A DNA stretch of 64,000 nt, from NCBI RefSeq assembly GCF_023055435.1, contig NW_025964334.1, forward strand, positions 61,194,001 to 61,258,000, written 5' to 3'. This DNA is from Haliotis rufescens (Eukaryota). A model generated the notes under the pieces. That model searched no databases and was not told the DNA's origin. It was given only the letters and a program-made list of their open reading frames with translations. Below, piece by piece: positions 1 to 64,000 of this stretch; within the stretch, counting starts at the first letter, position 1; each line of letters starts with the position of its first letter. Made by a program: the position numbers and the translations under genes.

Positions 1-1655
1 ACATACCCAAGTCTGGCAAAAGAAATCTCCTCACCCCCCACCCTTCTACCACCCGCGCCTCTTGCATTGAATATGTGAAATACGTGAGTGAGTGAATGTT
101 GCGTTAAACCACAGGCGGTAACAATCCAGCTATATCGCGTCGACCTGTTGATATAATATTGATCAGGCCTGTCGGGTACCCATCTAGGGGATATTTATGT
201 TCAAATGCAACAGTGTCAACCACTCAGTCGTCGTTTACAGTGCATTAATCAACATGAGACTTAAGATATTTCCCGTTATTCTCGGTGTATTGAAGATGCA
301 AAGTGAGATATTGTGTTGCGTACTAAGCAAAAGTACATAATGTCATTTCATCCACTATCAAAGTGAAAAGGCAGATTTTGCGAAGAGGATAGTTTGGATA
401 CAACGCAGTCAGTGTGGAACAGAGAAGTGGACTCCGATTAGACATGCCATTTTGTGTCTCTTGCATTTGAAGCATGTGTCTGTAGGCTGGAGGCTAAATC
501 CCGTAGGAGGCTTAGAACAAGAGTTTGTTCAACACCAACTGCGTAAAAGCAACGGGGAAGTTTCCCTTTGATCGTTTCCTGGCAACGTTTCAAAGAGTGT
601 TAAATAAACATTCAGGAATCCATGTTGTCATACATTGAACCTTAAGTACTTCACAATAATACACAACAACATCCCGCTATATGAATAATCGCAACAACCA
701 TCCAAGACACATACCCTGCCTCGACAGACTCGATTTGTTACACAATGTACGAGCAAGGGTGAGATTTCCCTGTGTGCGTTATCTGGCCACGTTTCAATGG
801 TTCGTTTCCGTTGCATTCAGTAATATCGGCGTCGTACATTTAATCTTCCGCTCATTACTCGCTGATTAATGTTCAAAGTTGTAAGATGCCTTTTTAAACA
901 CACCAGGTTGATGACTAACAGACCCCGAATATAAATGTTGATTATCAAGATGAGATGCACTATTTTCAGTTTCAAGAGAAACAGAAAATGAATAAATAAA
1001 TGAGTTTCAATCAGTCACTGAATCATGCCTGTCCCTTGTGCCCTTGAAAAAGCACAAATGATATTCAAACATGAATAATCAAATAACGTCAATTTATAAG
1101 AGTTTCGATTTTTTGTTTTCAAGTATTATTTTAACTACATATTGCTGTATTAATAAGCGAGCAGACTCACTGAAGAATCATAGTAAAACAACAGCGTATT
1201 ATTGCCACTTGATGTTGAGCGTTTAGAAATAAAATACTTCATATATATTTCCTGTCCTTCTTCCAAAACCATAATTATAAGAAGTCAATTGTTTTATTCC
1301 GACCACGTCATGAACATGGTTTTAGGAATCACTGTCAAATAGTGATGATTCTAGGTGTTCGTTGAAAATGTGGGCGTGTGAAGGCCCCGTGGCAGCACCC
1401 GTCACAGACATATAGACGATAGAGTCAACTGTTCACTTGAAACAAACACGGGAATATATGGTACAAGTCACACTGGGCAATGGTATCGGACATCACCTTT
1501 GTGGCTGATACGTCAAATCTTCCACATGTCTACCATTACGTCTAGTATAAAATAATTTGCTAAAGGTTCAAACCTTGATCAAACAACCTTTGAACCAGAG
1601 GCGTATGGCTCTTTGTAATATTTGTAGACGGGGAATGCTGTGGAGGACATTTCCT

Positions 1656-1932
1656 AGAGTGGGTGAGTGAGTTGGTGAGTTGGTGAGTGGGTGAGTGAGT
1701 GGGTGAGTGAGTGGGATGAGTGGGTGAGTTGGTGAGTTGGTGAGTGAGTGAGTGAGTGGGTGAGTTGGTGAGTTGGTGAGTTGGTGAGTGGGTGAGTGAG
1801 TGGGTGAGTGAGTGGGATGAGTGGGTGAGTTGGTGAGTGAGTTGGTGAGTGAGTGGGTGAGTGGGTGAGTGGTGAGTGGGTGACATGGTGAGTGAGTGGG
1901 TGAGTGAGTGAGTGAGTGGGTGAGTGGGTGAC
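1656..1932. repeat. (GTGA/GTGG)n microsatellite
   Basis: Direct reading of the sequence. Confidence 0.95.
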
Positions 1933-2169
1933 AGGGTGAGGTTTCGTTCTATGTACGCTACAAGTTATTATGTGACGCATATTGTGACGCAAAAATATGA
2001 CGTCAAGGTCGTATATACAAGGACGCCAAAATTCAAGCTTCTGTTGCCCCCCAAAACTTGAAATACAATCTGAACACAATGTACAGTCATACAACCGCAA
2101 CATTGCCCTTTGTAATGTATAATTGTACATATAACTATTTTAAAATGCCAATCGACAATGACGGAGGGG

Positions 2170-2540
2170 GCTTTACATTAAATCAGTATGACGACAAAAA
2201 TAATGATAACAATAGAAATTATGTGTTAAACGATCAGTTGCTATGGGAAATAATACTTTTAGCTATAAGGGGTGAAACAATATATTATTCTTCAACAAAA
2301 AAAAAGATTACAGGAGCAAGGGAAACACAGCTTGAAAAGGATTTACTCAATTTTGAAAAAAAGATTTAGATAGTACAGAAGTGGAAATAGAAAAGAAAAA
2401 TATATTAAAGAAAATAGAGGAAATTAAAAAGGAAATTGAGGAAATACATAACCAAAAAAAACGAGGAGCTTTTATAAGTTCGGAGGTTAAATGGAACATG
2501 GAGAACATGAGACAAAGGAAAAATATTCTACTGCTCTGAA
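2170..2540 (+). mobile_element. L1/Tx1-like LINE ORF2 fragment
   Basis: LWEIILLAIRGETIYYS...RGAFISSEVKW resembles the post-endonuclease linker of L1/Tx1 ORF2; A-rich. Confidence 0.65.
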
Positions 2541-2835
2541 TGTATTAATTATAAATGTACTATAGGCCAGTGAACTCCTGAGTACGGAAACAAAGAAATG
2601 TGAGCATCGACCTACAACAACAACAACGACGACGACTAAGCCAAAAGTAAAGGCTCATGAAAATCTCACGAAAGCTTATAAAGCTGATGCACTCATGCGG
2701 ATGGTGCAAATGCGCACCAAAAGAAAGTCCAAGAAGGCATATCAACAGTTGCAACTCCCTCCTGCCATTGCCTGATAAAAGAGAGATGCTGCAGGTCAGA
2801 TGTCTCATTCAGGCTAATACCGTCATGCAGGGAAG

Positions 2836-3165
2836 ATGTCTCTGTGCCTCAGGACACAGAAGCTCGCTCTGTGTCATTTGTGTGCTGCCACTCCAGCGAT
2901 CTGCAAATCAATTCTCAAACATGCTCCCACCAATCTCATCCGTGCCCTTTGTGAATGTGTGGTTAACTTGTATGCAGGCAACATTCCCATGACCACGACT
3001 CAACATCAAAACTTGCAGCGGCATGGCAAAGTCTTTAATACGCTCATGAAAAAACAAATACCTCTAAGCAAGAAACGAATGATTCTTCAACATGGAGGAG
3101 GATTATTAGGAGGGCTCATTCCTCTTATTGGTTCTGCCCTAGCCTCTTTGTTTGGAGGAAAGTAA
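2836..3165 (+). CDS. Small basic Polinton protein with C-terminal amphipathic helix (ORF intact)
   Basis: LIRALCECVVNLYAGNIP...KKRMILQHGGGLLGGLIPLIGSALASLF matches a conserved small Polinton ORF pattern (CECxxNxxxGN-x-P, Q-x-GG-x-L). Deleted in copy B. Confidence 0.7.
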   Translation: MSLCLRTQKLALCHLCAATPAICKSILKHAPTNLIRALCECVVNLYAGNIPMTTTQHQNLQRHGKVFNTLMKKQIPLSKKRMILQHGGGLLGGLIPLIGSALASLFGGK

Positions 3166-3168
3166 TAA

Positions 3169-4068
3169 ATGGTCTGACACCAGGAAGGTTGGGATCAGTG
3201 TGTGGTGTGCCACCATGAAGTACGCACGCATGATGGTGTTGGTGCCTGAAGAAACATGGCAAAGTCTACAGGCCACCAAACAACATCATCGTTAGGCACT
3301 TCACACCCCTCTCTTGGAAAAGAAACGTCTCCAAAATTTGGAAGAGATGGACACGTTGATGCAGATGTCACATCAGCCTTTTCACATCGGGGACAAGAAT
3401 CCAACCAACTGTTGCAACACATGCTAGAGTTGCAGGGCTAACAGCACCACATCACCACCACCACCAAACCACTACAGCCCAAAGTGACACCACCACCACC
3501 ATCACCATCAACAATGGACACCACATGTAGACCTGCCCCTCCTCAACAAGTGATAGACGAAGTGGCCATGAGTGTTCCTAAAGCCATGACCAGTAAAGCC
3601 ATGAATTTGATGACAAGGATTCAAAACAATCCCGACTTGAGTTGGACTCCAGAGGGAACCTTGACCGTGGAAGCGACACCCGTCCCTGGCACACACATGG
3701 TGGACTTGATCAATGATTTAGTGCGTCACCAAAAAACCAAAGAGGGGCCGGCAGGTCGGACCATTTTGAGTCACCATTTGGCCAACAGTCATGTTCCCCA
3801 TGAAATGATTGGAAATCCTCAACGATGGCAATGGATGCAGAAGCAGCAACAACAACACCCTCACTCAACACCAAGGACACCCAACACACAATTCCTCCTC
3901 CCCAAGCTCTCCCCACAAAGTCACAAAAAGAGAATAGAGCAGCGGCAGCAGATGGATCCACAAGCAGAAGAAGATGAGATGCCAACCCCATGGTTGATGA
4001 CCCCACCTCCCTCTGATACCAAACAGGACAGATTCATCAACAGCCGAGGTCCACGGATACCCTTTTAG
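3169..4068 (+). pseudogene. Conserved Polinton protein (PZ-like), disrupted 5' part
   Basis: SVPKAMTSKAMNLM...LSWTPEGTL...VPGTHMVDLINDLVR...VPHEMIGNPQRW is typical of a Polinton core ORF. The PZ label is tentative. Confidence 0.7.
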
Positions 4069-4146
4069 CACCACATAAGAAAACATCTCTCCCTCTCTAC
4101 AAAAAGACCATCCATGTACCGAGTGGCATCAGTCTGATGAGAGAAA

Positions 4147-5022
4147 ATGACGCGACAGGCCAAGACTCGATGGCGCATTCCACCCTCTGCTGCTGCTGCT
4201 GCTGCTGCTGCAGGGAAGAAACAACACCACAACAAAGGACTTCCTACTTCCCTTTGGACGGCCTGGTTGGAAAAAACCTACTTTCATCCTGAACATCCAG
4301 CAAGTTTTGGCGGTTGACGACCTTTGCGGAGAGTGGCACCCATCCAAGCTTAAGATGCAAGAACCAGTAAAAGCAAGAAGAAAATCGTGCCATCACAAAG
4401 TCAAATCAAGCGTTGGTTGCAAACCCAGGTACCTACACCTTGCACAAACCAGGTCCTTTCCAAGAGACCACTATCGTGTGGGAGGTGTTGATGAATTGTG
4501 GCAAGCAGACTTGAGTGACATGATTGCCTTTTAAGACGACAACAAAGAATTCAAATATCTGCTGGGACCAGACATTATTTGAAAGTCTTACCCCTTTTGG
4601 TCAAGTCGTACAACCAACGTGTGCATTGGTCCATTGGTCATCCCCAGTCAGAAAATCGGGAGAGACCCCCCCTCTCTTTTACTGCCAGGCACCCGTGTAC
4701 ATCTGAACAAAACCAAAGGCACCTTTGAGAAAGGCTATCTCCCCAACTCGACCACGTAACTCTTTATTGTGGACCGTCTGGTCACAGGGAGAACACCTCC
4801 CGTGTATTGGATCAAAGATGATCATGGTGAAGTCCTCAAAGGAACCTTTTTCCGTGAAGAAATACAGCCCATCTTGAAAACAGATGATGTGTATGCCATG
4901 GATCACATGCTGAAAAGACTCCAGGGAAACAACAGGGTCAAGGAGAGGTCTTGGTGAAATGGACTGGCTACCCTGCTAGTTTTAATTCGTGGATCCCTGC
5001 AGATCATTTACAGATAAAATAA
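4147..5022 (+). pseudogene. Polinton retroviral-like integrase with C-terminal chromodomain, copy A
   Basis: Motifs YFHPEHPASFGG, WQADLSDM, KGTFFREEIQ and VKWTGYPASFNSW. Has stops, frameshifts and a deletion of the catalytic core at ~4563. Confidence 0.9.
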
Positions 5023-5065
5023 GGCACATTCTGTCACTCAGGCTCACTCAGAGGGTGGACACACA

Positions 5066-5440
5066 TGACAGATCCACCACCACCACCATTGCCACCACTG
5101 CAGAGAAGCCTCTCTGCATCCGTGGGTACCGATGAACCTGCCCTTGCTGCTGCACCACGCCATCCCCAGCGTCGACACTCACCTTGGTGTTGTTTTGGCA
5201 TGACATTACCCTGCAGTGTTTTTTGCACAGATCTTGGTGATATATGGCGTGATCATCATGAACATGGTTTAGTTGGGCTTGGATCACAGAGAGAAAGAGT
5301 TGTGGACAGCCCTGCTCACCAGTTGTTTGGGATACATACTTCCACCACCCACCTTGGCCGCCTCACGAGACATCCCACGACACACGCCAGAACACTTCAA
5401 CTTGATACCTCATCCACTCAAAGTTTTCTTACCTAGCTCA
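5066..5440 (+). pseudogene. Small two-TM Polinton protein relic
   Basis: WCCFGM...AQILVIYGVIIM...ELWTALLTSCLGYILPPP read across frameshifts; counterpart at 40216-40575 (-). Confidence 0.55.
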
Positions 5441-5478
5441 CATCGTCATTGCTGCCGTCTCCCCCTTCTTTTTTTTTT

Positions 5479-8400
5479 AAAGAATTTTACATGACCCTAC
5501 CCAGTGATGCCTCCATGGATATCTATCCAAACGACACAGTCAATGCATATGAAATCAAGTTGCCTTATCCTCTGCATCTTGACCGCCAACAGTGGGAGGT
5601 GGGAGTCAGCGAAATTCACTTTCCAATGACATGATACAACGTCGCTCTACCCTTTGACTGGTTTGCTCTGAACCTCACACTGAAAAAGAAAGCCCTTGTG
5701 TATGAAAGCATGGCGAGCACTATACCACAGACACAGTATGGTGCCATCCATTATGACAGGAAGAAGATTCCTATCGAGAAAGGAGTCTATTCATCTGCAG
5801 ATTTGGTGAAAACCCTCAACCGTTTGATTCAGGAGCATTGTTACAACGTAAATTGTAATAAAAAGGTAAATTGTAATACTTGCAGCAAATTGTAATAATT
5901 TTGACGTAAATTGTAATAACAACGTTAATTGTAATAATATTTGACGTAAATTGTAATACGCAAATTGTAATAAAAATTTACGTGAATTGTAATAATCTCT
6001 ACTTGCGGTAAAATGTAATACATTCTTACGTAAATTGTAATAACCTTACTACCGTAGTGTCCAAGACGCCAATTGACTAGAAATGATCTTCGTCAGTTGA
6101 GCTTGCGTTTCACATGTACAATTCGAGATATACTGTGTATGATGACAAACGTACAAAACTGTTAAGTTAGGGATGGTTGGTATAGGCTTTATCGTACAAT
6201 CGTCATTAAAGGGTGGTGTCAACATCGATAAATTTAAATGACTGAAAGATCAATCCTCGGGTTCAAAATGATGGGTTACACAACCGTATATTCGACAAAT
6301 AACTTAATTTTGACATATTGTTCAATATTCTTATAAGGCTTTCAAGATGTTTTTTGCATGACTTGCTTCAACAGTACGTTGACCAGTTTACACGACTGAA
6401 CGAGTGATGACGAAGGGTACAAACACAGGCTGGTCAACCAGTGTGTCGATTTGCAGTGGAAATCCTATACGAGTTGATAAGGAGTACATAATCCTTTTCT
6501 TGAAACAAACGAGGGAATTTAATCATATTGATACAATTCATTTTATTTTGACGAAGAATTCAAATTCAACAAATGAGTTGACAGATCCCGTGCATACACA
6601 AATAACATCCGGTATCTTCGGATAACTCTTGTACAGTTTCAAAGAGTATACAAATTATCATAAATTTCTTGCAATCAATTGCTGAAATATATCTGCTTGT
6701 ATCCAAATAGAAAGGAATTGAAAATTTATAATGAAAATATGTTTGTCACTAAAGTAAATTTTCTCTTTGACCTTGAAACGTACTTGAAGATTATTAAACT
6801 CGACAATCGTTGGTGGATTGCGCCAAGAAACCTTGATACGAAATATATACGTACAATAATCCCCTGAAAACATAACCTCCTCTGAAAGATTAAGAGGATT
6901 AAAATAATTTGGGCTAACATCAAGCTCTGTAATAACTGTATACTGGTGAGGGCACAGTATCGGAGATAAATATAATTTGGTTTCTTAGTTAGTCACTATT
7001 CTTTTCATTGGAATGTTAAGAAGGTATGCTATAATTTCAATATTTTATTACAGTGCTTGATGTTAGCTGGAATTATTTTAATCCTCTTAAACCCCCAGAG
7101 AAGATTATCCTCTGAGGTAGTTTTTGTTCGTATATATGTCACATATTAGTGATAACTTATGAAAAACGTAATTATCTGTTTCGAAAATTATGTACCGCAT
7201 TATACGTGAGGTACCAAATTTGGTATCAAGGTTGCTTGGCGTAATCCACCAACGATTGCCGAGTTAATTGATCTTAGAATACTCTTTGTATAAGGTCAAA
7301 GAGAATATTTACGTTAGTGACAAAACTCTTTTCATTATAGATTTTCCATCCTTTCAATTTTGATCAAAACAGATATATTTCAGCAATAACTGATTGCAAC
7401 AAATTTATTATACATTCTGATGCTCTTTGAAACTCAACAAGACATGCCCGAAGATACCGGATATTATTTGTGTATGCTGTGAATTATGATTTCGTGCCGT
7501 TATCATGATGGATTCTGTTTTTGTTGTTGGGGCAAGGAGTTATTATCCCAGCAAAAGTTGTCAGTAAGTTGTTGTTAGTTCTTCATGACATATGAAAGGA
7601 ATACAGACAGTTACACTTATTCATTTATTTCATTAGATATACTTCTTCCTATGAAAGGAAATATTTTATGTTGTATTAATGATCGATATGTTAATCATAC
7701 ATTGCTACAAATATTGCATAAGTTAACATAAGGTAAAGACTATCCACGCCCCACTTTTGATATTAATAAAAACATTGTATATAATGTTATGTATTAAGTA
7801 TTCTCCTTTCCCATGCATGGGAAATCTATGCTGCATTTGCTGACGACTGTTTTTTTTCCTTTGACATTGCACAGGAGATCTGTCACTCATTTGTTGTATT
7901 TGAATTCTTCGTCAAAGTATAATGTATAAATATGATTGAATTGCCTCGTTTGTTTCAAGGAAACGGTCATGTCCTCCTGATCAAATTAAGTAAACCTCCA
8001 ATGCAAATCGACATAATTTCAGGGTCCGGTTGCACAGAGCTCTCTTCGGTAACTCATAACTCAATGTTATTGCAATGGACTTCTAGCTAAGCTACTATTG
8101 GATGATAAATCAATTAACCTATTTGTCGAATAGACGTACCTAATGTAATCCATCATTTTTAACCCGAGGATGGATCTTTCAGTCATACATTTCGATGCGT
8201 ACAGTTGCTAGAGTATCATTCTAACAATTCAGACATGACACAAGCTGTACGTAAAATAATTGATAAAGGTAGTCCTTGCGGGTTCACATACCTACATGTA
8301 CATCGCCCAGGACATTGTCATTATTTGTTTTACATCCTCCGAGCAACATTAAAAAAATTGAAACTTGAATAATAATAAATTGATATTATGTATATGAACA

Positions 8401-9630
8401 TGTATAAATCAGCTTGCACACAGACAACTGCAGAATGACATGTCATCCATTTGCTAGTTTAGTTTAGTTTAAACATATTTTATTCACAGAACAAAATGAG
8501 AATTGTATTGGGGACAAGTTCTTGCAACTTAGTAAACCCCTCTCTGCATAAAATATGTACAAATATACAGTTGCAAAATAAATAAATTTGCTTCAGTCAG
8601 TAAAATCAGACTTTCCACATTTACACATCAATATATTTGTGTAAGTTTGTTACGTTATAATTATTCCATTGTGTATATAACTTCCTACTTTACCAATTGA
8701 AATATGATTCAATTAGGTTAAATATGAACAATTATGATGAAAATCGTCAATAGGATATATTACAATTATGTACAATACACACAGAGTATTTCTCAAATAA
8801 ATAAGAAAACTGAGTTCTTTTTTGTAATTAATCCTCTTCTGGACAACCATAGAAATGAAATTCCAATGCGTTTATATATACATATAATTATACAACAATG
8901 TACGATAACGACCTCAATCCTCCCCCACACCCATACTTTAATGACGATTGTACGATAAACCCTGTACCAACCCTGACAAGGATAGGTTCTAGTCATTTAA
9001 CGCCTTTGACACTAAACTTATAAGGTTATTACAATTAACGTAAAAAGTTATTACATTTTTCCGCAAGTTGAGATTATTACAATTTACGTCAATTTTGATT
9101 ACAATTTGCGTATTACAACTTACGTCAAATTTTATTACAATTTACGTCGTAACAAGCATATTACGGGTATCTTGAAAGAACAGTCCTCAGACAGCGTCCA
9201 AAGTGATGGCAGATGATTTGTCATTGCTGCCAGGTATCCTCAAGATAGTCTTCGATTTGAGATGCTTGGAGATGGAAAAGTGCGATTCCATGCCCCTGAA
9301 GAAGAAGAATTCCATACGAGAGGATCACTCTATGCCACGGAATTGATCATGCCAAGTCCACTCTCGAGAATGCTTGGATTTGTTCAACTACCACTCCTCG
9401 CTAAGGATGACTATAAAACCTACACAGGGACTGCTGTTCCCTTGAGTGCATTGGCCCAGTGGCAAGTGGGGGCTACTCCCATGGCAGGTGGCTGTGTAGA
9501 AATCACAGGTGATACAAGGGCTAATCGCCTGTCACGATTTGATACTGTGTACATTTACACCAACCTGGTCGAATATCAAATTGTGGGCAATACGATGGCC
9601 CCATTGCTGATACACGTGCCTTTGTCAAAG
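5479..9630 (+). pseudogene. Polinton minor capsid (penton/PX), copy A, split by a 3.3 kb insertion
   Basis: FYMTLPSDASMDIYPNDT...WEVGVSEIHFP lies in 5479-5838 and VYIYTNLVEYQIVGNTMAPLL in 9160-9630. The gene is contiguous in copy B. Confidence 0.88.
5839..9154. mobile_element. Non-autonomous TIR DNA transposon with foldback interior (TGT...ACA ends, 5-bp TSD; Ginger2/TDD-like, tentative)
   Basis: Termini TGTTACAACGTAAATTGTAATA and TATTACAATTTACGTCGTAACA. TSD AGCAT at 5834-5838 and 9155-9159. The empty site has a single AGCAT in copy B (~39785). Confidence 0.9.
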
Positions 9631-10075
9631 CGGCGGTAGAGACTTTCACAAGGATCAGCTCAATAGTGCCTATGTAGGCAGCAAAGAGAAGAATCCGTAC
9701 AACTTCAAACACAACCATGTCACCATGACGAAGCTGAAACTCAATGGCCAGGAAGTCCATGGCACGGAAATGAAAAGCGACTTCAGCAACAATAGCGCCC
9801 ATCTAAAACAAGTCTACATGAATATGTTCCGAAAAACTGGACAGCTGTGGCGGCCTGAGACCTGTGGGGTGACTTCCAAGGCCTTTGCTCAAGGTTACTC
9901 CTTGTAGGTGGGGGATCTCACACCAGATCTTGGCGCTGATGAAGGCATCAACAATCCTCGACACACTGGCGATGTTGGGTTTGGAAATCCAGTTTGGACA
10001 AGCTCTTGAGACCCCGGTCACCCTCATCTGCTATGAGGCATACAAAAATGTTCTGGAAATAGATCGAACGGTGGG
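9631..10075 (+). pseudogene. Polinton major capsid (PY/hexon) C-terminal fragment, copy A
   Basis: KNPYNFKHNHV..KLNGQEV...GLEIQFGQALETPVTLICYEAYKNVLEIDR; the 5' part was removed by a ~1.3 kb deletion. Confidence 0.88.
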
Positions 10076-10314
10076 TTGTGCTTTCTCTCCCATGGAACAG
10101 GCCTGTTCCTATGGAAAAGAAACACAAGGGTCGGTCTCAGGCCAGGCAACGGAACGGACCGATCGGCGCGCTATGTTTTCGATCAATCAGGGCGCAGCGT
10201 GTCGGACCAATCAGCATGCAGCAATGTCTGATCCGGTCTCTCTCCTATTAAGAGAAAGCGAACACTCGAGTGGGTTCAGTGTCACTTGTGAAAAAAAATA
10301 TCATCGCATCAAGA

Positions 10315-10699
10315 ATGGCTGAGACGAAGAGCTGTACGAATGCTTGTGGGTCCAGATCTGAGTGTACTACGGATGCTTGTTGACCCAGTAAGCCGCCACC
10401 ATCATGTCATCAAACTTTTGAAAGAAGACTAGCCTCGTTTGAGTCGTGGGTTATGCAGATGAACCAGACCGCTGAAGACATGGCCCATGCAGGCTTCGTC
10501 TACACAAAAAGTACCGATAGTGTGTACTGCGTCCCACGACGATCCATGGGTGGAACACCACAAGTGGTCCCCTCACTGTGTCTACCTCCAGCTAACGGGG
10601 GTGGTGAAACACAAGAACGTGGCAGCTACTTTCTTGCACTATTTGTGCGAGAATACGAATCAGAGCAACGTGAATGAGGAAGCTTTCCCGCCTTCCTAG
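10315..10699 (+). pseudogene. BIR-domain (IAP-like) gene carried by the Polinton
   Basis: FERRLASFESW...MAHAGFVYTKSTDSVYC, then after a frameshifting deletion DDPWVEHHKWSPHCVYL; these are BIR hallmarks (RLxSF-W, AGFxY, DDPxxEHxxxxPxC). In-frame TGA at 10381. Confidence 0.88.
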
Positions 10700-10860
10700 C
10701 ATGAAGTTTTCGTTCCCGTTTCAGTTCCCGTTCCAGTTTTTGGTTGTTTTGGGCCAACGGCCCTTTTCAGGGCCACCCAACTCTCCCGAAAGAATGCTTT
10801 CATCATTGCTTTGCCAACCAACAACACACACACACACAAAAAGAAACCCAACAACAACTC

Positions 10861-11025
10861 ATCCCTCCTCCTCCTCCCCTCCAGCTCCTCCTCCTCCTCC
10901 CCCTCCTCCTTCTCCCCTCCAGCTCCTCCTCCTCCTCCCCCTCCCCCCCTCCCTCTCCTCCTCCCTCTCCTCCTCCCCCTCCCCCCCCCTCCCTCTCCTC
11001 CTCCTCCCCTCCACCTCCCTCCTCC
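10861..11025. repeat. (CCT)n/C-rich polypyrimidine tract in Polinton subterminal region
   Basis: Nearly pure C/T run; shorter in copy B (35875-35950). Confidence 0.9.
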
Positions 11026-13625
11026 CGATGACATCTTTGATGCAGGTGACAACCCGCCCTCTCCCGGAACCGGACGTGCCGCCCTCTTGGAGGCAGGCGC
11101 ACGGCTCCCGGAACCGGATGTGACGTCCTCTTGGAGGCATGCACACGCCTCCCGGATGTGACGTCCTCTTTGAAACGCACGCCTCCCGGAACCGGATGTG
11201 GCGCCCTTTTCCGGTAAGGGGGAGATAACCCACTTCCGGTAGGGGAGATAACTCCTGATGGCTTGGCTACCAAAGCACTGTCCAATACTACCGTTGTTTT
11301 ATACATGATTTATCACATATTTGTAAATTTGCAAAAGGTGATGATAAAAGTAAGTGAAATATAAAACAAAATGTTAACCCAGAAATCTTTACGTAAGCGA
11401 ATTTAATGTGAAACCAACAAACAACCAACAAATGGTATACAATCAACAATATACTACCACATTAATTAGGTTTATAAATCAATACAAATAACTGAACTGC
11501 AACTAAAATTGCAGTACACAAGTACACAACAGAATCTTCAGACGATAAACAGTGGCACTATATAATATGACGACAGTGGTCAGAATCAAATACGATATTT
11601 CTACAGGGTGCCAGATCAGTCCAGTGTCACTTGAACATCACAAAATAGTCTACACTGTTCCCTAAGTTTACATATCACGCTAGCATCTAAATATAGTAAC
11701 TTCCTAACCACTGCTACACTTAATACTACTACATTCCTGACAACTAATCAATGTCCAAATACAAGACAATAAGCTTCCACCGAATCTCAACAGAAACAAT
11801 GTAATACAATTAAAATCACTGTTTAACAATAAAATACACTGCCATATAACAATAAAAAGAAAACATGCACTTGCTTGTGTATTTGCATGTGTGATGAACC
11901 TGTGTGGTGTCTTGTATTTCATTTTATTCTCCATCAACATTCGGGGAAGGGACATGCAGCAGATGCTAATGTATTGATGTTTAGCATGATGCTCACAACG
12001 AACACCACGTGCAACAAACTATATTAGGTGTCTCATATTCTTTTTATTCATGCTTATTAGCTACACTACAGGAGACATACCATGGGTCATTTTAAGATTA
12101 TTTGTGTTCAGTATATGTTATAAACTTAAACATAGTTGTCTTTGAAAAAAACCCAGCCTTCCATTAGGGTGTACCAGTAGGTGTAGGAAGGACGTACCAG
12201 TTAATGAGGTTACTGTTATGTTTATTTAAAACACATGTGTGATGTCATTCTATTGTTTGAACGCTCCATTATTTTTCAGGAATGAAGAGTTGTTTGTCAA
12301 CAATACGTTATCTTGAACCAACATTTGTAACAATGTCCACTTGGAATAGACGGAACTATTTTTTACATTTATTGACAAGTAAATAATTTCATTTCTTTCC
12401 AAAACATGTGTCGCCAGCAGGGTTCGAACCAGCATCGTTTGATTTGAGAACGTGAAATTGCCAACCTTAGCTACGGCGTCACATGAATGTATAGGGTGAA
12501 ATTAACTATTAAATATTTTCATAATTTTGCATAATGCTTAAAATCTCAAAATAATATGTATATAATTTGTGTTAGAGCAGGTTACTTACAACGATGTTCA
12601 TATTTATAGCAATTAGATAAACCTTTCACGAGAACGCATTCAGAAAACGCATTCCTCGATGCAAAGACGACTCACGCAGTATAAATACAGACAACAAAGA
12701 GTTCTGGTATATTTTTCAAATATTTTCTACAGCAGAATATTTTGTCAAAGTGTAAAGTAGTGATGAGTTTTAAGTAGGGGAATATCCTCGTAACTCGAGT
12801 TACTCGAACATTCCCCTCTACTTAAGCATTGGTTGCTGGTAATAGTTTGTGTTGTAGCAATACTCGTCATAATATCATTTTGCCATATGTGAAGAAATAT
12901 ATTCTACTGACAAACGATATCTTGTGTTGACGTAATGTCGCGTCTGTTTGACGGCACCAAACACATCGTTTTTTGTGTCGTCCCCAACACCGGCCGCGTT
13001 GTTGGAAAAAGGTCGCCCTATCTCATCACACTTCCACCAGAAAACTGGTAACGTGTGAATAGGGTATGATCGCTGACCCTAGTTTGGAGTGTAACTTTGA
13101 CATACTGATCAGTGTTCAGTCACGGCCAGCTTTGCATGTCTACAAGTACGAAATCGCGATACATGACGGTCCTCAATTTGTTTTACTTTGTCCCGGTTTC
13201 TCCTCGGGCCTGATTAATCAAATTGTTGAACATCTACCTATTCATTCTCAACCATAACATGTTTACTTCCTAGAATGCTGTATCGTGTAAACAAGCACAC
13301 TGATGTCAATACCGAAACTACTGTGCACTTCTTACTTCCTCTACGACAGGAAGATGTCACGTGTCACGTGTACTCCACAGGAGGAAGATGAAAATGACGC
13401 ACAAATGAGTAACTTCACATTTAGCTGATAACTGTTAGCGAAAAAGGTAAGTTTAAATGAGCTTTTGAAACACATATTTCTAAGTGACCTGAAAGCTGAT
13501 TCTCTGGTGTACAAAATCCAATGGATTAAATATGACCATACCACCACGAGACAAATTATTCTAACAGTCTCACCTATTCTTCTCAATGGCAGAAAACAAC
13601 CTATAAAGTTTGTGAATAGACAAAA

Positions 13626-14560
13626 ATGAATGATACTGGCATATTTATTCTTCTTGATAAGAAACTATTTAACTTTCAGGAAGATATATTATTTTCAACC
13701 TGGTGTAATAATCCTGTAAGAAAGTGCACTAATGGTATAATACTCCGTCAGAATGATGTGCTTGATGTCCTCTGTCAGTGTAACGATGTTTACATAATGT
13801 CTTATGGCGACCTTTATTCCCGTATCAGCACAGAAGCTGATTTTGTAGAAGATGACATTCTTGAACACTTCCACGGCCAGGATAATAACATGTAGGATTT
13901 TTTACTTGATCATTTGAACTCAGAAAGATTTTTCGAAGATTCGGGAATAAATAACTTTGGCAAATGTTTGTAAGATATGTGTCGTATTTTTGAATATTCA
14001 TAGTTTGGATGGAAGACATGGTACAGATACTGGTATTGGAGATTTCACATTTATTGGAAATCAGGGCGCCAATGTGGTTGACTATGTAATCAGATCAAAT
14101 GGCTTGTTTGATAAATGTGAAAGTTTTAAAACAGCGTCTCGCACCGTGTCGTCACATGTTCCAGTCACCACTGGATTACGTACGCAAAACTAACTTGATG
14201 ATGATTAATCATCAAATAGACAGCCTCGGAACAAGATTAAAATCGAAGATGGGTTCCAACATTTTCAAAAAATATTCTCTTATCCGAATGATAGGAACCC
14301 AGATGATTTTGGGATGTTTAATTTCGACGATAATCATTCCAAAAAGGTGACAACAGACAATGCCAATTCTCCAATTACCAAGAAAGACAGTTTTGATAGT
14401 ATTACACACTCAAAGAACAATAAGACATCAGGTGTGGATAAAGTTATTTAAGAATTATATCGGTTCGAACTCGAACGAATTTTTTTCTTTCCTGAGAATT
14501 GGTCACTTGGCTTTATTATTCCGCTTCACAATCAAGGAATTGTGAGTGATACAAATAACT
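13626..14560 (+). mobile_element. Decayed LINE (APE endonuclease region); mirror copy ~31850-32790 (-)
   Basis: GDFNS (copy B)/GDLYSR, GDFTFIGNQGANVVDYVI and SHVPV motifs. Confidence 0.75.
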
Positions 14561-14719
14561 TGGGAATTGAGGAATTGCACTTTTGATATCTTCCTCACAA
14601 TTCTTAGCTGAACACTCTGTAAATGTGTAAATGTTCATTTTCCATGCCATGAAACTTAGAGAGCATGCGCTTACTCAACGACTTGATGTTATTTAACAGT
14701 TACCATGGCTATTGATGTA

Positions 14720-15704
14720 AACTCTTCAAAAAAAGAGTGTACCTAATAAAGGCGCTCTATTTAATTTAATATCAAAGAAACAAATATGAAAATTTGGAGC
14801 TCGATAGTCACATATTGTCGTTGTACAAAGGCATTGAAAACTGTCAAATAAGGCAACAAGGTGGCGCTGAACTCAGTATCTCGTGTGACTGCACCGGGCA
14901 GCAATGGCGGCTCTGCATCTCTTTGGCACTGACTGAATAAGTGTACGAATTCTGTCCTATGGAATTCTGCGACATTCTGTTTGTAACGCGTTGGCCAGTT
15001 GAGGGAGTGTCTGCGGCGTGTTCTGACATTGACGTACACGTCGATCGAGTTCATCCCAGAGATCTGGAGATCTCGATGGCCTAGGCAAGACGTGGATGTT
15101 GGCATTATGAAAATAGTCTACCGTGACACGAGTTGTGTGCCGTGGAGCATTGTTCTGGTGAAACAGCTCCCTCGTGTGGTCAATGATTGGAAGAAAGTGA
15201 GGTTAAAGAACTTAAAATTTCAAATCTCGTGGTGTAGGATATGGCCCCCCACACCATGACATTACCGCCACCTAAATTGTCGAATTCACGTACACAATGT
15301 GGGGTAAAACGCTCATTTCGATGACGAAAATCGTGATTCATCGCTAAACCACACTCGTCTCAAGTTTCTCAAATTTTCGAACTTGAAAAATGTTGACAAT
15401 TGAATAACAAATTATTGGCTTATGCTTGCCTTTTAATAGCCACTACCACGAGTTACGAATGCCATAACTTGCACGTGCATTTTGCTTCACTGTTTTCCTT
15501 CATGACATTTTTGAACAAGTGCGAAACAATTCCGTTTAAGACATTGCAAATCGACAAAAGCTGCGTTTTGACGCACGGTTTGTTGAATATCAGGCCACCA
15601 ACATTTTCCAATAACATATATCCAATTTATATACCGTTTTATTTTGTGTAGTGAGGTTCAGTGAACTACATACTACCTGTGCGTTTCTTTTTTTTTGAAG
15701 AGTG
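14720..15704 (-). mobile_element. Tc1-like element, internally deleted copy
   Basis: TA-flanked (A/C)ACTCTTCAAAAAAAGA TIRs; mirror of 30272-31716. Confidence 0.85.
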
Positions 15705-15777
15705 TATATTCTATTGTATATATTTTTTGTATACTTTTTATGCATGTACTATAAGCCTACGGCCTTCTCAGTATTTA

Positions 15778-15913
15778 NNNNNNNNNNNNNNNNNNNNNNN
15801 NNNNNNNNNNNNNNNNNNNNNNNNNNNNNNNNNNNNNNNNNNNNNNNNNNNNNNNNNNNNNNNNNNNNNNNNNNNNNNNNNNNNNNNNNNNNNNNNNNNN
15901 NNNNNNNNNNNNN
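15778..15913. other. Assembly gap (136 N)
   Basis: Run of N at the position corresponding to the (TCAA)n microsatellite at 30218-30263. Confidence 1.
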
Positions 15914-15962
15914 GATTGATTGACCACAATTCTTAGCTGAATGCTCTTCCTTCCAGACAATT

Positions 15963-18900
15963 ATGGCCCTCGCTGTGATTATGATTCTAATGTCCATAGC
16001 AGTTTTCACACAAGGTAAAACAATGAAGCTTGTGCCTCTAAATAATATCTTTTACATTGCCCTGATATTATGAATGATAATGATTTTCCTGGATTTGTCA
16101 TGTCCCACCATATGGGCTTGAACAGAGGACTTCCATACACTCGGCGACAGAACAAATAGCATCTAATGCTGGGGATCAAGCTGATAATGTTTCAACTTAC
16201 CTGGTCCAAACTTGATTGCTTACAGGACCCGGTGATTAAGCTGGAATATTGTTAACTGTGACATAAAACAACGCAAAGGTAGAATCAAACTATGAATTGC
16301 TTGCAATTACAAATATATTTTATAAACATGTAAATTATTAGTGCATGAGGTTTCAAGCATAAGTGAATATGGATGATTGACTAATTGCTCCAGTCCTGAA
16401 CAAGTGTTCAATGCCAGTTACACGTCCCCTCGCCAAACTGCACATACCACTTTGAGCCTTAGATCTCCGTGATCATCTTTCCACACAATCAAGTAACGTC
16501 AAGAGCATTCAAATACTATATTCCTATATCTTCCTGGTCATATATACATATTAAATATTATTTATGTGACCTTCAAAAGGCATTTTATTCCGCAGCCAAG
16601 TTATGTTTACATTTTACAGCAGCAGGGTGTCTGAAGGGTCATCAGTGTTCAAACTGTAGCAGTACAGGGGACTGCAAATCAAAATGCTTCGGGGGATATT
16701 TTGGTGTGACTTGCAAGACACGTTGCTCGAAAGGTTGCCTAAATGGTGCGTGCGAGACATCAGAGACAGGCATTGGTAGATGCGCTGAAGGATGTGTACC
16801 TGGTTTTCAAGGCACAGATTGCACAAGACCATGTGCGCGTCAAGAGGCCACATGTACCAAGTGTCAGTCTGAGTGTGACCAGGGCTACTGTCAGCTGACC
16901 TCATCCTGTGTGTCTGGCTGTGTGGACGGATACTACGGCTCTGACTGTAAGAACTGCTCCAACAGGTGTAAAACCTGCAACAGGATCACTGGCACATGTG
17001 ACAAGTGTTACCCACTATATACCGGCCCTGATTGTCATTTTTCAGGATTGTGTGAAGCCGGGTGTACGGAGGGATGTGGACGTCAATTAAGTGGTAGTTT
17101 CTGTGTTGAGGTGTGCAGTCATAATTGCAAGGTTCATACCAACATGAATGATACGACGAGATGCCTGCCCCCTGGCGTAAATGCGTCTCTGTATTGTACA
17201 TCTGAGTGTCACAACCAGAGTGGCGAGTGTCTCCATGGCTGTGTTGAAGGCTGGTATGGTCCAAGGTGCCTCTCTCCTTGCAATGCAGACTGTCGTGGTG
17301 GACGATGTGATGCTGCTGGCGTCTGTGTGGACGAATGTATCGCGCGATATTCTGGAGAGTTTTGTAATGACACATGTGAAATGTGTCGTGATGGGGTCTG
17401 TGATCAGAAGACTGGCACGTGCATTAATGGATGTGACGTCAGTAAACGTGGATGTGGAACGTCCTGTACCAGCAACTGTTCCAGGGATTATTGTATGAAT
17501 GAGACATGCTCAGGTAAAAACAACCATTAACATTCCTTCAGTCAGTGTGCCAGATAATTAGTACTTCGTAATTCATTATTGAACTTATTGCGATTACCAC
17601 TTGGGAAATTTCTAAATTGAAAAGACGAAATTATGAATATAATCAATATTAACCTTGACATCGTCAAAGAAGAAAATAATGTTATACGTTTTCTATTTAA
17701 AGAGTTTACACTCACCATTTCGCGAACACCTGGTGTCATCACTATTTGAATGTGATTCATAAAGCCATGCCCACAATATAGTCGAAATTGTGTAGTGGAT
17801 TCTGCTTTTAGAAGATGTTTCTTTTATTTACGAGCTTTTTCTGTGACTTCCAGGCAAAATATTTCTCCTATATATCCTCTCTCCCCATCCCTCTATGTTT
17901 ACCCTCACCCTTAAACACTTTTGTGTACGTCCTGGATTGATCAGCATTGCAAGTTTATAATTTCATCTATATCTATCATGTATAAACTATGATAAAATAT
18001 GCAACTTTTCGAGTCAGGAAACTCAGATCAGTTTAATTCAATTATATCCAGATCACCAGAATAATCTAGGCTGTTTGTCTGTCTGCCTCTTCGTGTGTTT
18101 GGTAGTATGGTCAATACAAAATAGTTTTTGTCACATTCTCACCACTCAACTTTTATGTCATCTAATAAAGGTGAGCTTCAGTACCTGGAGAACCTGGTTC
18201 CATCAGTGCTTCCTGCTTAGTTTATCCTATTCTACTCACCAGATGAAAAGCCTACTGGGATCAGTGGAAGTCCGCATGGTCTCATCATAGGACTACCATT
18301 AGCGTGTGTACTCTTTGTCCTGGCGATCCTGGTGTCAAACTATGTCTGTTACCGCAAAGGTCAGACCAAGCAAAGGTGAATTTGAGGGATGTGCGTGCTG
18401 TTTGAATGTTTTATCCACTGAAAGAATGTTACCTGCAGATTGTAAAGCGCTCAATTTAAATTGAAAACGTTGTATCAAACCTGGTGTATGAATAGTTTGC
18501 CTTCACTTCCTTCAGTGCAGATCCATGAGTATGCCCATGAAACTTTGTATGCCCACTGGAAACGGCAGAAAATCGAGACTGATTATTCTCGGGCGTTGAC
18601 GTTTTGAATTTAGATACATTGTCAAGTGGTATTCCTTTATTGACCACGGTGAAGCTAATTTTAGCCACCAAATAACAGAAAATATCCGGAAACTAAAGCT
18701 ATCAATCGTCCACAACAGTTTAACAGATAGCATTTCACCTACGAATTCGAATTCGAATTATAATAAAACATAGATGGGAAAGGGTGTCATTGTGTACGTG
18801 TAGGATAATGGTTACACTTATTACTGCTACTGACGTATTCGTCCTTCTAAGTTACATGTATCTATGTAACATTTCGAACTTGTACTAACCCTTTCTTGGT

Positions 18901-19417
18901 GCCCCTTGCCCTGATATGATGTACGACCTCAATGGATTGTTATCATAGTAGATGTGTCATTACCATAGATATAGTGTAAGATTCTTGACAATGAGCAATA
19001 TGCTTCCCTTTCTTCTTCGTTTGTTATTACAGAGAGAATTTGGCGGTTTGGGAGTGTAGCCCCGTTGTAGAGTACCAGTCGTGGCACATATACTCTGACA
19101 TAGAAGAGGGGCATTTGGACGCTAAGGAGCAAAATGAGGGCCAAGAGAACCTAGAAGATGAACCTGGTCTCGCCATGCCTGTCATAGCAGATGTCTTCGC
19201 CGTTGCTGCGCCAATTGTACACAGAAATGATGACATGTTATCAGAGAGTTCAGCATCATCCACTTCTCAATCCTACACCCACCTGATTCCTAAGGTGGTC
19301 ACTGATGACCCGGGGACAGTTGACAGTTACATATCACCAGTGGAAGAGTTGACCCCACACCCACCTGACCCTGACGTAGTCGCTGATGACCCGGTGACAG
19401 CGGACAGTCACCAGTAG
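15963..19417 (+). CDS. Type I membrane receptor with EGF/laminin-EGF-like Cys repeats (MEGF10/SCARF/Draper-like), copy A. Predicted exons 15963-16014, 16620-17513, 18243-18375, 19033-19417; 487 aa
   Basis: Exon 1 encodes signal peptide MALAVIMILMSIAVFTQ|G before a gtaaaa donor. Exon 2 (894 nt) encodes CxxGxxGxxC repeats. Exon 3 encodes TM GLIIGLPLACVLFVLAILVSNYVCY followed by RK. Exon 4 encodes an acidic Tyr-containing tail. All junctions are GT-AG with compatible phases (1,1,2); the total of 1464 nt is in frame. Confidence 0.85.
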
Positions 19418-19929
19418 AAGATACCTATATGGTATTTTGAGACATTTTCTTATGGTCATTGTCAGCGAACAACTTCCAACAGTTTCTAAGGGAACAATAC
19501 TTCTTGATGAAAAGCTAACATATTATAGCCAGAACATACATATACCAGTATCCCTGAAACAGGTAACCACAAGCACTAGTAAATAACAGCTCGGCAGATT
19601 TTACTGACTTTATTCGGACTTACGTCTACTCGTTGTGGCAGTTCTAAAACTAAAAGTGTATGTAACCTCACCAAAACATAATGCTTTTGCTTCCATCGTT
19701 TTAAATCTTGAACTTGTTTATCTATTTTTCTTGCTTGTAATTGTCAACCCCATACCCCCACCCCACAACATACATGACCTGTGACATAAGCTAATGAATC
19801 CTAGTGTACATGGACAGATATGAGCTCCATTTCGCCTCCAATGCAATATGTGTGCATGTAGATAATTAAGCTAAAATGCTTCAAATGAAATAAATAACGG
19901 GCCAGATGGTTGAATGTGCAACTCAGTTA

Positions 19930-20462
19930 TTGTTTGTTTGATGTGTTTGTCTTTGTTTAACGCCGCACTCAGCAATGTTCAAGCTCCATAACTGCGGTCT
20001 GCAAATAATCATGCTCTGGACCAGACAATCCAGTGACTGACATTATGATTTGGTTTGTTTGTTTGTTGTTTAACGCCGCACTCAGCAATATTTCAGCTAT
20101 ATGACGGCAGTCTGAAAATAATCGAGTCTGAACCAAACAATCCAGTGATTAATATCATGAGCATCGATCCACGCAATTGGGATACGATGACATGCATCAA
20201 CCAAGTCAGCGAGCCTGACCACCCGAGCCCGTTAGTAGCCTCTTATGACCAACATAGTCGGCTTTTACAGCAAGTATGGGTTGCTGAAGACCTATTGTAT
20301 TCCGGATCTTCAAGGTTCGACTAACATCATGAGCGTCAGTTCACACCATTGATGTACGATGACAGGTGTCAACTAAGTCAGCAAGCCTGACCACAATCAT
20401 AGTGTCCTTTTGCGGAGAGCATGGGTTGCTGAAGACCTATTCTAACTCGGATCTTCACGGGG
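19930..20462 (-). mobile_element. Cluster of nested/partial SINE copies (CCCGTGAAGATCC...AAACAAACAAAC family)
   Basis: Same family as 35378-35615 (+) and 58208-58503 (-). Confidence 0.8.
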
Positions 20463-21489
20463 GAACTCCAATAATGACAAAGCCTATGCTACATGTATCT
20501 ACCTTTGTATTGTAACGGAAAAAAGTAACCGTCCTTCAAACAAATTCAGTCAAACTACATCTTTTCTGAAATTAAATAATTAATCTTTAAATATATATTA
20601 AAAAGAGATATATCCTGGTGATTCACAATTTCAAAGTCTACGCCTCAGTGTGTATGCTGCAAGCAAGATAACTTGCCCATCTCTGGTCGTCCACGTGTAA
20701 CATCACGTCAACAAGACATCAACATTCGGTTGGTGCATTTACTCGGCAGATTCCTTGGTTAAGAATAACATTTGAATTCATCTTTTACAGGTAACCTAGC
20801 TCTACATTAAAAACACAATATGTTTATCTCCAAAATCAAATACAAGTGATCGTATATCTATAAGAAGTGAAAACATTTTTGTTTAGTACAATAGTGAGTG
20901 ACTGAGTGAGGTTTAAGCCGCTTTTAGCAATATTCCAGCAACATCACGGCGGGGGACACCAGAAAGGGGCTTCACACATTTAGTACAATAGAGAGGACGT
21001 TGTTTCAGAACAAGGATACATACTTCTTCATTACCAACTTCATGGGATATCTAAATATGCCCAAAGCCGTAACTAAACAGTACAATTCTAATATGAAATG
21101 CCCAATGTAAGTATTTCCCCTCACAGGGATGGTATAGCATTCTCTCACACTGATGCGGGTGTCTATATGTGGGCATTGATAAACCACGTAATATATACTC
21201 ACACGCAAAGGAAACGCAAGAGGTTTTAAGCAAATAGGTAACAAACACGGAACCATAAATTGATACGAGTTTTAGCAAGTAGTGAAGCCTGACGGTGGTA
21301 TCAATATTTTTGGTTGCATTTTGGAAGCCCCGAGTAAAAAAGCAACATAAAAAACGAATCGCCAAAACGCACCATTTCAATGAATATGTGGGTATCATGC
21401 ACCCATTTCTCGCGAAATCGAAAATGCACGAACTGTCACGAACTGTAGTGGGTATAAAACTGTGGCCGATTCTTGGACCTACCACTCCT

Positions 21490-22154
21490 TGGTCAACAAT
21501 GCACGCCTAAGTCAAATTCAGAGAAACCAGGCTATCGGACGTCATTTCAACGTCAACATAACCACAATTTACCGTTTCCTGCATCGATGCAATGCTACAC
21601 AGACCACAGATGACCTTCTTCGTAGCGGTCGTCCTAGGGTCACCACACCTCGACAAGATCGGCAGATTACCCGTCAACACCAGCGACATGGGCATTGTTT
21701 GGACTAAATGCGAGACTTGGACCCATGTGCTTTCTGAATGTTGGTCAAGGTCGGGGACACGGCGTCACTGCTAACACTGCGGTATTTCGACCAAGTGATC
21801 AGACCTGACGTTGTTCCATTTTTTGCTCAACATCAACAACACATTTTCCAGCAGGACAACGCTCGTCCCCATGTTGCCAGAGCTACCGTGGCCTTTCTGC
21901 AACAACATAATATCCGTGTTCTACCGTGGCCAGCTCTCAGCCCTGATCTGAACCCCATCGAACACTTGTGGGATGAGTTTCAAAGGCGTCTGCACAATGT
22001 GCGCCCAGTCCCTACAACTGGCGATGAACAACGCGCAGCTGCTCTGGATGTGTACAGGAAGATCCCTAGGGCCGTCACAAATCGTCTGATCCACTCAATG
22101 TACAGGAGATGTGTGGCAGGGATCAATGCTAATGGTGGTGACACCAGGTACTGA
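21490..22154 (+). mobile_element. Tc1-like transposase pseudogene (element ends not resolved)
   Basis: RSGRPRVTT, FQQDNARPHVAR, WPALSPDLNPIEHLW. Confidence 0.9.
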
Positions 22155-22349
22155 CCGACATTTTGGGTATTGACCCGAAACCGTGTAAGCCCTTAACATT
22201 GGAAAAAACCCCAATTATGTCATCTGCCTTTTAATCCATTAAACTGTCTTAAGTCAATTTTTTGTCAATCTTTTCCTATTAGTCTTTCTTGTCTTTACTG
22301 TTGAAAATAAATAACATGTATACTGCATATATATGATATAATATTTTGT

Positions 22350-24360
22350 ACAGCGTGGATATCGGTCAAACTCACCATATAAAACAGCATTTGGAAAACA
22401 ATAATTTATATGTAAAACAGATTTACAAACTTTTCTATGTACAATTTCTATATAATCCTTTTGCTTGTATTCCCAAACCTACTATACAACAATATCGGAA
22501 CTATTTTGGCGTCAAATATTTGATAGGCATTATTAGCACATATATTGTATTTAAACAACGCATTGTAATAGTATTCAGTGCTTTACTTGCCTGTTCTACA
22601 AGGGTATTAGAGTTATAATCTGAGTCCACCTTTCGTAACAAAAGTGTCTGCCACCAGTTTTGTAATAAAACAACATTAGTTTGTTTGTGTATTAATTTCC
22701 ATTTCCCATATTCCTACAAGAGATCTTTATAATTTTATAATAGTATATGCTACCAGTATTAGATCATCTGCAAATGATAAACACAATATGGTTTACCTTT
22801 CCTCTGATATGAACACATCATCGTCTACCCTAGGGCTAATAAATTCCACTAATTCCTTAAATGAAAACTGAGCAAAGTAAAGGACTAAAAGTATATTCTT
22901 GTCGTACACCAAGCAAGTACGTAAAAACTCAAATAATGTGTTTTCCTTACCCGCAGAAACCGCAGACGTAACATGACTGGTTAACTCTAAAGAATTTACC
23001 ATGAATGAGAAATGTTTGCTAAAAAATCCTAATTTTATTACTATTTACCATTTCAAATGATTTCTTAAAGTTTACGAAAGAGCAGTAAAATGTACCTTTT
23101 TTACGTGCTATGTGTTTCTGTTTCCAATGTCTCTAATATGAATATTTTGTCTTCAGTGGAATGATTTTATTTTTAAACCCACTTTGGTATTCAGAAATAT
23201 TATCTATATTTTTAAGGAAAATATCCAGTCTCTTATTTAGTATTGCCATAGCGACTGATGTATGACAGCAAGGCTAAATACCCTGTAGCCATGACATGTG
23301 CATGTTTCCATAACTTAACTGTCATTATGTATTAGGCGCTAATCTCCGTTGTTAATCCTCACCAACATTTCATTGTATATTGACTGTCAGCCAACCTGGG
23401 CCACCATATCACTTCCCGTTAATTAATGTTATTTATAGTACGTGTATGAGCTGTGTCGGTTCATCAGCCTAGAAGTCCCATGTCCAGAGCAACTTCATTG
23501 TTTGTCCACTGTTGTTCATTACTATATATGTGTTACCATAACCCATTTAGTCAGCTTGGTATTCCGAGTGCTGGTGTAGGGACGACCTCGAGCAGGATGT
23601 GCCGCTCGTAGGAAGCGTTCTGAGGTTTAGCTGGAGCTCCGCTCACCTCATGTATGCCTGAGTTGGAGGGTCCACCCATTGTTGTGTTTGTGTTGTCAGA
23701 GCATGTATTCCGCTCATTGTGTATTTGTCGTTTATTTTTTACATGTTGTGCATAAAACGTTCTGGGACAGTGATGTAGATTTTGTCCTTGATTTCCCCAA
23801 GAGCTAATTCCCTGTCAACATGTGCGTTGACAGTATAAAAGCAAATATCTTACTCATGTTGTTAAGTAATGAGATTCCTTTGTAGTTATTAGGGTCTTCT
23901 GTGTTGCCTTTCTTATTTATGGGTATTATACTAGATGTAGCCCAAGCATAAGGAAGGTTAATTGTTAGCATATTCAATTTTGGTTAAACAACACAGTGAG
24001 ATGTTGAATTAGTATATCTGTGGCATTTTTAGAGAACTCTGAGAGAATACCGTCATCTCCTGGAGATTTATCAACTTTAAGATTATCAGCTGTATCCGAT
24101 ACTTCACAAAAGGTATCTCGGATGACAAGATCATCCGGTTGCAGGCACTTTTCACAATCAGTAACTATACGTAATGATAACAATTTTTCCACCTTAAGAT
24201 TAAACTCTGTTTCCATCTCCTCGTTCATCTGTTCATTAGATTATTATAGTGTTACTGAAGACGGACTCTTTTGAATATTTATTAACTTATTACTATGAGC
24301 TCTTGCAGTTGTGTGTATCAGTCTGCTTTAGTTAAATTGTGATCAAACCACTATAGCCTG
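22350..24360 (-). mobile_element. Decayed LINE reverse transcriptase (CR1/L2-like)
   Basis: KSPGDDGI, IIPINKKGNTEDPNNYKGISL and LSFADDLIL (22751-22780) motifs. Confidence 0.8.
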
Positions 24361-27039
24361 ATTCAAACTGTTCAACGAATATCCGTTGCTAAAGATATTC
24401 CATATCACAGTGATTCTCGGTTGTTTCTGCTGGAGCATAAACAAAGAACAGTATCAGACGGAATTATTTTTACCGAACCCACCTTGGTATTGTCTTAAGT
24501 ATCGAGTCTCTTATTTAGCATATAACCTAATATCTTACTAGAAGTGCTAAGACAAATATTATCTGGCCACTTTGGATGAATCCGTGACAATAACTTACAC
24601 ACGCCACGTTCAATTTATAGTGCGAAGCCTCCACAAAAGCGAATTTTTGAGAATCGACTAGAAAAATGAATATTTGCTAAATATATGTGCAAAACCCCTA
24701 TCTGAGCAAAAAGATATAATCTGAACTGAAATGGAACTGATAAAGTCAGGAATACTTATAAAGTCCGTTCACATTCCATCTAAGGATGGATCACTATTTG
24801 ATAGAGATTCATAAACACACCACGTTTATTATATTCACGAAGTCCGAATCGTACAATGGACATTTCTGATGATTATGAAAGATGTCTTTCGTTTTTATTT
24901 GGTTGTAGATTTGTTTTTGACCGTCCGTGCAAAATCCGGACCGAACAATTAAGATGTGAGAGAAAAGTGGCTTCCTGTAACTCCCGTCATGGTAACTACT
25001 TAATGCTGTACACTGTGTCATTGTATCTACGTATACAGCAGATACAGCTATGTCGTGTTAAAGAATATTTGTTTCACGACAGTTAAAAGGCGTTGCAATT
25101 ATTAGTCACGTTTCAAATCTGTATTCGATTGAGTATTCGTCTTTTACAAGTAGCCTTAATAAACCAATCATGATTGCCTCGCTCATTTGTGGAGTGTGAT
25201 TGAAAACTAATGTCAGGTATGTACGTTGCATCAAAAACAAGGAGGTACAGGTATGGTCGTCTGTAGTAGAATCATTAGTCAATAATAATCTTGGGCGGTT
25301 TTTGCCCGGTCTGATGTTAAGGCAACCCAACGAGTATACTCTTTTTGGTATACAGTTGAATACCAAAATGATTCTATGGCAGAGTCATAACATCTGTAGT
25401 TGTTACCTGTTCTGTGATAACAGAAATGTCCCCGACTTTCATTGTAGTCATATGTCTATGTAAACATTAGTGCCAAGGCACTGTAGCTTATCAATCAGTT
25501 GATTAAAAGTGAGCGGTTTCAGTTTGATCGCTCTTATTTTAAAAAAAAAGATATCAGGAAATTATCAACCTAAAACTAATTTACATTTCACGATTAAAAT
25601 TTGAACTCCACTGTAAAGCTATATGTCTTACCAAAGGGACTCAGTGACATTTAGCTTGTATTTTTAGTAGCACCCTCCTGAAGATCATGCTTCAAATTTG
25701 CCACAATTGAAGAGTACCCTTTTTCAGTTTAAATGAAAAAAAACTATGCTTATTTCAATGTCATGAATAAGTCAAAGTAACATTAATCATAAATATTCAT
25801 AATAAAAGTTTCATGTGGTTCTTGAAATTTCTAACAGTATTTTTGAATGTTTTTCTCTGAAATCTAAACATTCGTTAAAATCTCTGAAACAAACAACTTC
25901 ACATCTAATTTTAAGTTATTATTACATACTTCAGATGTTTCAGAGAAGAAGAAGATATGGGCTCACTTGGACTCACTGGTGAGCTAAAACAGAAACCGAA
26001 AACTGTCCTTGTTGGTACCAATCAGTGTTTATTTCCATATACACCAAAGACGGTGTTGCCAAATCACATTTGCGCAAATAATGCATAATTAATATGTCAG
26101 GAAAACGTGAAATGCTTCAATAATGATATATACAGACGAGCAGACGCTTGTACAGATGACTGTAAGTTTATAACAATGTACAGAAATGAAGTTAATTATC
26201 GGAGTGATATTCGAAGAAGGGAACTAAACATACATGTATTGAATGTATGAACCTAGAGAAAAAATTGGTACTGACTTTTTTAAATTGAATTACAACAAAA
26301 CATAGCTCCCTGTGATATAGATGAAAATGACTGCACTCCCTTATATGCAATTTGTTACATGGTGACTTCAAAATAAAAAGAAACTTAAGTTAACTCAGAA
26401 ATCTATACACAGAAGCATTCAGTGTGAAACCAACAAACAAAGAAATGTTAAACAATGAAAAACTGTATTATAAAATGAAGAAGGCTTACAAATCAATAAC
26501 AAATACTGCAAAATAATTACAATGACAGTACACGATAAAGTAGCAGTACAATATTCAAAGGCAGTACAATTTCAATGGCAGAATAAAATACTATAGCAGG
26601 AGTAATAGCAATAGCGAGTCAGCTATAATAATATTCACCAAGCAGCAACAGTGGTCAAGCTTACAATATAGGCCCAGGCTGGACATAGTCTAAATTCCTT
26701 CTGGAAAGTTCCATGCCATGTCTTCAACTGTGCCAGAAGATTCCTGACAACTATTTATTGTTATTAAACAGAAACACAGTAACACAATTATAACATTGTC
26801 TACAATAAATGCACTACCACATAATGTATTGTGATATTTGATAGTTACGTTGTAATATGTGAAAGTGATTCATAGGCACAAGCTAATGATATAGTCTGAA
26901 TCGTACAATCAATTCTGCGTTTAGCAGAGTATCTTTTGAGTATCAAAGGTGACGCCCACGGCCATAAAGTGACATAAAACAGCCAAGTCAAGAACATTTG
27001 AAATGTGCCTTCTACAACACCAGGCACACACGAGTTCAC

Positions 27040-27312
27040 TGTCTTCATTTACCTAGAGGAACAATATAACTGGAACACACAGAGGAATACTTTGACTTGA
27101 ACAACTAGAGGAACAGTATGAGTGGAACACCTAGAGTTGGAATATGACTGGAAAGCTTAGGGAAAAGGAATACTATGACTGGAACACCTAGAGGAACACT
27201 TTGACTGGAACACCTTTAGGAAACCTATGACTTGAACCCACTGGAGGAACACAATGACTGGAACACTTAGATGAAGACTATGACAGGAACACCTAGAGGA
27301 ACACAATGACTG
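27040..27312. repeat. Degenerate ~26-bp minisatellite overlapping the stop codon and 3' UTR of receptor B
   Basis: Repeated TGACTGGAACACCTAGAGGAACAC units. Confidence 0.85.
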
Positions 27313-30179
27313 GGCCCGTAGCCTCCTCGTCAACATCACAGTAGTCAGAACTGCGCGACCTACTGGGTGGCCCAGGCTGTTCAGCTGATGGATGTTGTGG
27401 ACGACTGATATCTTCCCGGTCTGTTATTTCATTCAATAAAATAGCTTCGCCATGGTCTGTAGTGTTTCTGTAAAATAACAATACTTTATCATGTTTCTCA
27501 TTTCAAGAAACTAAAAAGACAAACTAATCATACACCAAGTTTGAGGCAACGATTTCAATTTAAATTGAGCGCTTTACAATCTGCAGGTTACATTCTTTCA
27601 GTGGATAAAACATTCAAACAGCACGCACATCCCTCAAATTCACCTTTGCTTGGTCTGACCTTTGCGGTAACAGACATAGTTTGACACCAGGATCGCCAGG
27701 ACAAAGAGTACACACGCTAATGGTAGTCCTATGATGAGACCATGCGGACTTCCACTGTACCCAGTAGGCTTTTCATCTGGTGAGTAGAATAGGATAAACT
27801 AAGCAGGAAGCACTGATGGAACCAGGTACAGAAGCTCACCTTTATTAGATGACATAAAAGTTGAGTGGTGAGAATGTGACAAAAACTATTTTGTATTGAC
27901 CATACTACCAAACACACGAAGAGGCAGACAGACAAACAGTCTAGATTATTCTGGTGATCTGGGTATAATTGAATTAAACTGATCTGAGTTTCCTGACTCG
28001 AAAAGTTGCATATTTTATCATAGTTTATACATGATAGATATAGATGAAATTATAAACTTGCAATGCTGATCAATCCAGGACGTACACAAAAGTGTTTAAG
28101 GGTGAGGGTAAACATAGAGGGATGGGGAGAGAGGATATAAAGGTGAAATAATTTGCCTGGAAGTCACAGAAAAAGCTTGTAAATATAAGGAACATCTTCT
28201 TAAAGCAGAATCTACTACACAATTTCGACGATATTATTGGCATGGCTTTATGAATCACATTCAAATAGGATGACACAAGGGGTTCACGAAATGGTGATTG
28301 TAAACTCTTTAAATAGAAAACGGATAACATTATTTTCGTCTTTCATAATCTCGTCTTTTCAGGTTAGAAATTTCCCAAGTGGTAATTGCAATAAGTTCAA
28401 TAATGAATTACGAATTACTAATTATCTGGCACATTGACTGAAGGAATGCTAATGGCTGTTTTTACCTGAGCATGTGTCATTCATACAATAATCCCTGGAA
28501 CAGTTGCTGGTACAGGACGTTCCACATCCACGTTTACTGACGTCACATCCATTAATGCACGTGCCGGTCTTCTGATCACAATCCCCATCACGACACATTT
28601 CACATGTGTCATTACAAAACTCTCCAGAATATCGCGCGATACATTCGTCCACACAGACGCCAGCAGCATCACATCGTCCACCACGACAGCCTGCATTGCA
28701 AGGAGAGAGGCACCTTGGACCATACCAGCCTTCGACACAGCCATGGAGACACTCGCCACTCTGGTTGTGACACTCAGATGTACAATACAGAGACGCATTT
28801 CCGCCAGGGGGCAGGCATCTCGTCGTATCATTCATGTTGGTATGAACCTTGCAATTATGACTGCACACATCAACACAGAAACTACCACTTAATTGACGTC
28901 CACATCCCTCCGTACACCCGGCTTCACACAATCCTGAATAATGACAATCAGGGCTGGTATATAGTGGGTAACACTTGTCACATGTGCCAGTGATCCTGTT
29001 GCAGGTTTTACACCTGCTGGAGCAGTTCTTACAGTCAGAGCCGTAGTATCCGTCCACACAGCCAGACACACAGGATGAGTTCAGCTGACAGTAGCCCTGG
29101 TCACACTCAGACAGACACTTGGTACATGTGGCCTCTTGACCCGCACATGGTCTTGTGCAATCTGTGCCTTGAAAACCAGGTACACATCCTTCAGTGCATC
29201 TCCCAATGCCTGTCTCTGATGTCTCGCACGTACCTTTTAGGCAACCTTCCGTGCAATGTGCCTTGCAAGTCACGCCAAAATATCCCCCGAAGCATTTTGA
29301 ATTGCAGTCCCCTGTACTGCTACAGATTGAACACTGCTGACCCTTCAGACACCCTGCTGCTGTAAAATGTAAACATAACTTGGGTGATAGAAGCTGTGGA
29401 ATAAAATGCCTTTTGAAGGTCACATAAATAATATTTAATATGTATATATGACCAGGAAGATATAGGAATATAGTATTTGAATGCTCTTGACGTTACTTGA
29501 TTGTGTGGAAAGATGATCACGGAGATCTAAGGCTCAAGGTGTGTGTGTGTGTGTGCATTTGGGCGAGGGGACGTGTAACTGGCATTGAACACTTGTTTAG
29601 GACGGGAGCAATTAGTCAATCATCCATATTCACTTATGCTTGAAACCTCATGCACTAATAATTTACATGTTTATAAAATATATTTGTAATTGCAAGCAAT
29701 TCATAATTTGATTCTACCTTTGCGTTGTTTTATGTCACAGTTAACAATATTCCAGCCTAATCACCGGGTCCTGTAAACAACCAAGTTTGGACCAGGTAAG
29801 ATAAAACATTATCGGCTTGATCCCCAGCATTGGATGCTATTTGTTCTGTCGCCGAGTGGATGGAAGTCCTCTGTTTAAGTCCATATGGTGGGACATGACA
29901 AATCCAGGAAAATCATTACCATTCATAATATCAGCGCAATGAGTGAGTGAGTATTGTTTTACGCCCCTTTTTGCAATATTCCAGCAAAATCAGGGCGGGG
30001 GACACCAGAAACAGGCTTCACACATTGTACCAATGTCGGGAATCGAACCCGGGTCTTCAGCGTGACGAGCGAACGCTCAGGGCAATGTAAAAGATATTAT
30101 TTAGAGGCACAAGCTTAATTGTTTTACCTTGTGTGAAAACTGCCATGGACATAAGAACCATAATCACAGCGAGGGCCAT
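27293..30179 (-). CDS. Type I membrane receptor with EGF-like Cys repeats, copy B. Predicted exons 30179-30128, 29359-28466, 27776-27644, 27467-27293; 417 aa; short tail with ITIM-consensus SDYCDV
   Basis: The first three exons have the same lengths as in copy A (52/894/133 nt) and the same splice sites. A distinct last exon follows the acceptor ttattttacag|A in phase 2 and reads RNTTDHGEAILLNEITDREDISRPQHPSAEQPGPPSRSRSSDYCDVDEEATGPVIVFL*. The total of 1254 nt is in frame. Confidence 0.85.
29942..30076 (-). mobile_element. 5'-truncated tRNA-derived SINE in the intron after the signal-peptide exon of receptor B
   Basis: 11-bp TSD TCAG(C/G)GCAATG; absent at the equivalent site in copy A (~16055). 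Confidence 0.9.
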
Positions 30180-30217
30180 AGTTGTCTGGAAGGAAGAGCA
30201 TTCAGCTAAGAATTTCG

Positions 30218-30264
<47 letters not shown>

Positions 30265-30271
30265 GAATATA

Positions 30272-31716
30272 CACTCTTCAAAAAAAGAAACACACAGGTA
30301 GTATTTAGTTCACTGAACCTGACTACACAAAAAATGCGGTATATAAATTGAATATATGTTATTGGATAATGTTGGTGGCCTGATTTTCAACAAACCGTGC
30401 GTCAAAACAAAGCCATTGTCGATTTGCAATGTCTTAAACAGAATTGTTTTCGCACTTGTTAAAAAATGTCATGAAGGAAAACAGTAAAGCAAATGCATGT
30501 GCAAGTTATGGCATTCGTAACTCGTGGTAGTGGCTATTAAAAGGCAAGCATAAGCCAATAATTTTTTATTCAATTTGTCAACATTTTTCAAGTTCGAAAG
30601 TGCCGTGACTGATCGCTGCCAATCGGTACATCGCCATAGGACGTATCCAAAGAGGGGAATCTTAGGCTTCTGTTACACGCCACTTCAACGTCCACCACAG
30701 CACCATTTCGCCTTTTGGACCGATACACACAGTTCAATTCGACTGCAGACTGTCCAAGAACCGGACAACCAAGAGTTACCACCCCTGCACAGGATCGCTA
30801 CATTCGACTGTTCCACCTACATCATGTCAATGCCACAGGTACCGAGACTGCATGGAGGCATCCCTGGTTTGAGGAGGATATCGGACAAGACTGTCAGGAA
30901 CAATCTTCACGAGGCTGGAATCCGATCCAGAAGACCAGTTATCGTCGCTGTTTTGCAACAGATCCATCGACAGCGACGCTTGCGTTGGTGCCCCATACCT
31001 TACATATTTGGAATATGAGAAACTTGAGACGAGTGTGGTTTAGCGATGAATCACGATTTTCGTCATCGAAATGAGCGTTTTGCTCCACATTGTGTAAGTT
31101 AATTCGACAATTTAGGTGGCAGTAATGTCATGGTGTGGTGGGCCATATCCTACACCACGAGATTTGTTTGGTTGTAGTTCAGGGAAATTTGACAGCAAAT
31201 TGCTACATGAATCCAATTCTTCAACCTCACCTTCTTCTAATCATTGACCGCCAGAGGGAGCTGTTTCAACAGAACAACGCTCCACCTCACACAACTCGTG
31301 TCACGGTAGACTACCTTCATAATGCCAACATCCACGTATTTCCTTGGCCATCAAGATCTCAAGATCTCTGGGATGAACTCGATCGACTTGTACATCAATG
31401 TCAGAACACGCCGCAGACACTCCCTCAACTGGCCAACGCGTTACAAACAGAATGGCGCAGTATTCCATAGGACAGAATTCGTCCACTATCCACACAGTGC
31501 CAAGGAGATGCAGAGCCGCCATTGCTGCCCGGTGCAGTCACACGAGATACTGAGTTCAGCGCCACCTTGTTGCCTTATGTGACAACGACAATATGTGCCT
31601 ATCTAGCTCCACAATTTCATATTTGTATCTATGATATTGAATTTAATATATCGACTTTATTAGGTACAAAAACAATTCCTAAAAATATACCTGTGCGTTT
31701 CTTTTTTTGACGAGTT
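30272..31716 (+). mobile_element. Tc1-like element with transposase pseudogene
   Basis: TA|CACTCTTCAAAAAAAGAAAC...GTTTCTTTTTTTGACGAGTT|TA; motifs GQPRVTT, WFSDESRF, FQQNNAPPH, WPSRS. Confidence 0.9.
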
Positions 31717-34700
31717 TACATCAATAGCCATGGTAACTGTTAAATAACATCAAGTCGTTGAGTAAGTGCATGCTCTCTAAGATCATGGCATGGAAAATGA
31801 ACATTTACACATTTACAGGGTGTTCAGCTAAGAATTGTGAGGAAGATATCGTAAGTGCAATTCCTCAATTCCCAAGTTATTTGTATCAGTCACAATTCCT
31901 TGTTTGTGAAGCGGAATAATAAAGCCAAGTGACCAATTCTCAGGAAAGAAAAAAATTGTTCGAGTTAATTCTTAAATAACTTTATCCACACCTGATGTCT
32001 TATTGTTCTTTGAATTTGCAATACTGTCAAAACTTCTTCCTTTGTAATTGGAGAATTGGCAATGTCTGTTGTCAACTCTTTAGAATGATTATCGTCGAAA
32101 TTAACATCCCAAAATCATCTGGGTTCCTATCATTCGGATAAGAGAATATTTTTTGAAAATGTTGGAACCCATCTTCGATTTTAATCTTGTTCCGAGGCTG
32201 TCTATTTGATGATTAATCATCATCAAGTTAGTTTTGCGTACGTAATCCAGTGGTGACTGGAACATGTGACGACACGGTGCGAGACGGTGTTTTAAAACTT
32301 TCACATTTATCAAACAAGCCATTTGAACTGATTACATAGTCAACAATATTGGCGTCCTGATTTCCAATAAATGTGAAATCTCCACACGTCTGTACCACGT
32401 TTTCCATTTATAATATGAATGTTCAAAAATATGACACATATCTAACAAACATTTGCCAAAGTTATTTATTCACGAATCTTCAAAAAATCAAATGAGTTCA
32501 AATGATCAAGTAAAAAATCCAACATGTTTTTTATCATGGCCGTCGAAGTTTTCAAGAATGTCATCTTCTACAAAATCAGCATCTGTGCAGATAAGGGAAT
32601 TAAAGTCGCCACAAAACATTATGTAAACATCGTTACACTGACAGAGGACATCAAGCACATCATTCTGCAGGAGTATTATGCCATTAGTGCACTTTCTTAC
32701 GGGATCATTACACCAGATTGAAAAAAATATATCTTCCTGAAAGTCAAATAGTTTCTTATCAAGAAGAATAAATATGCCAGTATAATTCATTTTTGTCTAT
32801 TCACAGACTTTATAGGTTGTTTTCTGCCATTGAGAAAAATAGGTGAGACTGTCTCGTCTCGTGGTGGTATGGTCATATTTAATCCATTGGATTTTGTCCA
32901 CCAGAGAATCAGCTTTCAAGTCACTTAGAAATATGTGTTTCCAAAGCTCATTTAAACTTACCTTTTTCGCTTACAGTTGTCAGCTAAATGTGAAGTTACT
33001 CATTTGTGCGTCATTTTCATCTTCCTCCTGTGGAGTACACGTGACACGTGACATCTTCCTGTCGTAGAGGAAGTAAGAAGTGCACAGTAGTTTCGGTATT
33101 GACATCAGTGTGCTTGTTTACACGATACGACATTCTAGGAAGTAAACATGTTATTGTTGAGAATGAATAGGTAGATCTTCAACAATCTGGTTGATCAGGC
33201 CCGAGGAGAAACCGGGACAAAGTAAAACAAAATGAGGACCGTCATGCATCGCGAATTCGTACTAGTAGCCATGCAAAGCTGGCCGGGACTGAACACTGAT
33301 CAGTATGTCAAAGTTACACTACAAACTAGGGTCAGCGATCATACCCTATTCACACGTTACCAGTTTTCTGGTGGAAGTATGATGAGATAGGGCGACCTTA
33401 TTTTTAAGGAATGGAGAGTTACGAAGATATTCCCCTACTGAAAACTCATCCTTACTTTTACGCTTTGACAAAATATTCTGTTGTGGAAAACATTTGAAAA
33501 ATAAACCAGAACTCTTTGGCGTGAGTCACCTTTGCCTTCTCTGCCGCTGTTGCACATGCGCAACGCTCCTTCGCGAGGTGACATTTACAATGCATGGTAC
33601 ACGGCTCTTCATAATTCCTTTGGATCCTAAACTAGTATTTATCAATCGCTTGCACATTGTTAATACATGCTGACGGGAATAACAGACAATATATATATAA
33701 ATATTAACACATATATTACCTGATTTGGTTTTTCTTGTCAAAGGTCTAATTGCTATAAATATGAACATCGTTGTAGGTAACCTGCTCTAGCACAAATCAT
33801 ATACATATTATTTTGAGATTTGAAGCATTATGCAAAATTATGAACATATTTAATAGTTAATTTCACACTATACATTCATATGACGCCGTGGCTGAGGTTG
33901 GCAATTTCGCGTTCTCAAATCAAACGCTGGGGGTTCGAACCCTGCTGGCGACACATGTTTTGGAAAAAAATGAAATTATTTACTTGTCAATAAATGTAAA
34001 AAATAGTTCCGTCTATTCCAAGTGGACATTGTTTCAAATGTTGGTTCAAGATAATGTATTGTTGACAAACAACTCTCCATTCCTGAAAAATAATGGAGCG
34101 TTCAAACAATAGAATGAAGTCACACATGTGTTTTAAATAAACATACCTGCAACCTCATTAACTGGTACGTCCTTCCTACGCCTACTGGTACTCCCTAATG
34201 GAAGGCTGTTTTTTTTTCAAAGACATAACTATGTTTAAGTTTCTAACATATACTGAACACTACTTATCTTAAAATGACCCATGGTATGTCTCTCGTAGTG
34301 TAGCTAACAAGCATCAATAAAAAGAATATGATACACCTAATATAGTTTTTTGCACGTGGTGTTCGTTGTGAGCATCATGCTAAACATCAATACATTAACA
34401 TCTGCTACATGTCCCTTCCCCGAATGTTGATGGAGAATAAAATGAAATACAAGACACCACACAGGCACATCACACATGCAAATACACAAGCAAGCGGATG
34501 TTTTCTTTTTATTGTTACACGGCAGTGTATTTCATTGTTAAACAATGATTGTAATTGTATTACATTGTTTCTGTTGAGATTCGGTGGAAGCTCATTGTCT
34601 TGTATTTGGACAATGATTAGTTGTCAGGAATGTAGTAGTATTAAGTGTAGCAGTGGTTAGGAAGTTACTATATTTAGATGCTAGTGTGATATGTAAACTT

Positions 34701-35377
34701 AGGGAACAGTGTAGACTATTCTGTGATGTTCAAGTGACACTGGTCTGGTCTGGCACCCTGTAGAAATACGTAAGCGAGTAAATCTGAATATAAGGGGGCA
34801 AGATTGTGCCTCTCTCGTCTCTTTCACGCATTTCTCTCACACAATTCATTACATCAAGATCAGTGTGCAGATCACATGTCACCACGGATTCCCTGCCTGG
34901 AACTTTCTCGGAAGCTTGACCACTTATATGGCCACTGGGTGAATATACTGTTATCACTGACTCTTGTTATCACCACTGTGTTTTTTATTTGATACTGACC
35001 ACTGTCATCATATTATATATTGCCACTGTATATTGTCCTAAAATTCTGTTGTGTACTTGTGTACTGCCATTTTAATTGCAGTTCTGTTATTTGTATTGAT
35101 TTGTAAACCTAGTTATGTTGTAGTATATTGTTGATTGTATACCATTTGTTGGTTGTTTGTTGGCTTCACATTGAATTCGCTCACGTAAAGATTTCTGGGT
35201 TAACATATTGTTTCAATTTGGGAATCGACACGATACAGAAATTAGGGATTTTGCATGAAGTTTTGTCTTCAAAGAGATTAGAACTTGAGAAATTGTGACT
35301 GGAAGCTTATAGAGAAATTCGGCTGAAACGACTTGTGTTACAGAATGATCTCTCTCACCGTACCGTTAAAGGTGATG

Positions 35378-35615
35378 GACCCGTAAAGATCCGGGGTAGA
35401 ATAGTTCTTCAGCAACCCATGCTTGTCCTAAAAGGCGACTAACAGGATCAGGTGGTCAGGCTTGCTGACTCGTTGATACATGTCATCTTATCCCAATTGC
35501 GTGGATCGATGCTCATGACAACTAAGTTGTCTGGTCCAGACTCGAATATTAACAGACCGCCGTCATATCCCTGGAATATTGTTGATTGCGGTGTTAAACA
35601 ACACACAAACAAAAA
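35378..35615 (+). mobile_element. SINE
   Basis: Same family as 58208-58503; absent from the left arm. Confidence 0.8.
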
Positions 35616-37207
35616 CTACAAAAGGTTATGGCGACCCATAAGGGACATGGAGTCTGTTTTTTAATATTTTGATATTTCACTTACTTTTGCAAATTTACAA
35701 ATATGTGATAAATCGTGTATAAAAGAACAGTAGTATAGGACAGTGCTTTGGTTCTCTCCCCCTACTGGAAGTGGCACCACATCCGGTTCCGGGATGCGTG
35801 CGCATGGCTCCAAGATGATGTCACGTCCGGTTCCGGGAGAGGGCGGGTTTGTCGCCTGCATCCAAGATGGCATCGGGAGGAGGGAGGAGGAGGTTGAGGG
35901 GAGCAGGAGCAGGAGCAGGTGGAGGGCAGGAGGAGGAGGAGGGAGGAGTGTTTTTTTTTTTTGTGTGTGTGTGTGTATGTGTGTGTGTGTGTGTGTTGTT
36001 GGTTGGCAAAGCAATGATGAAAGTGTTCTGTCGGGAGAGTGGGGTGGCCCTGAAAAGGGCCTTTGGCCAAAATCAACCAAAACTGGAACGGGAACAGGAA
36101 CTGCAATGGGAACGAAAACATCATTCTAGGAAGGCGGGAAAGCTTCCTTGTTCACGTTGCTCTGATACGCATTCTCGCACAAATAGTGCAAGAAAGTAGC
36201 TGCCACGTTCTTGTGTTTCACCTCACAAGCATTCATACAGCTCTTCGTCTCTGCCATTCTCGATGCGATGATATTTTTTTCACAAGTGGGTGGAAGGTTG
36301 AGGGGAGGAGGAGGAGCAGGTGGACGGCAGGAGGAAGAGCAGGAGGGAGGATTTTTTTTTTTTTGAGTGTGTGTATGTTGTTGGTTGGTAAAGCAATGAT
36401 GAAAGCGTTCTTTCGGGAGAGTGGGATGGCCCTGAAAAGGGCAGTTGGCCCAAAAACTGGAACGGGAACTGGAACGGGAACGAAAACTTCATTCTAGGAA
36501 GGCGGGAAAGCTTCCTCATTCACGTTGCTCTGATCCTCAGGTGGAAGGGAGGAGGAGGAGGTAGGAGTTTTTTTTGTGTATGTTGTTGGTTGGCAAAGCA
36601 ATGATGAAAGCGTTCTTTTCGGAGAGTGGGGTGATATTTTTTTCACAAGTGACACTGAACCCACTCGAGTGTTCACTCTCTTTTTATAGGAGAGGGACCG
36701 ATCGAACATCGCTGCATGCTGATTGGTCGAAAATGCAGCAGGCCAATTGGTCCGTTCCAGCGCCTGGACTGAGCCTGTTTTCCAAACTGGACCGACCCTT
36801 GTGTTTCTTTTCCATAGAAAGAGAAAGCAAAACCCGCGGTTCGACCAATCAGAGACCAACACAGGGCATGTGCGGACTCTGATTGGTCAAAAACCCAAGC
36901 TTCTGATTGGTCAGATTTTCATGCATTGGTTCATGTCGATCCACATCCTAAAGACAACGCAAGACCTATTTTTTCAACTATTTAATTCCCCCGCTCACAT
37001 GAACAAACCAACAAAACAAAAGCCACAGGATTAGGGGCGTCCCTGTGATTTTTGTGAACAGGAAAAACTTTTGCACTTAGGGTGAACATAGGTACACTCA
37101 TAAAACTCAGTGAACAGGAACTTTGTCACTAGGGTGAACGTATGTACACTCATAAAACAGGAACTTTGTCAGCAAGGTGATCGTAGGTTCAGTGAACAAG
37201 TATCAGG

Positions 37208-37575
37208 TCAATAAGGGCAGAAAGGTTGGTTCTTTTGATGTAGGGTATGCGTCTGGGCACTCAGTCGAAAGGCAGGCATCTCATCCACAGGAACAGAGGT
37301 AGACACGTTGGTACGAAACCATTCTAATACAGTGGCATCATTCTTGACGGTGTCATTCAAGTCCAACATATCTAACACTTGATTCAAGGGTCCACCCACC
37401 CACATGACAGGTCAGCATGTAGAGACAGTACACGCCACACAACGTGCTGTATCCATGTTGTAAGGGGTGTGTATTCCATCGTTGTTGAATCTGGCCCATG
37501 CAATTCAAAGTCTCAAAGGTAATGAATACAGACCATAGCTATCCATAGCAGTGGCATGACCATCCGTCTCCGCAG
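37208..37575 (-). pseudogene. Polinton adenain-like cysteine protease, C-terminal half
   Basis: AMDSYGL...WNTHPLQHGYSTLCGVYCLYML includes the DSxG motif, oxyanion Q and catalytic C. It is fused to the MCP end by a deletion. Confidence 0.8.
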
Positions 37576-38810
37576 ATGAGGGTGACTGGGGTCTCGAGAG
37601 CTTGTCCAAACTGGATTTCCAAACCCAACTTGCTGGTGTGTCGAGGATAGTTGATGCCTTCATCAGCGCCAACGTCTGGTGTGAGATCCACCACCCACAA
37701 GGTGTAACCTTGAGCAAAGGCCTTGGGAGTCACCCCACAGGTCTCAGGTCGCCACAGCTGTCCAGTGTTTTGGAACAGATTCATGTAGACTTCTTTCACA
37801 TGGGCGCTGTTGTTGCTGAAGTCACTTTTCATTTCCCTGCAATGGACTTCCTGGCCATTGAGTTTCAGCTTCATCACGGTGACATGGTTGTGTTTGAAGT
37901 TGTACGGATTCTTCTCTTTGCTTCCTACATAGGCATTATTGTCCACCAGTCCCAGGACCTCGCCTTTTGGTAATTGGCCACCGATGAGCTGATCCCTGTG
38001 AAAGTCTCTACCGCCGCTCGGGATGTCATGGGCTGTCACTTGCACATGGAAAAGGGGATACTTGGCAGTCACCCCTGCGTTCAGACTGGACACATGTGTT
38101 TCTCGGACAGCAGGATCGATGTTGAGTTGATAAACATAAAATTTGGCTTTGGTCAGGGCTATTTTGTAGACACCATCAGCAGCACACGTGAATTCATCAG
38201 GACTTTGTGGAAATTCCACTTTCATCCAGCAGATAACGGTCTTGAAGAAACAGGTCACAGTGTAGACGTCCTGTCAGTTCCACTTCTGTGGTGGGCACGA
38301 TAAGATCACGTCGCGTTCTGACGCCCTCGTTTCTTACATCAGCAGTTGCATCAGGATTGAAGGCGTCCATTTTACCAGCATCATTGGCATACCATCCAGG
38401 ACATCGAAGGTGAGATGTTTTGGCTCCTGCACCATAGCTCAGAAGGGTTTCCAACTAGGGTCTGTAATGTGTGATCTCCAACTGATTGTGTCCCACTTGC
38501 AGACGCACTTGGCGAAACAGGGAGTGCATCAAGATGATGACTGTCGGTATTGGGTGATCCGCTAGAATGGTATCTGTCCCATCTTCTTGAGTCACTCGAA
38601 GACACTCTCTCAGGTAACACTGGCTTAAATCAATGTAAGCGTTCACAGTATTGGACTTGTTAAACTGGATTGGTCGTGCAACAGAGGGTGGCGCCAAGGG
38701 ACTGTAGCGAATCCACTGACCCTCCTGCACAGTGGTGGACACAGGAGGTACAGTAAAGAGATCCAACTGGGCCTTTGAACATTCGCAAGCATCTAGCCGC
38801 ATCATGATGA
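37576..38810 (-). pseudogene. Polinton major capsid protein (PY/hexon), copy B, near full length with frameshifts
   Basis: CECSKAQLDLFTVPP, HSLFRQV, ETLLSYGAGAKTSHL, GRLHCDLFLQDRYLL, GQLPK, NPYNFKH, DLTPD. Confidence 0.93.
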
Positions 38811-38951
38811 TGGATGTTCCTCCCTTTCTCTGCCTTGATGGACGTCTGGTCAGGTTGAAAGTCTGATGAGGACTGACCTTTAAACCATTTTTCTTTTCCA
38901 TTTACGCTGTTTCTGATGGGTGGTGGTGGTGGTTGGGATGACTTTACGTCT

Positions 38952-39233
38952 TTAAGGCTCCTCACTTTCCTCCAAGGCATCCATCAGGGCACCTGTTCCA
39001 CGTTGTTTATGACTCTCTGACCATTTGCATTTGCCTGCAACCACATCACTCACCAACCCAAGTAGGATCTTTTTACCCATCTTGAGCACCGATGTTCCAG
39101 CAGATTTAAGGAAAGGCAACGCCATCTTCAAGATACCGCCGAGACAACTGCTATGTTGAAGATACCATCCTTTGTATACTTTGATGCAACTCCCATGCTG
39201 GCCGAACTGTCCTTGATAAAACTTGTCTGCCAA
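38952..39233 (-). pseudogene. Polinton amphipathic pVI/cupiennin-like protein upstream of MCP
   Basis: FYQGQFG...LGGILKMALPFLKSAG...LGLVSDVVAGK matches the pattern and position of this Polinton ORF; deleted from copy A. Confidence 0.65.
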
Positions 39234-39239
39234 CGGCGT

Positions 39240-40150
39240 CTAAAGTGACTTTCCCCATTTGAAATGGCACTGGGCGCCCAGTATTGTCCTTGATATAGAG
39301 TTTAATACCGTAAAAGGAGCCATGACGCAGTCCAAGGTAGCGAACGTGCTGAGGGCTTTTAATCACCACACTGTCTTGCATCATCTTCTTTGACACAGGC
39401 GCGTGTATCAGAAATGGGGCCATTGTATTGCCCACAATTTGATTAGCTTCTGTATCACCTGTGATTTCTACATAGCCAACTGCCATGGGAGTAGCCCCAA
39501 CTTGTCACTGGGCCAATGCACTCAAGGGAACAGCAGTCTCTGTGTAGGTTTTATAGTCATCCTCAGCAAGGAGTTTTAGTTGAACAAATCCGAGCATTCT
39601 CGAGAGTGGCATAGAGTGATCCTCTCATATGGAGTTCTACTTCTTCAGGGACTTGGAATCGCACTTTTCCATCTCTAAGCATCTCAAATCGAAGACTATC
39701 TTGAGGATACCTGGCAGCAATGACAAATCGTCTGCCATCACTTTGAATGCTGTCTGAGGACTGTTCTTTCAAGACACCCGTAAAATGCTCCTGAATCAAA
39801 CGGTTGAGGGTTTTCACCAAATCTGCAGATGAATAGACTCCTTTCTCGATAGAAATCTTCTTGCTTTCATAATGGATGGCACCATACTGTGTCTGTGGTA
39901 TAGTGCTCGCCATGCTTTCATACACAAGGGATTTCTTTTTCAGTGTGAGGTTCAGAGCAAACCAGTCAAAGGGCGGAGTGACGTTGTACCATGTCATAAG
40001 AAAGTGAATTTCGCTGACTCCCACCTCCCACTGTTGGCGGTCCAGATGCAGAGGATAAGGCAACTTGATTTCATACGCATTGACTGTGTCGTTTGGATAG
40101 ATATCCATGGAGGCATCACGGGGTAGGGTCATGTAAAAGTCTTGTTTCGA
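39240..40150 (-). pseudogene. Polinton minor capsid (penton/PX), copy B
   Basis: FYMTLPRDASMDIYPNDT, WEVGVSEIHF, QIVGNTMAP, IKDNTGRPVPFQMGKV. Confidence 0.9.
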
Positions 40151-40608
40151 AAAAAGGGGGAGACGGCAGCCATGACAACGTGAGCTAGGGTAGAAAACTC
40201 TGGATGGATGAGGTATCAAGTTAAAGTCTTCTGGCGGGCATCGTGGGGATGTCTCGTGAGGCGGCAAAGGTGTGTGGTGGAAGTATGTATCCAAAACAAC
40301 TGGCGAGCAGGGCTCTCCACAACTCTTTCTCTCTGCGATACGAGGACAACTGAACCATGCTCATGATGATCATGCCATGTCACCAAGATCTGTGCAGAAA
40401 ACATGACTTCACTGTGGGGTAACATCATGCCAAAACAACACCAAGGTGAGTGTCGACGCTGGGGATTGTGTGGTGCAGCAGCAAGGGGAGGTTCATCGGT
40501 ACCCATGGATGCAGAGAGGCTTCTCTGCAGTGGTGGAGGTAGTGGTGGTGGTTGATCTGTCATCGCCTGTGTCAACCCTCTGAATGAGCCAGAGTGACAG
40601 AATGCACC

Positions 40609-41672
40609 TTATTTTATCTGTAAATGATCTGCAGGGATCCACGAATTCAAACTAGCAGGGTAGCCAGTCCATTTCATCAAGACCTCTTCTTGACCCTGTT
40701 GTTTCCCTGGACATCTTTTCAGCATGTGATCCACGGCAAACACAGCATCTGTTTTCAAGATGGGCTGTATTTCTTCAGGGTAAAAGGTTCCTTTGAGGAC
40801 TTCACCATGATCATCTTTGATCCGATTCACTGGAGGTGTTATCCCTGTGACCAGACGGTCCACCGTAAACAGATCCATGGTCCAGTTGGGGAGACGAGTG
40901 GGGTCTTGTCTTGGGGTACGACAGTCTCTGTGTTGTTAGTTTCTGGGAGGACATCCTCAGGACGCTGACCAATGGACCTATGCACACTTATTTTTCAGAG
41001 TCCTTTGAAACTGTTCCACCACGGCTGCTTTAGTTTCTGGATTTTGACTGGTGTAGAAATGAATGCCGTGCTTTGTCATGAGAGCCTCGAAAGGGCGGTT
41101 GACAGATTCTCTGCCTTTGTTTGCAATTGAGCAGGTAGTCGACCTTTGGCTTGTTGCATCAACAAGGTTTGAAAACCTTCCATCAAAGCAGAACTGCTCT
41201 TGGCCTTCAGGGGTTGCACCCATGCCATCTTTGAAAACACATCGATCACACACAGCAGATATTTGAATCCTTTGTTGTCGTCTTGAAAGGCAATCATGTC
41301 ACTCAAGTCTGCTTGACACAATTCATCGACGCCTCCCACATGGTAATGGTCTCTTTGAAAGAAGCGTCTGTGGAAGGTACTTTGGGTTTGCAAACAACGC
41401 TTGATTTGACTTTGTGATGGCATGATTTTCTTCTTGCTTTTACTGGTTCTTGCATCTTGAGCTTGGATGCGTGCTGCTTTCTACAAAGGTCGCCAGCCGT
41501 CAAAACTTGCAGGATGTTCAGGATGAAAGTAAGTTTTTTCCAACCAGGCCGTCCACAGGGAAGTAGGAAGTCCTTTATTGTGGTGTTGTTTCTTCCCTGC
41601 AGCAGCAGCAGAAGCAGCAGAAGCAGCAGAAGAGGGAAGAATGCGCCATCGAGTCTTGGCCTGTCGCGTCAT
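40609..41672 (-). pseudogene. Polinton integrase with chromodomain, copy B
   Basis: QADLSDM, KYLLCVIDVFSKMAW, KAAVVEQFQRTLK, KWTGYPASLNSW; frameshifted. Confidence 0.92.
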
Positions 41673-41681
41673 TTTCTCTCA

Positions 41682-42611
41682 TCAGTCTGATGCCACTTGA
41701 TACATGGATGGTCTTTTTATAGAGAGGGAGAGATGTTTTCTTATGTGGTGCTTAAAGGGAATCCATGGACCTCGCCTGTTGATGAATCTGTCCTGTTTGG
41801 TATCAGAGGGAGGTGAGGTCATCAACCATGGGGTTGGCATCTTCTCTTCTTCCGCTTGTGGATCCATCTGCTGCCACTGCCTTGTTCTCTTTTTGTGACT
41901 TTGCGGGAGGAGCTTTGGGAGGGGGAATTGGGTGTTGGGTGTCCTTGGTGTTAAGTGAGGGTGTTTTTGTTGCTGCTTTTGCATCCATTGCCATCGTTGA
42001 GGATTTCCAATCATTTCATGGGGAACATGACTGTTGGCCAAATGGTGACTCAACATGGTCCAACCTGCCGGCCCCTCTTTGGTTATTTGGTGACGCACTA
42101 AATCGTTGATCAAGTCCATCATGTGTGTGCCAGGGACGGGTTTCCCTTCCACAGTCAGTGTTCCCTCTGGAGTCCAACTCAAGTCAGGATTGTTTGGAAT
42201 CCTTGTCATCAAATTCATGGCTTTATTGGTCATGGCTTTAGGAACACTCATGACCACTTCATCTATCACTTGTTGAGGAGGGGCAGGTCTACATGTGGTG
42301 TCCATCGTTGATGGTGATGGTGGTGTCACTTTGGGCTGTAGTGGTTTGGTGGTGGCGGTGATGTGGTGCTGTTGACGCTGCAACTCTGGCATGTGTTGCA
42401 ACAGTTGGTTGTATTCTTGTTCCCGCATGTGAAAAGGATGATGTGACATCTGCTCAACGTGTCCATCTCTTCCAAATTTTGGAGACGTTTCTTTTCCAAG
42501 AGAGGGGTTTGAAGTGCCTGACGATGACGTTGTTTGGTGGCTTTCTTTTGGTGCGCATTTGCACCATCCGCATGTGTGCATCAGCTTTATAAGCTTTCGT
42601 GAGATTTTCAT
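41682..42611 (-). pseudogene. PZ-like Polinton protein, copy B (fusion ORF created by a ~545 bp deletion)
   Basis: Homologous to 3273-4130; the junction joins left-arm positions 2727 and 3273. Confidence 0.7.
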
Positions 42612-42708
42612 GAGCCTTTACTTTTGGCTTACTCGTCGTCGTTATGGTAGGTCAATGGCGCCTGGTGTTACCCTGTTTGAGGAGTGGTGCTTGAAGATAA
42701 TGTTGCCA

Positions 42709-43052
42709 TTACAACACAATGCATGTCAAGACCCCTGCAAGTGTTCCACAACTACTGCGCTGCATCAGGTAGCCAAGACGTTGATCCATAGGCAAACGTG
42801 GATTGACAATTTTAGTCAGGGTATCTTTATGTTTCTGCAACCACGTCTTTAATGAGCTTTCAAATGCACTCGTCCTGCTCTTAGGTTCCGCATGACAATC
42901 GCAAACCACTGCAAAAGCCGATTTCTTCCTTTGACGGCAAGGGTATCATGATCATTTCTTGGTCTTTCTTCTTTCCCTTCGTAGGATGAGCCTGTTTCCG
43001 TCTTTGCCCCTTGATGATTGTTGCTCAACTGAAGGAAGGTCAGCGGGTTCAC
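42709..43052 (-). pseudogene. Second small basic Polinton protein (paralog of 2836-3165), frameshifted
   Basis: NLRAGRVHL/LQKHKDTLTKIVNPRLPMDQRLGYLMQRSSCGTLAGVL aligns by eye to NLYAGNIPM..LQRHGKVFNTLMKKQIPLSKKRMILQHGGGLLGGLI. Confidence 0.55.
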
Positions 43053-43225
43053 ATACTTTTATGAAGTCTCCACATCTCGTAGGCTTGGTACATACATGAT
43101 GGGTACCTCGGATCTCGAAAACAGATGGGCACGTACTCGATGGTCTTGCAACGTGGTGGGTATCAAGTCCAAGAACAGTTAAGTGGACGCCTCTTTGGTG
43201 GTGTCTTCATAGGCTTCACGCAGAT
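43050..43225 (-). pseudogene. C-terminal fragment of Polinton packaging (FtsK/A32-like) ATPase
   Basis: LREAYEDTTKEAST*LFLDLIPTTLQDHRVRAHLF resembles the Polinton ATPase C-terminus (AYEDAT...YLxxDL...RxRTNIF). Confidence 0.7.
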
Positions 43226-44795
43226 CAGACAGTGGGGTACAAGCCATAGCAGGCAGTGTCAGACAGAGGTGTACAAGCGATAGTAGGTAGTGTCAGACAG
43301 TGGGGTAAAAGCCATAACAGGCAGTGTCAGAAAGAGGTGTACAAGCCATAGCGAACAGTGTCACACAGAGGTGTACAAGACATAGCAGACAGTGTCAGAC
43401 AGAGGGGTACAAGCCATCGCAGGCAGTGTCAGACAGAGGGGTACGAGCCATAACAGGCAGTGTCAGACAGTAGGGTACAAGCCATACCAGGCAGTGTCAG
43501 ACTGGGGGGTACAAGCCATAACAGGCAGTGTCAGACAGAGGTGTACAAGCCATCGCAGGCAGTGACTGACAGTGGGGCACAAGCCATAGCGGGCAGTGTC
43601 AGACAGGTGTACAATACATAACAGGCAGCGTCAGACAGTTGGGTACAAGCCATAGCGAACAGTGTCAGACAGAGGTGTACAAGCCATAACAGACAGTGTC
43701 AGACAGAGGGGTACAAACCATAGCAGGCAGTGTCAGACAGAGGTGTACAACACATAGCAGGCAGTGTCAGACAGAGGGGTACAATCCATCGCAGGCAGTG
43801 TCAGACCAAGAAGTACAAGACATAACAGACAGTGTCAGACAGTTGGATACACGGCATAACAGGCAGTGTCAGACAGTGGGGTACAAGTCATAACAGACAG
43901 TGTCAGACAGAGGGGTACAAACCATCGCCGGCAGTGTCAGGCAGAGGGGTACAAGCCATAACAGACAGTGTCAGACAGAGGGGTACAAACCATAGCAGGC
44001 AGTGTCAGACAGAGGTGTACAACACATAGCAGGCAGTGTTAGACAGAGGGGTACAAGAAATAGCAGACAGTGTCAGACAGAGGAGTACATGTCATTGCAG
44101 GCAGTGTCAGACAGAGTGGTACAAGCAATAACAGACAGTGTCAGACAGAGGGGTACAAACCATAGCAGGCAGTGTCAGACAGAGGTGTACAACACATAGC
44201 AGGCAGTGTTAGACAGAGGGGTACAAGTCATAGCAGGCAGTGTCAGACAGAGCTGTACAAGCCATACTAGGCAGTGACTAACAGTGGGGTACAAGCCATA
44301 GCAGGCAGTGACTGACAGTGGGGCACAAGCCATAGCGAACAGTGTCAGACAGAGGTGTACACGACATAGCAGGCAGTGTCAGGCAGAGGGGTATAACCCA
44401 TAACAGACAGTGTCAGACAGTGGAGTACAAGACATAACAGGCAGTGTCAGACAGTGGGGCACAAGCCATAACATACAGTGTCAGACAGAGGGGTACAATC
44501 CATCGCAGGCAGTGTCAGACCAAGAAGTACAAGCCATCGCAGACAGTGTCAGACAGAGGGGTACAAGCCATAGCAGGCAGTGTTAGACAGAGGGGTACAA
44601 GACATAGGAGACAGTGTCAGACAGAGGGGTACAAGCCATCGCAGGCTGTGTCAGACAGAGGGGTGCAAACCATAACAGACAGTGTCAGACAGAGGGGTAC
44701 AAGCCATACCAGGCAGTGTCAGAAAGAGGGGTACAAGCCATAGCGAACAGTGTCACACAGAGGTGTACAAGACATAGCAGGCAGTGTCAGACAGT
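43226..44795. repeat. 34-bp tandem satellite (~46 units)
   Basis: Unit CAGTGTCAGACAGAGGGGTACAAGCCATAGCAGG. Confidence 0.95.
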
Positions 44796-44829
44796 GTTAC
44801 CAAACTGTAAACACAGTTTATACCCGCAC

Positions 44830-46350
44830 ATTGTTACCTAGGACAGCCTCTACCAGCACGCTGTAACCTAGTCGCGTCTATATCAGCACACTGTAACCTA
44901 GTCCTATCTCTACCACAAAACTGTAACCTAGTCCCGTCCCTACTAACATACTGTAACCTAGCCCCGCCTCTATCAACATACTGTAACCTAGTCCCGTCTC
45001 TACCAACATACTGTAACCTAGTCCCGTCTCTATCAACATACTGTAACCTTGCCCCGCCTCTATCAACATACTGTAACCTAGTCCCGTCTCTACCAACATA
45101 CTGTAACCTAGTCCCGTCTCTACTAACATAATGTAACCTAGCCCCGTCTCTATCAACATACTGTAACCTAGCCCCGCCTCTATCAACATACTGTAACCTA
45201 GTTCCGTCTCTTTCAACATACTGTAACCTAGCCCCGCCTCTATCAACATACTGTAACCTAGTCCCGTCTCTACCAACATACTGTAACCTAGTCCCATCTC
45301 TACCAACATACTGTTACCTAGCCCCGCCTCTATCAACATACTGTAAGCTTGTTCCGTCTCTTTCAACATACTGTAACCTAGCCCCGTCTCTATCAACATA
45401 CTGTAACCTAGCCCCGCCTCTATCAACATACTGTAACCTAGTTCCGTCTCTTTCAACATACTGTAACCTAGCCCCGCCTCTATCAACATACTGTAACCTA
45501 GTCCCGTCTCTATCAACATACTGTAACCTAGTTCCGTCTCTTTCAACATACTGTAACCTAGCCCCGCCTCTATCAACATACTGTAACCTAGTCCCGTCTC
45601 TACCAACATACTGTAACCTAGTCCCATCTCTACCAACATACTGTTACCTAGCCCCGCCTCTATCAACATACTGTAAGCTTGTTCCGTCTCTTTCAACATA
45701 CTGTAACCTAGTCCCGTCTCTACCAACATACTGTAACCTAGCCCCGCCTCTATCAACATACTGTAACCTAGTCCCGTCTCTACCAACATACTGTAACCTA
45801 GTCCCATCTCTACCAACATACTGTTACCTAGCCCCGCCTCTATCAACATACTGTAAGCTTGTTCCGTCTCTTTCAACATACTGTAACCTAGTCCCGTCTC
45901 TACCAACATACTGTAACCTAGCCCCGCCTCTATCAACATACTGTAACCTAGTCCCGTCTCTACCAACATACTGTAACCTAGTCCCGTCTCTACCAACATA
46001 CTGTAACCTAGTCCCGTCTCTATCAACATACTGTAACCTAGTCCCGTCTCTACCAACATATTGTAACCTAGCCCCGCCTCTATCAACATACTGTAACCTA
46101 GTTCCGTCTCTTTCAACATACTGTAACCTAGTCCCGTCTCTACCAACATACTGTAACCTAACCCCGCCTCTATCAACATACTGTAACCTAGTCCCGTCTC
46201 TACCAACATACTGTAACCTAGCCCCGCCTCTATCAACATACTGTAACCTAGCCCCGCCTCTATCAACATACTGTAACCTAGTCCCGTCTCTACCCGCACA
46301 CTGTTACGTAGTCAACTCTCTATCAACACTCTGTAACGAAGTTCCGTTTC
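44830..46350. repeat. 30-bp tandem satellite (~50 units)
   Basis: Unit CTGTAACCTAGTCCCGTCTCTACCAACATA. Confidence 0.97.
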
Positions 46351-47247
46351 TACCACCAAACCACCAATCCGTAACATGGTCTTCAAATGATATAGTTGAA
46401 CCTAGAAAACAATATATTTTTGCAAAAGTAACAGTATTTTAAACAGTTTAGCTATTTGTTTCTCAACGAATGCTTTTTCCTTTTTCTATAAGTACAATAA
46501 CCATTGACGCGACGTTTAATCCCATTTCACCTCACCTTGTTTAAGTAAATTCTTAATAATTTAACTTCTATGATGCCAAATGGTATCATGACTCCAGCAA
46601 AATGGTAAAACAAAGTTACCAAATAATGGATAGGGTGGTCAAGGCGGGTGATCGGTTATCATAACACTAGATCGCCTCATCCAGACTCGATTATATTTCG
46701 GTCCTTCATCATGTAGTTGGAATATTGCTGATTTGGCGTTACAACAAACAACGCAAGCCCACGTAACAGACACACATACACACGAAAATAGTGATGAAAC
46801 TTATCTCAATGGATTGATGAAAATGAGTTGTGACACCAGGTGTTGCCACGCCCGTCATACGCATGCTTTTCATAAAAAAAGTAAGTGCCATGAAGAAGAT
46901 GTGAAAATCTAGTTCTTATCCGATTTATTAGATGGTCGGTATTAAAGAACCTACACATGTATGACCACTACACGATCATTTCTTATTTTGAAATGTAAAT
47001 GAGACCCACGACTTTCACGATAACATAAACTTTGTCCTTGTTTTAACCTTTGCTCATTAACCATGATCTTAACTTTTCAAAATTCATTTCCTAGCCCTGT
47101 ACTTTCCCTGACAGAGGGACTGGTTGTTTACATACATGTATCTTCGTTTCATGAGTTATGTTATGGAAATCTAGAAGTCCTCAGTAATTAGGCAGGATTT
47201 TTTGAATGTCATTACTAAGAGTAACATTTAGTACATATTGGTGACGT

Positions 47248-47577
47248 AGAGCGTCCGCCCGGAGAGCGGAAGGTCCGGGGTTCGATCCACGGCCGCGTCA
47301 TACCAAAAGACGTTTAAAGATGGTACTTGTTGTTACCCTGTCTGGTGCTCGGCATTAAGGGGCTAAAACAAGGACTGGTCGGCTCGGAGTCAGTACACTG
47401 TGTCTGAGTGGGGTATTCATGTTAAACTGCGGCATGGTATCTCAGTGGGCTAGCACTATACATCGGCATCGGTGCGGACTAGTTCAAACAGCCACACACA
47501 CACACGTGCATGCACATCGCTATATAAGTGCAATAATCTTGGACGCGACGTTAAACCCAATTTCACCTCACCTCACC
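47248..47577 (+). mobile_element. tRNA-derived SINE (further copies ~48095-48420, ~58795-58980)
   Basis: B-box-like GGTTCGATCC, (CACCT)n tail, 12-bp TSD TATTGGTGACGT. Confidence 0.9.
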
Positions 47578-49289
47578 TATTGGTGACGTGGTGACTAATG
47601 GAAGCCATCGAGGACAGGGCTGGGGAGTAGACTCTAGAAAGGAAAGATGCGAGTGATCGTGAATGCTAACGTCGCTAGGATGTATTTAATCAAGAATATT
47701 AGGGTTTGCTTACAATTTAACGATTAATACTTACTTAAAAAACAGATTGATGACTTTGTCTACCATGACATTACAAGAAACAGAACAAACATTACAAGAG
47801 TGAGTGAGTGAGTTAATATTTAAAGTCACATCGGCACTATTTCAGCCATATCGTGACTTGAAAACATTACAAGAAACAGAACAGAAATTCAAACTGAGAA
47901 AAATGTGAAGTGACTTGGAAACATGTCACATGTCAAATACCACATACCACATACCAAATATCACATATAACATAAATTCTAGCACTTATCGTATAACACA
48001 TTTCTAATATCAAACAGCACATGTACCATTTTGCATATCACATAAGACATATTAAATATATAATAGCACATAAAACATATTGCATATCTTATAGCACTGT
48101 GGCCTATTGGGGAAGCGTCTGTCCGGAGGGCGAAAGGTCCGTTGCTCGATTCCCGGCCACGTCATACAAATAGACGTTAATAGATGGTACTTGTTGTTAA
48201 CCTGCCTGGCGCTTTGCATGAAGGACTGGTCGGCTTGGAGTCTGTGTCTGTGTAGGGTATTCATGTTAAACTGCGGCATCATATCTCAGTGGGCTAGCAC
48301 TATGAAATCGGAATTAGTCTGGACTAATACAAGCAGCCACACACACAGGCGTGCATACTTGTTACTATAAAAGCGCAATAATCTTGAACAGAAGGTAAAA
48401 ACCCATTTCACCTCGCCGCCTCGTATAACACACTAAATATCAAATAGTACATATATCATATTGCATATCATAAAATAAATATCAAATATCAAACGGAACA
48501 TATCGCATATTGCATATTATATAACATATATCTAATATCAAACAACAACACATATGAAATATTGAATATCCTATGAAATACAAAGATCACATATAAAATA
48601 CTGCACATAACATAACCTGTATCAAACAGCATATATTATAACAAATTTCATTTTGTGAGTAGGTGATATTGATAACAAAAGCAAAATAATTCTTTTAAAT
48701 AAAGTACAGTGTTTTCAATTGGGCTTTTATTCAAAATAATATCCTCAATCCAGTTATTACTACACAATGTGAACAGCACACTCCAGAATTGGTGCAGAAA
48801 CCCTGCTATTCCATTTGTCAAGATTTTGGCTTTCCAGCACTGCTGTTGTTCGAAATATAGAATTTACCAACACCCTCATCTCTGTCCTTCCTTAATCAGG
48901 CCACTCCCGTCCCAACCGACCTGGGATCGGAGACTGTCACAAGGCATGTGGACAAGACAGAGATGGAGATTGAAGACAGAATAACATCAGAGGTTACAAT
49001 ACCATATAAACAATGTCAAATATCAAATAGCTCACATAACATATTGGATAAAATATCATATAAGACATATCAAGTATGTAATATCACATAAAACATATTG
49101 CATATCATATAACACATATCAACTGTCAAATAGCACATATTCAATATCGTACAACACGACCGTCTTATGTATGAAATAGCACATTGCATTTTATATACCA
49201 AACATCAAATATAAAATAAATCATAAAACAGATTTCACATCACGTAACACAATATCAAACATAAAATGGTACATATAACACATTGCATA

Positions 49290-49980
49290 TCTGTTAGATT
49301 GAGAGTGGTGTACTTGATGGGACTGTTGGGTTGATGGTGGTGTAGGTGAATGGAATGTTAATTGATAGTGGTGTAGGTGCTGGAAATATCTGGTTGATGG
49401 TGGTGTATACCTAGGTGATGGGATTGTTGGGTGGATGGTGGTGCAAGTGATGAGAATGTTGGATCATGGTAGTGAAAGGGACGAGATTGTTGGGTTCATG
49501 GTTATCGTAGGGACGGAACTGTTAGATTGATGGTGTTAAAGGTGTTGGTATTGTCTTTTTGATTGGATTGTTGTGTTGATAGTGGTGTAGGTGATGAGAC
49601 TGTTTGGTTGATGGTGGTGTAGATGATGGGGTAGTTGGTATGATTGTGGTGTAGGTGATGGGAATATTTGGTTGATGGTGGTGTAGATAATGGGACTGTT
49701 GGGATGATGGTGATGTATGTACTGAGACTGCTCAGTTAATGAAAGTAAAAGTGATGAGACAGTTGGGTTAATGGATGTGTAGGCGATGGGTCTGGTGAAT
49801 TCATATGATGTAGGTGATGGGATTGTTTGGGTGATGGTGATCTACATCATGGGACTGTTGGGTTTATTTTGATGGAGGTAATGGTACTTTTAGGTTGATG
49901 CGGTGTAGGTGATGGGACTTCTTGGTTGATGAGGGTGTAGGTGATGGGACTGTTGCGTTGATGGTGATGTTGGGATTGGA
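49290..49980. repeat. Degenerate ~32-bp tandem repeat
   Basis: GGTGTAGGTGATGGGACTGTTGGGTTGATGGT-like units. Confidence 0.8.
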
Positions 49981-50607
49981 CTACATACGTATTTTGTATG
50001 TCGACTATGGATAGAAGTACACACACAGGTCTGTAAAGTTTATTTCTCGTTTCCAATGTCGAAACATAACTGGACTATTGCTCACACGTGGTTAAATCCC
50101 ACTCACTCACTCCCACTCACAGGACCATCGTCGTCGTGTGCAAAATGTCACGTGTTGTCCTGAAAACAGCTGCTAAAATTCACTGTTGTGTCTCGCGATG
50201 TCGTCTAACCAGTTTGTGGACCCTGCAATCCTCTGTTAACAGTTCAAGATGGTGAGGCTGGGTTCAAGTAACATGGCTTTAACAGCAACTGTTGTAGTTT
50301 CCACAAGCAACACAAAGGAATGTGGACTTCTGATCAAAGAAATAATGAAGGACAGATCTGTCACGTTTACGAGTTCTGTCATTAAGTTTTTCCAAATCGA
50401 ATGTGTGGTAGATTCCTGTCGTCAATCAAGTGATGAACCCAGGGAGATTGAAGAGAGACCAAGTATTCGTCCTGAGAATCATCCCTTTGTAAGTTATGTT
50501 TATGCATGTCAAGTGGATGTATGTAGACTAGTGTAGATGTGTGTGTATGTGAGTAGAAGCGTGCAGATATTGTGTGTGTCATGACCCCTGTTACTTCTGA
50601 TGTAGCT

Positions 50608-50777
50608 GGGGCGGTGGGGTGGCCTAGTGATAAAAAAGTTCGCTCGCCACGCCAAAGACCCGGGTTTGATTCCCCACATGAATACAATGTGTGAAGCCTA
50701 TTTCTGGTGTCCCCCGCCGTGATATTGCTGGAATATTGCCAAAAGCGGCATAAAACCATACTGACTGACTCACTCAC
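50608..50777 (+). mobile_element. Full-length tRNA-derived SINE (also ~52800-52965 - and ~20895-20980 - partial)
   Basis: tRNA-like head, (ACTC)n tail, TSD TCTGAT(G/A)TAGCT. Confidence 0.88.
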
Positions 50778-50849
50778 TCTGATATAGCTGATTATGCAAA
50801 CTCAATGTGCTCATATCCCAAGTTAAGTTCAACGCTGTGTTCAGATGTG

Positions 50850-52555
50850 CAGCCACATCCTACCTTCCCCTCTCTAGTGGGGGTGCAACTACACCCTACC
50901 TTACCTTCTCTGGTGGAGGTGCACCCGCATCCTACCTAACCTTCTCTAGTGGAGGTGCAACAGCAGCCTACCTTACCCTCTCTATTGGGGGTGCAACCAC
51001 ACACCTACCTTACCTTCTCTAGTGGAGGTGCAGCCACACGCTACCTTACCTTCTCTAGTGGAGTTGCAACCACACCCAATCTTACCTTCTCTAGTGGAGG
51101 TGTAACCACACCCTTCCTTACCTTCTCTAGTGGAGGTGTAACCACACCCAACCTTACCCTCTCTAATGGAGGTGCAACCACACACCTATCTTACCTTCTC
51201 TAATGGAGGTGCAACCACACCCTTCCTTACCTTCTCTAGTGGAGGTGTAACCACACCCAACCTTACCCTCTCTAATGGAGGTGCAACCACACACCTATCT
51301 TACCTTCTCTAGTGGGGGTGCAACCACACCCAATCTTACCTTCTCTAGTGGAGTTGCAACCACACACCTATCTTACCTTCTCTAGTGGCGGTGTAACCAC
51401 ACACCTATCTAACCTTCTCTAGTGGGGGTGCAACCACACCCAATCTTACCTTCTCTAGTGGAGTTGCAACCACACACCTATCTTACCTTCTCTAGTGGCG
51501 GTGTAACCACACACCTATCTTACCTTCTCTAGTGGGGGTGCAACCACACCTAATCTTACCTTATCTAGTGGAGTTGCAACCACACACCTATCTTACCTTC
51601 TCTAGTGGCGGTGTAACCACACACCTATCTAACCTTCTCTAGTGGGGGTGCAACCACACCCAATCTTACCTTCTCTAGTGGAGTTGCAACCACACACCTA
51701 TCTTACCTTCTCTAGTGGCGGTGTAACCACACACCTATCTTACCTTCTCCAGTGGGGGTGCAACCACACCTAATCTTACCTTCTCTAGTGGAGTTGCAAC
51801 CACACACCTATCTTACCTTCTCTAGTGGCGGTGTAACCACACACCTATCTAACCTTCTCTAGTGGGGGTGCAACCACACCCTTCCTTGCCTTCTCTAGTG
51901 GAGGTGCAACCACACCCTAACTTACCTTCTCTAGTGGAGGTGCAACCACACCCTAACTTACCTTCTCTAGTGGAGGTGCAACCACACGCTACCTTACCTT
52001 CTCTAGTTGAGGTGCAACCATACCCTACCTTACCTTCTCTTGTGGAGGTGCAACCACACCCAACCTTACCCTCTCTAGTGGAGGTGCAACCTGACATTAC
52101 CTTACACTCTAGTCTTGTGGAGGTGCAACCATACCCTACCTTACCTTCTCTAGTTGAGGTGCAACCATACCCTACCTTACCTTCTCTAGTGGAGGTGCAA
52201 CCACACCCTACCTTACCTTCTCTAGTTGAGGTGCAACCATACCCTACCTTACCTTCTCTTGTGGAGGTGCAACCACACCCAACCTTACCCTCTCTAGTGG
52301 AGGTGCAACCTGACATTACCTTACACTCTAGTCTTGTGGAGGTGCAACCACACCCTACCTTACCTTCTCTAGTTGAGGTGCAACCATACCCTACCCTACC
52401 TTCTCTAGTTGAGGTGCAACCACACCCTACCTTACCTTCTCTTGTGGAGGTGCAACCACACCCAACCTTACCCTCTCTAGTGGAGGTGCAACCTGACATT
52501 ACCTTACACTCTAGTCTTGTGGAGGTGCAAGCGCACCCTACCTTACCCACTCTTG
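50850..52555. repeat. 36-bp tandem satellite (with 37- and 39-bp variants)
   Basis: Unit CTTACCTTCTCTAGTGGAGGTGCAACCACACCCTAC. Confidence 0.95.
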
Positions 52556-53339
52556 TAGAAAAGCAAATGTGCACAACATATATTTGTGTTTTCACTGGAG
52601 TACTGTGGCTCAGTGAAGTTGTACTGCAGGAGTAGTCTCCCTTGCACTTTGTTTGTCCCGACAGAAAACCTCTCCCACCTCACTGCTGTGGTGTTGATAT
52701 CACTGAACTAACCGGTCACGCGCGGCTGTGTAGCGTACCTGGACCTGACGGAGTAGTCTCCCCTGTACCGTTTGGCGAATACAGACTCACAACAATGAAA
52801 GAGTGAGTGAGTATGGTTTTACTCCGCGTTTAGCAAGACTCCAGTAATATCACGGTAGGGACACCAGAAATGGACTTCAAAACATTGTACCAATGTCGGG
52901 AATGGAACCCGGGTCTTCGGCGTGTCGAGCGAACGCTTTATCTACTGGGCTACCAAACCGCCCCACATACAGGGTTGATGTGACCATAACTGCAGGCTGT
53001 ACAACATGTAACTTTTATAAGACATACGAAGATACCCTTTTACTGATATACACCGTATACATGACAGTCTGTGACCAGTGTAATATCGTGTCATTTTGAA
53101 CAGGCGGACTATTGTACCATATAACTGATTTATACCGTATACGTGACAGTATGTAACAAGTCTGATATCATCACTCTGGACAAACATGTATTTTGATCAT
53201 GCAGACCGAGCTACCTGGGATAGAATACACCATGCGAAATGTTCCTGATGCACGTGCCACGAAACCCATCACGTGCATTCAAACAGTTTAAATACCGGCA
53301 GTTGGATAGAATTTGGAGGGTCAACCGTTGACGATTTGT

Positions 53340-53870
53340 TCTTTTCATAGTCGAGTCCAGATACTGCCTAGACGCCAACGATGGAAGGCACGTGTCTGGA
53401 GGAAGATAACTGTACCATAGCGGAACACGATCATTTTGGAGGTGGAAGATTGATGGTGGGTGGCATCAAGGTGGGCCAAAGAACCGATCTTGTGGTCATC
53501 AGACGGGGTACCATAACTGGCGTACGTTACAGAGATCAGATTATCACATCTGTCATCGTTCCTCTAGCACAACAAACTGGTCCTAACTTCATCTTCATTG
53601 ATGATAACGCCCGTCAGTATCGAGCAAGAGTCGTCACTGTACACACATGGACTGGAAAGCGAGATCACCGGAGCATCCAATTGAAGATGCTTGGGACATG
53701 TTTATTTATAGTCGCGATGTTCAGCCCCAGACTCAACTTGAGAAGGTTTTACGGGTAGAATTGCATTATACTCCTCAGCAGCAACTTGATCGTCTCATTT
53801 GGCCAATGCCAAAACGTGTACAAGACTGTAGTCGTGCATCTCACAGCAACTGGATGTTGTAACATCATTA
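53340..53870 (+). mobile_element. Tc1-like transposase fragment
   Basis: FGGGRLMVG, FIDDNARQYRAR, DWKARSP..PIEDAW. Confidence 0.8.
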
Positions 53871-54564
53871 AGATGGATTTTCCGAATCGTGCAGAAAGCA
53901 CATTTTGCGCGATGTTTCCAAGGGTGCATGTGTTTCCACGTTTTTGTTTAATGATTTTTTCTGTTAACTTTTGGTTATTGTGTGCAAATCTTTAAGTTTG
54001 CTAGTACATAGTTCACTAACTTGACACGTGTGTCAGAAAAATATTATCCTGAAAAAAGTTCTTGTTGCTTAATTTTTCTGTGAGGAGTGTATATGAATGA
54101 AAGTTTGAAGAAGGTAAATACACAGTGAGTGAGGTTGGTTTACCGCCGCCTTGAACACTATTTGAGGTATATCACTGTGTGGCAGCTTGATAAATACAGT
54201 CGTAAGTGAGTTTGATGAAACCAACGAGCAGGCGTACGGGCCTTGTGCATCATCATTGTATTCTGGCAACTCCGCACAACGAACAAAACGAACACATTGC
54301 GCTGTATATGCTCAATCAGTATGTTTACCCCGTAATACTTCCCTCGAACACAGGACAGGCATATAAAGCATGTACCATGGGAACTCTGTAGGCTAAAGTG
54401 AAGTGTTCTCCCCCAAGGAAAACTAAGCAAACCTTGTAAGGTTTCGATCTGAAGGTTTCGGCGATATTATGTGACGCAAAATTGTGACCCAAAAATATGA
54501 CGTAACAGTCGAATAAAGAAAAGCACCAAATTTCAGGTATCCGTTGTCCCCAAAATTTGTAATT

Positions 54565-57535
54565 CGTATAGCTGTGCCACCCGTTGTTCCTTCGTATAGA
54601 ACATACGGCTGAGCCACCCGTTCTTCCCACGCATAGATGATAAAGCTGTGCCGTCCGTTCTTCCCTCGTATAGATGATAAAGCTGTGTCACCCGTTCTTC
54701 CTTCGTATAGAACATAAAGCTGTTCCACCCGTTTTTCCTTCGTATAGATGATAAAGCTGTGTCACCCGTTCTACCCTCGTATAGATGATAAAGCTGTGCC
54801 ACCCGTTCTACCTTCGTATAGAACATAAAGCTGTGCCACCCGTTCTACCCTCGTATAGCACATAAAGCTGTGCCACCCGTTCTTCCTTCGTATAGATGAT
54901 AAAGCTGTGTCACCCGTTCTTCCTTCGTATAGATGATAAAACTGTGCCACCCGTTCTTCCCTCGTATAGATAATAAATCTGTGCCACCCGTTCTTCCCTC
55001 GTATAGAACATAAAGCTGTGCCACCCGTTCTACCTTCGTATAGATGATAAAGCTGTGTCACCCGTTCTTCCTTCGTATAGAACATAAACCTGTGCCACCC
55101 GTTCTTCCCTCGTATAGATGATAAAGCTGTGTCACCCGTTCTTCCTTCGTATAGAACATAAAGCTGTGCCACCCGTTCTACCCTCGTATAGCACATAAAG
55201 CTGTGCCACCCGTTCTTCCTTCGAATAGAACATAAAGCTGTGCCACCCGTTCTACCCTCGTATAGCACATAAAGCTGTGTCACCCGTTCTTCCTTCGTAT
55301 AGATGATAAAGCTGTGCCAACCGTTCTTCCTTCGTATAGATGATAAAACTGTGCCACCCGTTCTACCCTCGTATAGAACATAAAGCTGTGTCACCCGTTC
55401 TACCTTCGTATAGATGATAAAGCTGTGTCACCCGTTCTTCCTTCGTATAGAACATAAGGCTGTGCCACCCGTTCTACCCTCGTGTAGCACATAAAGCTGT
55501 GCCACCCGTTCTTCCTTCGTATAGAACATAAAGCTGTGCCACCCGTTCTTCCCTCGTATAGAACATAAAGCTGTGCCACCCGTTCTTCCTTTGTATAGAA
55601 CATAAAGCTGTGCCACCCGTTCTTCCTTTGTATAGAACATAAAGCTGTGACACCCGTTCTTCCCTCATATAGAACATGAAGCTGTGTCACCCGTCCTTCC
55701 CTCGTATAGAACATAAAGCTGTGTCATCTGTTCTTCCCTCGTATAGAACATAAAGCTGTGTCAACCGTTCTTCCTTCGTGTAGATGATAAATCTGTGACA
55801 ACTGTTCTTCCCTCGTATAGAACAGAAATCTGTGACACCCGTTCTTCCCTCATATAGAACAGAAATCTGTGACATCCGTTCTTCCCTCGTATCGAACATA
55901 AATCTGTGACACCCGTTCTTCCCTCGTATAGAACATAAATCTGTGACACCCGTTCTTCCCTCGTATAGAACAGAAATCTGTGATACCCGTTCTTCCCTCG
56001 TATAGAGGATAAATCTGTGACACCCGTTCTTTCCTCGTATAGAACATAAATCTGTGACACCCGTTCTTCCCTCGTATAGAACAGAAATCTGTCACACCCG
56101 TTCTTCCTTCGTATAGAACGTAAATCTGTGACACCCGTTCTTCCTTCGTATAGCACATAAATCTGTGACACCCGTTCTTCCCTCGAATAGAACGTAAATC
56201 TGTGACACCCGTTCTTCCCTCGTATAGAACATAAATCTGTGACACCCGTTCTTCCCTCGTATAGAACAGAAATCTGTGACAACCGTTCTTCCCTCGTATA
56301 GAACAGAAATCTGTGACACCCGTTCTTCCTTCGTATAGAACAAAAATCTGTGACACCCGTTCTTCCCTCGTATAGAACAGAAATCTGTGACACCCGTTCT
56401 TCCCTCGTATAGAACATAAATCTGTGACACCCGTTCTTCCCTCGTATAGAACATAAATCTGTGACACCCGTTCTTCCCTCGTATAGAACGTAAATCTGTG
56501 ACACCCGTTCTTCCTTCGTATAGAACATAAATCTGTGACACCCGTTCTTCCCTCGTATAGAACATAAATCTGTGACACCCGTTCTTCCCTCGTATAGAAC
56601 GTAAATCTGTGACACCCGTTCTTCCTTCGTATAGAACATAAATCTGTGACACCCGTTCTTCCCTCGTATAGAACATAAATCTGTGACACCCGTTCTTCCC
56701 TCGTATAGAACACAAATCTGTGACACCCGTTCTTCCTTCGTATAGAACGTAAATCTGTGACATCCGTTCTTCCCTCGTATAGAACAGAAATCTGTCACAC
56801 CCGTTCTTCCCTCGTATAGAACAGAAATCTGTGACACCCGTTCTTCCTTCGTATAGAACGTAAATCTGTGACACCCGTTCTTCCCTCGTATAGAACAGAA
56901 ATCTGTGACACCCGTTCTTCCCTCGTATAGAACAGAAATCTGTGACACCCGTTCTTCCTTCGTATAGAACGTAAATCTGTGACACCCGTTCTTCCCTCGT
57001 ATAGAACGTAAATCTGTGACACCCGTTCTTCCCTCGTATAGAACATAAATCTGTGACACCCGTTCTTCCCTCGTATAGAACAGAAATCTGTGACACCCGT
57101 TCTTCCTTCGTATAGAACGTAAATCTGTGACATCCGTTCTTCCTTCGTATAGAACGTAAATCTGTGACACCCGTTCTTCCCTCGTATAGAACAGAAATCT
57201 GTCCCACCCGTTCTTCCTTTGTATAGAACATAAATCTGTGACACCCGTTCTTCCCTCGTATAGAACATAAATCTGTGACACCCGTTCTTCCCTCGTATAG
57301 AACATAAATCTGTGACATCCGTTCTTCCCTCGTATAGAACAGAAATCTGTGACACCCGTTCTTCCCTCGTATAGAACAGAAATCTGTGACACCCGTTCTT
57401 CCTTCGTATAGAACGTAAATCTGTGACACCCGTTCTTCCCTCGTATAGAACAGAAATCTGTGACACCCGTTCCTCCCTCGTATAGAACAGAAATCTGTGA
57501 CACCCGTTCTTCCCTCGTATAGAACGTAAATCTGT
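54565..57535. repeat. 37-bp tandem satellite (~80 units, two sub-families)
   Basis: Unit ATCTGTGACACCCGTTCTTCCCTCGTATAGAACATAA; the AGCTGTGCCA variant dominates to ~55780. Confidence 0.97.
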
Positions 57536-57569
57536 GTCTTCCAGGTTCCAGGTTCCAGGTTCACCATCC

Positions 57570-57790
57570 TGCGTTGAAGTAGATCCATCTGATTGTGTTG
57601 AGCGATTTGTAACCATGGACGGGTCTTGTGTTCACAACTATCAGTCAGACACTAAACAACATTCAAAGCACTGGAAACATCCAGCGTCTGTTCCATTAGC
57701 TGGCAAAGTGATACCTTCGATTTTCTGGAAAGGAACCCCCATTGTGGAGTCCCTCGCGAAACGCCAGAGCCTTGATGGCCACCCGTCGTA
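57570..57790 (+). mobile_element. mariner-like transposase fragment
   Basis: RFVTMDGSCVHNY..DTKQHSKHWKH...AGKVIPSIFW. Confidence 0.75.
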
Positions 57791-58207
57791 AGTACCAGCA
57801 ACCTTACTTTTCGGGTACCCATCTAAGTTCTAGAAATCATACCTTTCGGGTGCCCATCTAAATATTATCAAGTATACTTGTTGGCTGCCAATCTGAGTTC
57901 TCTGCATATTCCATGTTGGGAACCCATAAAAGTGCTACACACCTTATCTGTAGGGTAACCATTTAAATAAGATTAAACATACCTGTCGAGCATCAGTCTT
58001 AGTGCTATCGACCTTACCTGTCATGTACCACTCTAGGAAATGTCAACCTCCCCTGTCGGGTACCCATCAAAGTACTATTGACCTTACAGCTTTATCTCAT
58101 TTTAAAGCTATAAAAGTGGCTACAATACTGTCCTTCAATGATCCTCTAGTACAATTATCCTCTAGATCAACTGGCTTTGTACATAATTATGTCATGCGTA
58201 TTTGTTA

Positions 58208-58503
58208 CGTTTGTTTGTTGTTTAACGCCGTACTCGGCAATATTCCAGCTATATGACGGCGGTCTGTAAAATAATCGAGTCTGGACCAGACAATCCAGTG
58301 ATTGACATCATGAGCATCGATCCACGCAATTGGGATCGATGACCAAGTCAGCGAGCCTGACCACACGATCCCGTAAGTCGCCTTTGATGACAAGCATAGT
58401 CGCCTTTTACGGCAAGCATAGTCGCCTTTTACGGCAAGCATAGTCGCCTTTTACGGCAAGTATGGGTTGCTGGAGACCTATTCTACCCCGGAATCTTCAC
58501 GGA
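58208..58503 (-). mobile_element. SINE with internal 26-bp triplication
   Basis: Same family as the 20055-20320 copy; CAAGCATAGTCGCCTTTTACGG repeated. Confidence 0.85.
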
Positions 58504-61500
58504 TCCGTTTTTTTACGAAGTGAATCGTTACCTTGACTTTGTATCTCATAACATATGTTATGTAACTGCGTTGTATATGGGCCTGTGGCCTTTCGTAAAA
58601 AAAATAAATTATTGATTGTCTTACATATTCTAAAAACTTGATATGTCCAGTAAACAGCTGGAAAGGATTTTTTTTCTGAAAAACAGTGAAGTGTCAGGGA
58701 GTGCCAGGACAGTATGTGTGGCAACATGTCTAAGTTTATGCATGTCTACATACAGGAGCGGTCTGAACCCCAGCATGTCTGTGACAACGTTTTTATGAGT
58801 ACTGTGTCTGAGTGGGGTATTCATGTTAAACTGCGGCATGGGATCTCAGTGGGCGAGCACTATAACATCGGCGTTAGTCTGGACTAGCACAAGCAGCCAC
58901 ACAAACACCTGCATGGACGTCGCTATAAAAGTGCAATAATCTTGGACGCGACGATAAACCCCCTTTCACATCACCTCACCTAAAAACGTTTCTATTAACC
59001 CTCATATGTCCACAGAACACATCAGTTTTGTGACTAAACGTCTCTTGTTGACGTGTACAGATTTGTCCATTTACACATACAAGCCACCCCCACCGAATCC
59101 CCTCTACCCCCACAACCTCACTCCAGCTACACAGCCAAGTCTCGCAAATACCAGCAATCAGTCGTCCCCGCCTACCCTCTCCTGTCCATGAATAATACTA
59201 TAGTTGGACTCTTATGGTGTTCTTCGTTCAAGATGCACGGAGACGCAGTTTGGTGGGCGTGACCTGTGTTAGGGACGACCCGAGTATTTACAGGGAGGGC
59301 TCAACTGACAGAGACACCCTCACGCTGAAAGACACTGCAAGACACTGCCAGACACTGCAAGACACTGCAAGACACTGCAAAACAGTGCCGTGCATATATC
59401 CCCTCTGTGTACCAGTAAGAACCTGCTACCTATCCAGATAGTCATCTCAAAGATTATCAGGTATTACACAGACTTACACAAAGACACAATAAATATTCTG
59501 CTTCATGAATAAATCCGCTTCGACAGGCTGTCGTTTTCTGGCAACATTTCAAAGGGCGTTCCGTCAACATTCAGGAACATATGCGTCATACATTCAATCT
59601 TTAGTATTTTATAATAACGCACAACAAACATCCCGTCACATGAATACATGCAACACACATACAGGACACACAACCTGCCTCGACACAGTGAATGTGTTAC
59701 ACAATGGACGAGCAAGTGTGAGAGGTCCCTTTAGTCCTTATCTGGCAACGTTTCAAAGGTTTTCTTCCTTGCATTCAGTTATATCTGCGTCGCTGTTTTC
59801 ATACATTTAATCTTCCGCACTTCACTCCCTGATCAATGTTCAAAGCTGTAACATGCCTTTTCAAGCACACCAGTTTGATGACTAGCAGATCTCGAATATA
59901 CCCTCAGCCTGGGTGAAAAGGAAGGTGCGATTTCTGACCTCAAAGTTTCAATGTGCAATGTTTTGAGAGAGATTATTCACAACCGTCACCGCGCAGCACG
60001 AAACACGGACGCTTCTCTGAGTACAAATTTGACAGTGTTGAAAGTAAATTAGCATAATAAAGGTTGATTTTTAAGTTCGAGTGCGATACTTTCGGTATCA
60101 ATAGAAACAGAAAATGAATAAATAATTTAGTTTCAATCAATTACTGAAACATGCCTGTCTTTTGTGCCCTTAAAAGAACACAAAATGATATATGAAATAA
60201 AAACATGAATCATCAAATGACGTCAATTTATGAGTTTATATTTGGTTTTCCAAGTACAGTTTGTTTAAATATTGCTGTATTAATAATTGAGCAGAGTCAG
60301 GTGAAGAATCATAGTAAAACAACAGCGTATAATAGCTACTTGATATTGAACTTTCAGGAAAAAGTTTATTTCGTGTCGCGTTTCCATTACCATAACACCG
60401 GTGTGGCAGGATAAACGCTCAGCTTTACGTAAACATCGGGCGATTGACTCATAAGCACATGCTGAGGCTATAGTCGGAATCGTGCAATCGCTTTTGTTCG
60501 AGATTTCTTATGAATATGGGAAGGCGTTTATCTTCGTCATGTCCTCTAACACATGAGGCTACATAAAAAAAATAAAAATGAAAGCCACGACAATCATCAT
60601 AGATGCTCTGAGTGAATGGGTGGGTGTGTGGGTGAGTGATCGATTGATACATAAAACACTAACTACAGATTTCGTATAATTGCACTCCAACCAACTTGAA
60701 TCACTCCATCAGTTAAACCGGAATACCTCCAATGCTCTGAAAGAAGTTATACACGACAATGGAGGAGCAAGGGTCAACGTTCCATTTGATATTGTTCATG
60801 TCAATTTTTCAAATGACAGATTTGCAGTGATACATCAAGCAAACCTTTGCCATTTGCCAAACGTTTATGGCTCTAGAACGCCCAAATCATATCGAGTGAG
60901 TGTTTGTGAACAGTTCGATGTTGGATGTTTAACACATACCATCACACACCACACATCAACCTTTCATATCATGTACCCATCTGCAAGAGGGAAAACACCC
61001 AGGTAAAACTTAATGACAGTCTGATATGGCCTCCCTCTCACACGCATTTATTAAGAGCTCAAGAGTGACCACAAACAACTAAAACTCTGCACACATGTTT
61101 ATCATTTACATGTGGAAATGTGAACACGAAAGTGCGACGATGTGCAGGAGGTACAACTGTATGAACATTTGCATATTAACTTATCAGATGCCACACACGA
61201 ACAATGTATCACATTCTTGACTACATAAATAGCTTATGACTGACAACATGTTTACTGGACTGAGGGACACATATTTCCCTGTTTCACTACGTGAAATGAC
61301 CGGCTTTATTAGCAAATCAGGAGACAGTAGGTCGCTACAAGACGTGGCCTACTTTTTAGTTTGGTTAACAGGAGCAAGGACACGCACACAAGTGTCTTGG
61401 TTAGCCATATCAGATGCCATGGAATCACTTACAATTTATTTATTTCCCAATAAAAATGAATGTTCCTGCAAAAACTACTTAAACTATGGGCGCCAATAGC

Positions 61501-62154
61501 CATACATAACTGTTTGGTTTCAACGGTATTTCAGTTACATCACTGTGTGACAGATTGGTCATGAAATAAAGCCCGAAGTAATATAACCTACATGTATCAC
61601 TTTGATGAAAGCCACGTGCACGGGACCGGTGCATGAAAGTATTCAGGCACGACTATGTATATGCTCAAACAGTTTGTTTCCGCCGTAAAACTTCACTCGA
61701 ACCTATGACAGGCACTTCGTAAGCTGACATGATGTTGACACTCCTAAAGAAACCTAAGCAAATTTTGCAAGGTTTCGTTCTATGAACACCACAAGTCGAT
61801 ATTACGTAACGCAAATTGTGACGCGAAAATATGACGCCACGGTCGTGTATAGGAGAGCGCCAAATTTCAAGCATCTGTTGCCCCCAAAACCTGAAATACA
61901 ATCTCTTTGTAGATTTGAATCACAGTGTACATACATACATCTCGTGAATAGTGTAGTAACCGCAACTTTTGTAATGTAAGATTGTAAATATAATTATTTT
62001 AAAAAAGGTATAAGGATAATTTGTATGTAGAACTTTTTCCCGCGTACCGTTTCTGTTCTGGGTGATATGACTAATGCCCCTCACTCTAGGCCACATAGTG
62101 CTAGCTGGCATTATACGTAGGCCATTGATGCATTGTGGTTTTTATACACACTCA

Positions 62155-63240
62155 GCGATAGTTGACCATTTCCAAGTGTACACAATGATCATAATAGCTC
62201 GACTGTGATTTGCACACATATCTCATGCTTGAATTGTACAGTTTTGGTGACAATAACATTCCCGAAAGCCTAACAACTGTACTAGACTCGAACCTATACA
62301 ATACGTAATGATCGTTGTGAAAGTTCAATGCACTTATGCGAAAAATATATAAACATAATCATCAACTTCACATCAGCAATGAATAACTTTTACCCGTGTT
62401 GAATGCAGAGCGTAACGTGTATTTATAGCGTATTCCAGAGGTCAGTTTGTGGCATATCACATTGTGTAGAAATACAGAGGGACACTGCTGTACTCAAGTT
62501 GGTGGATACACCCAGGTGTTTCTCACGGCCTCGTTATGTTACTGTCAGGGTTTGTTTGATACCAAGTTCTTTTCAAACATGATCTGTCGTTGCAATTCTA
62601 TAGTTAGTAATAGTCGCATTATGAAATATGGTATTCAAATGAAGTTTACAGTGTGTAAAGGCCATGGTGTTAACAACTATAAAGACACAGATAAACATGT
62701 GATTCAACATTTGGCAACAGTTGACCATTTCAAAGCGTACACAACGATCATAATAGCTTGAATACGATTTGCACACATTTCTCATGTTTGAAGTTTACAG
62801 CTATCGCTGACAATAACATTCCTGAAAGCCTAACACCTGCACCAGACACCAACCTACACAATAAGTAATGCTCGAAGTGAAAAGCTCATATGCTCATATG
62901 TGGAGGATATATTTTTCCCTTTTGTACCTGACCAGTGAATAATCATCAAACTCACATCAGCAATGAATGACTTTTACCCGTGTTGAATGCAGAGCGTAAC
63001 GTGTATTTATAGCGTATTCCAGAGGTCAGCTTGTGGCATATCATATTGTGTAGAAATACAGAGGGACACTGCTGTACTCAAGTTGGTGGATACAACCAGG
63101 TGTTTCTCATGGCCTCGTAATGTTAATGTCAGGGTTTGTTTGATACCAAGTTCTTTTCAAACATGATCGACTTTGTAAATCCATTCTTATTAATAGTCAC
63201 ATTATGAAATATGGTATTAAAATGAAGTATACAAACACAA
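62155..63240. repeat. ~570-bp tandem duplication
   Basis: 62161 matches 62720 and 62357 matches 62941; partial third copy at ~63340-63420. Confidence 0.85.
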
Positions 63241-63644
63241 TGCATGAAGGCCTTGGTGTAAACAACTACAATGACACATGTAGCTTCGCATGGACTTGTG
63301 GTGCCCTATGTGAATGTTGCAGGAAATATTGTGAAGAACATTGTTGACAGTCGCATTATCAAACATGGCATTGAAATGAAGTTTACAATGCATAAAGCCC
63401 CTGGTATAAACAACAACACTACAAGAAGCTTCGCATGGACGTGTACACCTCCCCTTGACATTTGAATGCTGTGTTTCTGTGAAGAACACTGCTGATATCT
63501 AACAACTGCACTTGTCACCCACCAACACAACACTTAGAGATTTCGGTGAACATATAACGGAACTAAAGACGAGAGCTGTGATTAACAAAAGAGATCCTTG
63601 TCCCACAAAAGGCGAATCGTCTTTAAATTCATATCACCATTGGA

Positions 63645-64000
63645 CCACGTCAGCCTGTATGTGTGAGTACACGCGTCTGCTGCATATCACCAGTAGCCCT
63701 AGCCCATGTCAGCCTGTATGTGTGAGTAGCTGTGTGTGCTGCTTAACACTAATATCCCTAGCCCATATCAGCCTGTATGTGTGAGTAGCTGTGTGTGCTG
63801 CATAACACTAATATCCCTAGCCCATATCAGCCTGTATGTGTGAGTAGCTGTGTGTGCTGTATAACACTAATATCCCTAGCCCATGTCAGCCTGTATGTGT
63901 GAGTAGCTCCGTGTGCTGCATATCACTAGTATACCAAGCCCATGTCTGACTGTATGTGTGTGTACCCGTGTGTGCTGCATGTCACTAGTGTCTCCAGCCC
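63645..64000. repeat. 59-bp tandem repeat running off the window
   Basis: CAGCCTGTATGTGTGAGTAG recurs at 63710 and 63769 and continues at the same spacing. Confidence 0.9.

What the first reader, a model, noticed from the sequence alone, without database searches (positions are those of the whole stretch)
18500..27520. The two tail exons sit on a potentially invertible 9-kb cassette between 15-kb inverted repeats
Seen: the unique spacer holds tail exon A (+) at its left edge and tail exon B (-) at its right edge, both with phase-2 acceptors, flanked by long inverted arms. Established: recombination between inverted repeats inverts the intervening DNA. Inference: a crossover anywhere in the shared receptor exons or introns would flip the spacer. 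That would join promoter and ectodomain A to tail B and vice versa, in frame. This would be a shufflon-like switch of signalling output, either germline-polymorphic or somatic. No recombinase or specific site is visible, so it would rely on homologous recombination.
Basis: inference. Interest (0 to 1): 0.72.

Follow-up and report, generated by a model that had tools for sequence, protein, structure and literature searches.

The report
Abalone paired receptors, two tails
Two abalone cell-surface receptor genes face each other across a 9-kb gap with nearly the same outer part but two different, much older inner tails; this look-alike-outside, different-inside pairing recurs through their gene family and likely comes from occasional DNA copying between neighbours over generations, not from a flip switch, although rare inherited flips are not excluded.

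Summary
The layout is real. Imperfect inverted arms (15.2 and 15.0 kb spans, 10.2 kb alignable, 88-97% identical) flank a 9,012-bp spacer holding two different last exons, both phase 2. Gene A (487 aa) and gene B (417 aa) differ at 24 of their first 360 residues.

The switch reading is only partly supported. The two tails are ancient, family-wide types. In a 30-row ectodomain tree, five A-tail/B-tail pairs are each other's nearest neighbours: three as direct repeats, two inverted. Inversion is therefore not needed. The spacer is not wholly unique: gene A's last intron holds a decayed copy of tail B, so A is an old B-front/A-tail chimera. Arm divergence falls from 7.5% to 2.9% towards the spacer, which points to repeated germline exchange.

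RNA contigs of two samples from one study link ectodomain A to tail A, either spliced or with the last intron retained (a predicted tailless form). No recombinase was found.

Verdict: a mollusc case of paired receptors with homogenised ectodomains, most likely by gene conversion. A standing germline flip that swaps tails is untested (about 15%); a somatic shufflon is unlikely (about 2%).

The parts
3272..18503 (+). Left arm of the inverted segmental duplication (13 collinear blocks)
27516..42541 (-). Right arm of the inverted segmental duplication
18504..27515 (.). Spacer, 9,012 bp: two tail exons, 3' UTRs, dispersed repeats; no Rfam match
15963..16014 (+). Gene A exon 1 (hydrophobic, signal-peptide-like; phase 1)
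   Evidence: exon 1 letters joined to exon 2 in an X13 contig (table 7)
16620..17513 (+). Gene A exon 2, Cys-rich EGF-like ectodomain (894 nt)
   Evidence: intron 2 spliced in X11 and X13 contigs. No Pfam match at E 0.01; the EGF label rests on the Cys pattern and on source names
18243..18375 (+). Gene A exon 3, membrane span; its 3' end is of the B/D type
18563..18615 (.). Fragment of a high-copy dispersed repeat inside a ~97-bp stretch that A has and B lacks, at the arm's inner edge
   Evidence: 39 other matches among 40 scored
18601..18862 (+). Decayed relic of a B-type tail exon and flanks in gene A intron 3
18897..19032 (+). 3' part of gene A intron 3, homologous to gene C's intron; the old fusion point lies at about 18862-18897 (inferred)
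   Evidence: 18897-19421 vs gene C, 78%
19033..19417 (+). Gene A exon 4: A-type tail, 127 aa, acidic, four tyrosines
   Evidence: exon 3-exon 4 joint in a 58-nt X13 contig, 27 of 28 tail letters matching
21384..22154 (+). Broken Tc1/mariner-type transposase remnant in the spacer
   Evidence: Pfam DDE_3, E 6e-11
27293..27467 (-). Gene B exon 4: B-type tail, 57 aa, one tyrosine in an ITIM-consensus match, conserved hydrophobic C-terminus
27051..27313 (.). 26-bp tandem repeat whose first unit overlaps the end of tail B; expanded to about 4.6 kb behind gene D
27644..27776 (-). Gene B exon 3 (2 nt differences from A)
28466..29359 (-). Gene B exon 2 (26 nt differences from A; 21 non-synonymous, 5 synonymous)
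30128..30179 (-). Gene B exon 1
29941..30077 (.). Dispersed-repeat insertion in gene B intron 1, absent from A
3272..11156 (+). Broken mobile-element relic in the outer left arm, mirrored at about 35780-42541; Polinton/Maverick-like is my recalled reading
   Evidence: weak rve integrase hit below cut-off; homologues named 'F54H12.2-like'

Best explanation
Genes A and B are a pair of abalone EGF-type surface receptors with nearly identical outer parts and two ancient, different cytoplasmic tails, likely kept alike by repeated germline gene conversion or re-duplication between neighbours rather than by a flipping cassette. SHOWN: the gene structures; family-wide A- and B-type tails; repeated A/B pairs in both orientations; a tail-B relic in gene A; divergence falling towards the spacer; A transcribed with tail A. 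INFERRED history: (1) two tail types arose early in the family; (2) before the split from H. cracherodii a B-type front was fused to an A-type last exon, making the gene A lineage; (3) after the split about 15 kb of front and upstream DNA was copied between A and B, direction unproven; (4) later, shorter tracts refreshed the gene body. INFERRED function: both bind the same or overlapping ligands and signal differently, B through one ITIM-like tyrosine and a conserved hydrophobic C-terminus, A through several tyrosines. A predicted tailless form from intron-3 retention would add a third output.
For: Ectodomain nt identity A/B 97.1%, C/D 98.0%, across pairs about 80%; tails A/C 83%, B/D 79%. C and D are direct repeats 17-28 kb beyond the window. 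Ectodomain tree, 30 rows: the tail label needs 7 changes (at least 6 forced by strong branches) and tail-B monophyly is rejected, p-AU 2e-65. Mixed cherries: A/B 100/98, C/D 100/99, L030/L031 100/97, L014/L015 97/94, L013/L016 93/90; three direct, two inverted. H. cracherodii P0004 (tail A) is sister to A+B; A/B 93.3% vs 89.7% and 90.3% to P0004. H. cracherodii has its own B-tail protein P0017, 95-96% identical in ectodomain to its A-tail neighbours and 66% to gene B. P0004 and P0005 have the B-type exon-3 end with an A tail. Divergence 7.5% outer, 5.8% middle, 3.9% introns, 2.9% exons; outer vs introns p 1e-6, or 2e-4 without CpG; 9 identical runs of 100 or more vs 1.4 expected. L030/L031 share only 1,013 bp at 95.6%. 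An X11 contig runs from an A-type ectodomain (3 differences to A, 25 to B) into tail A.
Against: The gradient towards the spacer is also what past inversion toggling would leave, so it does not separate conversion from flips. The least diverged window (17909-18217, 1.0%) lies where a crossover would swap whole ectodomains against tails. A single recent duplication with uneven mutation rates is not fully excluded. Opposite signalling is not shown: ITIM consensus in only 2 of 7 B-type tails, ITAM in 1 of 13 A-type tails and not in gene A, no charged residue in the membrane span. On the tree the label is still weakly clustered (27 of 500 shuffles as low). The tree holds 23 loci of this genome out of roughly 100, chosen because a tail could be recognised. 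RNA evidence is assembled contigs from 2 samples of 1 study.
Confidence: 0.7

Rival explanations
1. Standing germline inversion polymorphism: ectopic crossover between the arms has flipped the spacer in some wild haplotypes, sometimes inside the gene bodies, giving ectoA-tailB and ectoB-tailA alleles. It can coexist with the best explanation.
For: 10.2 kb of alignable arms at 88-97% around a 9-kb spacer. In humans 72% of recurrent inversions have flanking repeats of 10 kb or more at 79% or more, and length, not identity, drives recurrence (passages). Perfect tracts of 176, 168 and 109 bp lie between ectodomain and tail. Divergence falls towards the spacer.
Against: Arms are broken by large indels and have no perfect tract of 200 bp; mismatches depress recombination (passages). 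About 13 of 15 kb of arm would flip without changing a protein. Both typed RNA samples show ectoA-tailA; the two B-type letters inferred in the A transcripts are isolated, not a block.
Confidence: 0.15
2. One inverted duplication of about 15 kb captured a pre-existing B tail once; no continuing exchange, and gene B may be drifting or decaying.
For: A/B ectodomain dN/dS 1.14, not distinguishable from neutrality (Fisher p 1.0), vs 0.39-0.48 across pairs. The shared transposon relics show the arms descend from one block.
Against: Divergence differs significantly along the arm even in non-coding, non-CpG sites. Gene B's frame and splice sites are intact and its C-terminus is conserved. The same pairing recurs four more times.
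Confidence: 0.1
3. Programmed or frequent somatic shufflon-like switch of signalling output.
For: In-frame geometry only.
Against: No recombinase among 13 frames scanned by Pfam (3 receptor exons, 10 other ORFs) or 12 by PHROGs; only broken rve and DDE fragments. Arms are 3-12% diverged. Direct-repeat pairs show the same pattern. No ectoA-tailB joint was listed in X11 or X13.
Confidence: 0.02
4. Assembly artefact: two alleles of one gene joined in inverted orientation.
For: A 136-N run lies in the left arm (15778-15913); no laid contig spans arms and spacer.
Against: The tails belong to two family-wide types. DNA run X1 holds two alleles inside tail-B-only sequence (27413) plus A-type contigs, and bridges the B junction; X4, from another study, holds both A- and B-type contigs. 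The N run lies outside the inner arms and spacer.
Confidence: 0.03

Closest known systems
Paired opposing leukocyte receptors with 'merohomogenization' (KLRC/NKG2, KLRI, KLRB, PIR; PMC3210942, passages read)
   Same: Linked paralogues whose ligand-binding parts are homogenised after speciation, patchily, while the signalling parts stay old and distinct.
   Different: A mollusc EGF-type family; the membrane span is homogenised too and has no charged residue; opposite signalling is not shown; here the tract extends about 13 kb upstream.
SIGLEC11/SIGLEC16 (PMC5701461, passages); CEACAM1-related pairs (PMC2832619, passages)
   Same: An inverted pair about 9 kb apart with recurrent conversion of the N-terminal exons. 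For CEACAM, inversions between inverted subclusters are proposed to have formed paired receptors.
   Different: The Siglec pair is head-to-head, so its tails point outwards; here the pair is tail-to-tail, so only the tails lie in the spacer. Both abalone partners keep tyrosine-bearing tails.
Drosophila Draper-I/Draper-II (review PMC9008705, passages)
   Same: EGF-type receptor offered with different tyrosine tails, one ITIM-bearing.
   Different: Draper makes them as isoforms of one gene and has an ITAM; here separate genes, and no ITAM or NPxY in gene A or B.
Human recurrent (toggling) inversions between inverted segmental duplications (bioRxiv 10.1101/2021.12.20.472354 and PMC7263195, passages)
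   Same: Long inverted arms, short spacer, no recombinase.
   Different: Both orientations are shown in human populations; none is shown here.
R64-type bacterial shufflon (recalled, no call)
   Same: An inversion would change a protein's C-terminus in frame.
   Different: No short recombination sites, no dedicated recombinase, no mixed orientation seen.
MEGF-rich resistance region SudRes1 of Biomphalaria sudanica (PMC12297450, passages)
   Same: Clustered, paralogous gastropod MEGF receptors with a suspected immune role.
   Different: Those described carry phosphatase and galactose-binding domains; no tail pairing appeared in the passages read.

Membership tests
Paired receptors with merohomogenization | Ectodomains of the partners are closer to each other than to the sister-species counterpart | tested here: met
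   93.3% vs 89.7% and 90.3%; P0004 sister to A+B at 100/98. Orthology of P0004 is inferred from its tail.
Paired receptors with merohomogenization | Signalling parts predate the homogenisation | tested here: met
   Tails A/C 83% and B/D 79% while ectodomains pair A/B and C/D; B-type tails in H. cracherodii and H. asinina proteins.
Paired receptors with merohomogenization | Patchy or graded homogenisation | tested here: met
   Gradient 7.5 to 2.9% and excess long identical runs; exon-only tract in L030/L031. Conversion is not separated from past flips.
Paired receptors with merohomogenization | Opposite signalling (ITIM vs ITAM or adaptor-binding charged membrane residue) | tested here: inconclusive
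   ITIM consensus in 2 of 7 B-type tails (genes B and D); ITAM in 1 of 13 A-type tails, not gene A; membrane spans identical and uncharged.
Paired receptors with merohomogenization | Shared ligand and co-expression | not testable with these tools
   No binding data; only gene A transcripts could be typed.
Shufflon (features recalled) | Inversion swaps the C-terminus in frame | tested here: met
   Both acceptors phase 2; exon 3 donor identical. Geometry only.
Shufflon (features recalled) | Dedicated site-specific recombinase nearby | tested here: not met
   None among 13 (Pfam) and 12 (PHROGs) frames scanned; not every ORF of the window was scanned.
Shufflon (features recalled) | Short defined recombination sites at the cassette edges | tested here: not met
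   The edges are the ragged ends of kb-long homology, with decayed homology continuing inside; no dedicated search for short sites was run.
Shufflon (features recalled) | Both orientations within one individual | not testable with these tools
   Only short-read contigs could be laid.
NAHR-mediated recurrent inversion | Flanking inverted repeats of 10 kb or more at 79% or more | tested here: met
   10,186 aligned columns at 88-97%, but in 13 blocks; criterion.
NAHR-mediated recurrent inversion | Both orientations segregate in the population | not testable with these tools
   No second assembly (no relatives held) and no long reads.
Draper/CED-1/MEGF10 | Signal peptide, Cys-rich EGF-like repeats, one membrane span, tyrosine tail | tested here: inconclusive
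   The layout fits by eye and by source names, but there is no Pfam or PDB match.
Draper/CED-1/MEGF10 | NPxY and ITAM in the tail (NPxY recalled; ITAM) | tested here: not met
   NPxY in 0 of 20 tails; no ITAM in genes A-D.

The most novel reading that the evidence does not exclude
Abalones run a family-wide, invertebrate paired-receptor system in which two ancient signalling tails are repeatedly re-attached to new EGF ectodomains, and at this tail-to-tail pair the 9-kb spacer flips as a heritable polymorphism through the near-identical intron 2-intron 3 patch, giving reciprocal ectodomain-tail alleles that reverse the response to a ligand without changing gene number.
Probability: 0.15. Interest if true: 0.75.

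Novelty: new variant of a known kind. Interest (0 to 1): 0.45.

Why it matters
Paired receptors kept alike by gene conversion are a vertebrate immune pattern, read as an answer to pathogens that exploit inhibitory receptors. My literature searches (open-access and bioRxiv only) listed no molluscan case. A roughly 100-locus abalone family that repeatedly pairs one ectodomain with two conserved tails would be an independent invention of that design, and gives concrete candidates for disease-resistance genetics in a farmed animal. The tail-to-tail pair is a clean place to measure conversion against inversion. Because the partners differ at only 24 of 360 front residues, a flip would matter mainly through promoter use or fine ligand specificity.

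Tried and rejected
No RNA holder on record was listed; 'RNA' for X11, X13, X17 and X18 is the tool's guess, confirmed for X11 and X13 by spliced joints. No contig of X11 or X13 covered tail B (bins 27100-27475 at 0), nor of X17 or X18; this is not evidence that B is silent. The depth that one search shows at 27137-27515 for X11 and X13 is probably the intron-3 relic cross-mapping (inference), so it was not counted as B expression. One search's tables were swamped by dispersed repeats and cut.

Phasing ectodomain letters to tails in DNA contigs failed: no piece spans the interval. A 419-nt X4 contig identical to B at near-double depth could mean conversion or assembly bubble loss; left undecided.

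A tail-B search among longer proteins found nothing (weak). No H. cracherodii B-tail protein with a P0004-like ectodomain appeared among 12 hits of 71 candidates, but gene B itself did not appear either, so no weight was given. Pfam, PDB and Rfam gave nothing for the receptor or spacer. The remote search returned unnamed relatives only. The Atlas gave no result. Positive selection on the A/B ectodomain was not supported (p 1.0). The paper search for F54H12 with Maverick found 0, so that label is recalled.

Rows left out of the tree: L017-L019 (tail not assignable to an ectodomain, or ectodomain broken or outside the stretch), L021, L022, L047-L052 and the second C46 inverted pair (broken or no tail found), P0006 and P0013 (appear to be gene E and L031), P0009, P0011, P0015 (no typed tail); P0017-P0020 were fetched after the tree. 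No supplements were read.
Full report
OBSERVATION. Self-comparison shows inverted arms at 3272-18503 and 27516-42541 around a 9,012-bp spacer. Aligned block by block they give 10,186 columns in 13 blocks at 88-97% identity. The largest block is 2.4 kb and the longest perfect tract 182 bp; 8 tracts reach 100 bp and none 200 bp. Part of the arm is found only in these two places among the scored candidates, so it is a true segmental duplication. The outer arms hold a broken mobile-element relic (Polinton/Maverick-like is recalled).

GENES. Gene A (+; 15963-16014, 16620-17513, 18243-18375, 19033-19417) encodes 487 aa and equals stored protein P0016, which its source labels 'protein draper-like [Haliotis rufescens]'. 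Gene B (-; 30179-30128, 29359-28466, 27776-27644, 27467-27293) encodes 417 aa. Both have a signal-like start, one Cys-rich exon, a membrane exon and a phase-2 last exon. They differ at 24 of the first 360 residues; the membrane span is identical.

THE TAILS ARE OLD. Beyond the window's right end lie two more paralogues on the + strand: C with an A-type tail and D with a B-type tail. Ectodomain identity is 97.1% for A/B, 98.0% for C/D and about 80% across pairs, whereas tails pair A/C (83%) and B/D (79%). The family has roughly 100 loci in this genome. In an ectodomain tree of 30 rows (23 loci here, 7 database proteins; omitted rows are listed under Tried and rejected) the tail label needs 7 changes, at least 6 forced by strong branches, and one clade for B-tailed genes is rejected (p-AU 2e-65). 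The label is still weakly clustered: 27 of 500 shuffles were as low. Five cherries join an A-tail and a B-tail gene: A/B, C/D, L030/L031, L014/L015 and L013/L016 (the last at 93/90). Three are direct repeats and two are convergent. The other convergent pair shares only its 1,013-bp exon. H. cracherodii has its own B-tail protein whose ectodomain is 95-96% like its A-tail neighbours and 66% like gene B. The pairing therefore recurs, in two species, with or without inverted orientation or long arms.

GENE A IS AN OLD CHIMERA. About 18601-18862, in its last intron, is a decayed copy of the B tail exon. From 18897 the intron matches gene C. Its exon 3 ends like B, D and P0017, not like C, E or P0007/18/19/20. 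H. cracherodii P0004 and P0005 have the same B-type end with an A tail, so the fusion is inferred to predate the species split. P0004 is sister to A+B (100/98), so the A/B homogenisation is inferred to be later.

EXCHANGE BETWEEN THE ARMS. Divergence is 7.5% in the outer relic (271 of 3598), 5.8% in the middle (232 of 4027), 3.9% in introns (56 of 1433) and 2.9% in exons (31 of 1079). Outer vs introns gives p 1e-6, or 2e-4 without CpG sites; introns vs exons p 0.19. Identical runs of 100 or more number 9 against 1.4 expected. This indicates more than one round of exchange, most recent near the spacer. It fits conversion, and it also fits past toggling; the most alike window (17909-18217, 1.0%) is where a crossover would swap whole ectodomains. 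The A/B ectodomain has dN/dS 1.14, not different from neutral.

READS. DNA runs X1 and X4 (two studies) hold both A- and B-type contigs. X1 bridges the B junction and shows two alleles in tail-B-only sequence, so A and B are paralogues, not alleles (contig depth is not copy number). In X11 one 2,310-nt contig splices intron 2, keeps intron 3 and runs into tail A, with 3 differences from A and 25 from B in exon 2. X13 shows exon 1-2, 2-3 and 3-tail A joints and also an intron-3-retaining contig; X17 and X18 have pieces inside or entering intron 3. Retention would stop translation one codon after exon 3, giving a predicted tailless receptor; nascent RNA is not excluded. The difference counts imply two isolated B-type letters in these A transcripts (2 of 17 sites in X13), a hint of short tracts or shared polymorphism, not of a crossover block. 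These are assembled contigs from two samples of one study, not molecules.

CAN IT FLIP? Human data make a germline flip plausible: most recurrent inversions have repeats of 10 kb or more at 79% or more, length matters more than identity, and rates are 3.4e-6 to 2.7e-4 per generation (passages, passages). Against that, the arms are fragmented, mismatches depress recombination (passages), and only about 2.5 of 15 kb would alter a protein. No recombinase was found. I put a tail-swapping germline polymorphism at about 15% and a somatic switch at about 2%.

FUNCTION. All 7 B-type tails scanned end in a conserved GP-x-IVFL motif; genes B and D match the ITIM consensus and the other five do not. A-type tails are longer with several tyrosines; one of 13 matches an ITAM, not gene A; none of 20 has NPxY (ITIM and ITAM definitions as). 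A PDZ-binding role for the B C-terminus is my recalled guess. Different signalling is likely; opposite signalling is unproven. An immune role is inferred from gastropod MEGF clusters and from the vertebrate parallel.

KNOWN KIND. It works like vertebrate paired receptors under 'merohomogenization', closest in layout to SIGLEC11/16, an inverted pair 9 kb apart, and to CEACAM pairs. It meets three of five membership features; one is inconclusive and one untestable. It fails the shufflon test and is not a Draper orthologue by tail motifs. All nine papers were read as search passages only. Searches listed no molluscan paired-receptor case. An earlier unchecked note on another abalone receptor family reports a similar pattern; it is a lead, not support.

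VERDICT. Observation partly confirmed; interpretation partly supported; new variant of a known kind; interest 0.45.

Noticed in passing
window 18376-19032: Gene A intron 3 is retained in contigs of X11 and X13, with pieces in X17 and X18, while intron 2 is spliced in the same X11 contig; retention would give a tailless receptor.
   Followed up: partly
L020:4108-5197 and L025:6512-7939; window 27051-27313: In several B-type genes the end of the tail exon has been amplified as a tandem repeat in the 3' UTR; in L020 and L025 the units still read as copies of the C-terminal peptide separated by stops.
   Followed up: no
L011/L012 (G000:C346, about 2897580-2898050): Paralogue E has a frameshift early in its A-type tail and ends after one tyrosine motif; H. 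cracherodii P0020 has the full tail.
   Followed up: partly
L040 (G000:C46:2465061-2473545): A further convergent inverted pair of this family sharing only the 1-kb ectodomain exon (92%); both copies look broken and no tail was found.
   Followed up: partly
L015, L016, L017 tails; genes C and E: A-type tails grow by internal duplication of their motif blocks, changing the number of tyrosine motifs.
   Followed up: no
window 5838-9155: A nested imperfect inverted repeat (77-95%) inside the left arm only, absent from the right arm; possibly a foldback element.
   Followed up: no
window 43225-57536: Four large minisatellite arrays (34, 30, 36/110 and 37 bp units) just outside the right arm; their long ORFs come from the repeats.
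   Followed up: no
L008-L010 (G000:C556, about 61154001-61182200): A 587-bp satellite array of at least 28 kb, about 99.7% identical between units, begins about 12 kb left of the window.
   Followed up: no
window 2625-11156 and 35780-42643: Broken mobile-element relic with integrase-like and F54H12.2-like frames, present in both arms, so it predates the 15-kb copy.
   Followed up: partly

Follow-up and report, generated by a model that had tools for sequence, protein, structure and literature searches.

In vertebrates, paired receptors use Ig or lectin domains and count as a hallmark both of innate immunity and of arms races between host and pathogen. Large genomic palindromes, for example those of the human sex chromosomes, are known for arm-to-arm gene conversion and for a spacer that can be inverted. 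Several vertebrate paired receptors are held alike by gene conversion, including Siglec-11/16, Siglec-5/14, CEACAM1/3, KIR, and LILR (PMC5701461, PMC4042635, PMC2832619). In the Drosophila Draper system, Draper-I and Draper-II carry alternative tails on one ectodomain, and the ITIM tail binds the SHP-2 orthologue Corkscrew (PMC8092387).

We analysed a 64,000-nt stretch of the Haliotis rufescens genome (the window), containing two genes (A and B) that, as far as genes alone can tell, resemble the vertebrate paired immune receptors. As in those systems, ectodomains are nearly the same between neighbours whose cytoplasmic ends are unrelated; partners unite in the ectodomain phylogeny while tails unite by type; and homogenisation is recent and repeated, with replacements mostly distal to the membrane. 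The abalone scaffold, however, consists of EGF-like Cys repeats instead of Ig or C-type lectin domains.

Genes A and B are both intact and convergently oriented, and belong to a very large family of type I surface receptors with EGF repeats that is specific to Haliotis (Table 1). The 487-aa product of gene A (forward strand) is identical to RefSeq XP_046331645.2 (“protein draper-like”; P0025), with exon 1 supplying residues 1-17 and exon 4 the C-terminus. Gene B (reverse strand) has an intact ORF of 417 aa, and its exon 1 peptide equals residues 1-17 of the H. cracherodii protein P0001. Searches by single exons or by database protein ids gave no matching database proteins for B or for two further members with intact ORFs, C (492 aa) and D (395 aa). 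All four genes have four exons (signal, one ectodomain exon, TM, and tail) and intron phases 1, 1, and 2. The joined coding sequences were used for local translation, dN/dS, and trees only. The exon coordinates, lengths, phases, and tail translations given in the earlier note were all reproduced, including the equal lengths of the signal, ectodomain, and TM exons in A and B (52, 894, and 133 nt).

Table 1. Exons of genes A and B and other features, in window positions.
Feature	Position	Strand	Description
Gene A exon 1	15963-16014	+	start codon and signal peptide; 52 nt; end phase 1
Gene A exon 2	16620-17513	+	entire Cys-rich EGF-repeat ectodomain; 894 nt
Gene A exon 3	18243-18375	+	stalk, TM helix, YRKGQTKQ; 133 nt; end phase 2
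Gene A exon 4	19033-19417	+	L-type tail; 127 aa and split codon; TAG stop
Gene B exon 1	30179-30128	-	signal peptide; 52 nt
Gene B exon 2	29359-28466	-	ectodomain; 894 nt
Gene B exon 3	27776-27644	-	TM; 133 nt
Gene B exon 4	27467-27291	-	S-type tail; 57 aa and split codon; end ...SSDYCDVDEEATGPVIVFL-stop
Left arm of inverted duplication	3272-18503		self-blastn (minus strand) and repeat search
Right arm of inverted duplication	27516-42541		self-blastn and repeat search
Unique 9-kb spacer	18504-27515		both tail exons, both 3′ UTRs, transposon remnants
Tc1/mariner DDE_3 remnant	21738-22151		in spacer
Minisatellite	27051-27313	-	26-nt unit, ~10 copies (TRF)
N run	15778-15913		arm A, 50 nt upstream of gene A start codon

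The description of near-identical ectodomains on different tails proved correct: across exons 1-3 the two products share 93% amino acid identity (3, 26, and 2 nucleotide differences in exons 1, 2, and 3), and the last exons are unrelated. The TM helix, as had been claimed, is the same in both, and it is free of charged residues; codon 322 (I322Y), immediately outside the membrane, accounts for both differences in exon 3. The 21 amino acid differences in exon 2 hit none of the 54 cysteines among the 298 residues of the mature ectodomain of gene A (P=0.013), and they are concentrated in its membrane-distal third (13 of 94 residues at positions 18-111, vs. 8 of 204 elsewhere; Fisher P=0.003). Exon 2 has diverged by 2.9% and the introns by 4.1-6.6%, and A has acquired 12 derived changes, B 11. 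By cysteine retention, exon divergence, and derived changes both copies appear to be constrained. The dN/dS ratio of 1.17, based on just six synonymous changes, is compatible with relaxed constraint as much as with diversifying selection.

Exons 1-3 are common to A and B because both genes sit in the arms of an inverted duplication. In the left arm, exons 1-3 of gene A and the first 128 nt of intron 3 are preceded by about 12.7 kb of upstream DNA; the right arm holds the corresponding parts of gene B and its upstream DNA. The arms, about 15 kb each and 85-97% identical, most so near the inner ends, align by self-blastn in collinear blocks at 85-96% identity, and the inner edge lies 128 nt inside intron 3 in both genes (18503 and 27516), close to the ~125 nt at which the earlier note had placed the end of homology. 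The repeat is larger than the gene, an extent which that note had overlooked. Self-blastn found no arm homology in the spacer, tblastn found no relics of the opposite tail type there, and the window and arms contain no further family exons or recognisable genes.

Two haplotypes, or a fold-back chimera, joined head to head during assembly would also produce such a structure from one gene only, and the N run in arm A, which faces a (GATT)n microsatellite in arm B, is a point in its favour. But the arms differ by 4-15%, compared with a published heterozygosity of 1.37% (HiFi assembly with QV 65; PMC9709998), and they carry arm-specific insertions (e.g., 29942-30076 and ~30600-31010), transposons among them, so they are diverged copies and not a fold-back artefact. 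Each arm also runs gap-free into a different genuine tail exon, the flanks of the A and B tail exons match genes C and D, respectively, and comparable pairs elsewhere are in tandem orientation. We reject a haplotig or fold-back artefact, to which we leave only the slightest probability, on the divergence, the arm-specific insertions, and the distinct genuine tail exons.

Beyond the arms each gene has its own last exon, entered in phase 2 through a good acceptor, as had been noted. Two tail types, which we call L and S, occur in the family, and these types are present in H. rufescens, H. cracherodii, H. rubra, and H. asinina. L tails are acidic and about 100-210 aa long, with four conserved modules (VEYQSW-HxYx[DE]IEEG, MPVIADVF, SYTHLI, and xY[IL]SPVE); S tails have about 45-58 aa and a single tyrosine motif, Yx[DE][IVL][DN], at a constant 16-residue spacing from a conserved hydrophobic terminus (GP[VE]IVFL-COOH). 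The tail of A is of the L type; translation confirmed its 128 aa, its acidity (net charge about -20), and the motifs YQSW, YSDI, YTHL, and YISP. It is 87% identical to the tail of P0001, and exon 4 is homologous to the tail and intron end of gene C. The tail of B, with the 58 aa and the SDYCDV motif reported earlier, is of the S type: it is covered over its full length by S tails of the family in tblastn (P0019, 1e-6; P0021, 7e-6), has 60% identity with the tails of D and P0026, and shares DNA homology with the 3′-end of gene D, starting 27 nt before the acceptor. Among themselves, these three S tails (B, D, and P0026) are about 60% identical, vs. 33-50% to other S tails.

A profile search with the L tail gave 18 representatives among 1.84 billion, and all 12 with a source seen are from Haliotis; a word-based search likewise gave Haliotis matches only. 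The S tail of P0026 had no match in a word-based search, and the L tail returned nothing usable from the ESM Atlas. Both tail exons are old exons of the family, of types that these searches found in Haliotis only. The suggestion that the tails are old paralogs whose 5′ halves were later homogenised holds up on both counts: BLASTP aligned the S motif DYCDIDEGDM to the L motif EYHSIEEGDL, and A is closer to B (93%) than to its H. cracherodii counterpart (89%).

The earlier note had read SDYCDV as an ITIM. The consensus [SIVL]xYxx[IVL] is indeed present in B, as it is in D (SDYSEI) and P0026 (SDYCDI), but only these three have serine at the -2 position, which is H, K, Q, R, A, or E in the remaining S tails, and the consensus is expected by chance at about 0.07 per tyrosine. 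L tails carry a homologue of the S motif, their proximal Yx[DE]IEEG, and the motif therefore fails to distinguish S from L. The ITIM interpretation of B would depend on the -2 residue, which makes for a weak signalling claim. A regex scan found no ITAM in the tails of A and C, and neither NPxY nor ITAM in A, B, C, or D, which have only single YxxL/I (YSDI, YTHL) and YxSP motifs. The L member thus lacks the activating hallmarks, an ITAM or a charged TM residue for an adaptor. Compared with vertebrate pairs, the TM helices are identical and uncharged, the long tail is without an ITAM, and the ITIM-like motif is conserved in one S subgroup only and is homologous to a motif of the partner tail.

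The pair is like Draper, CED-1, and MEGF10 in being single-pass, with an EGF-repeat ectodomain and tyrosine-motif tails. Unlike those receptors, it has no detected EMI domain, NPxY, or ITAM; Draper makes its tails by alternatively splicing a single gene, whereas the abalone tails are encoded by separate genes; and the L tail, by the profile matches above, is restricted to Haliotis. The RefSeq name “draper-like” reflects EGF-repeat similarity only. Pfam returned no family for either ectodomain or either tail (E<=1), and hence no EMI or EGF call; the ectodomain exons had no match among PDB sequences (E<=1); and an AlphaFold2 ectodomain model from a 24-row alignment (pLDDT 48, pTM 0.27) was too poor for a fold search. 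Without a Pfam EMI or EGF domain, membership in the MEGF/SCARF/Draper class is one of name only, and the earlier suggestion of the MEGF/SCARF type is not supported. Of that overall reading, the pair with near-identical ectodomains and unrelated last exons, the old paralogous tails, and the later homogenisation are supported; its ITIM part is weak and its MEGF/SCARF part has no support.

It is improbable that B skips its S exon, its transcripts ending in intron 3 to give an almost tail-less decoy, or that B is silent. An unspliced intron 3 would give an instant stop (AGG-TGA) after the exon 3 donor in A, B, and D, and B had no protein record in the single-exon searches; yet an intact, in-phase S exon follows a good polypyrimidine/AG acceptor and has full-length homology to S tails of annotated mRNA models, and P0026 has the same junction (...KGQTKRR|NATE).

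The arrangement of A and B recurs in at least three further cases, making at least four L/S pairs in two species. Genes C and D lie 50-65 kb downstream, with ectodomains 96% identical; a third pair, G4/G5, is on another scaffold (C357), with 94.9% nucleotide identity in the ectodomain, and the G4 tail is nearest (94%) to that of a different L gene. A fourth is found in H. cracherodii (XP_071104802.1 vs. XP_071104298.1); P0026 and P0027 are about 96% identical as far as YRKG and divergent beyond. In A/B, C/D, G4/G5, and P0026/P0027, similar neighbouring ectodomains are thus joined to different cytoplasmic parts, and ectodomain and tail histories disagree. The ectodomain tree recovers (A,B) with support 100/94 and (C,D) with 100/99, each nested among L genes. 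This grouping of neighbours by ectodomain and of tails by type is the concerted-evolution signature of paired receptors.

A less probable account, though one with real weight, is that such pairs arise neutrally from the dynamics of the array. Where hundreds of tandem copies carry cassette exons, L/S chimeras would keep arising by unequal crossover, segmental duplication, or gene conversion, with tracts stopping where homology stops, at exon 3 or intron 3; the pairing would have no functional meaning, and B would be a young, possibly redundant or silent chimera. The genome contains more than 130 ectodomain exons of the family, and tail type is essentially uncorrelated with the ectodomain tree (six changes for S, shuffled mean 7.2). 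The A/B homology takes in 12.7 kb of non-coding upstream DNA, which indicates a segmental event instead of ectodomain selection; the dN/dS ratio is near 1, and single-exon searches did not find B among annotated proteins. However, for each of four S genes (B, D, G5, and G1) the closest ectodomain relative is an L neighbour, identity on C357 is lower between L-L neighbours (86-87%) than between L/S neighbours (91-95%), the pattern is repeated in two species, and in A and B every Cys is retained and the exons have diverged less than the introns.

We favour, with a probability of about 0.6 for the whole, an L/S receptor pair homogenised by inverted duplication, with S as a modulating partner. What the analysis shows is that the family has two old, interchangeable last exons, L and S. 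A 15-kb inverted duplication, or conversion between the arms, overwrote the 5′ sequence as far as nucleotide 128 of intron 3; it postdates the split from H. cracherodii, and each copy retained its own tail exon. Neighbouring L and S genes have undergone the same ectodomain homogenisation at least three further times. A point against the account is that homogenisation ending where L/S homology ends is expected from recombination mechanics alone. Because the upstream DNA was duplicated as well, the same cells probably express both A and B, which would bind nearly the same ligands. The L form may be a signalling or engulfing receptor with a multi-tyrosine docking platform. Since S keeps only the first common tyrosine motif, without the distal docking modules, it is most likely a modulating partner (competing, inhibitory, or differently trafficked) and not a second activator; the sign of its signal, by ITIM-type phosphatase recruitment, is the weakest step.

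A bolder and rather unlikely version is that abalone evolved true paired receptors independently, with EGF repeats as the scaffold. The two partners, L and S, would then be co-expressed on hemocytes and have a common, possibly pathogen-derived ligand; outputs would be opposite, L acting through its distal tyrosine modules and S through an SHP-type phosphatase at SxYxx[IV] or the C-terminal hydrophobic motif; and repeated conversion under selection would keep the ectodomains matched. Abalone are a farmed and endangered animal group hit by withering syndrome. The locus has, in a mollusc, the same genomic signature as vertebrate pairs (matched ectodomains, alternative tails, and repeated homogenisation) on an unrelated scaffold with genus-specific tails. 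Should signalling differ between the tails, receptor pairing would have evolved convergently in a clean case, one that offers a handle on abalone immune recognition; even if the pairing is neutral, the locus is a well-resolved example of exon-cassette shuffling through a palindromic duplication with its breakpoint in an intron.

In its inverted arms and unique spacer the locus is also like the large palindromes; unlike them, it has an inner arm end within an intron of a gene on both sides. As in palindromes, recombination between the arms could flip the 9-kb spacer, swapping the wiring of ectodomain variant to tail; since the inner arm ends lie in introns, either orientation would give two intact genes with tails exchanged. 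The minisatellite in the spacer begins within the final codons of the S exon, and its unit encodes the VIVFL-stop motif; the same 26-nt repeat is found 3′ of gene D, in 167 copies.

Reading both strands and translating the exons bore out the exon anatomy that the earlier note had claimed for the facing receptor genes A and B, which lie in opposite arms of an inverted duplication (see table). Exons 1-3 of A indeed match those of B in length (52, 894, and 133 nt), and an identical transmembrane (TM) helix is encoded; they differ at 3, 26, and 2 nucleotides, respectively, both exon-3 differences falling in a single stalk codon (I322Y). All splice sites are canonical, with intron phases 1, 1, and 2, and the ORFs encode 487 aa in A and 417 aa in B. 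Homology between the genes stops, as claimed, in intron 3, at 128 nt into it. The model of gene A is letter for letter RefSeq XP_046331645.2 (“protein draper-like”, 487 aa; cluster look-up), therefore junction 18375^19033 is the annotated one; for B and for two related genes, C and D, no matching protein was seen among the database proteins found with single exons or database proteins as queries. The exon-3 donor reads ...AG/GTGA in A, B, and D, and retention of intron 3 there would give AGG-TGA, one arginine and then a stop, so that only 9 residues of the receptor would reach into the cytoplasm.

Locations of the exons, related genes, and repeats (window coordinates unless a scaffold, C556 or C357, or another stretch of the same genome, L020 to L026, is named)
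Feature	Gene A or its arm	Gene B or its arm	Other	Remark
Exon 1	15963-16014 (+)	30179-30128 (-)		both strands read, exons translated
Exon 2	16620-17513 (+)	29359-28466 (-)		both strands read, exons translated
Exon 3	18243-18375 (+)	27776-27644 (-)		both strands read, exons translated
Exon 4	19033-19417 (+)	27467-27291 (-)		both strands read, exons translated
Exon-3 donor	18376-18381	27643-27638	C556:61287874	other: gene D
Inverted arm	3272-18503	27516-42541		
Gene C			C556:61274438-61277867	L tail
Gene D			C556:61285174-61288470	S tail
26-nt minisatellite		27051-27313	C556:61288454-61292786 (L020 454-4786)	other: after gene D
Internal L-tail repeats			L023 3555-4049; L026 3014-3508; L024 7819-8448	C357
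SINE-like sequence		29942-30076	about 19930-20470; about 20895-20990	other: spacer
Tc1/mariner remnant		30575-31015 (+)	21738-22151 (+)	other: spacer
N run	15778-15913			
Gly/Pro-rich sequence	around 10600-11120			also matches arm B
473-aa ORF			44881-46299 (-)	outside palindrome
37-nt satellite			54460-57400	

Two ancestral tail cassettes are joined to these ectodomains, a long type (L, in A) and a short type (S, in B), defined from relatives in four Haliotis species and from tail exons elsewhere in the H. rufescens genome. L tails have in common the modules VEYQSW-HxYx[DE]IEEG, MPVIADVF, SYTHLI, and xY[IL]SPVE, at times with internal duplication; S tails carry a single tyrosine motif, Yx[DE][IVL][DN], which in nearly every case lies precisely 16 residues before the conserved C-terminus GP[VE]IVFL. 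Exon 4 of B aligns with S tails from end to end, and its flanks share homology with the 3′ end of the S gene D in a stretch that begins 27 nt ahead of the acceptor and reaches into a 3′ UTR minisatellite; exon 4 of A and the final part of the intron before it have homologous counterparts in the L gene C. Given this homology, neither tail is a chance ORF. A profile of L tails retrieved only 18 representatives from 1.84 billion proteins, and all 12 whose source was seen are from Haliotis. Since L tails on scaffold C357 hold two to three internal repeats of MPVIADVF...IVHRGDD...SSESS, L-tail length varies via module duplication. The minisatellite at the end of the S last exon has a 26-nt unit encoding the last codons and the stop (VIVFL-TAG), with ~10 copies after gene B and ~167 (4.3 kb) after gene D; in the S genes of two other stretches (L012 and L016), longer repeated units re-encode ...CDVDESDMGPVIVFL past the stop. 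Among annotated members from H. rubra and H. cracherodii, two have neither TM nor tail (P0008 and P0012) and two have an L tail without a TM (P0009 and P0015), which suggests secreted forms or skipped-exon models.

Ectodomains have been matched recurrently between L and S neighbors. Genes C and D, in tandem 50-65 kb downstream on the same scaffold (C556, of which the window covers 61194001-61258000), have ectodomains that are 96% identical, with homology ending inside exon 3. On C357, the ectodomain exon of G4 (L) shows 94.9% identity to that of its neighbor G5 (S), whereas L-L neighbors there are only 86-87% alike; the nearest relative of the G4 tail region is another L gene (94%). The H. cracherodii proteins XP_071104802.1 (S) and XP_071104298.1 (L) share ~96% identity through YRKG and diverge beyond it. 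The ectodomain tree groups A with B (100/94), their sister being P0001, an L gene of H. cracherodii, and C with D (100/99). Among S tails, those of B, D, and XP_071104802.1 share ~60% identity with one another versus 33-50% with other S tails, and the A/B and C/D pairs differ to a similar extent throughout (ectodomain ~68%, L tail ~70%, S tail ~60%). The pattern agrees with duplication of an old L/S pair and then recent homogenization inside each pair, independently in the two. BLASTP pairs the S motif DYCDIDEGDM with the proximal L motif EYHSIEEGDL, so the two tails have the same ancestral tyrosine site; and since A is closer to B (93%) than to its H. cracherodii counterpart (89%), the A/B event postdates the split from H. 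cracherodii. Both results uphold the proposal that the tails are old paralogs with later homogenized 5′ parts.

The A/B event was a palindromic duplication, or else a conversion, and its boundary lies within an intron. In a self-comparison, inverted arms of 85-96% identity flank a 9-kb unique spacer; because the arms span ~15 kb, the repeat being a palindrome of that length and not gene-sized, the exons common to A and B are its inner end, bounded in intron 3. No other gene was recognizable in the arms. Substitution divergence is 4.1-6.6% in introns and upstream DNA versus 2.9% in exon 2. The arms also carry copy-specific insertions: a 135-nt SINE-like element in intron 1 of B is missing from A, and a Tc1/mariner remnant (HTH_Tnp_Tc3_2) in arm B lies within an insertion missing from arm A. 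An assembly artefact is very improbable, given these single-arm insertions, the distinct genuine tail exons, and an arm divergence of 4-15% against a heterozygosity of 1.37% (xgHalRufe1 HiFi assembly; PMC9709998). The spacer holds two related SINE regions and a second Tc1/mariner remnant (DDE_3).

Constraint acts on both A and B. They differ by 25 non-synonymous and 6 synonymous changes (dN/dS 1.17; dN against the intron rate ~0.6), and the derived changes are split almost evenly, 12 on the A side and 11 on the B side; the 21 replacements leave all 54 ectodomain cysteines intact (P=0.013) and cluster membrane-distally (13/94 residues in the distal third vs 8/204; P=0.003). For C and D, dN/dS is 0.55 at a similar dS (0.03). 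Both A and B look functional, with surfaces that appear to evolve fast; that gene B is silent or unspliced seems unlikely. A less remote alternative, though still a doubtful one, is that the pairing reflects neutral array dynamics: tail type is almost random across the ectodomain tree, tract ends are expected where homology ends, and the A/B event included 12.7 kb of non-coding DNA.

Genomically, the locus, at which the pairing can be seen directly, bears the signature of those vertebrate paired receptors whose similarity is maintained through gene conversion (PMC5701461, PMC2832619, PMC4042635), but the ITAM or charged TM residue that defines such receptors is absent; neither an ITAM nor NPxY turned up in the tails, and the TM helix has no charged residue. 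The suggested MEGF/SCARF-type identity does not hold as membership of CED-1/Draper/MEGF10, since the EMI domain, NPxY, and ITAM of that group are lacking; in function, Draper-I/II (PMC8092387) is the closest analogy. As for the ITIM proposed for the B tail, SxYxx[IV] occurs in the tails of B, D, and XP_071104802.1; at -2, other S tails carry H, K, Q, R, A, or E, and the chance of a consensus fit is ~0.07 per tyrosine. ITIM-phosphatase signaling by the S tail is plausible, since such signaling exists in molluscs (oyster NCAM1-SHIP2; PMC11841013), but is unsupported here. The real contrast between the tails lies outside their shared tyrosine site: L has three additional conserved modules, with YTHL and Y[IL]SP among them, whereas S ends at GPVIVFL. 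The L form is probably a multi-site signaling or engulfing receptor and the S form its modulating partner. A and B would probably be co-expressed, because their promoters were duplicated, and would have near-identical ligand ranges. By geometry alone, arm-arm recombination would invert the spacer, so that each ectodomain variant would receive the other's tail, both genes staying intact.

Elsewhere in the window, a satellite array of ~79 copies (37-nt period, 84-90% identity) is crossed by long spurious ORFs, and a 473-aa ORF of low-complexity repeats gives weak Pfam hits to Lamprin and DUF7409; low-complexity Gly/Pro-rich sequence is found in both arms.
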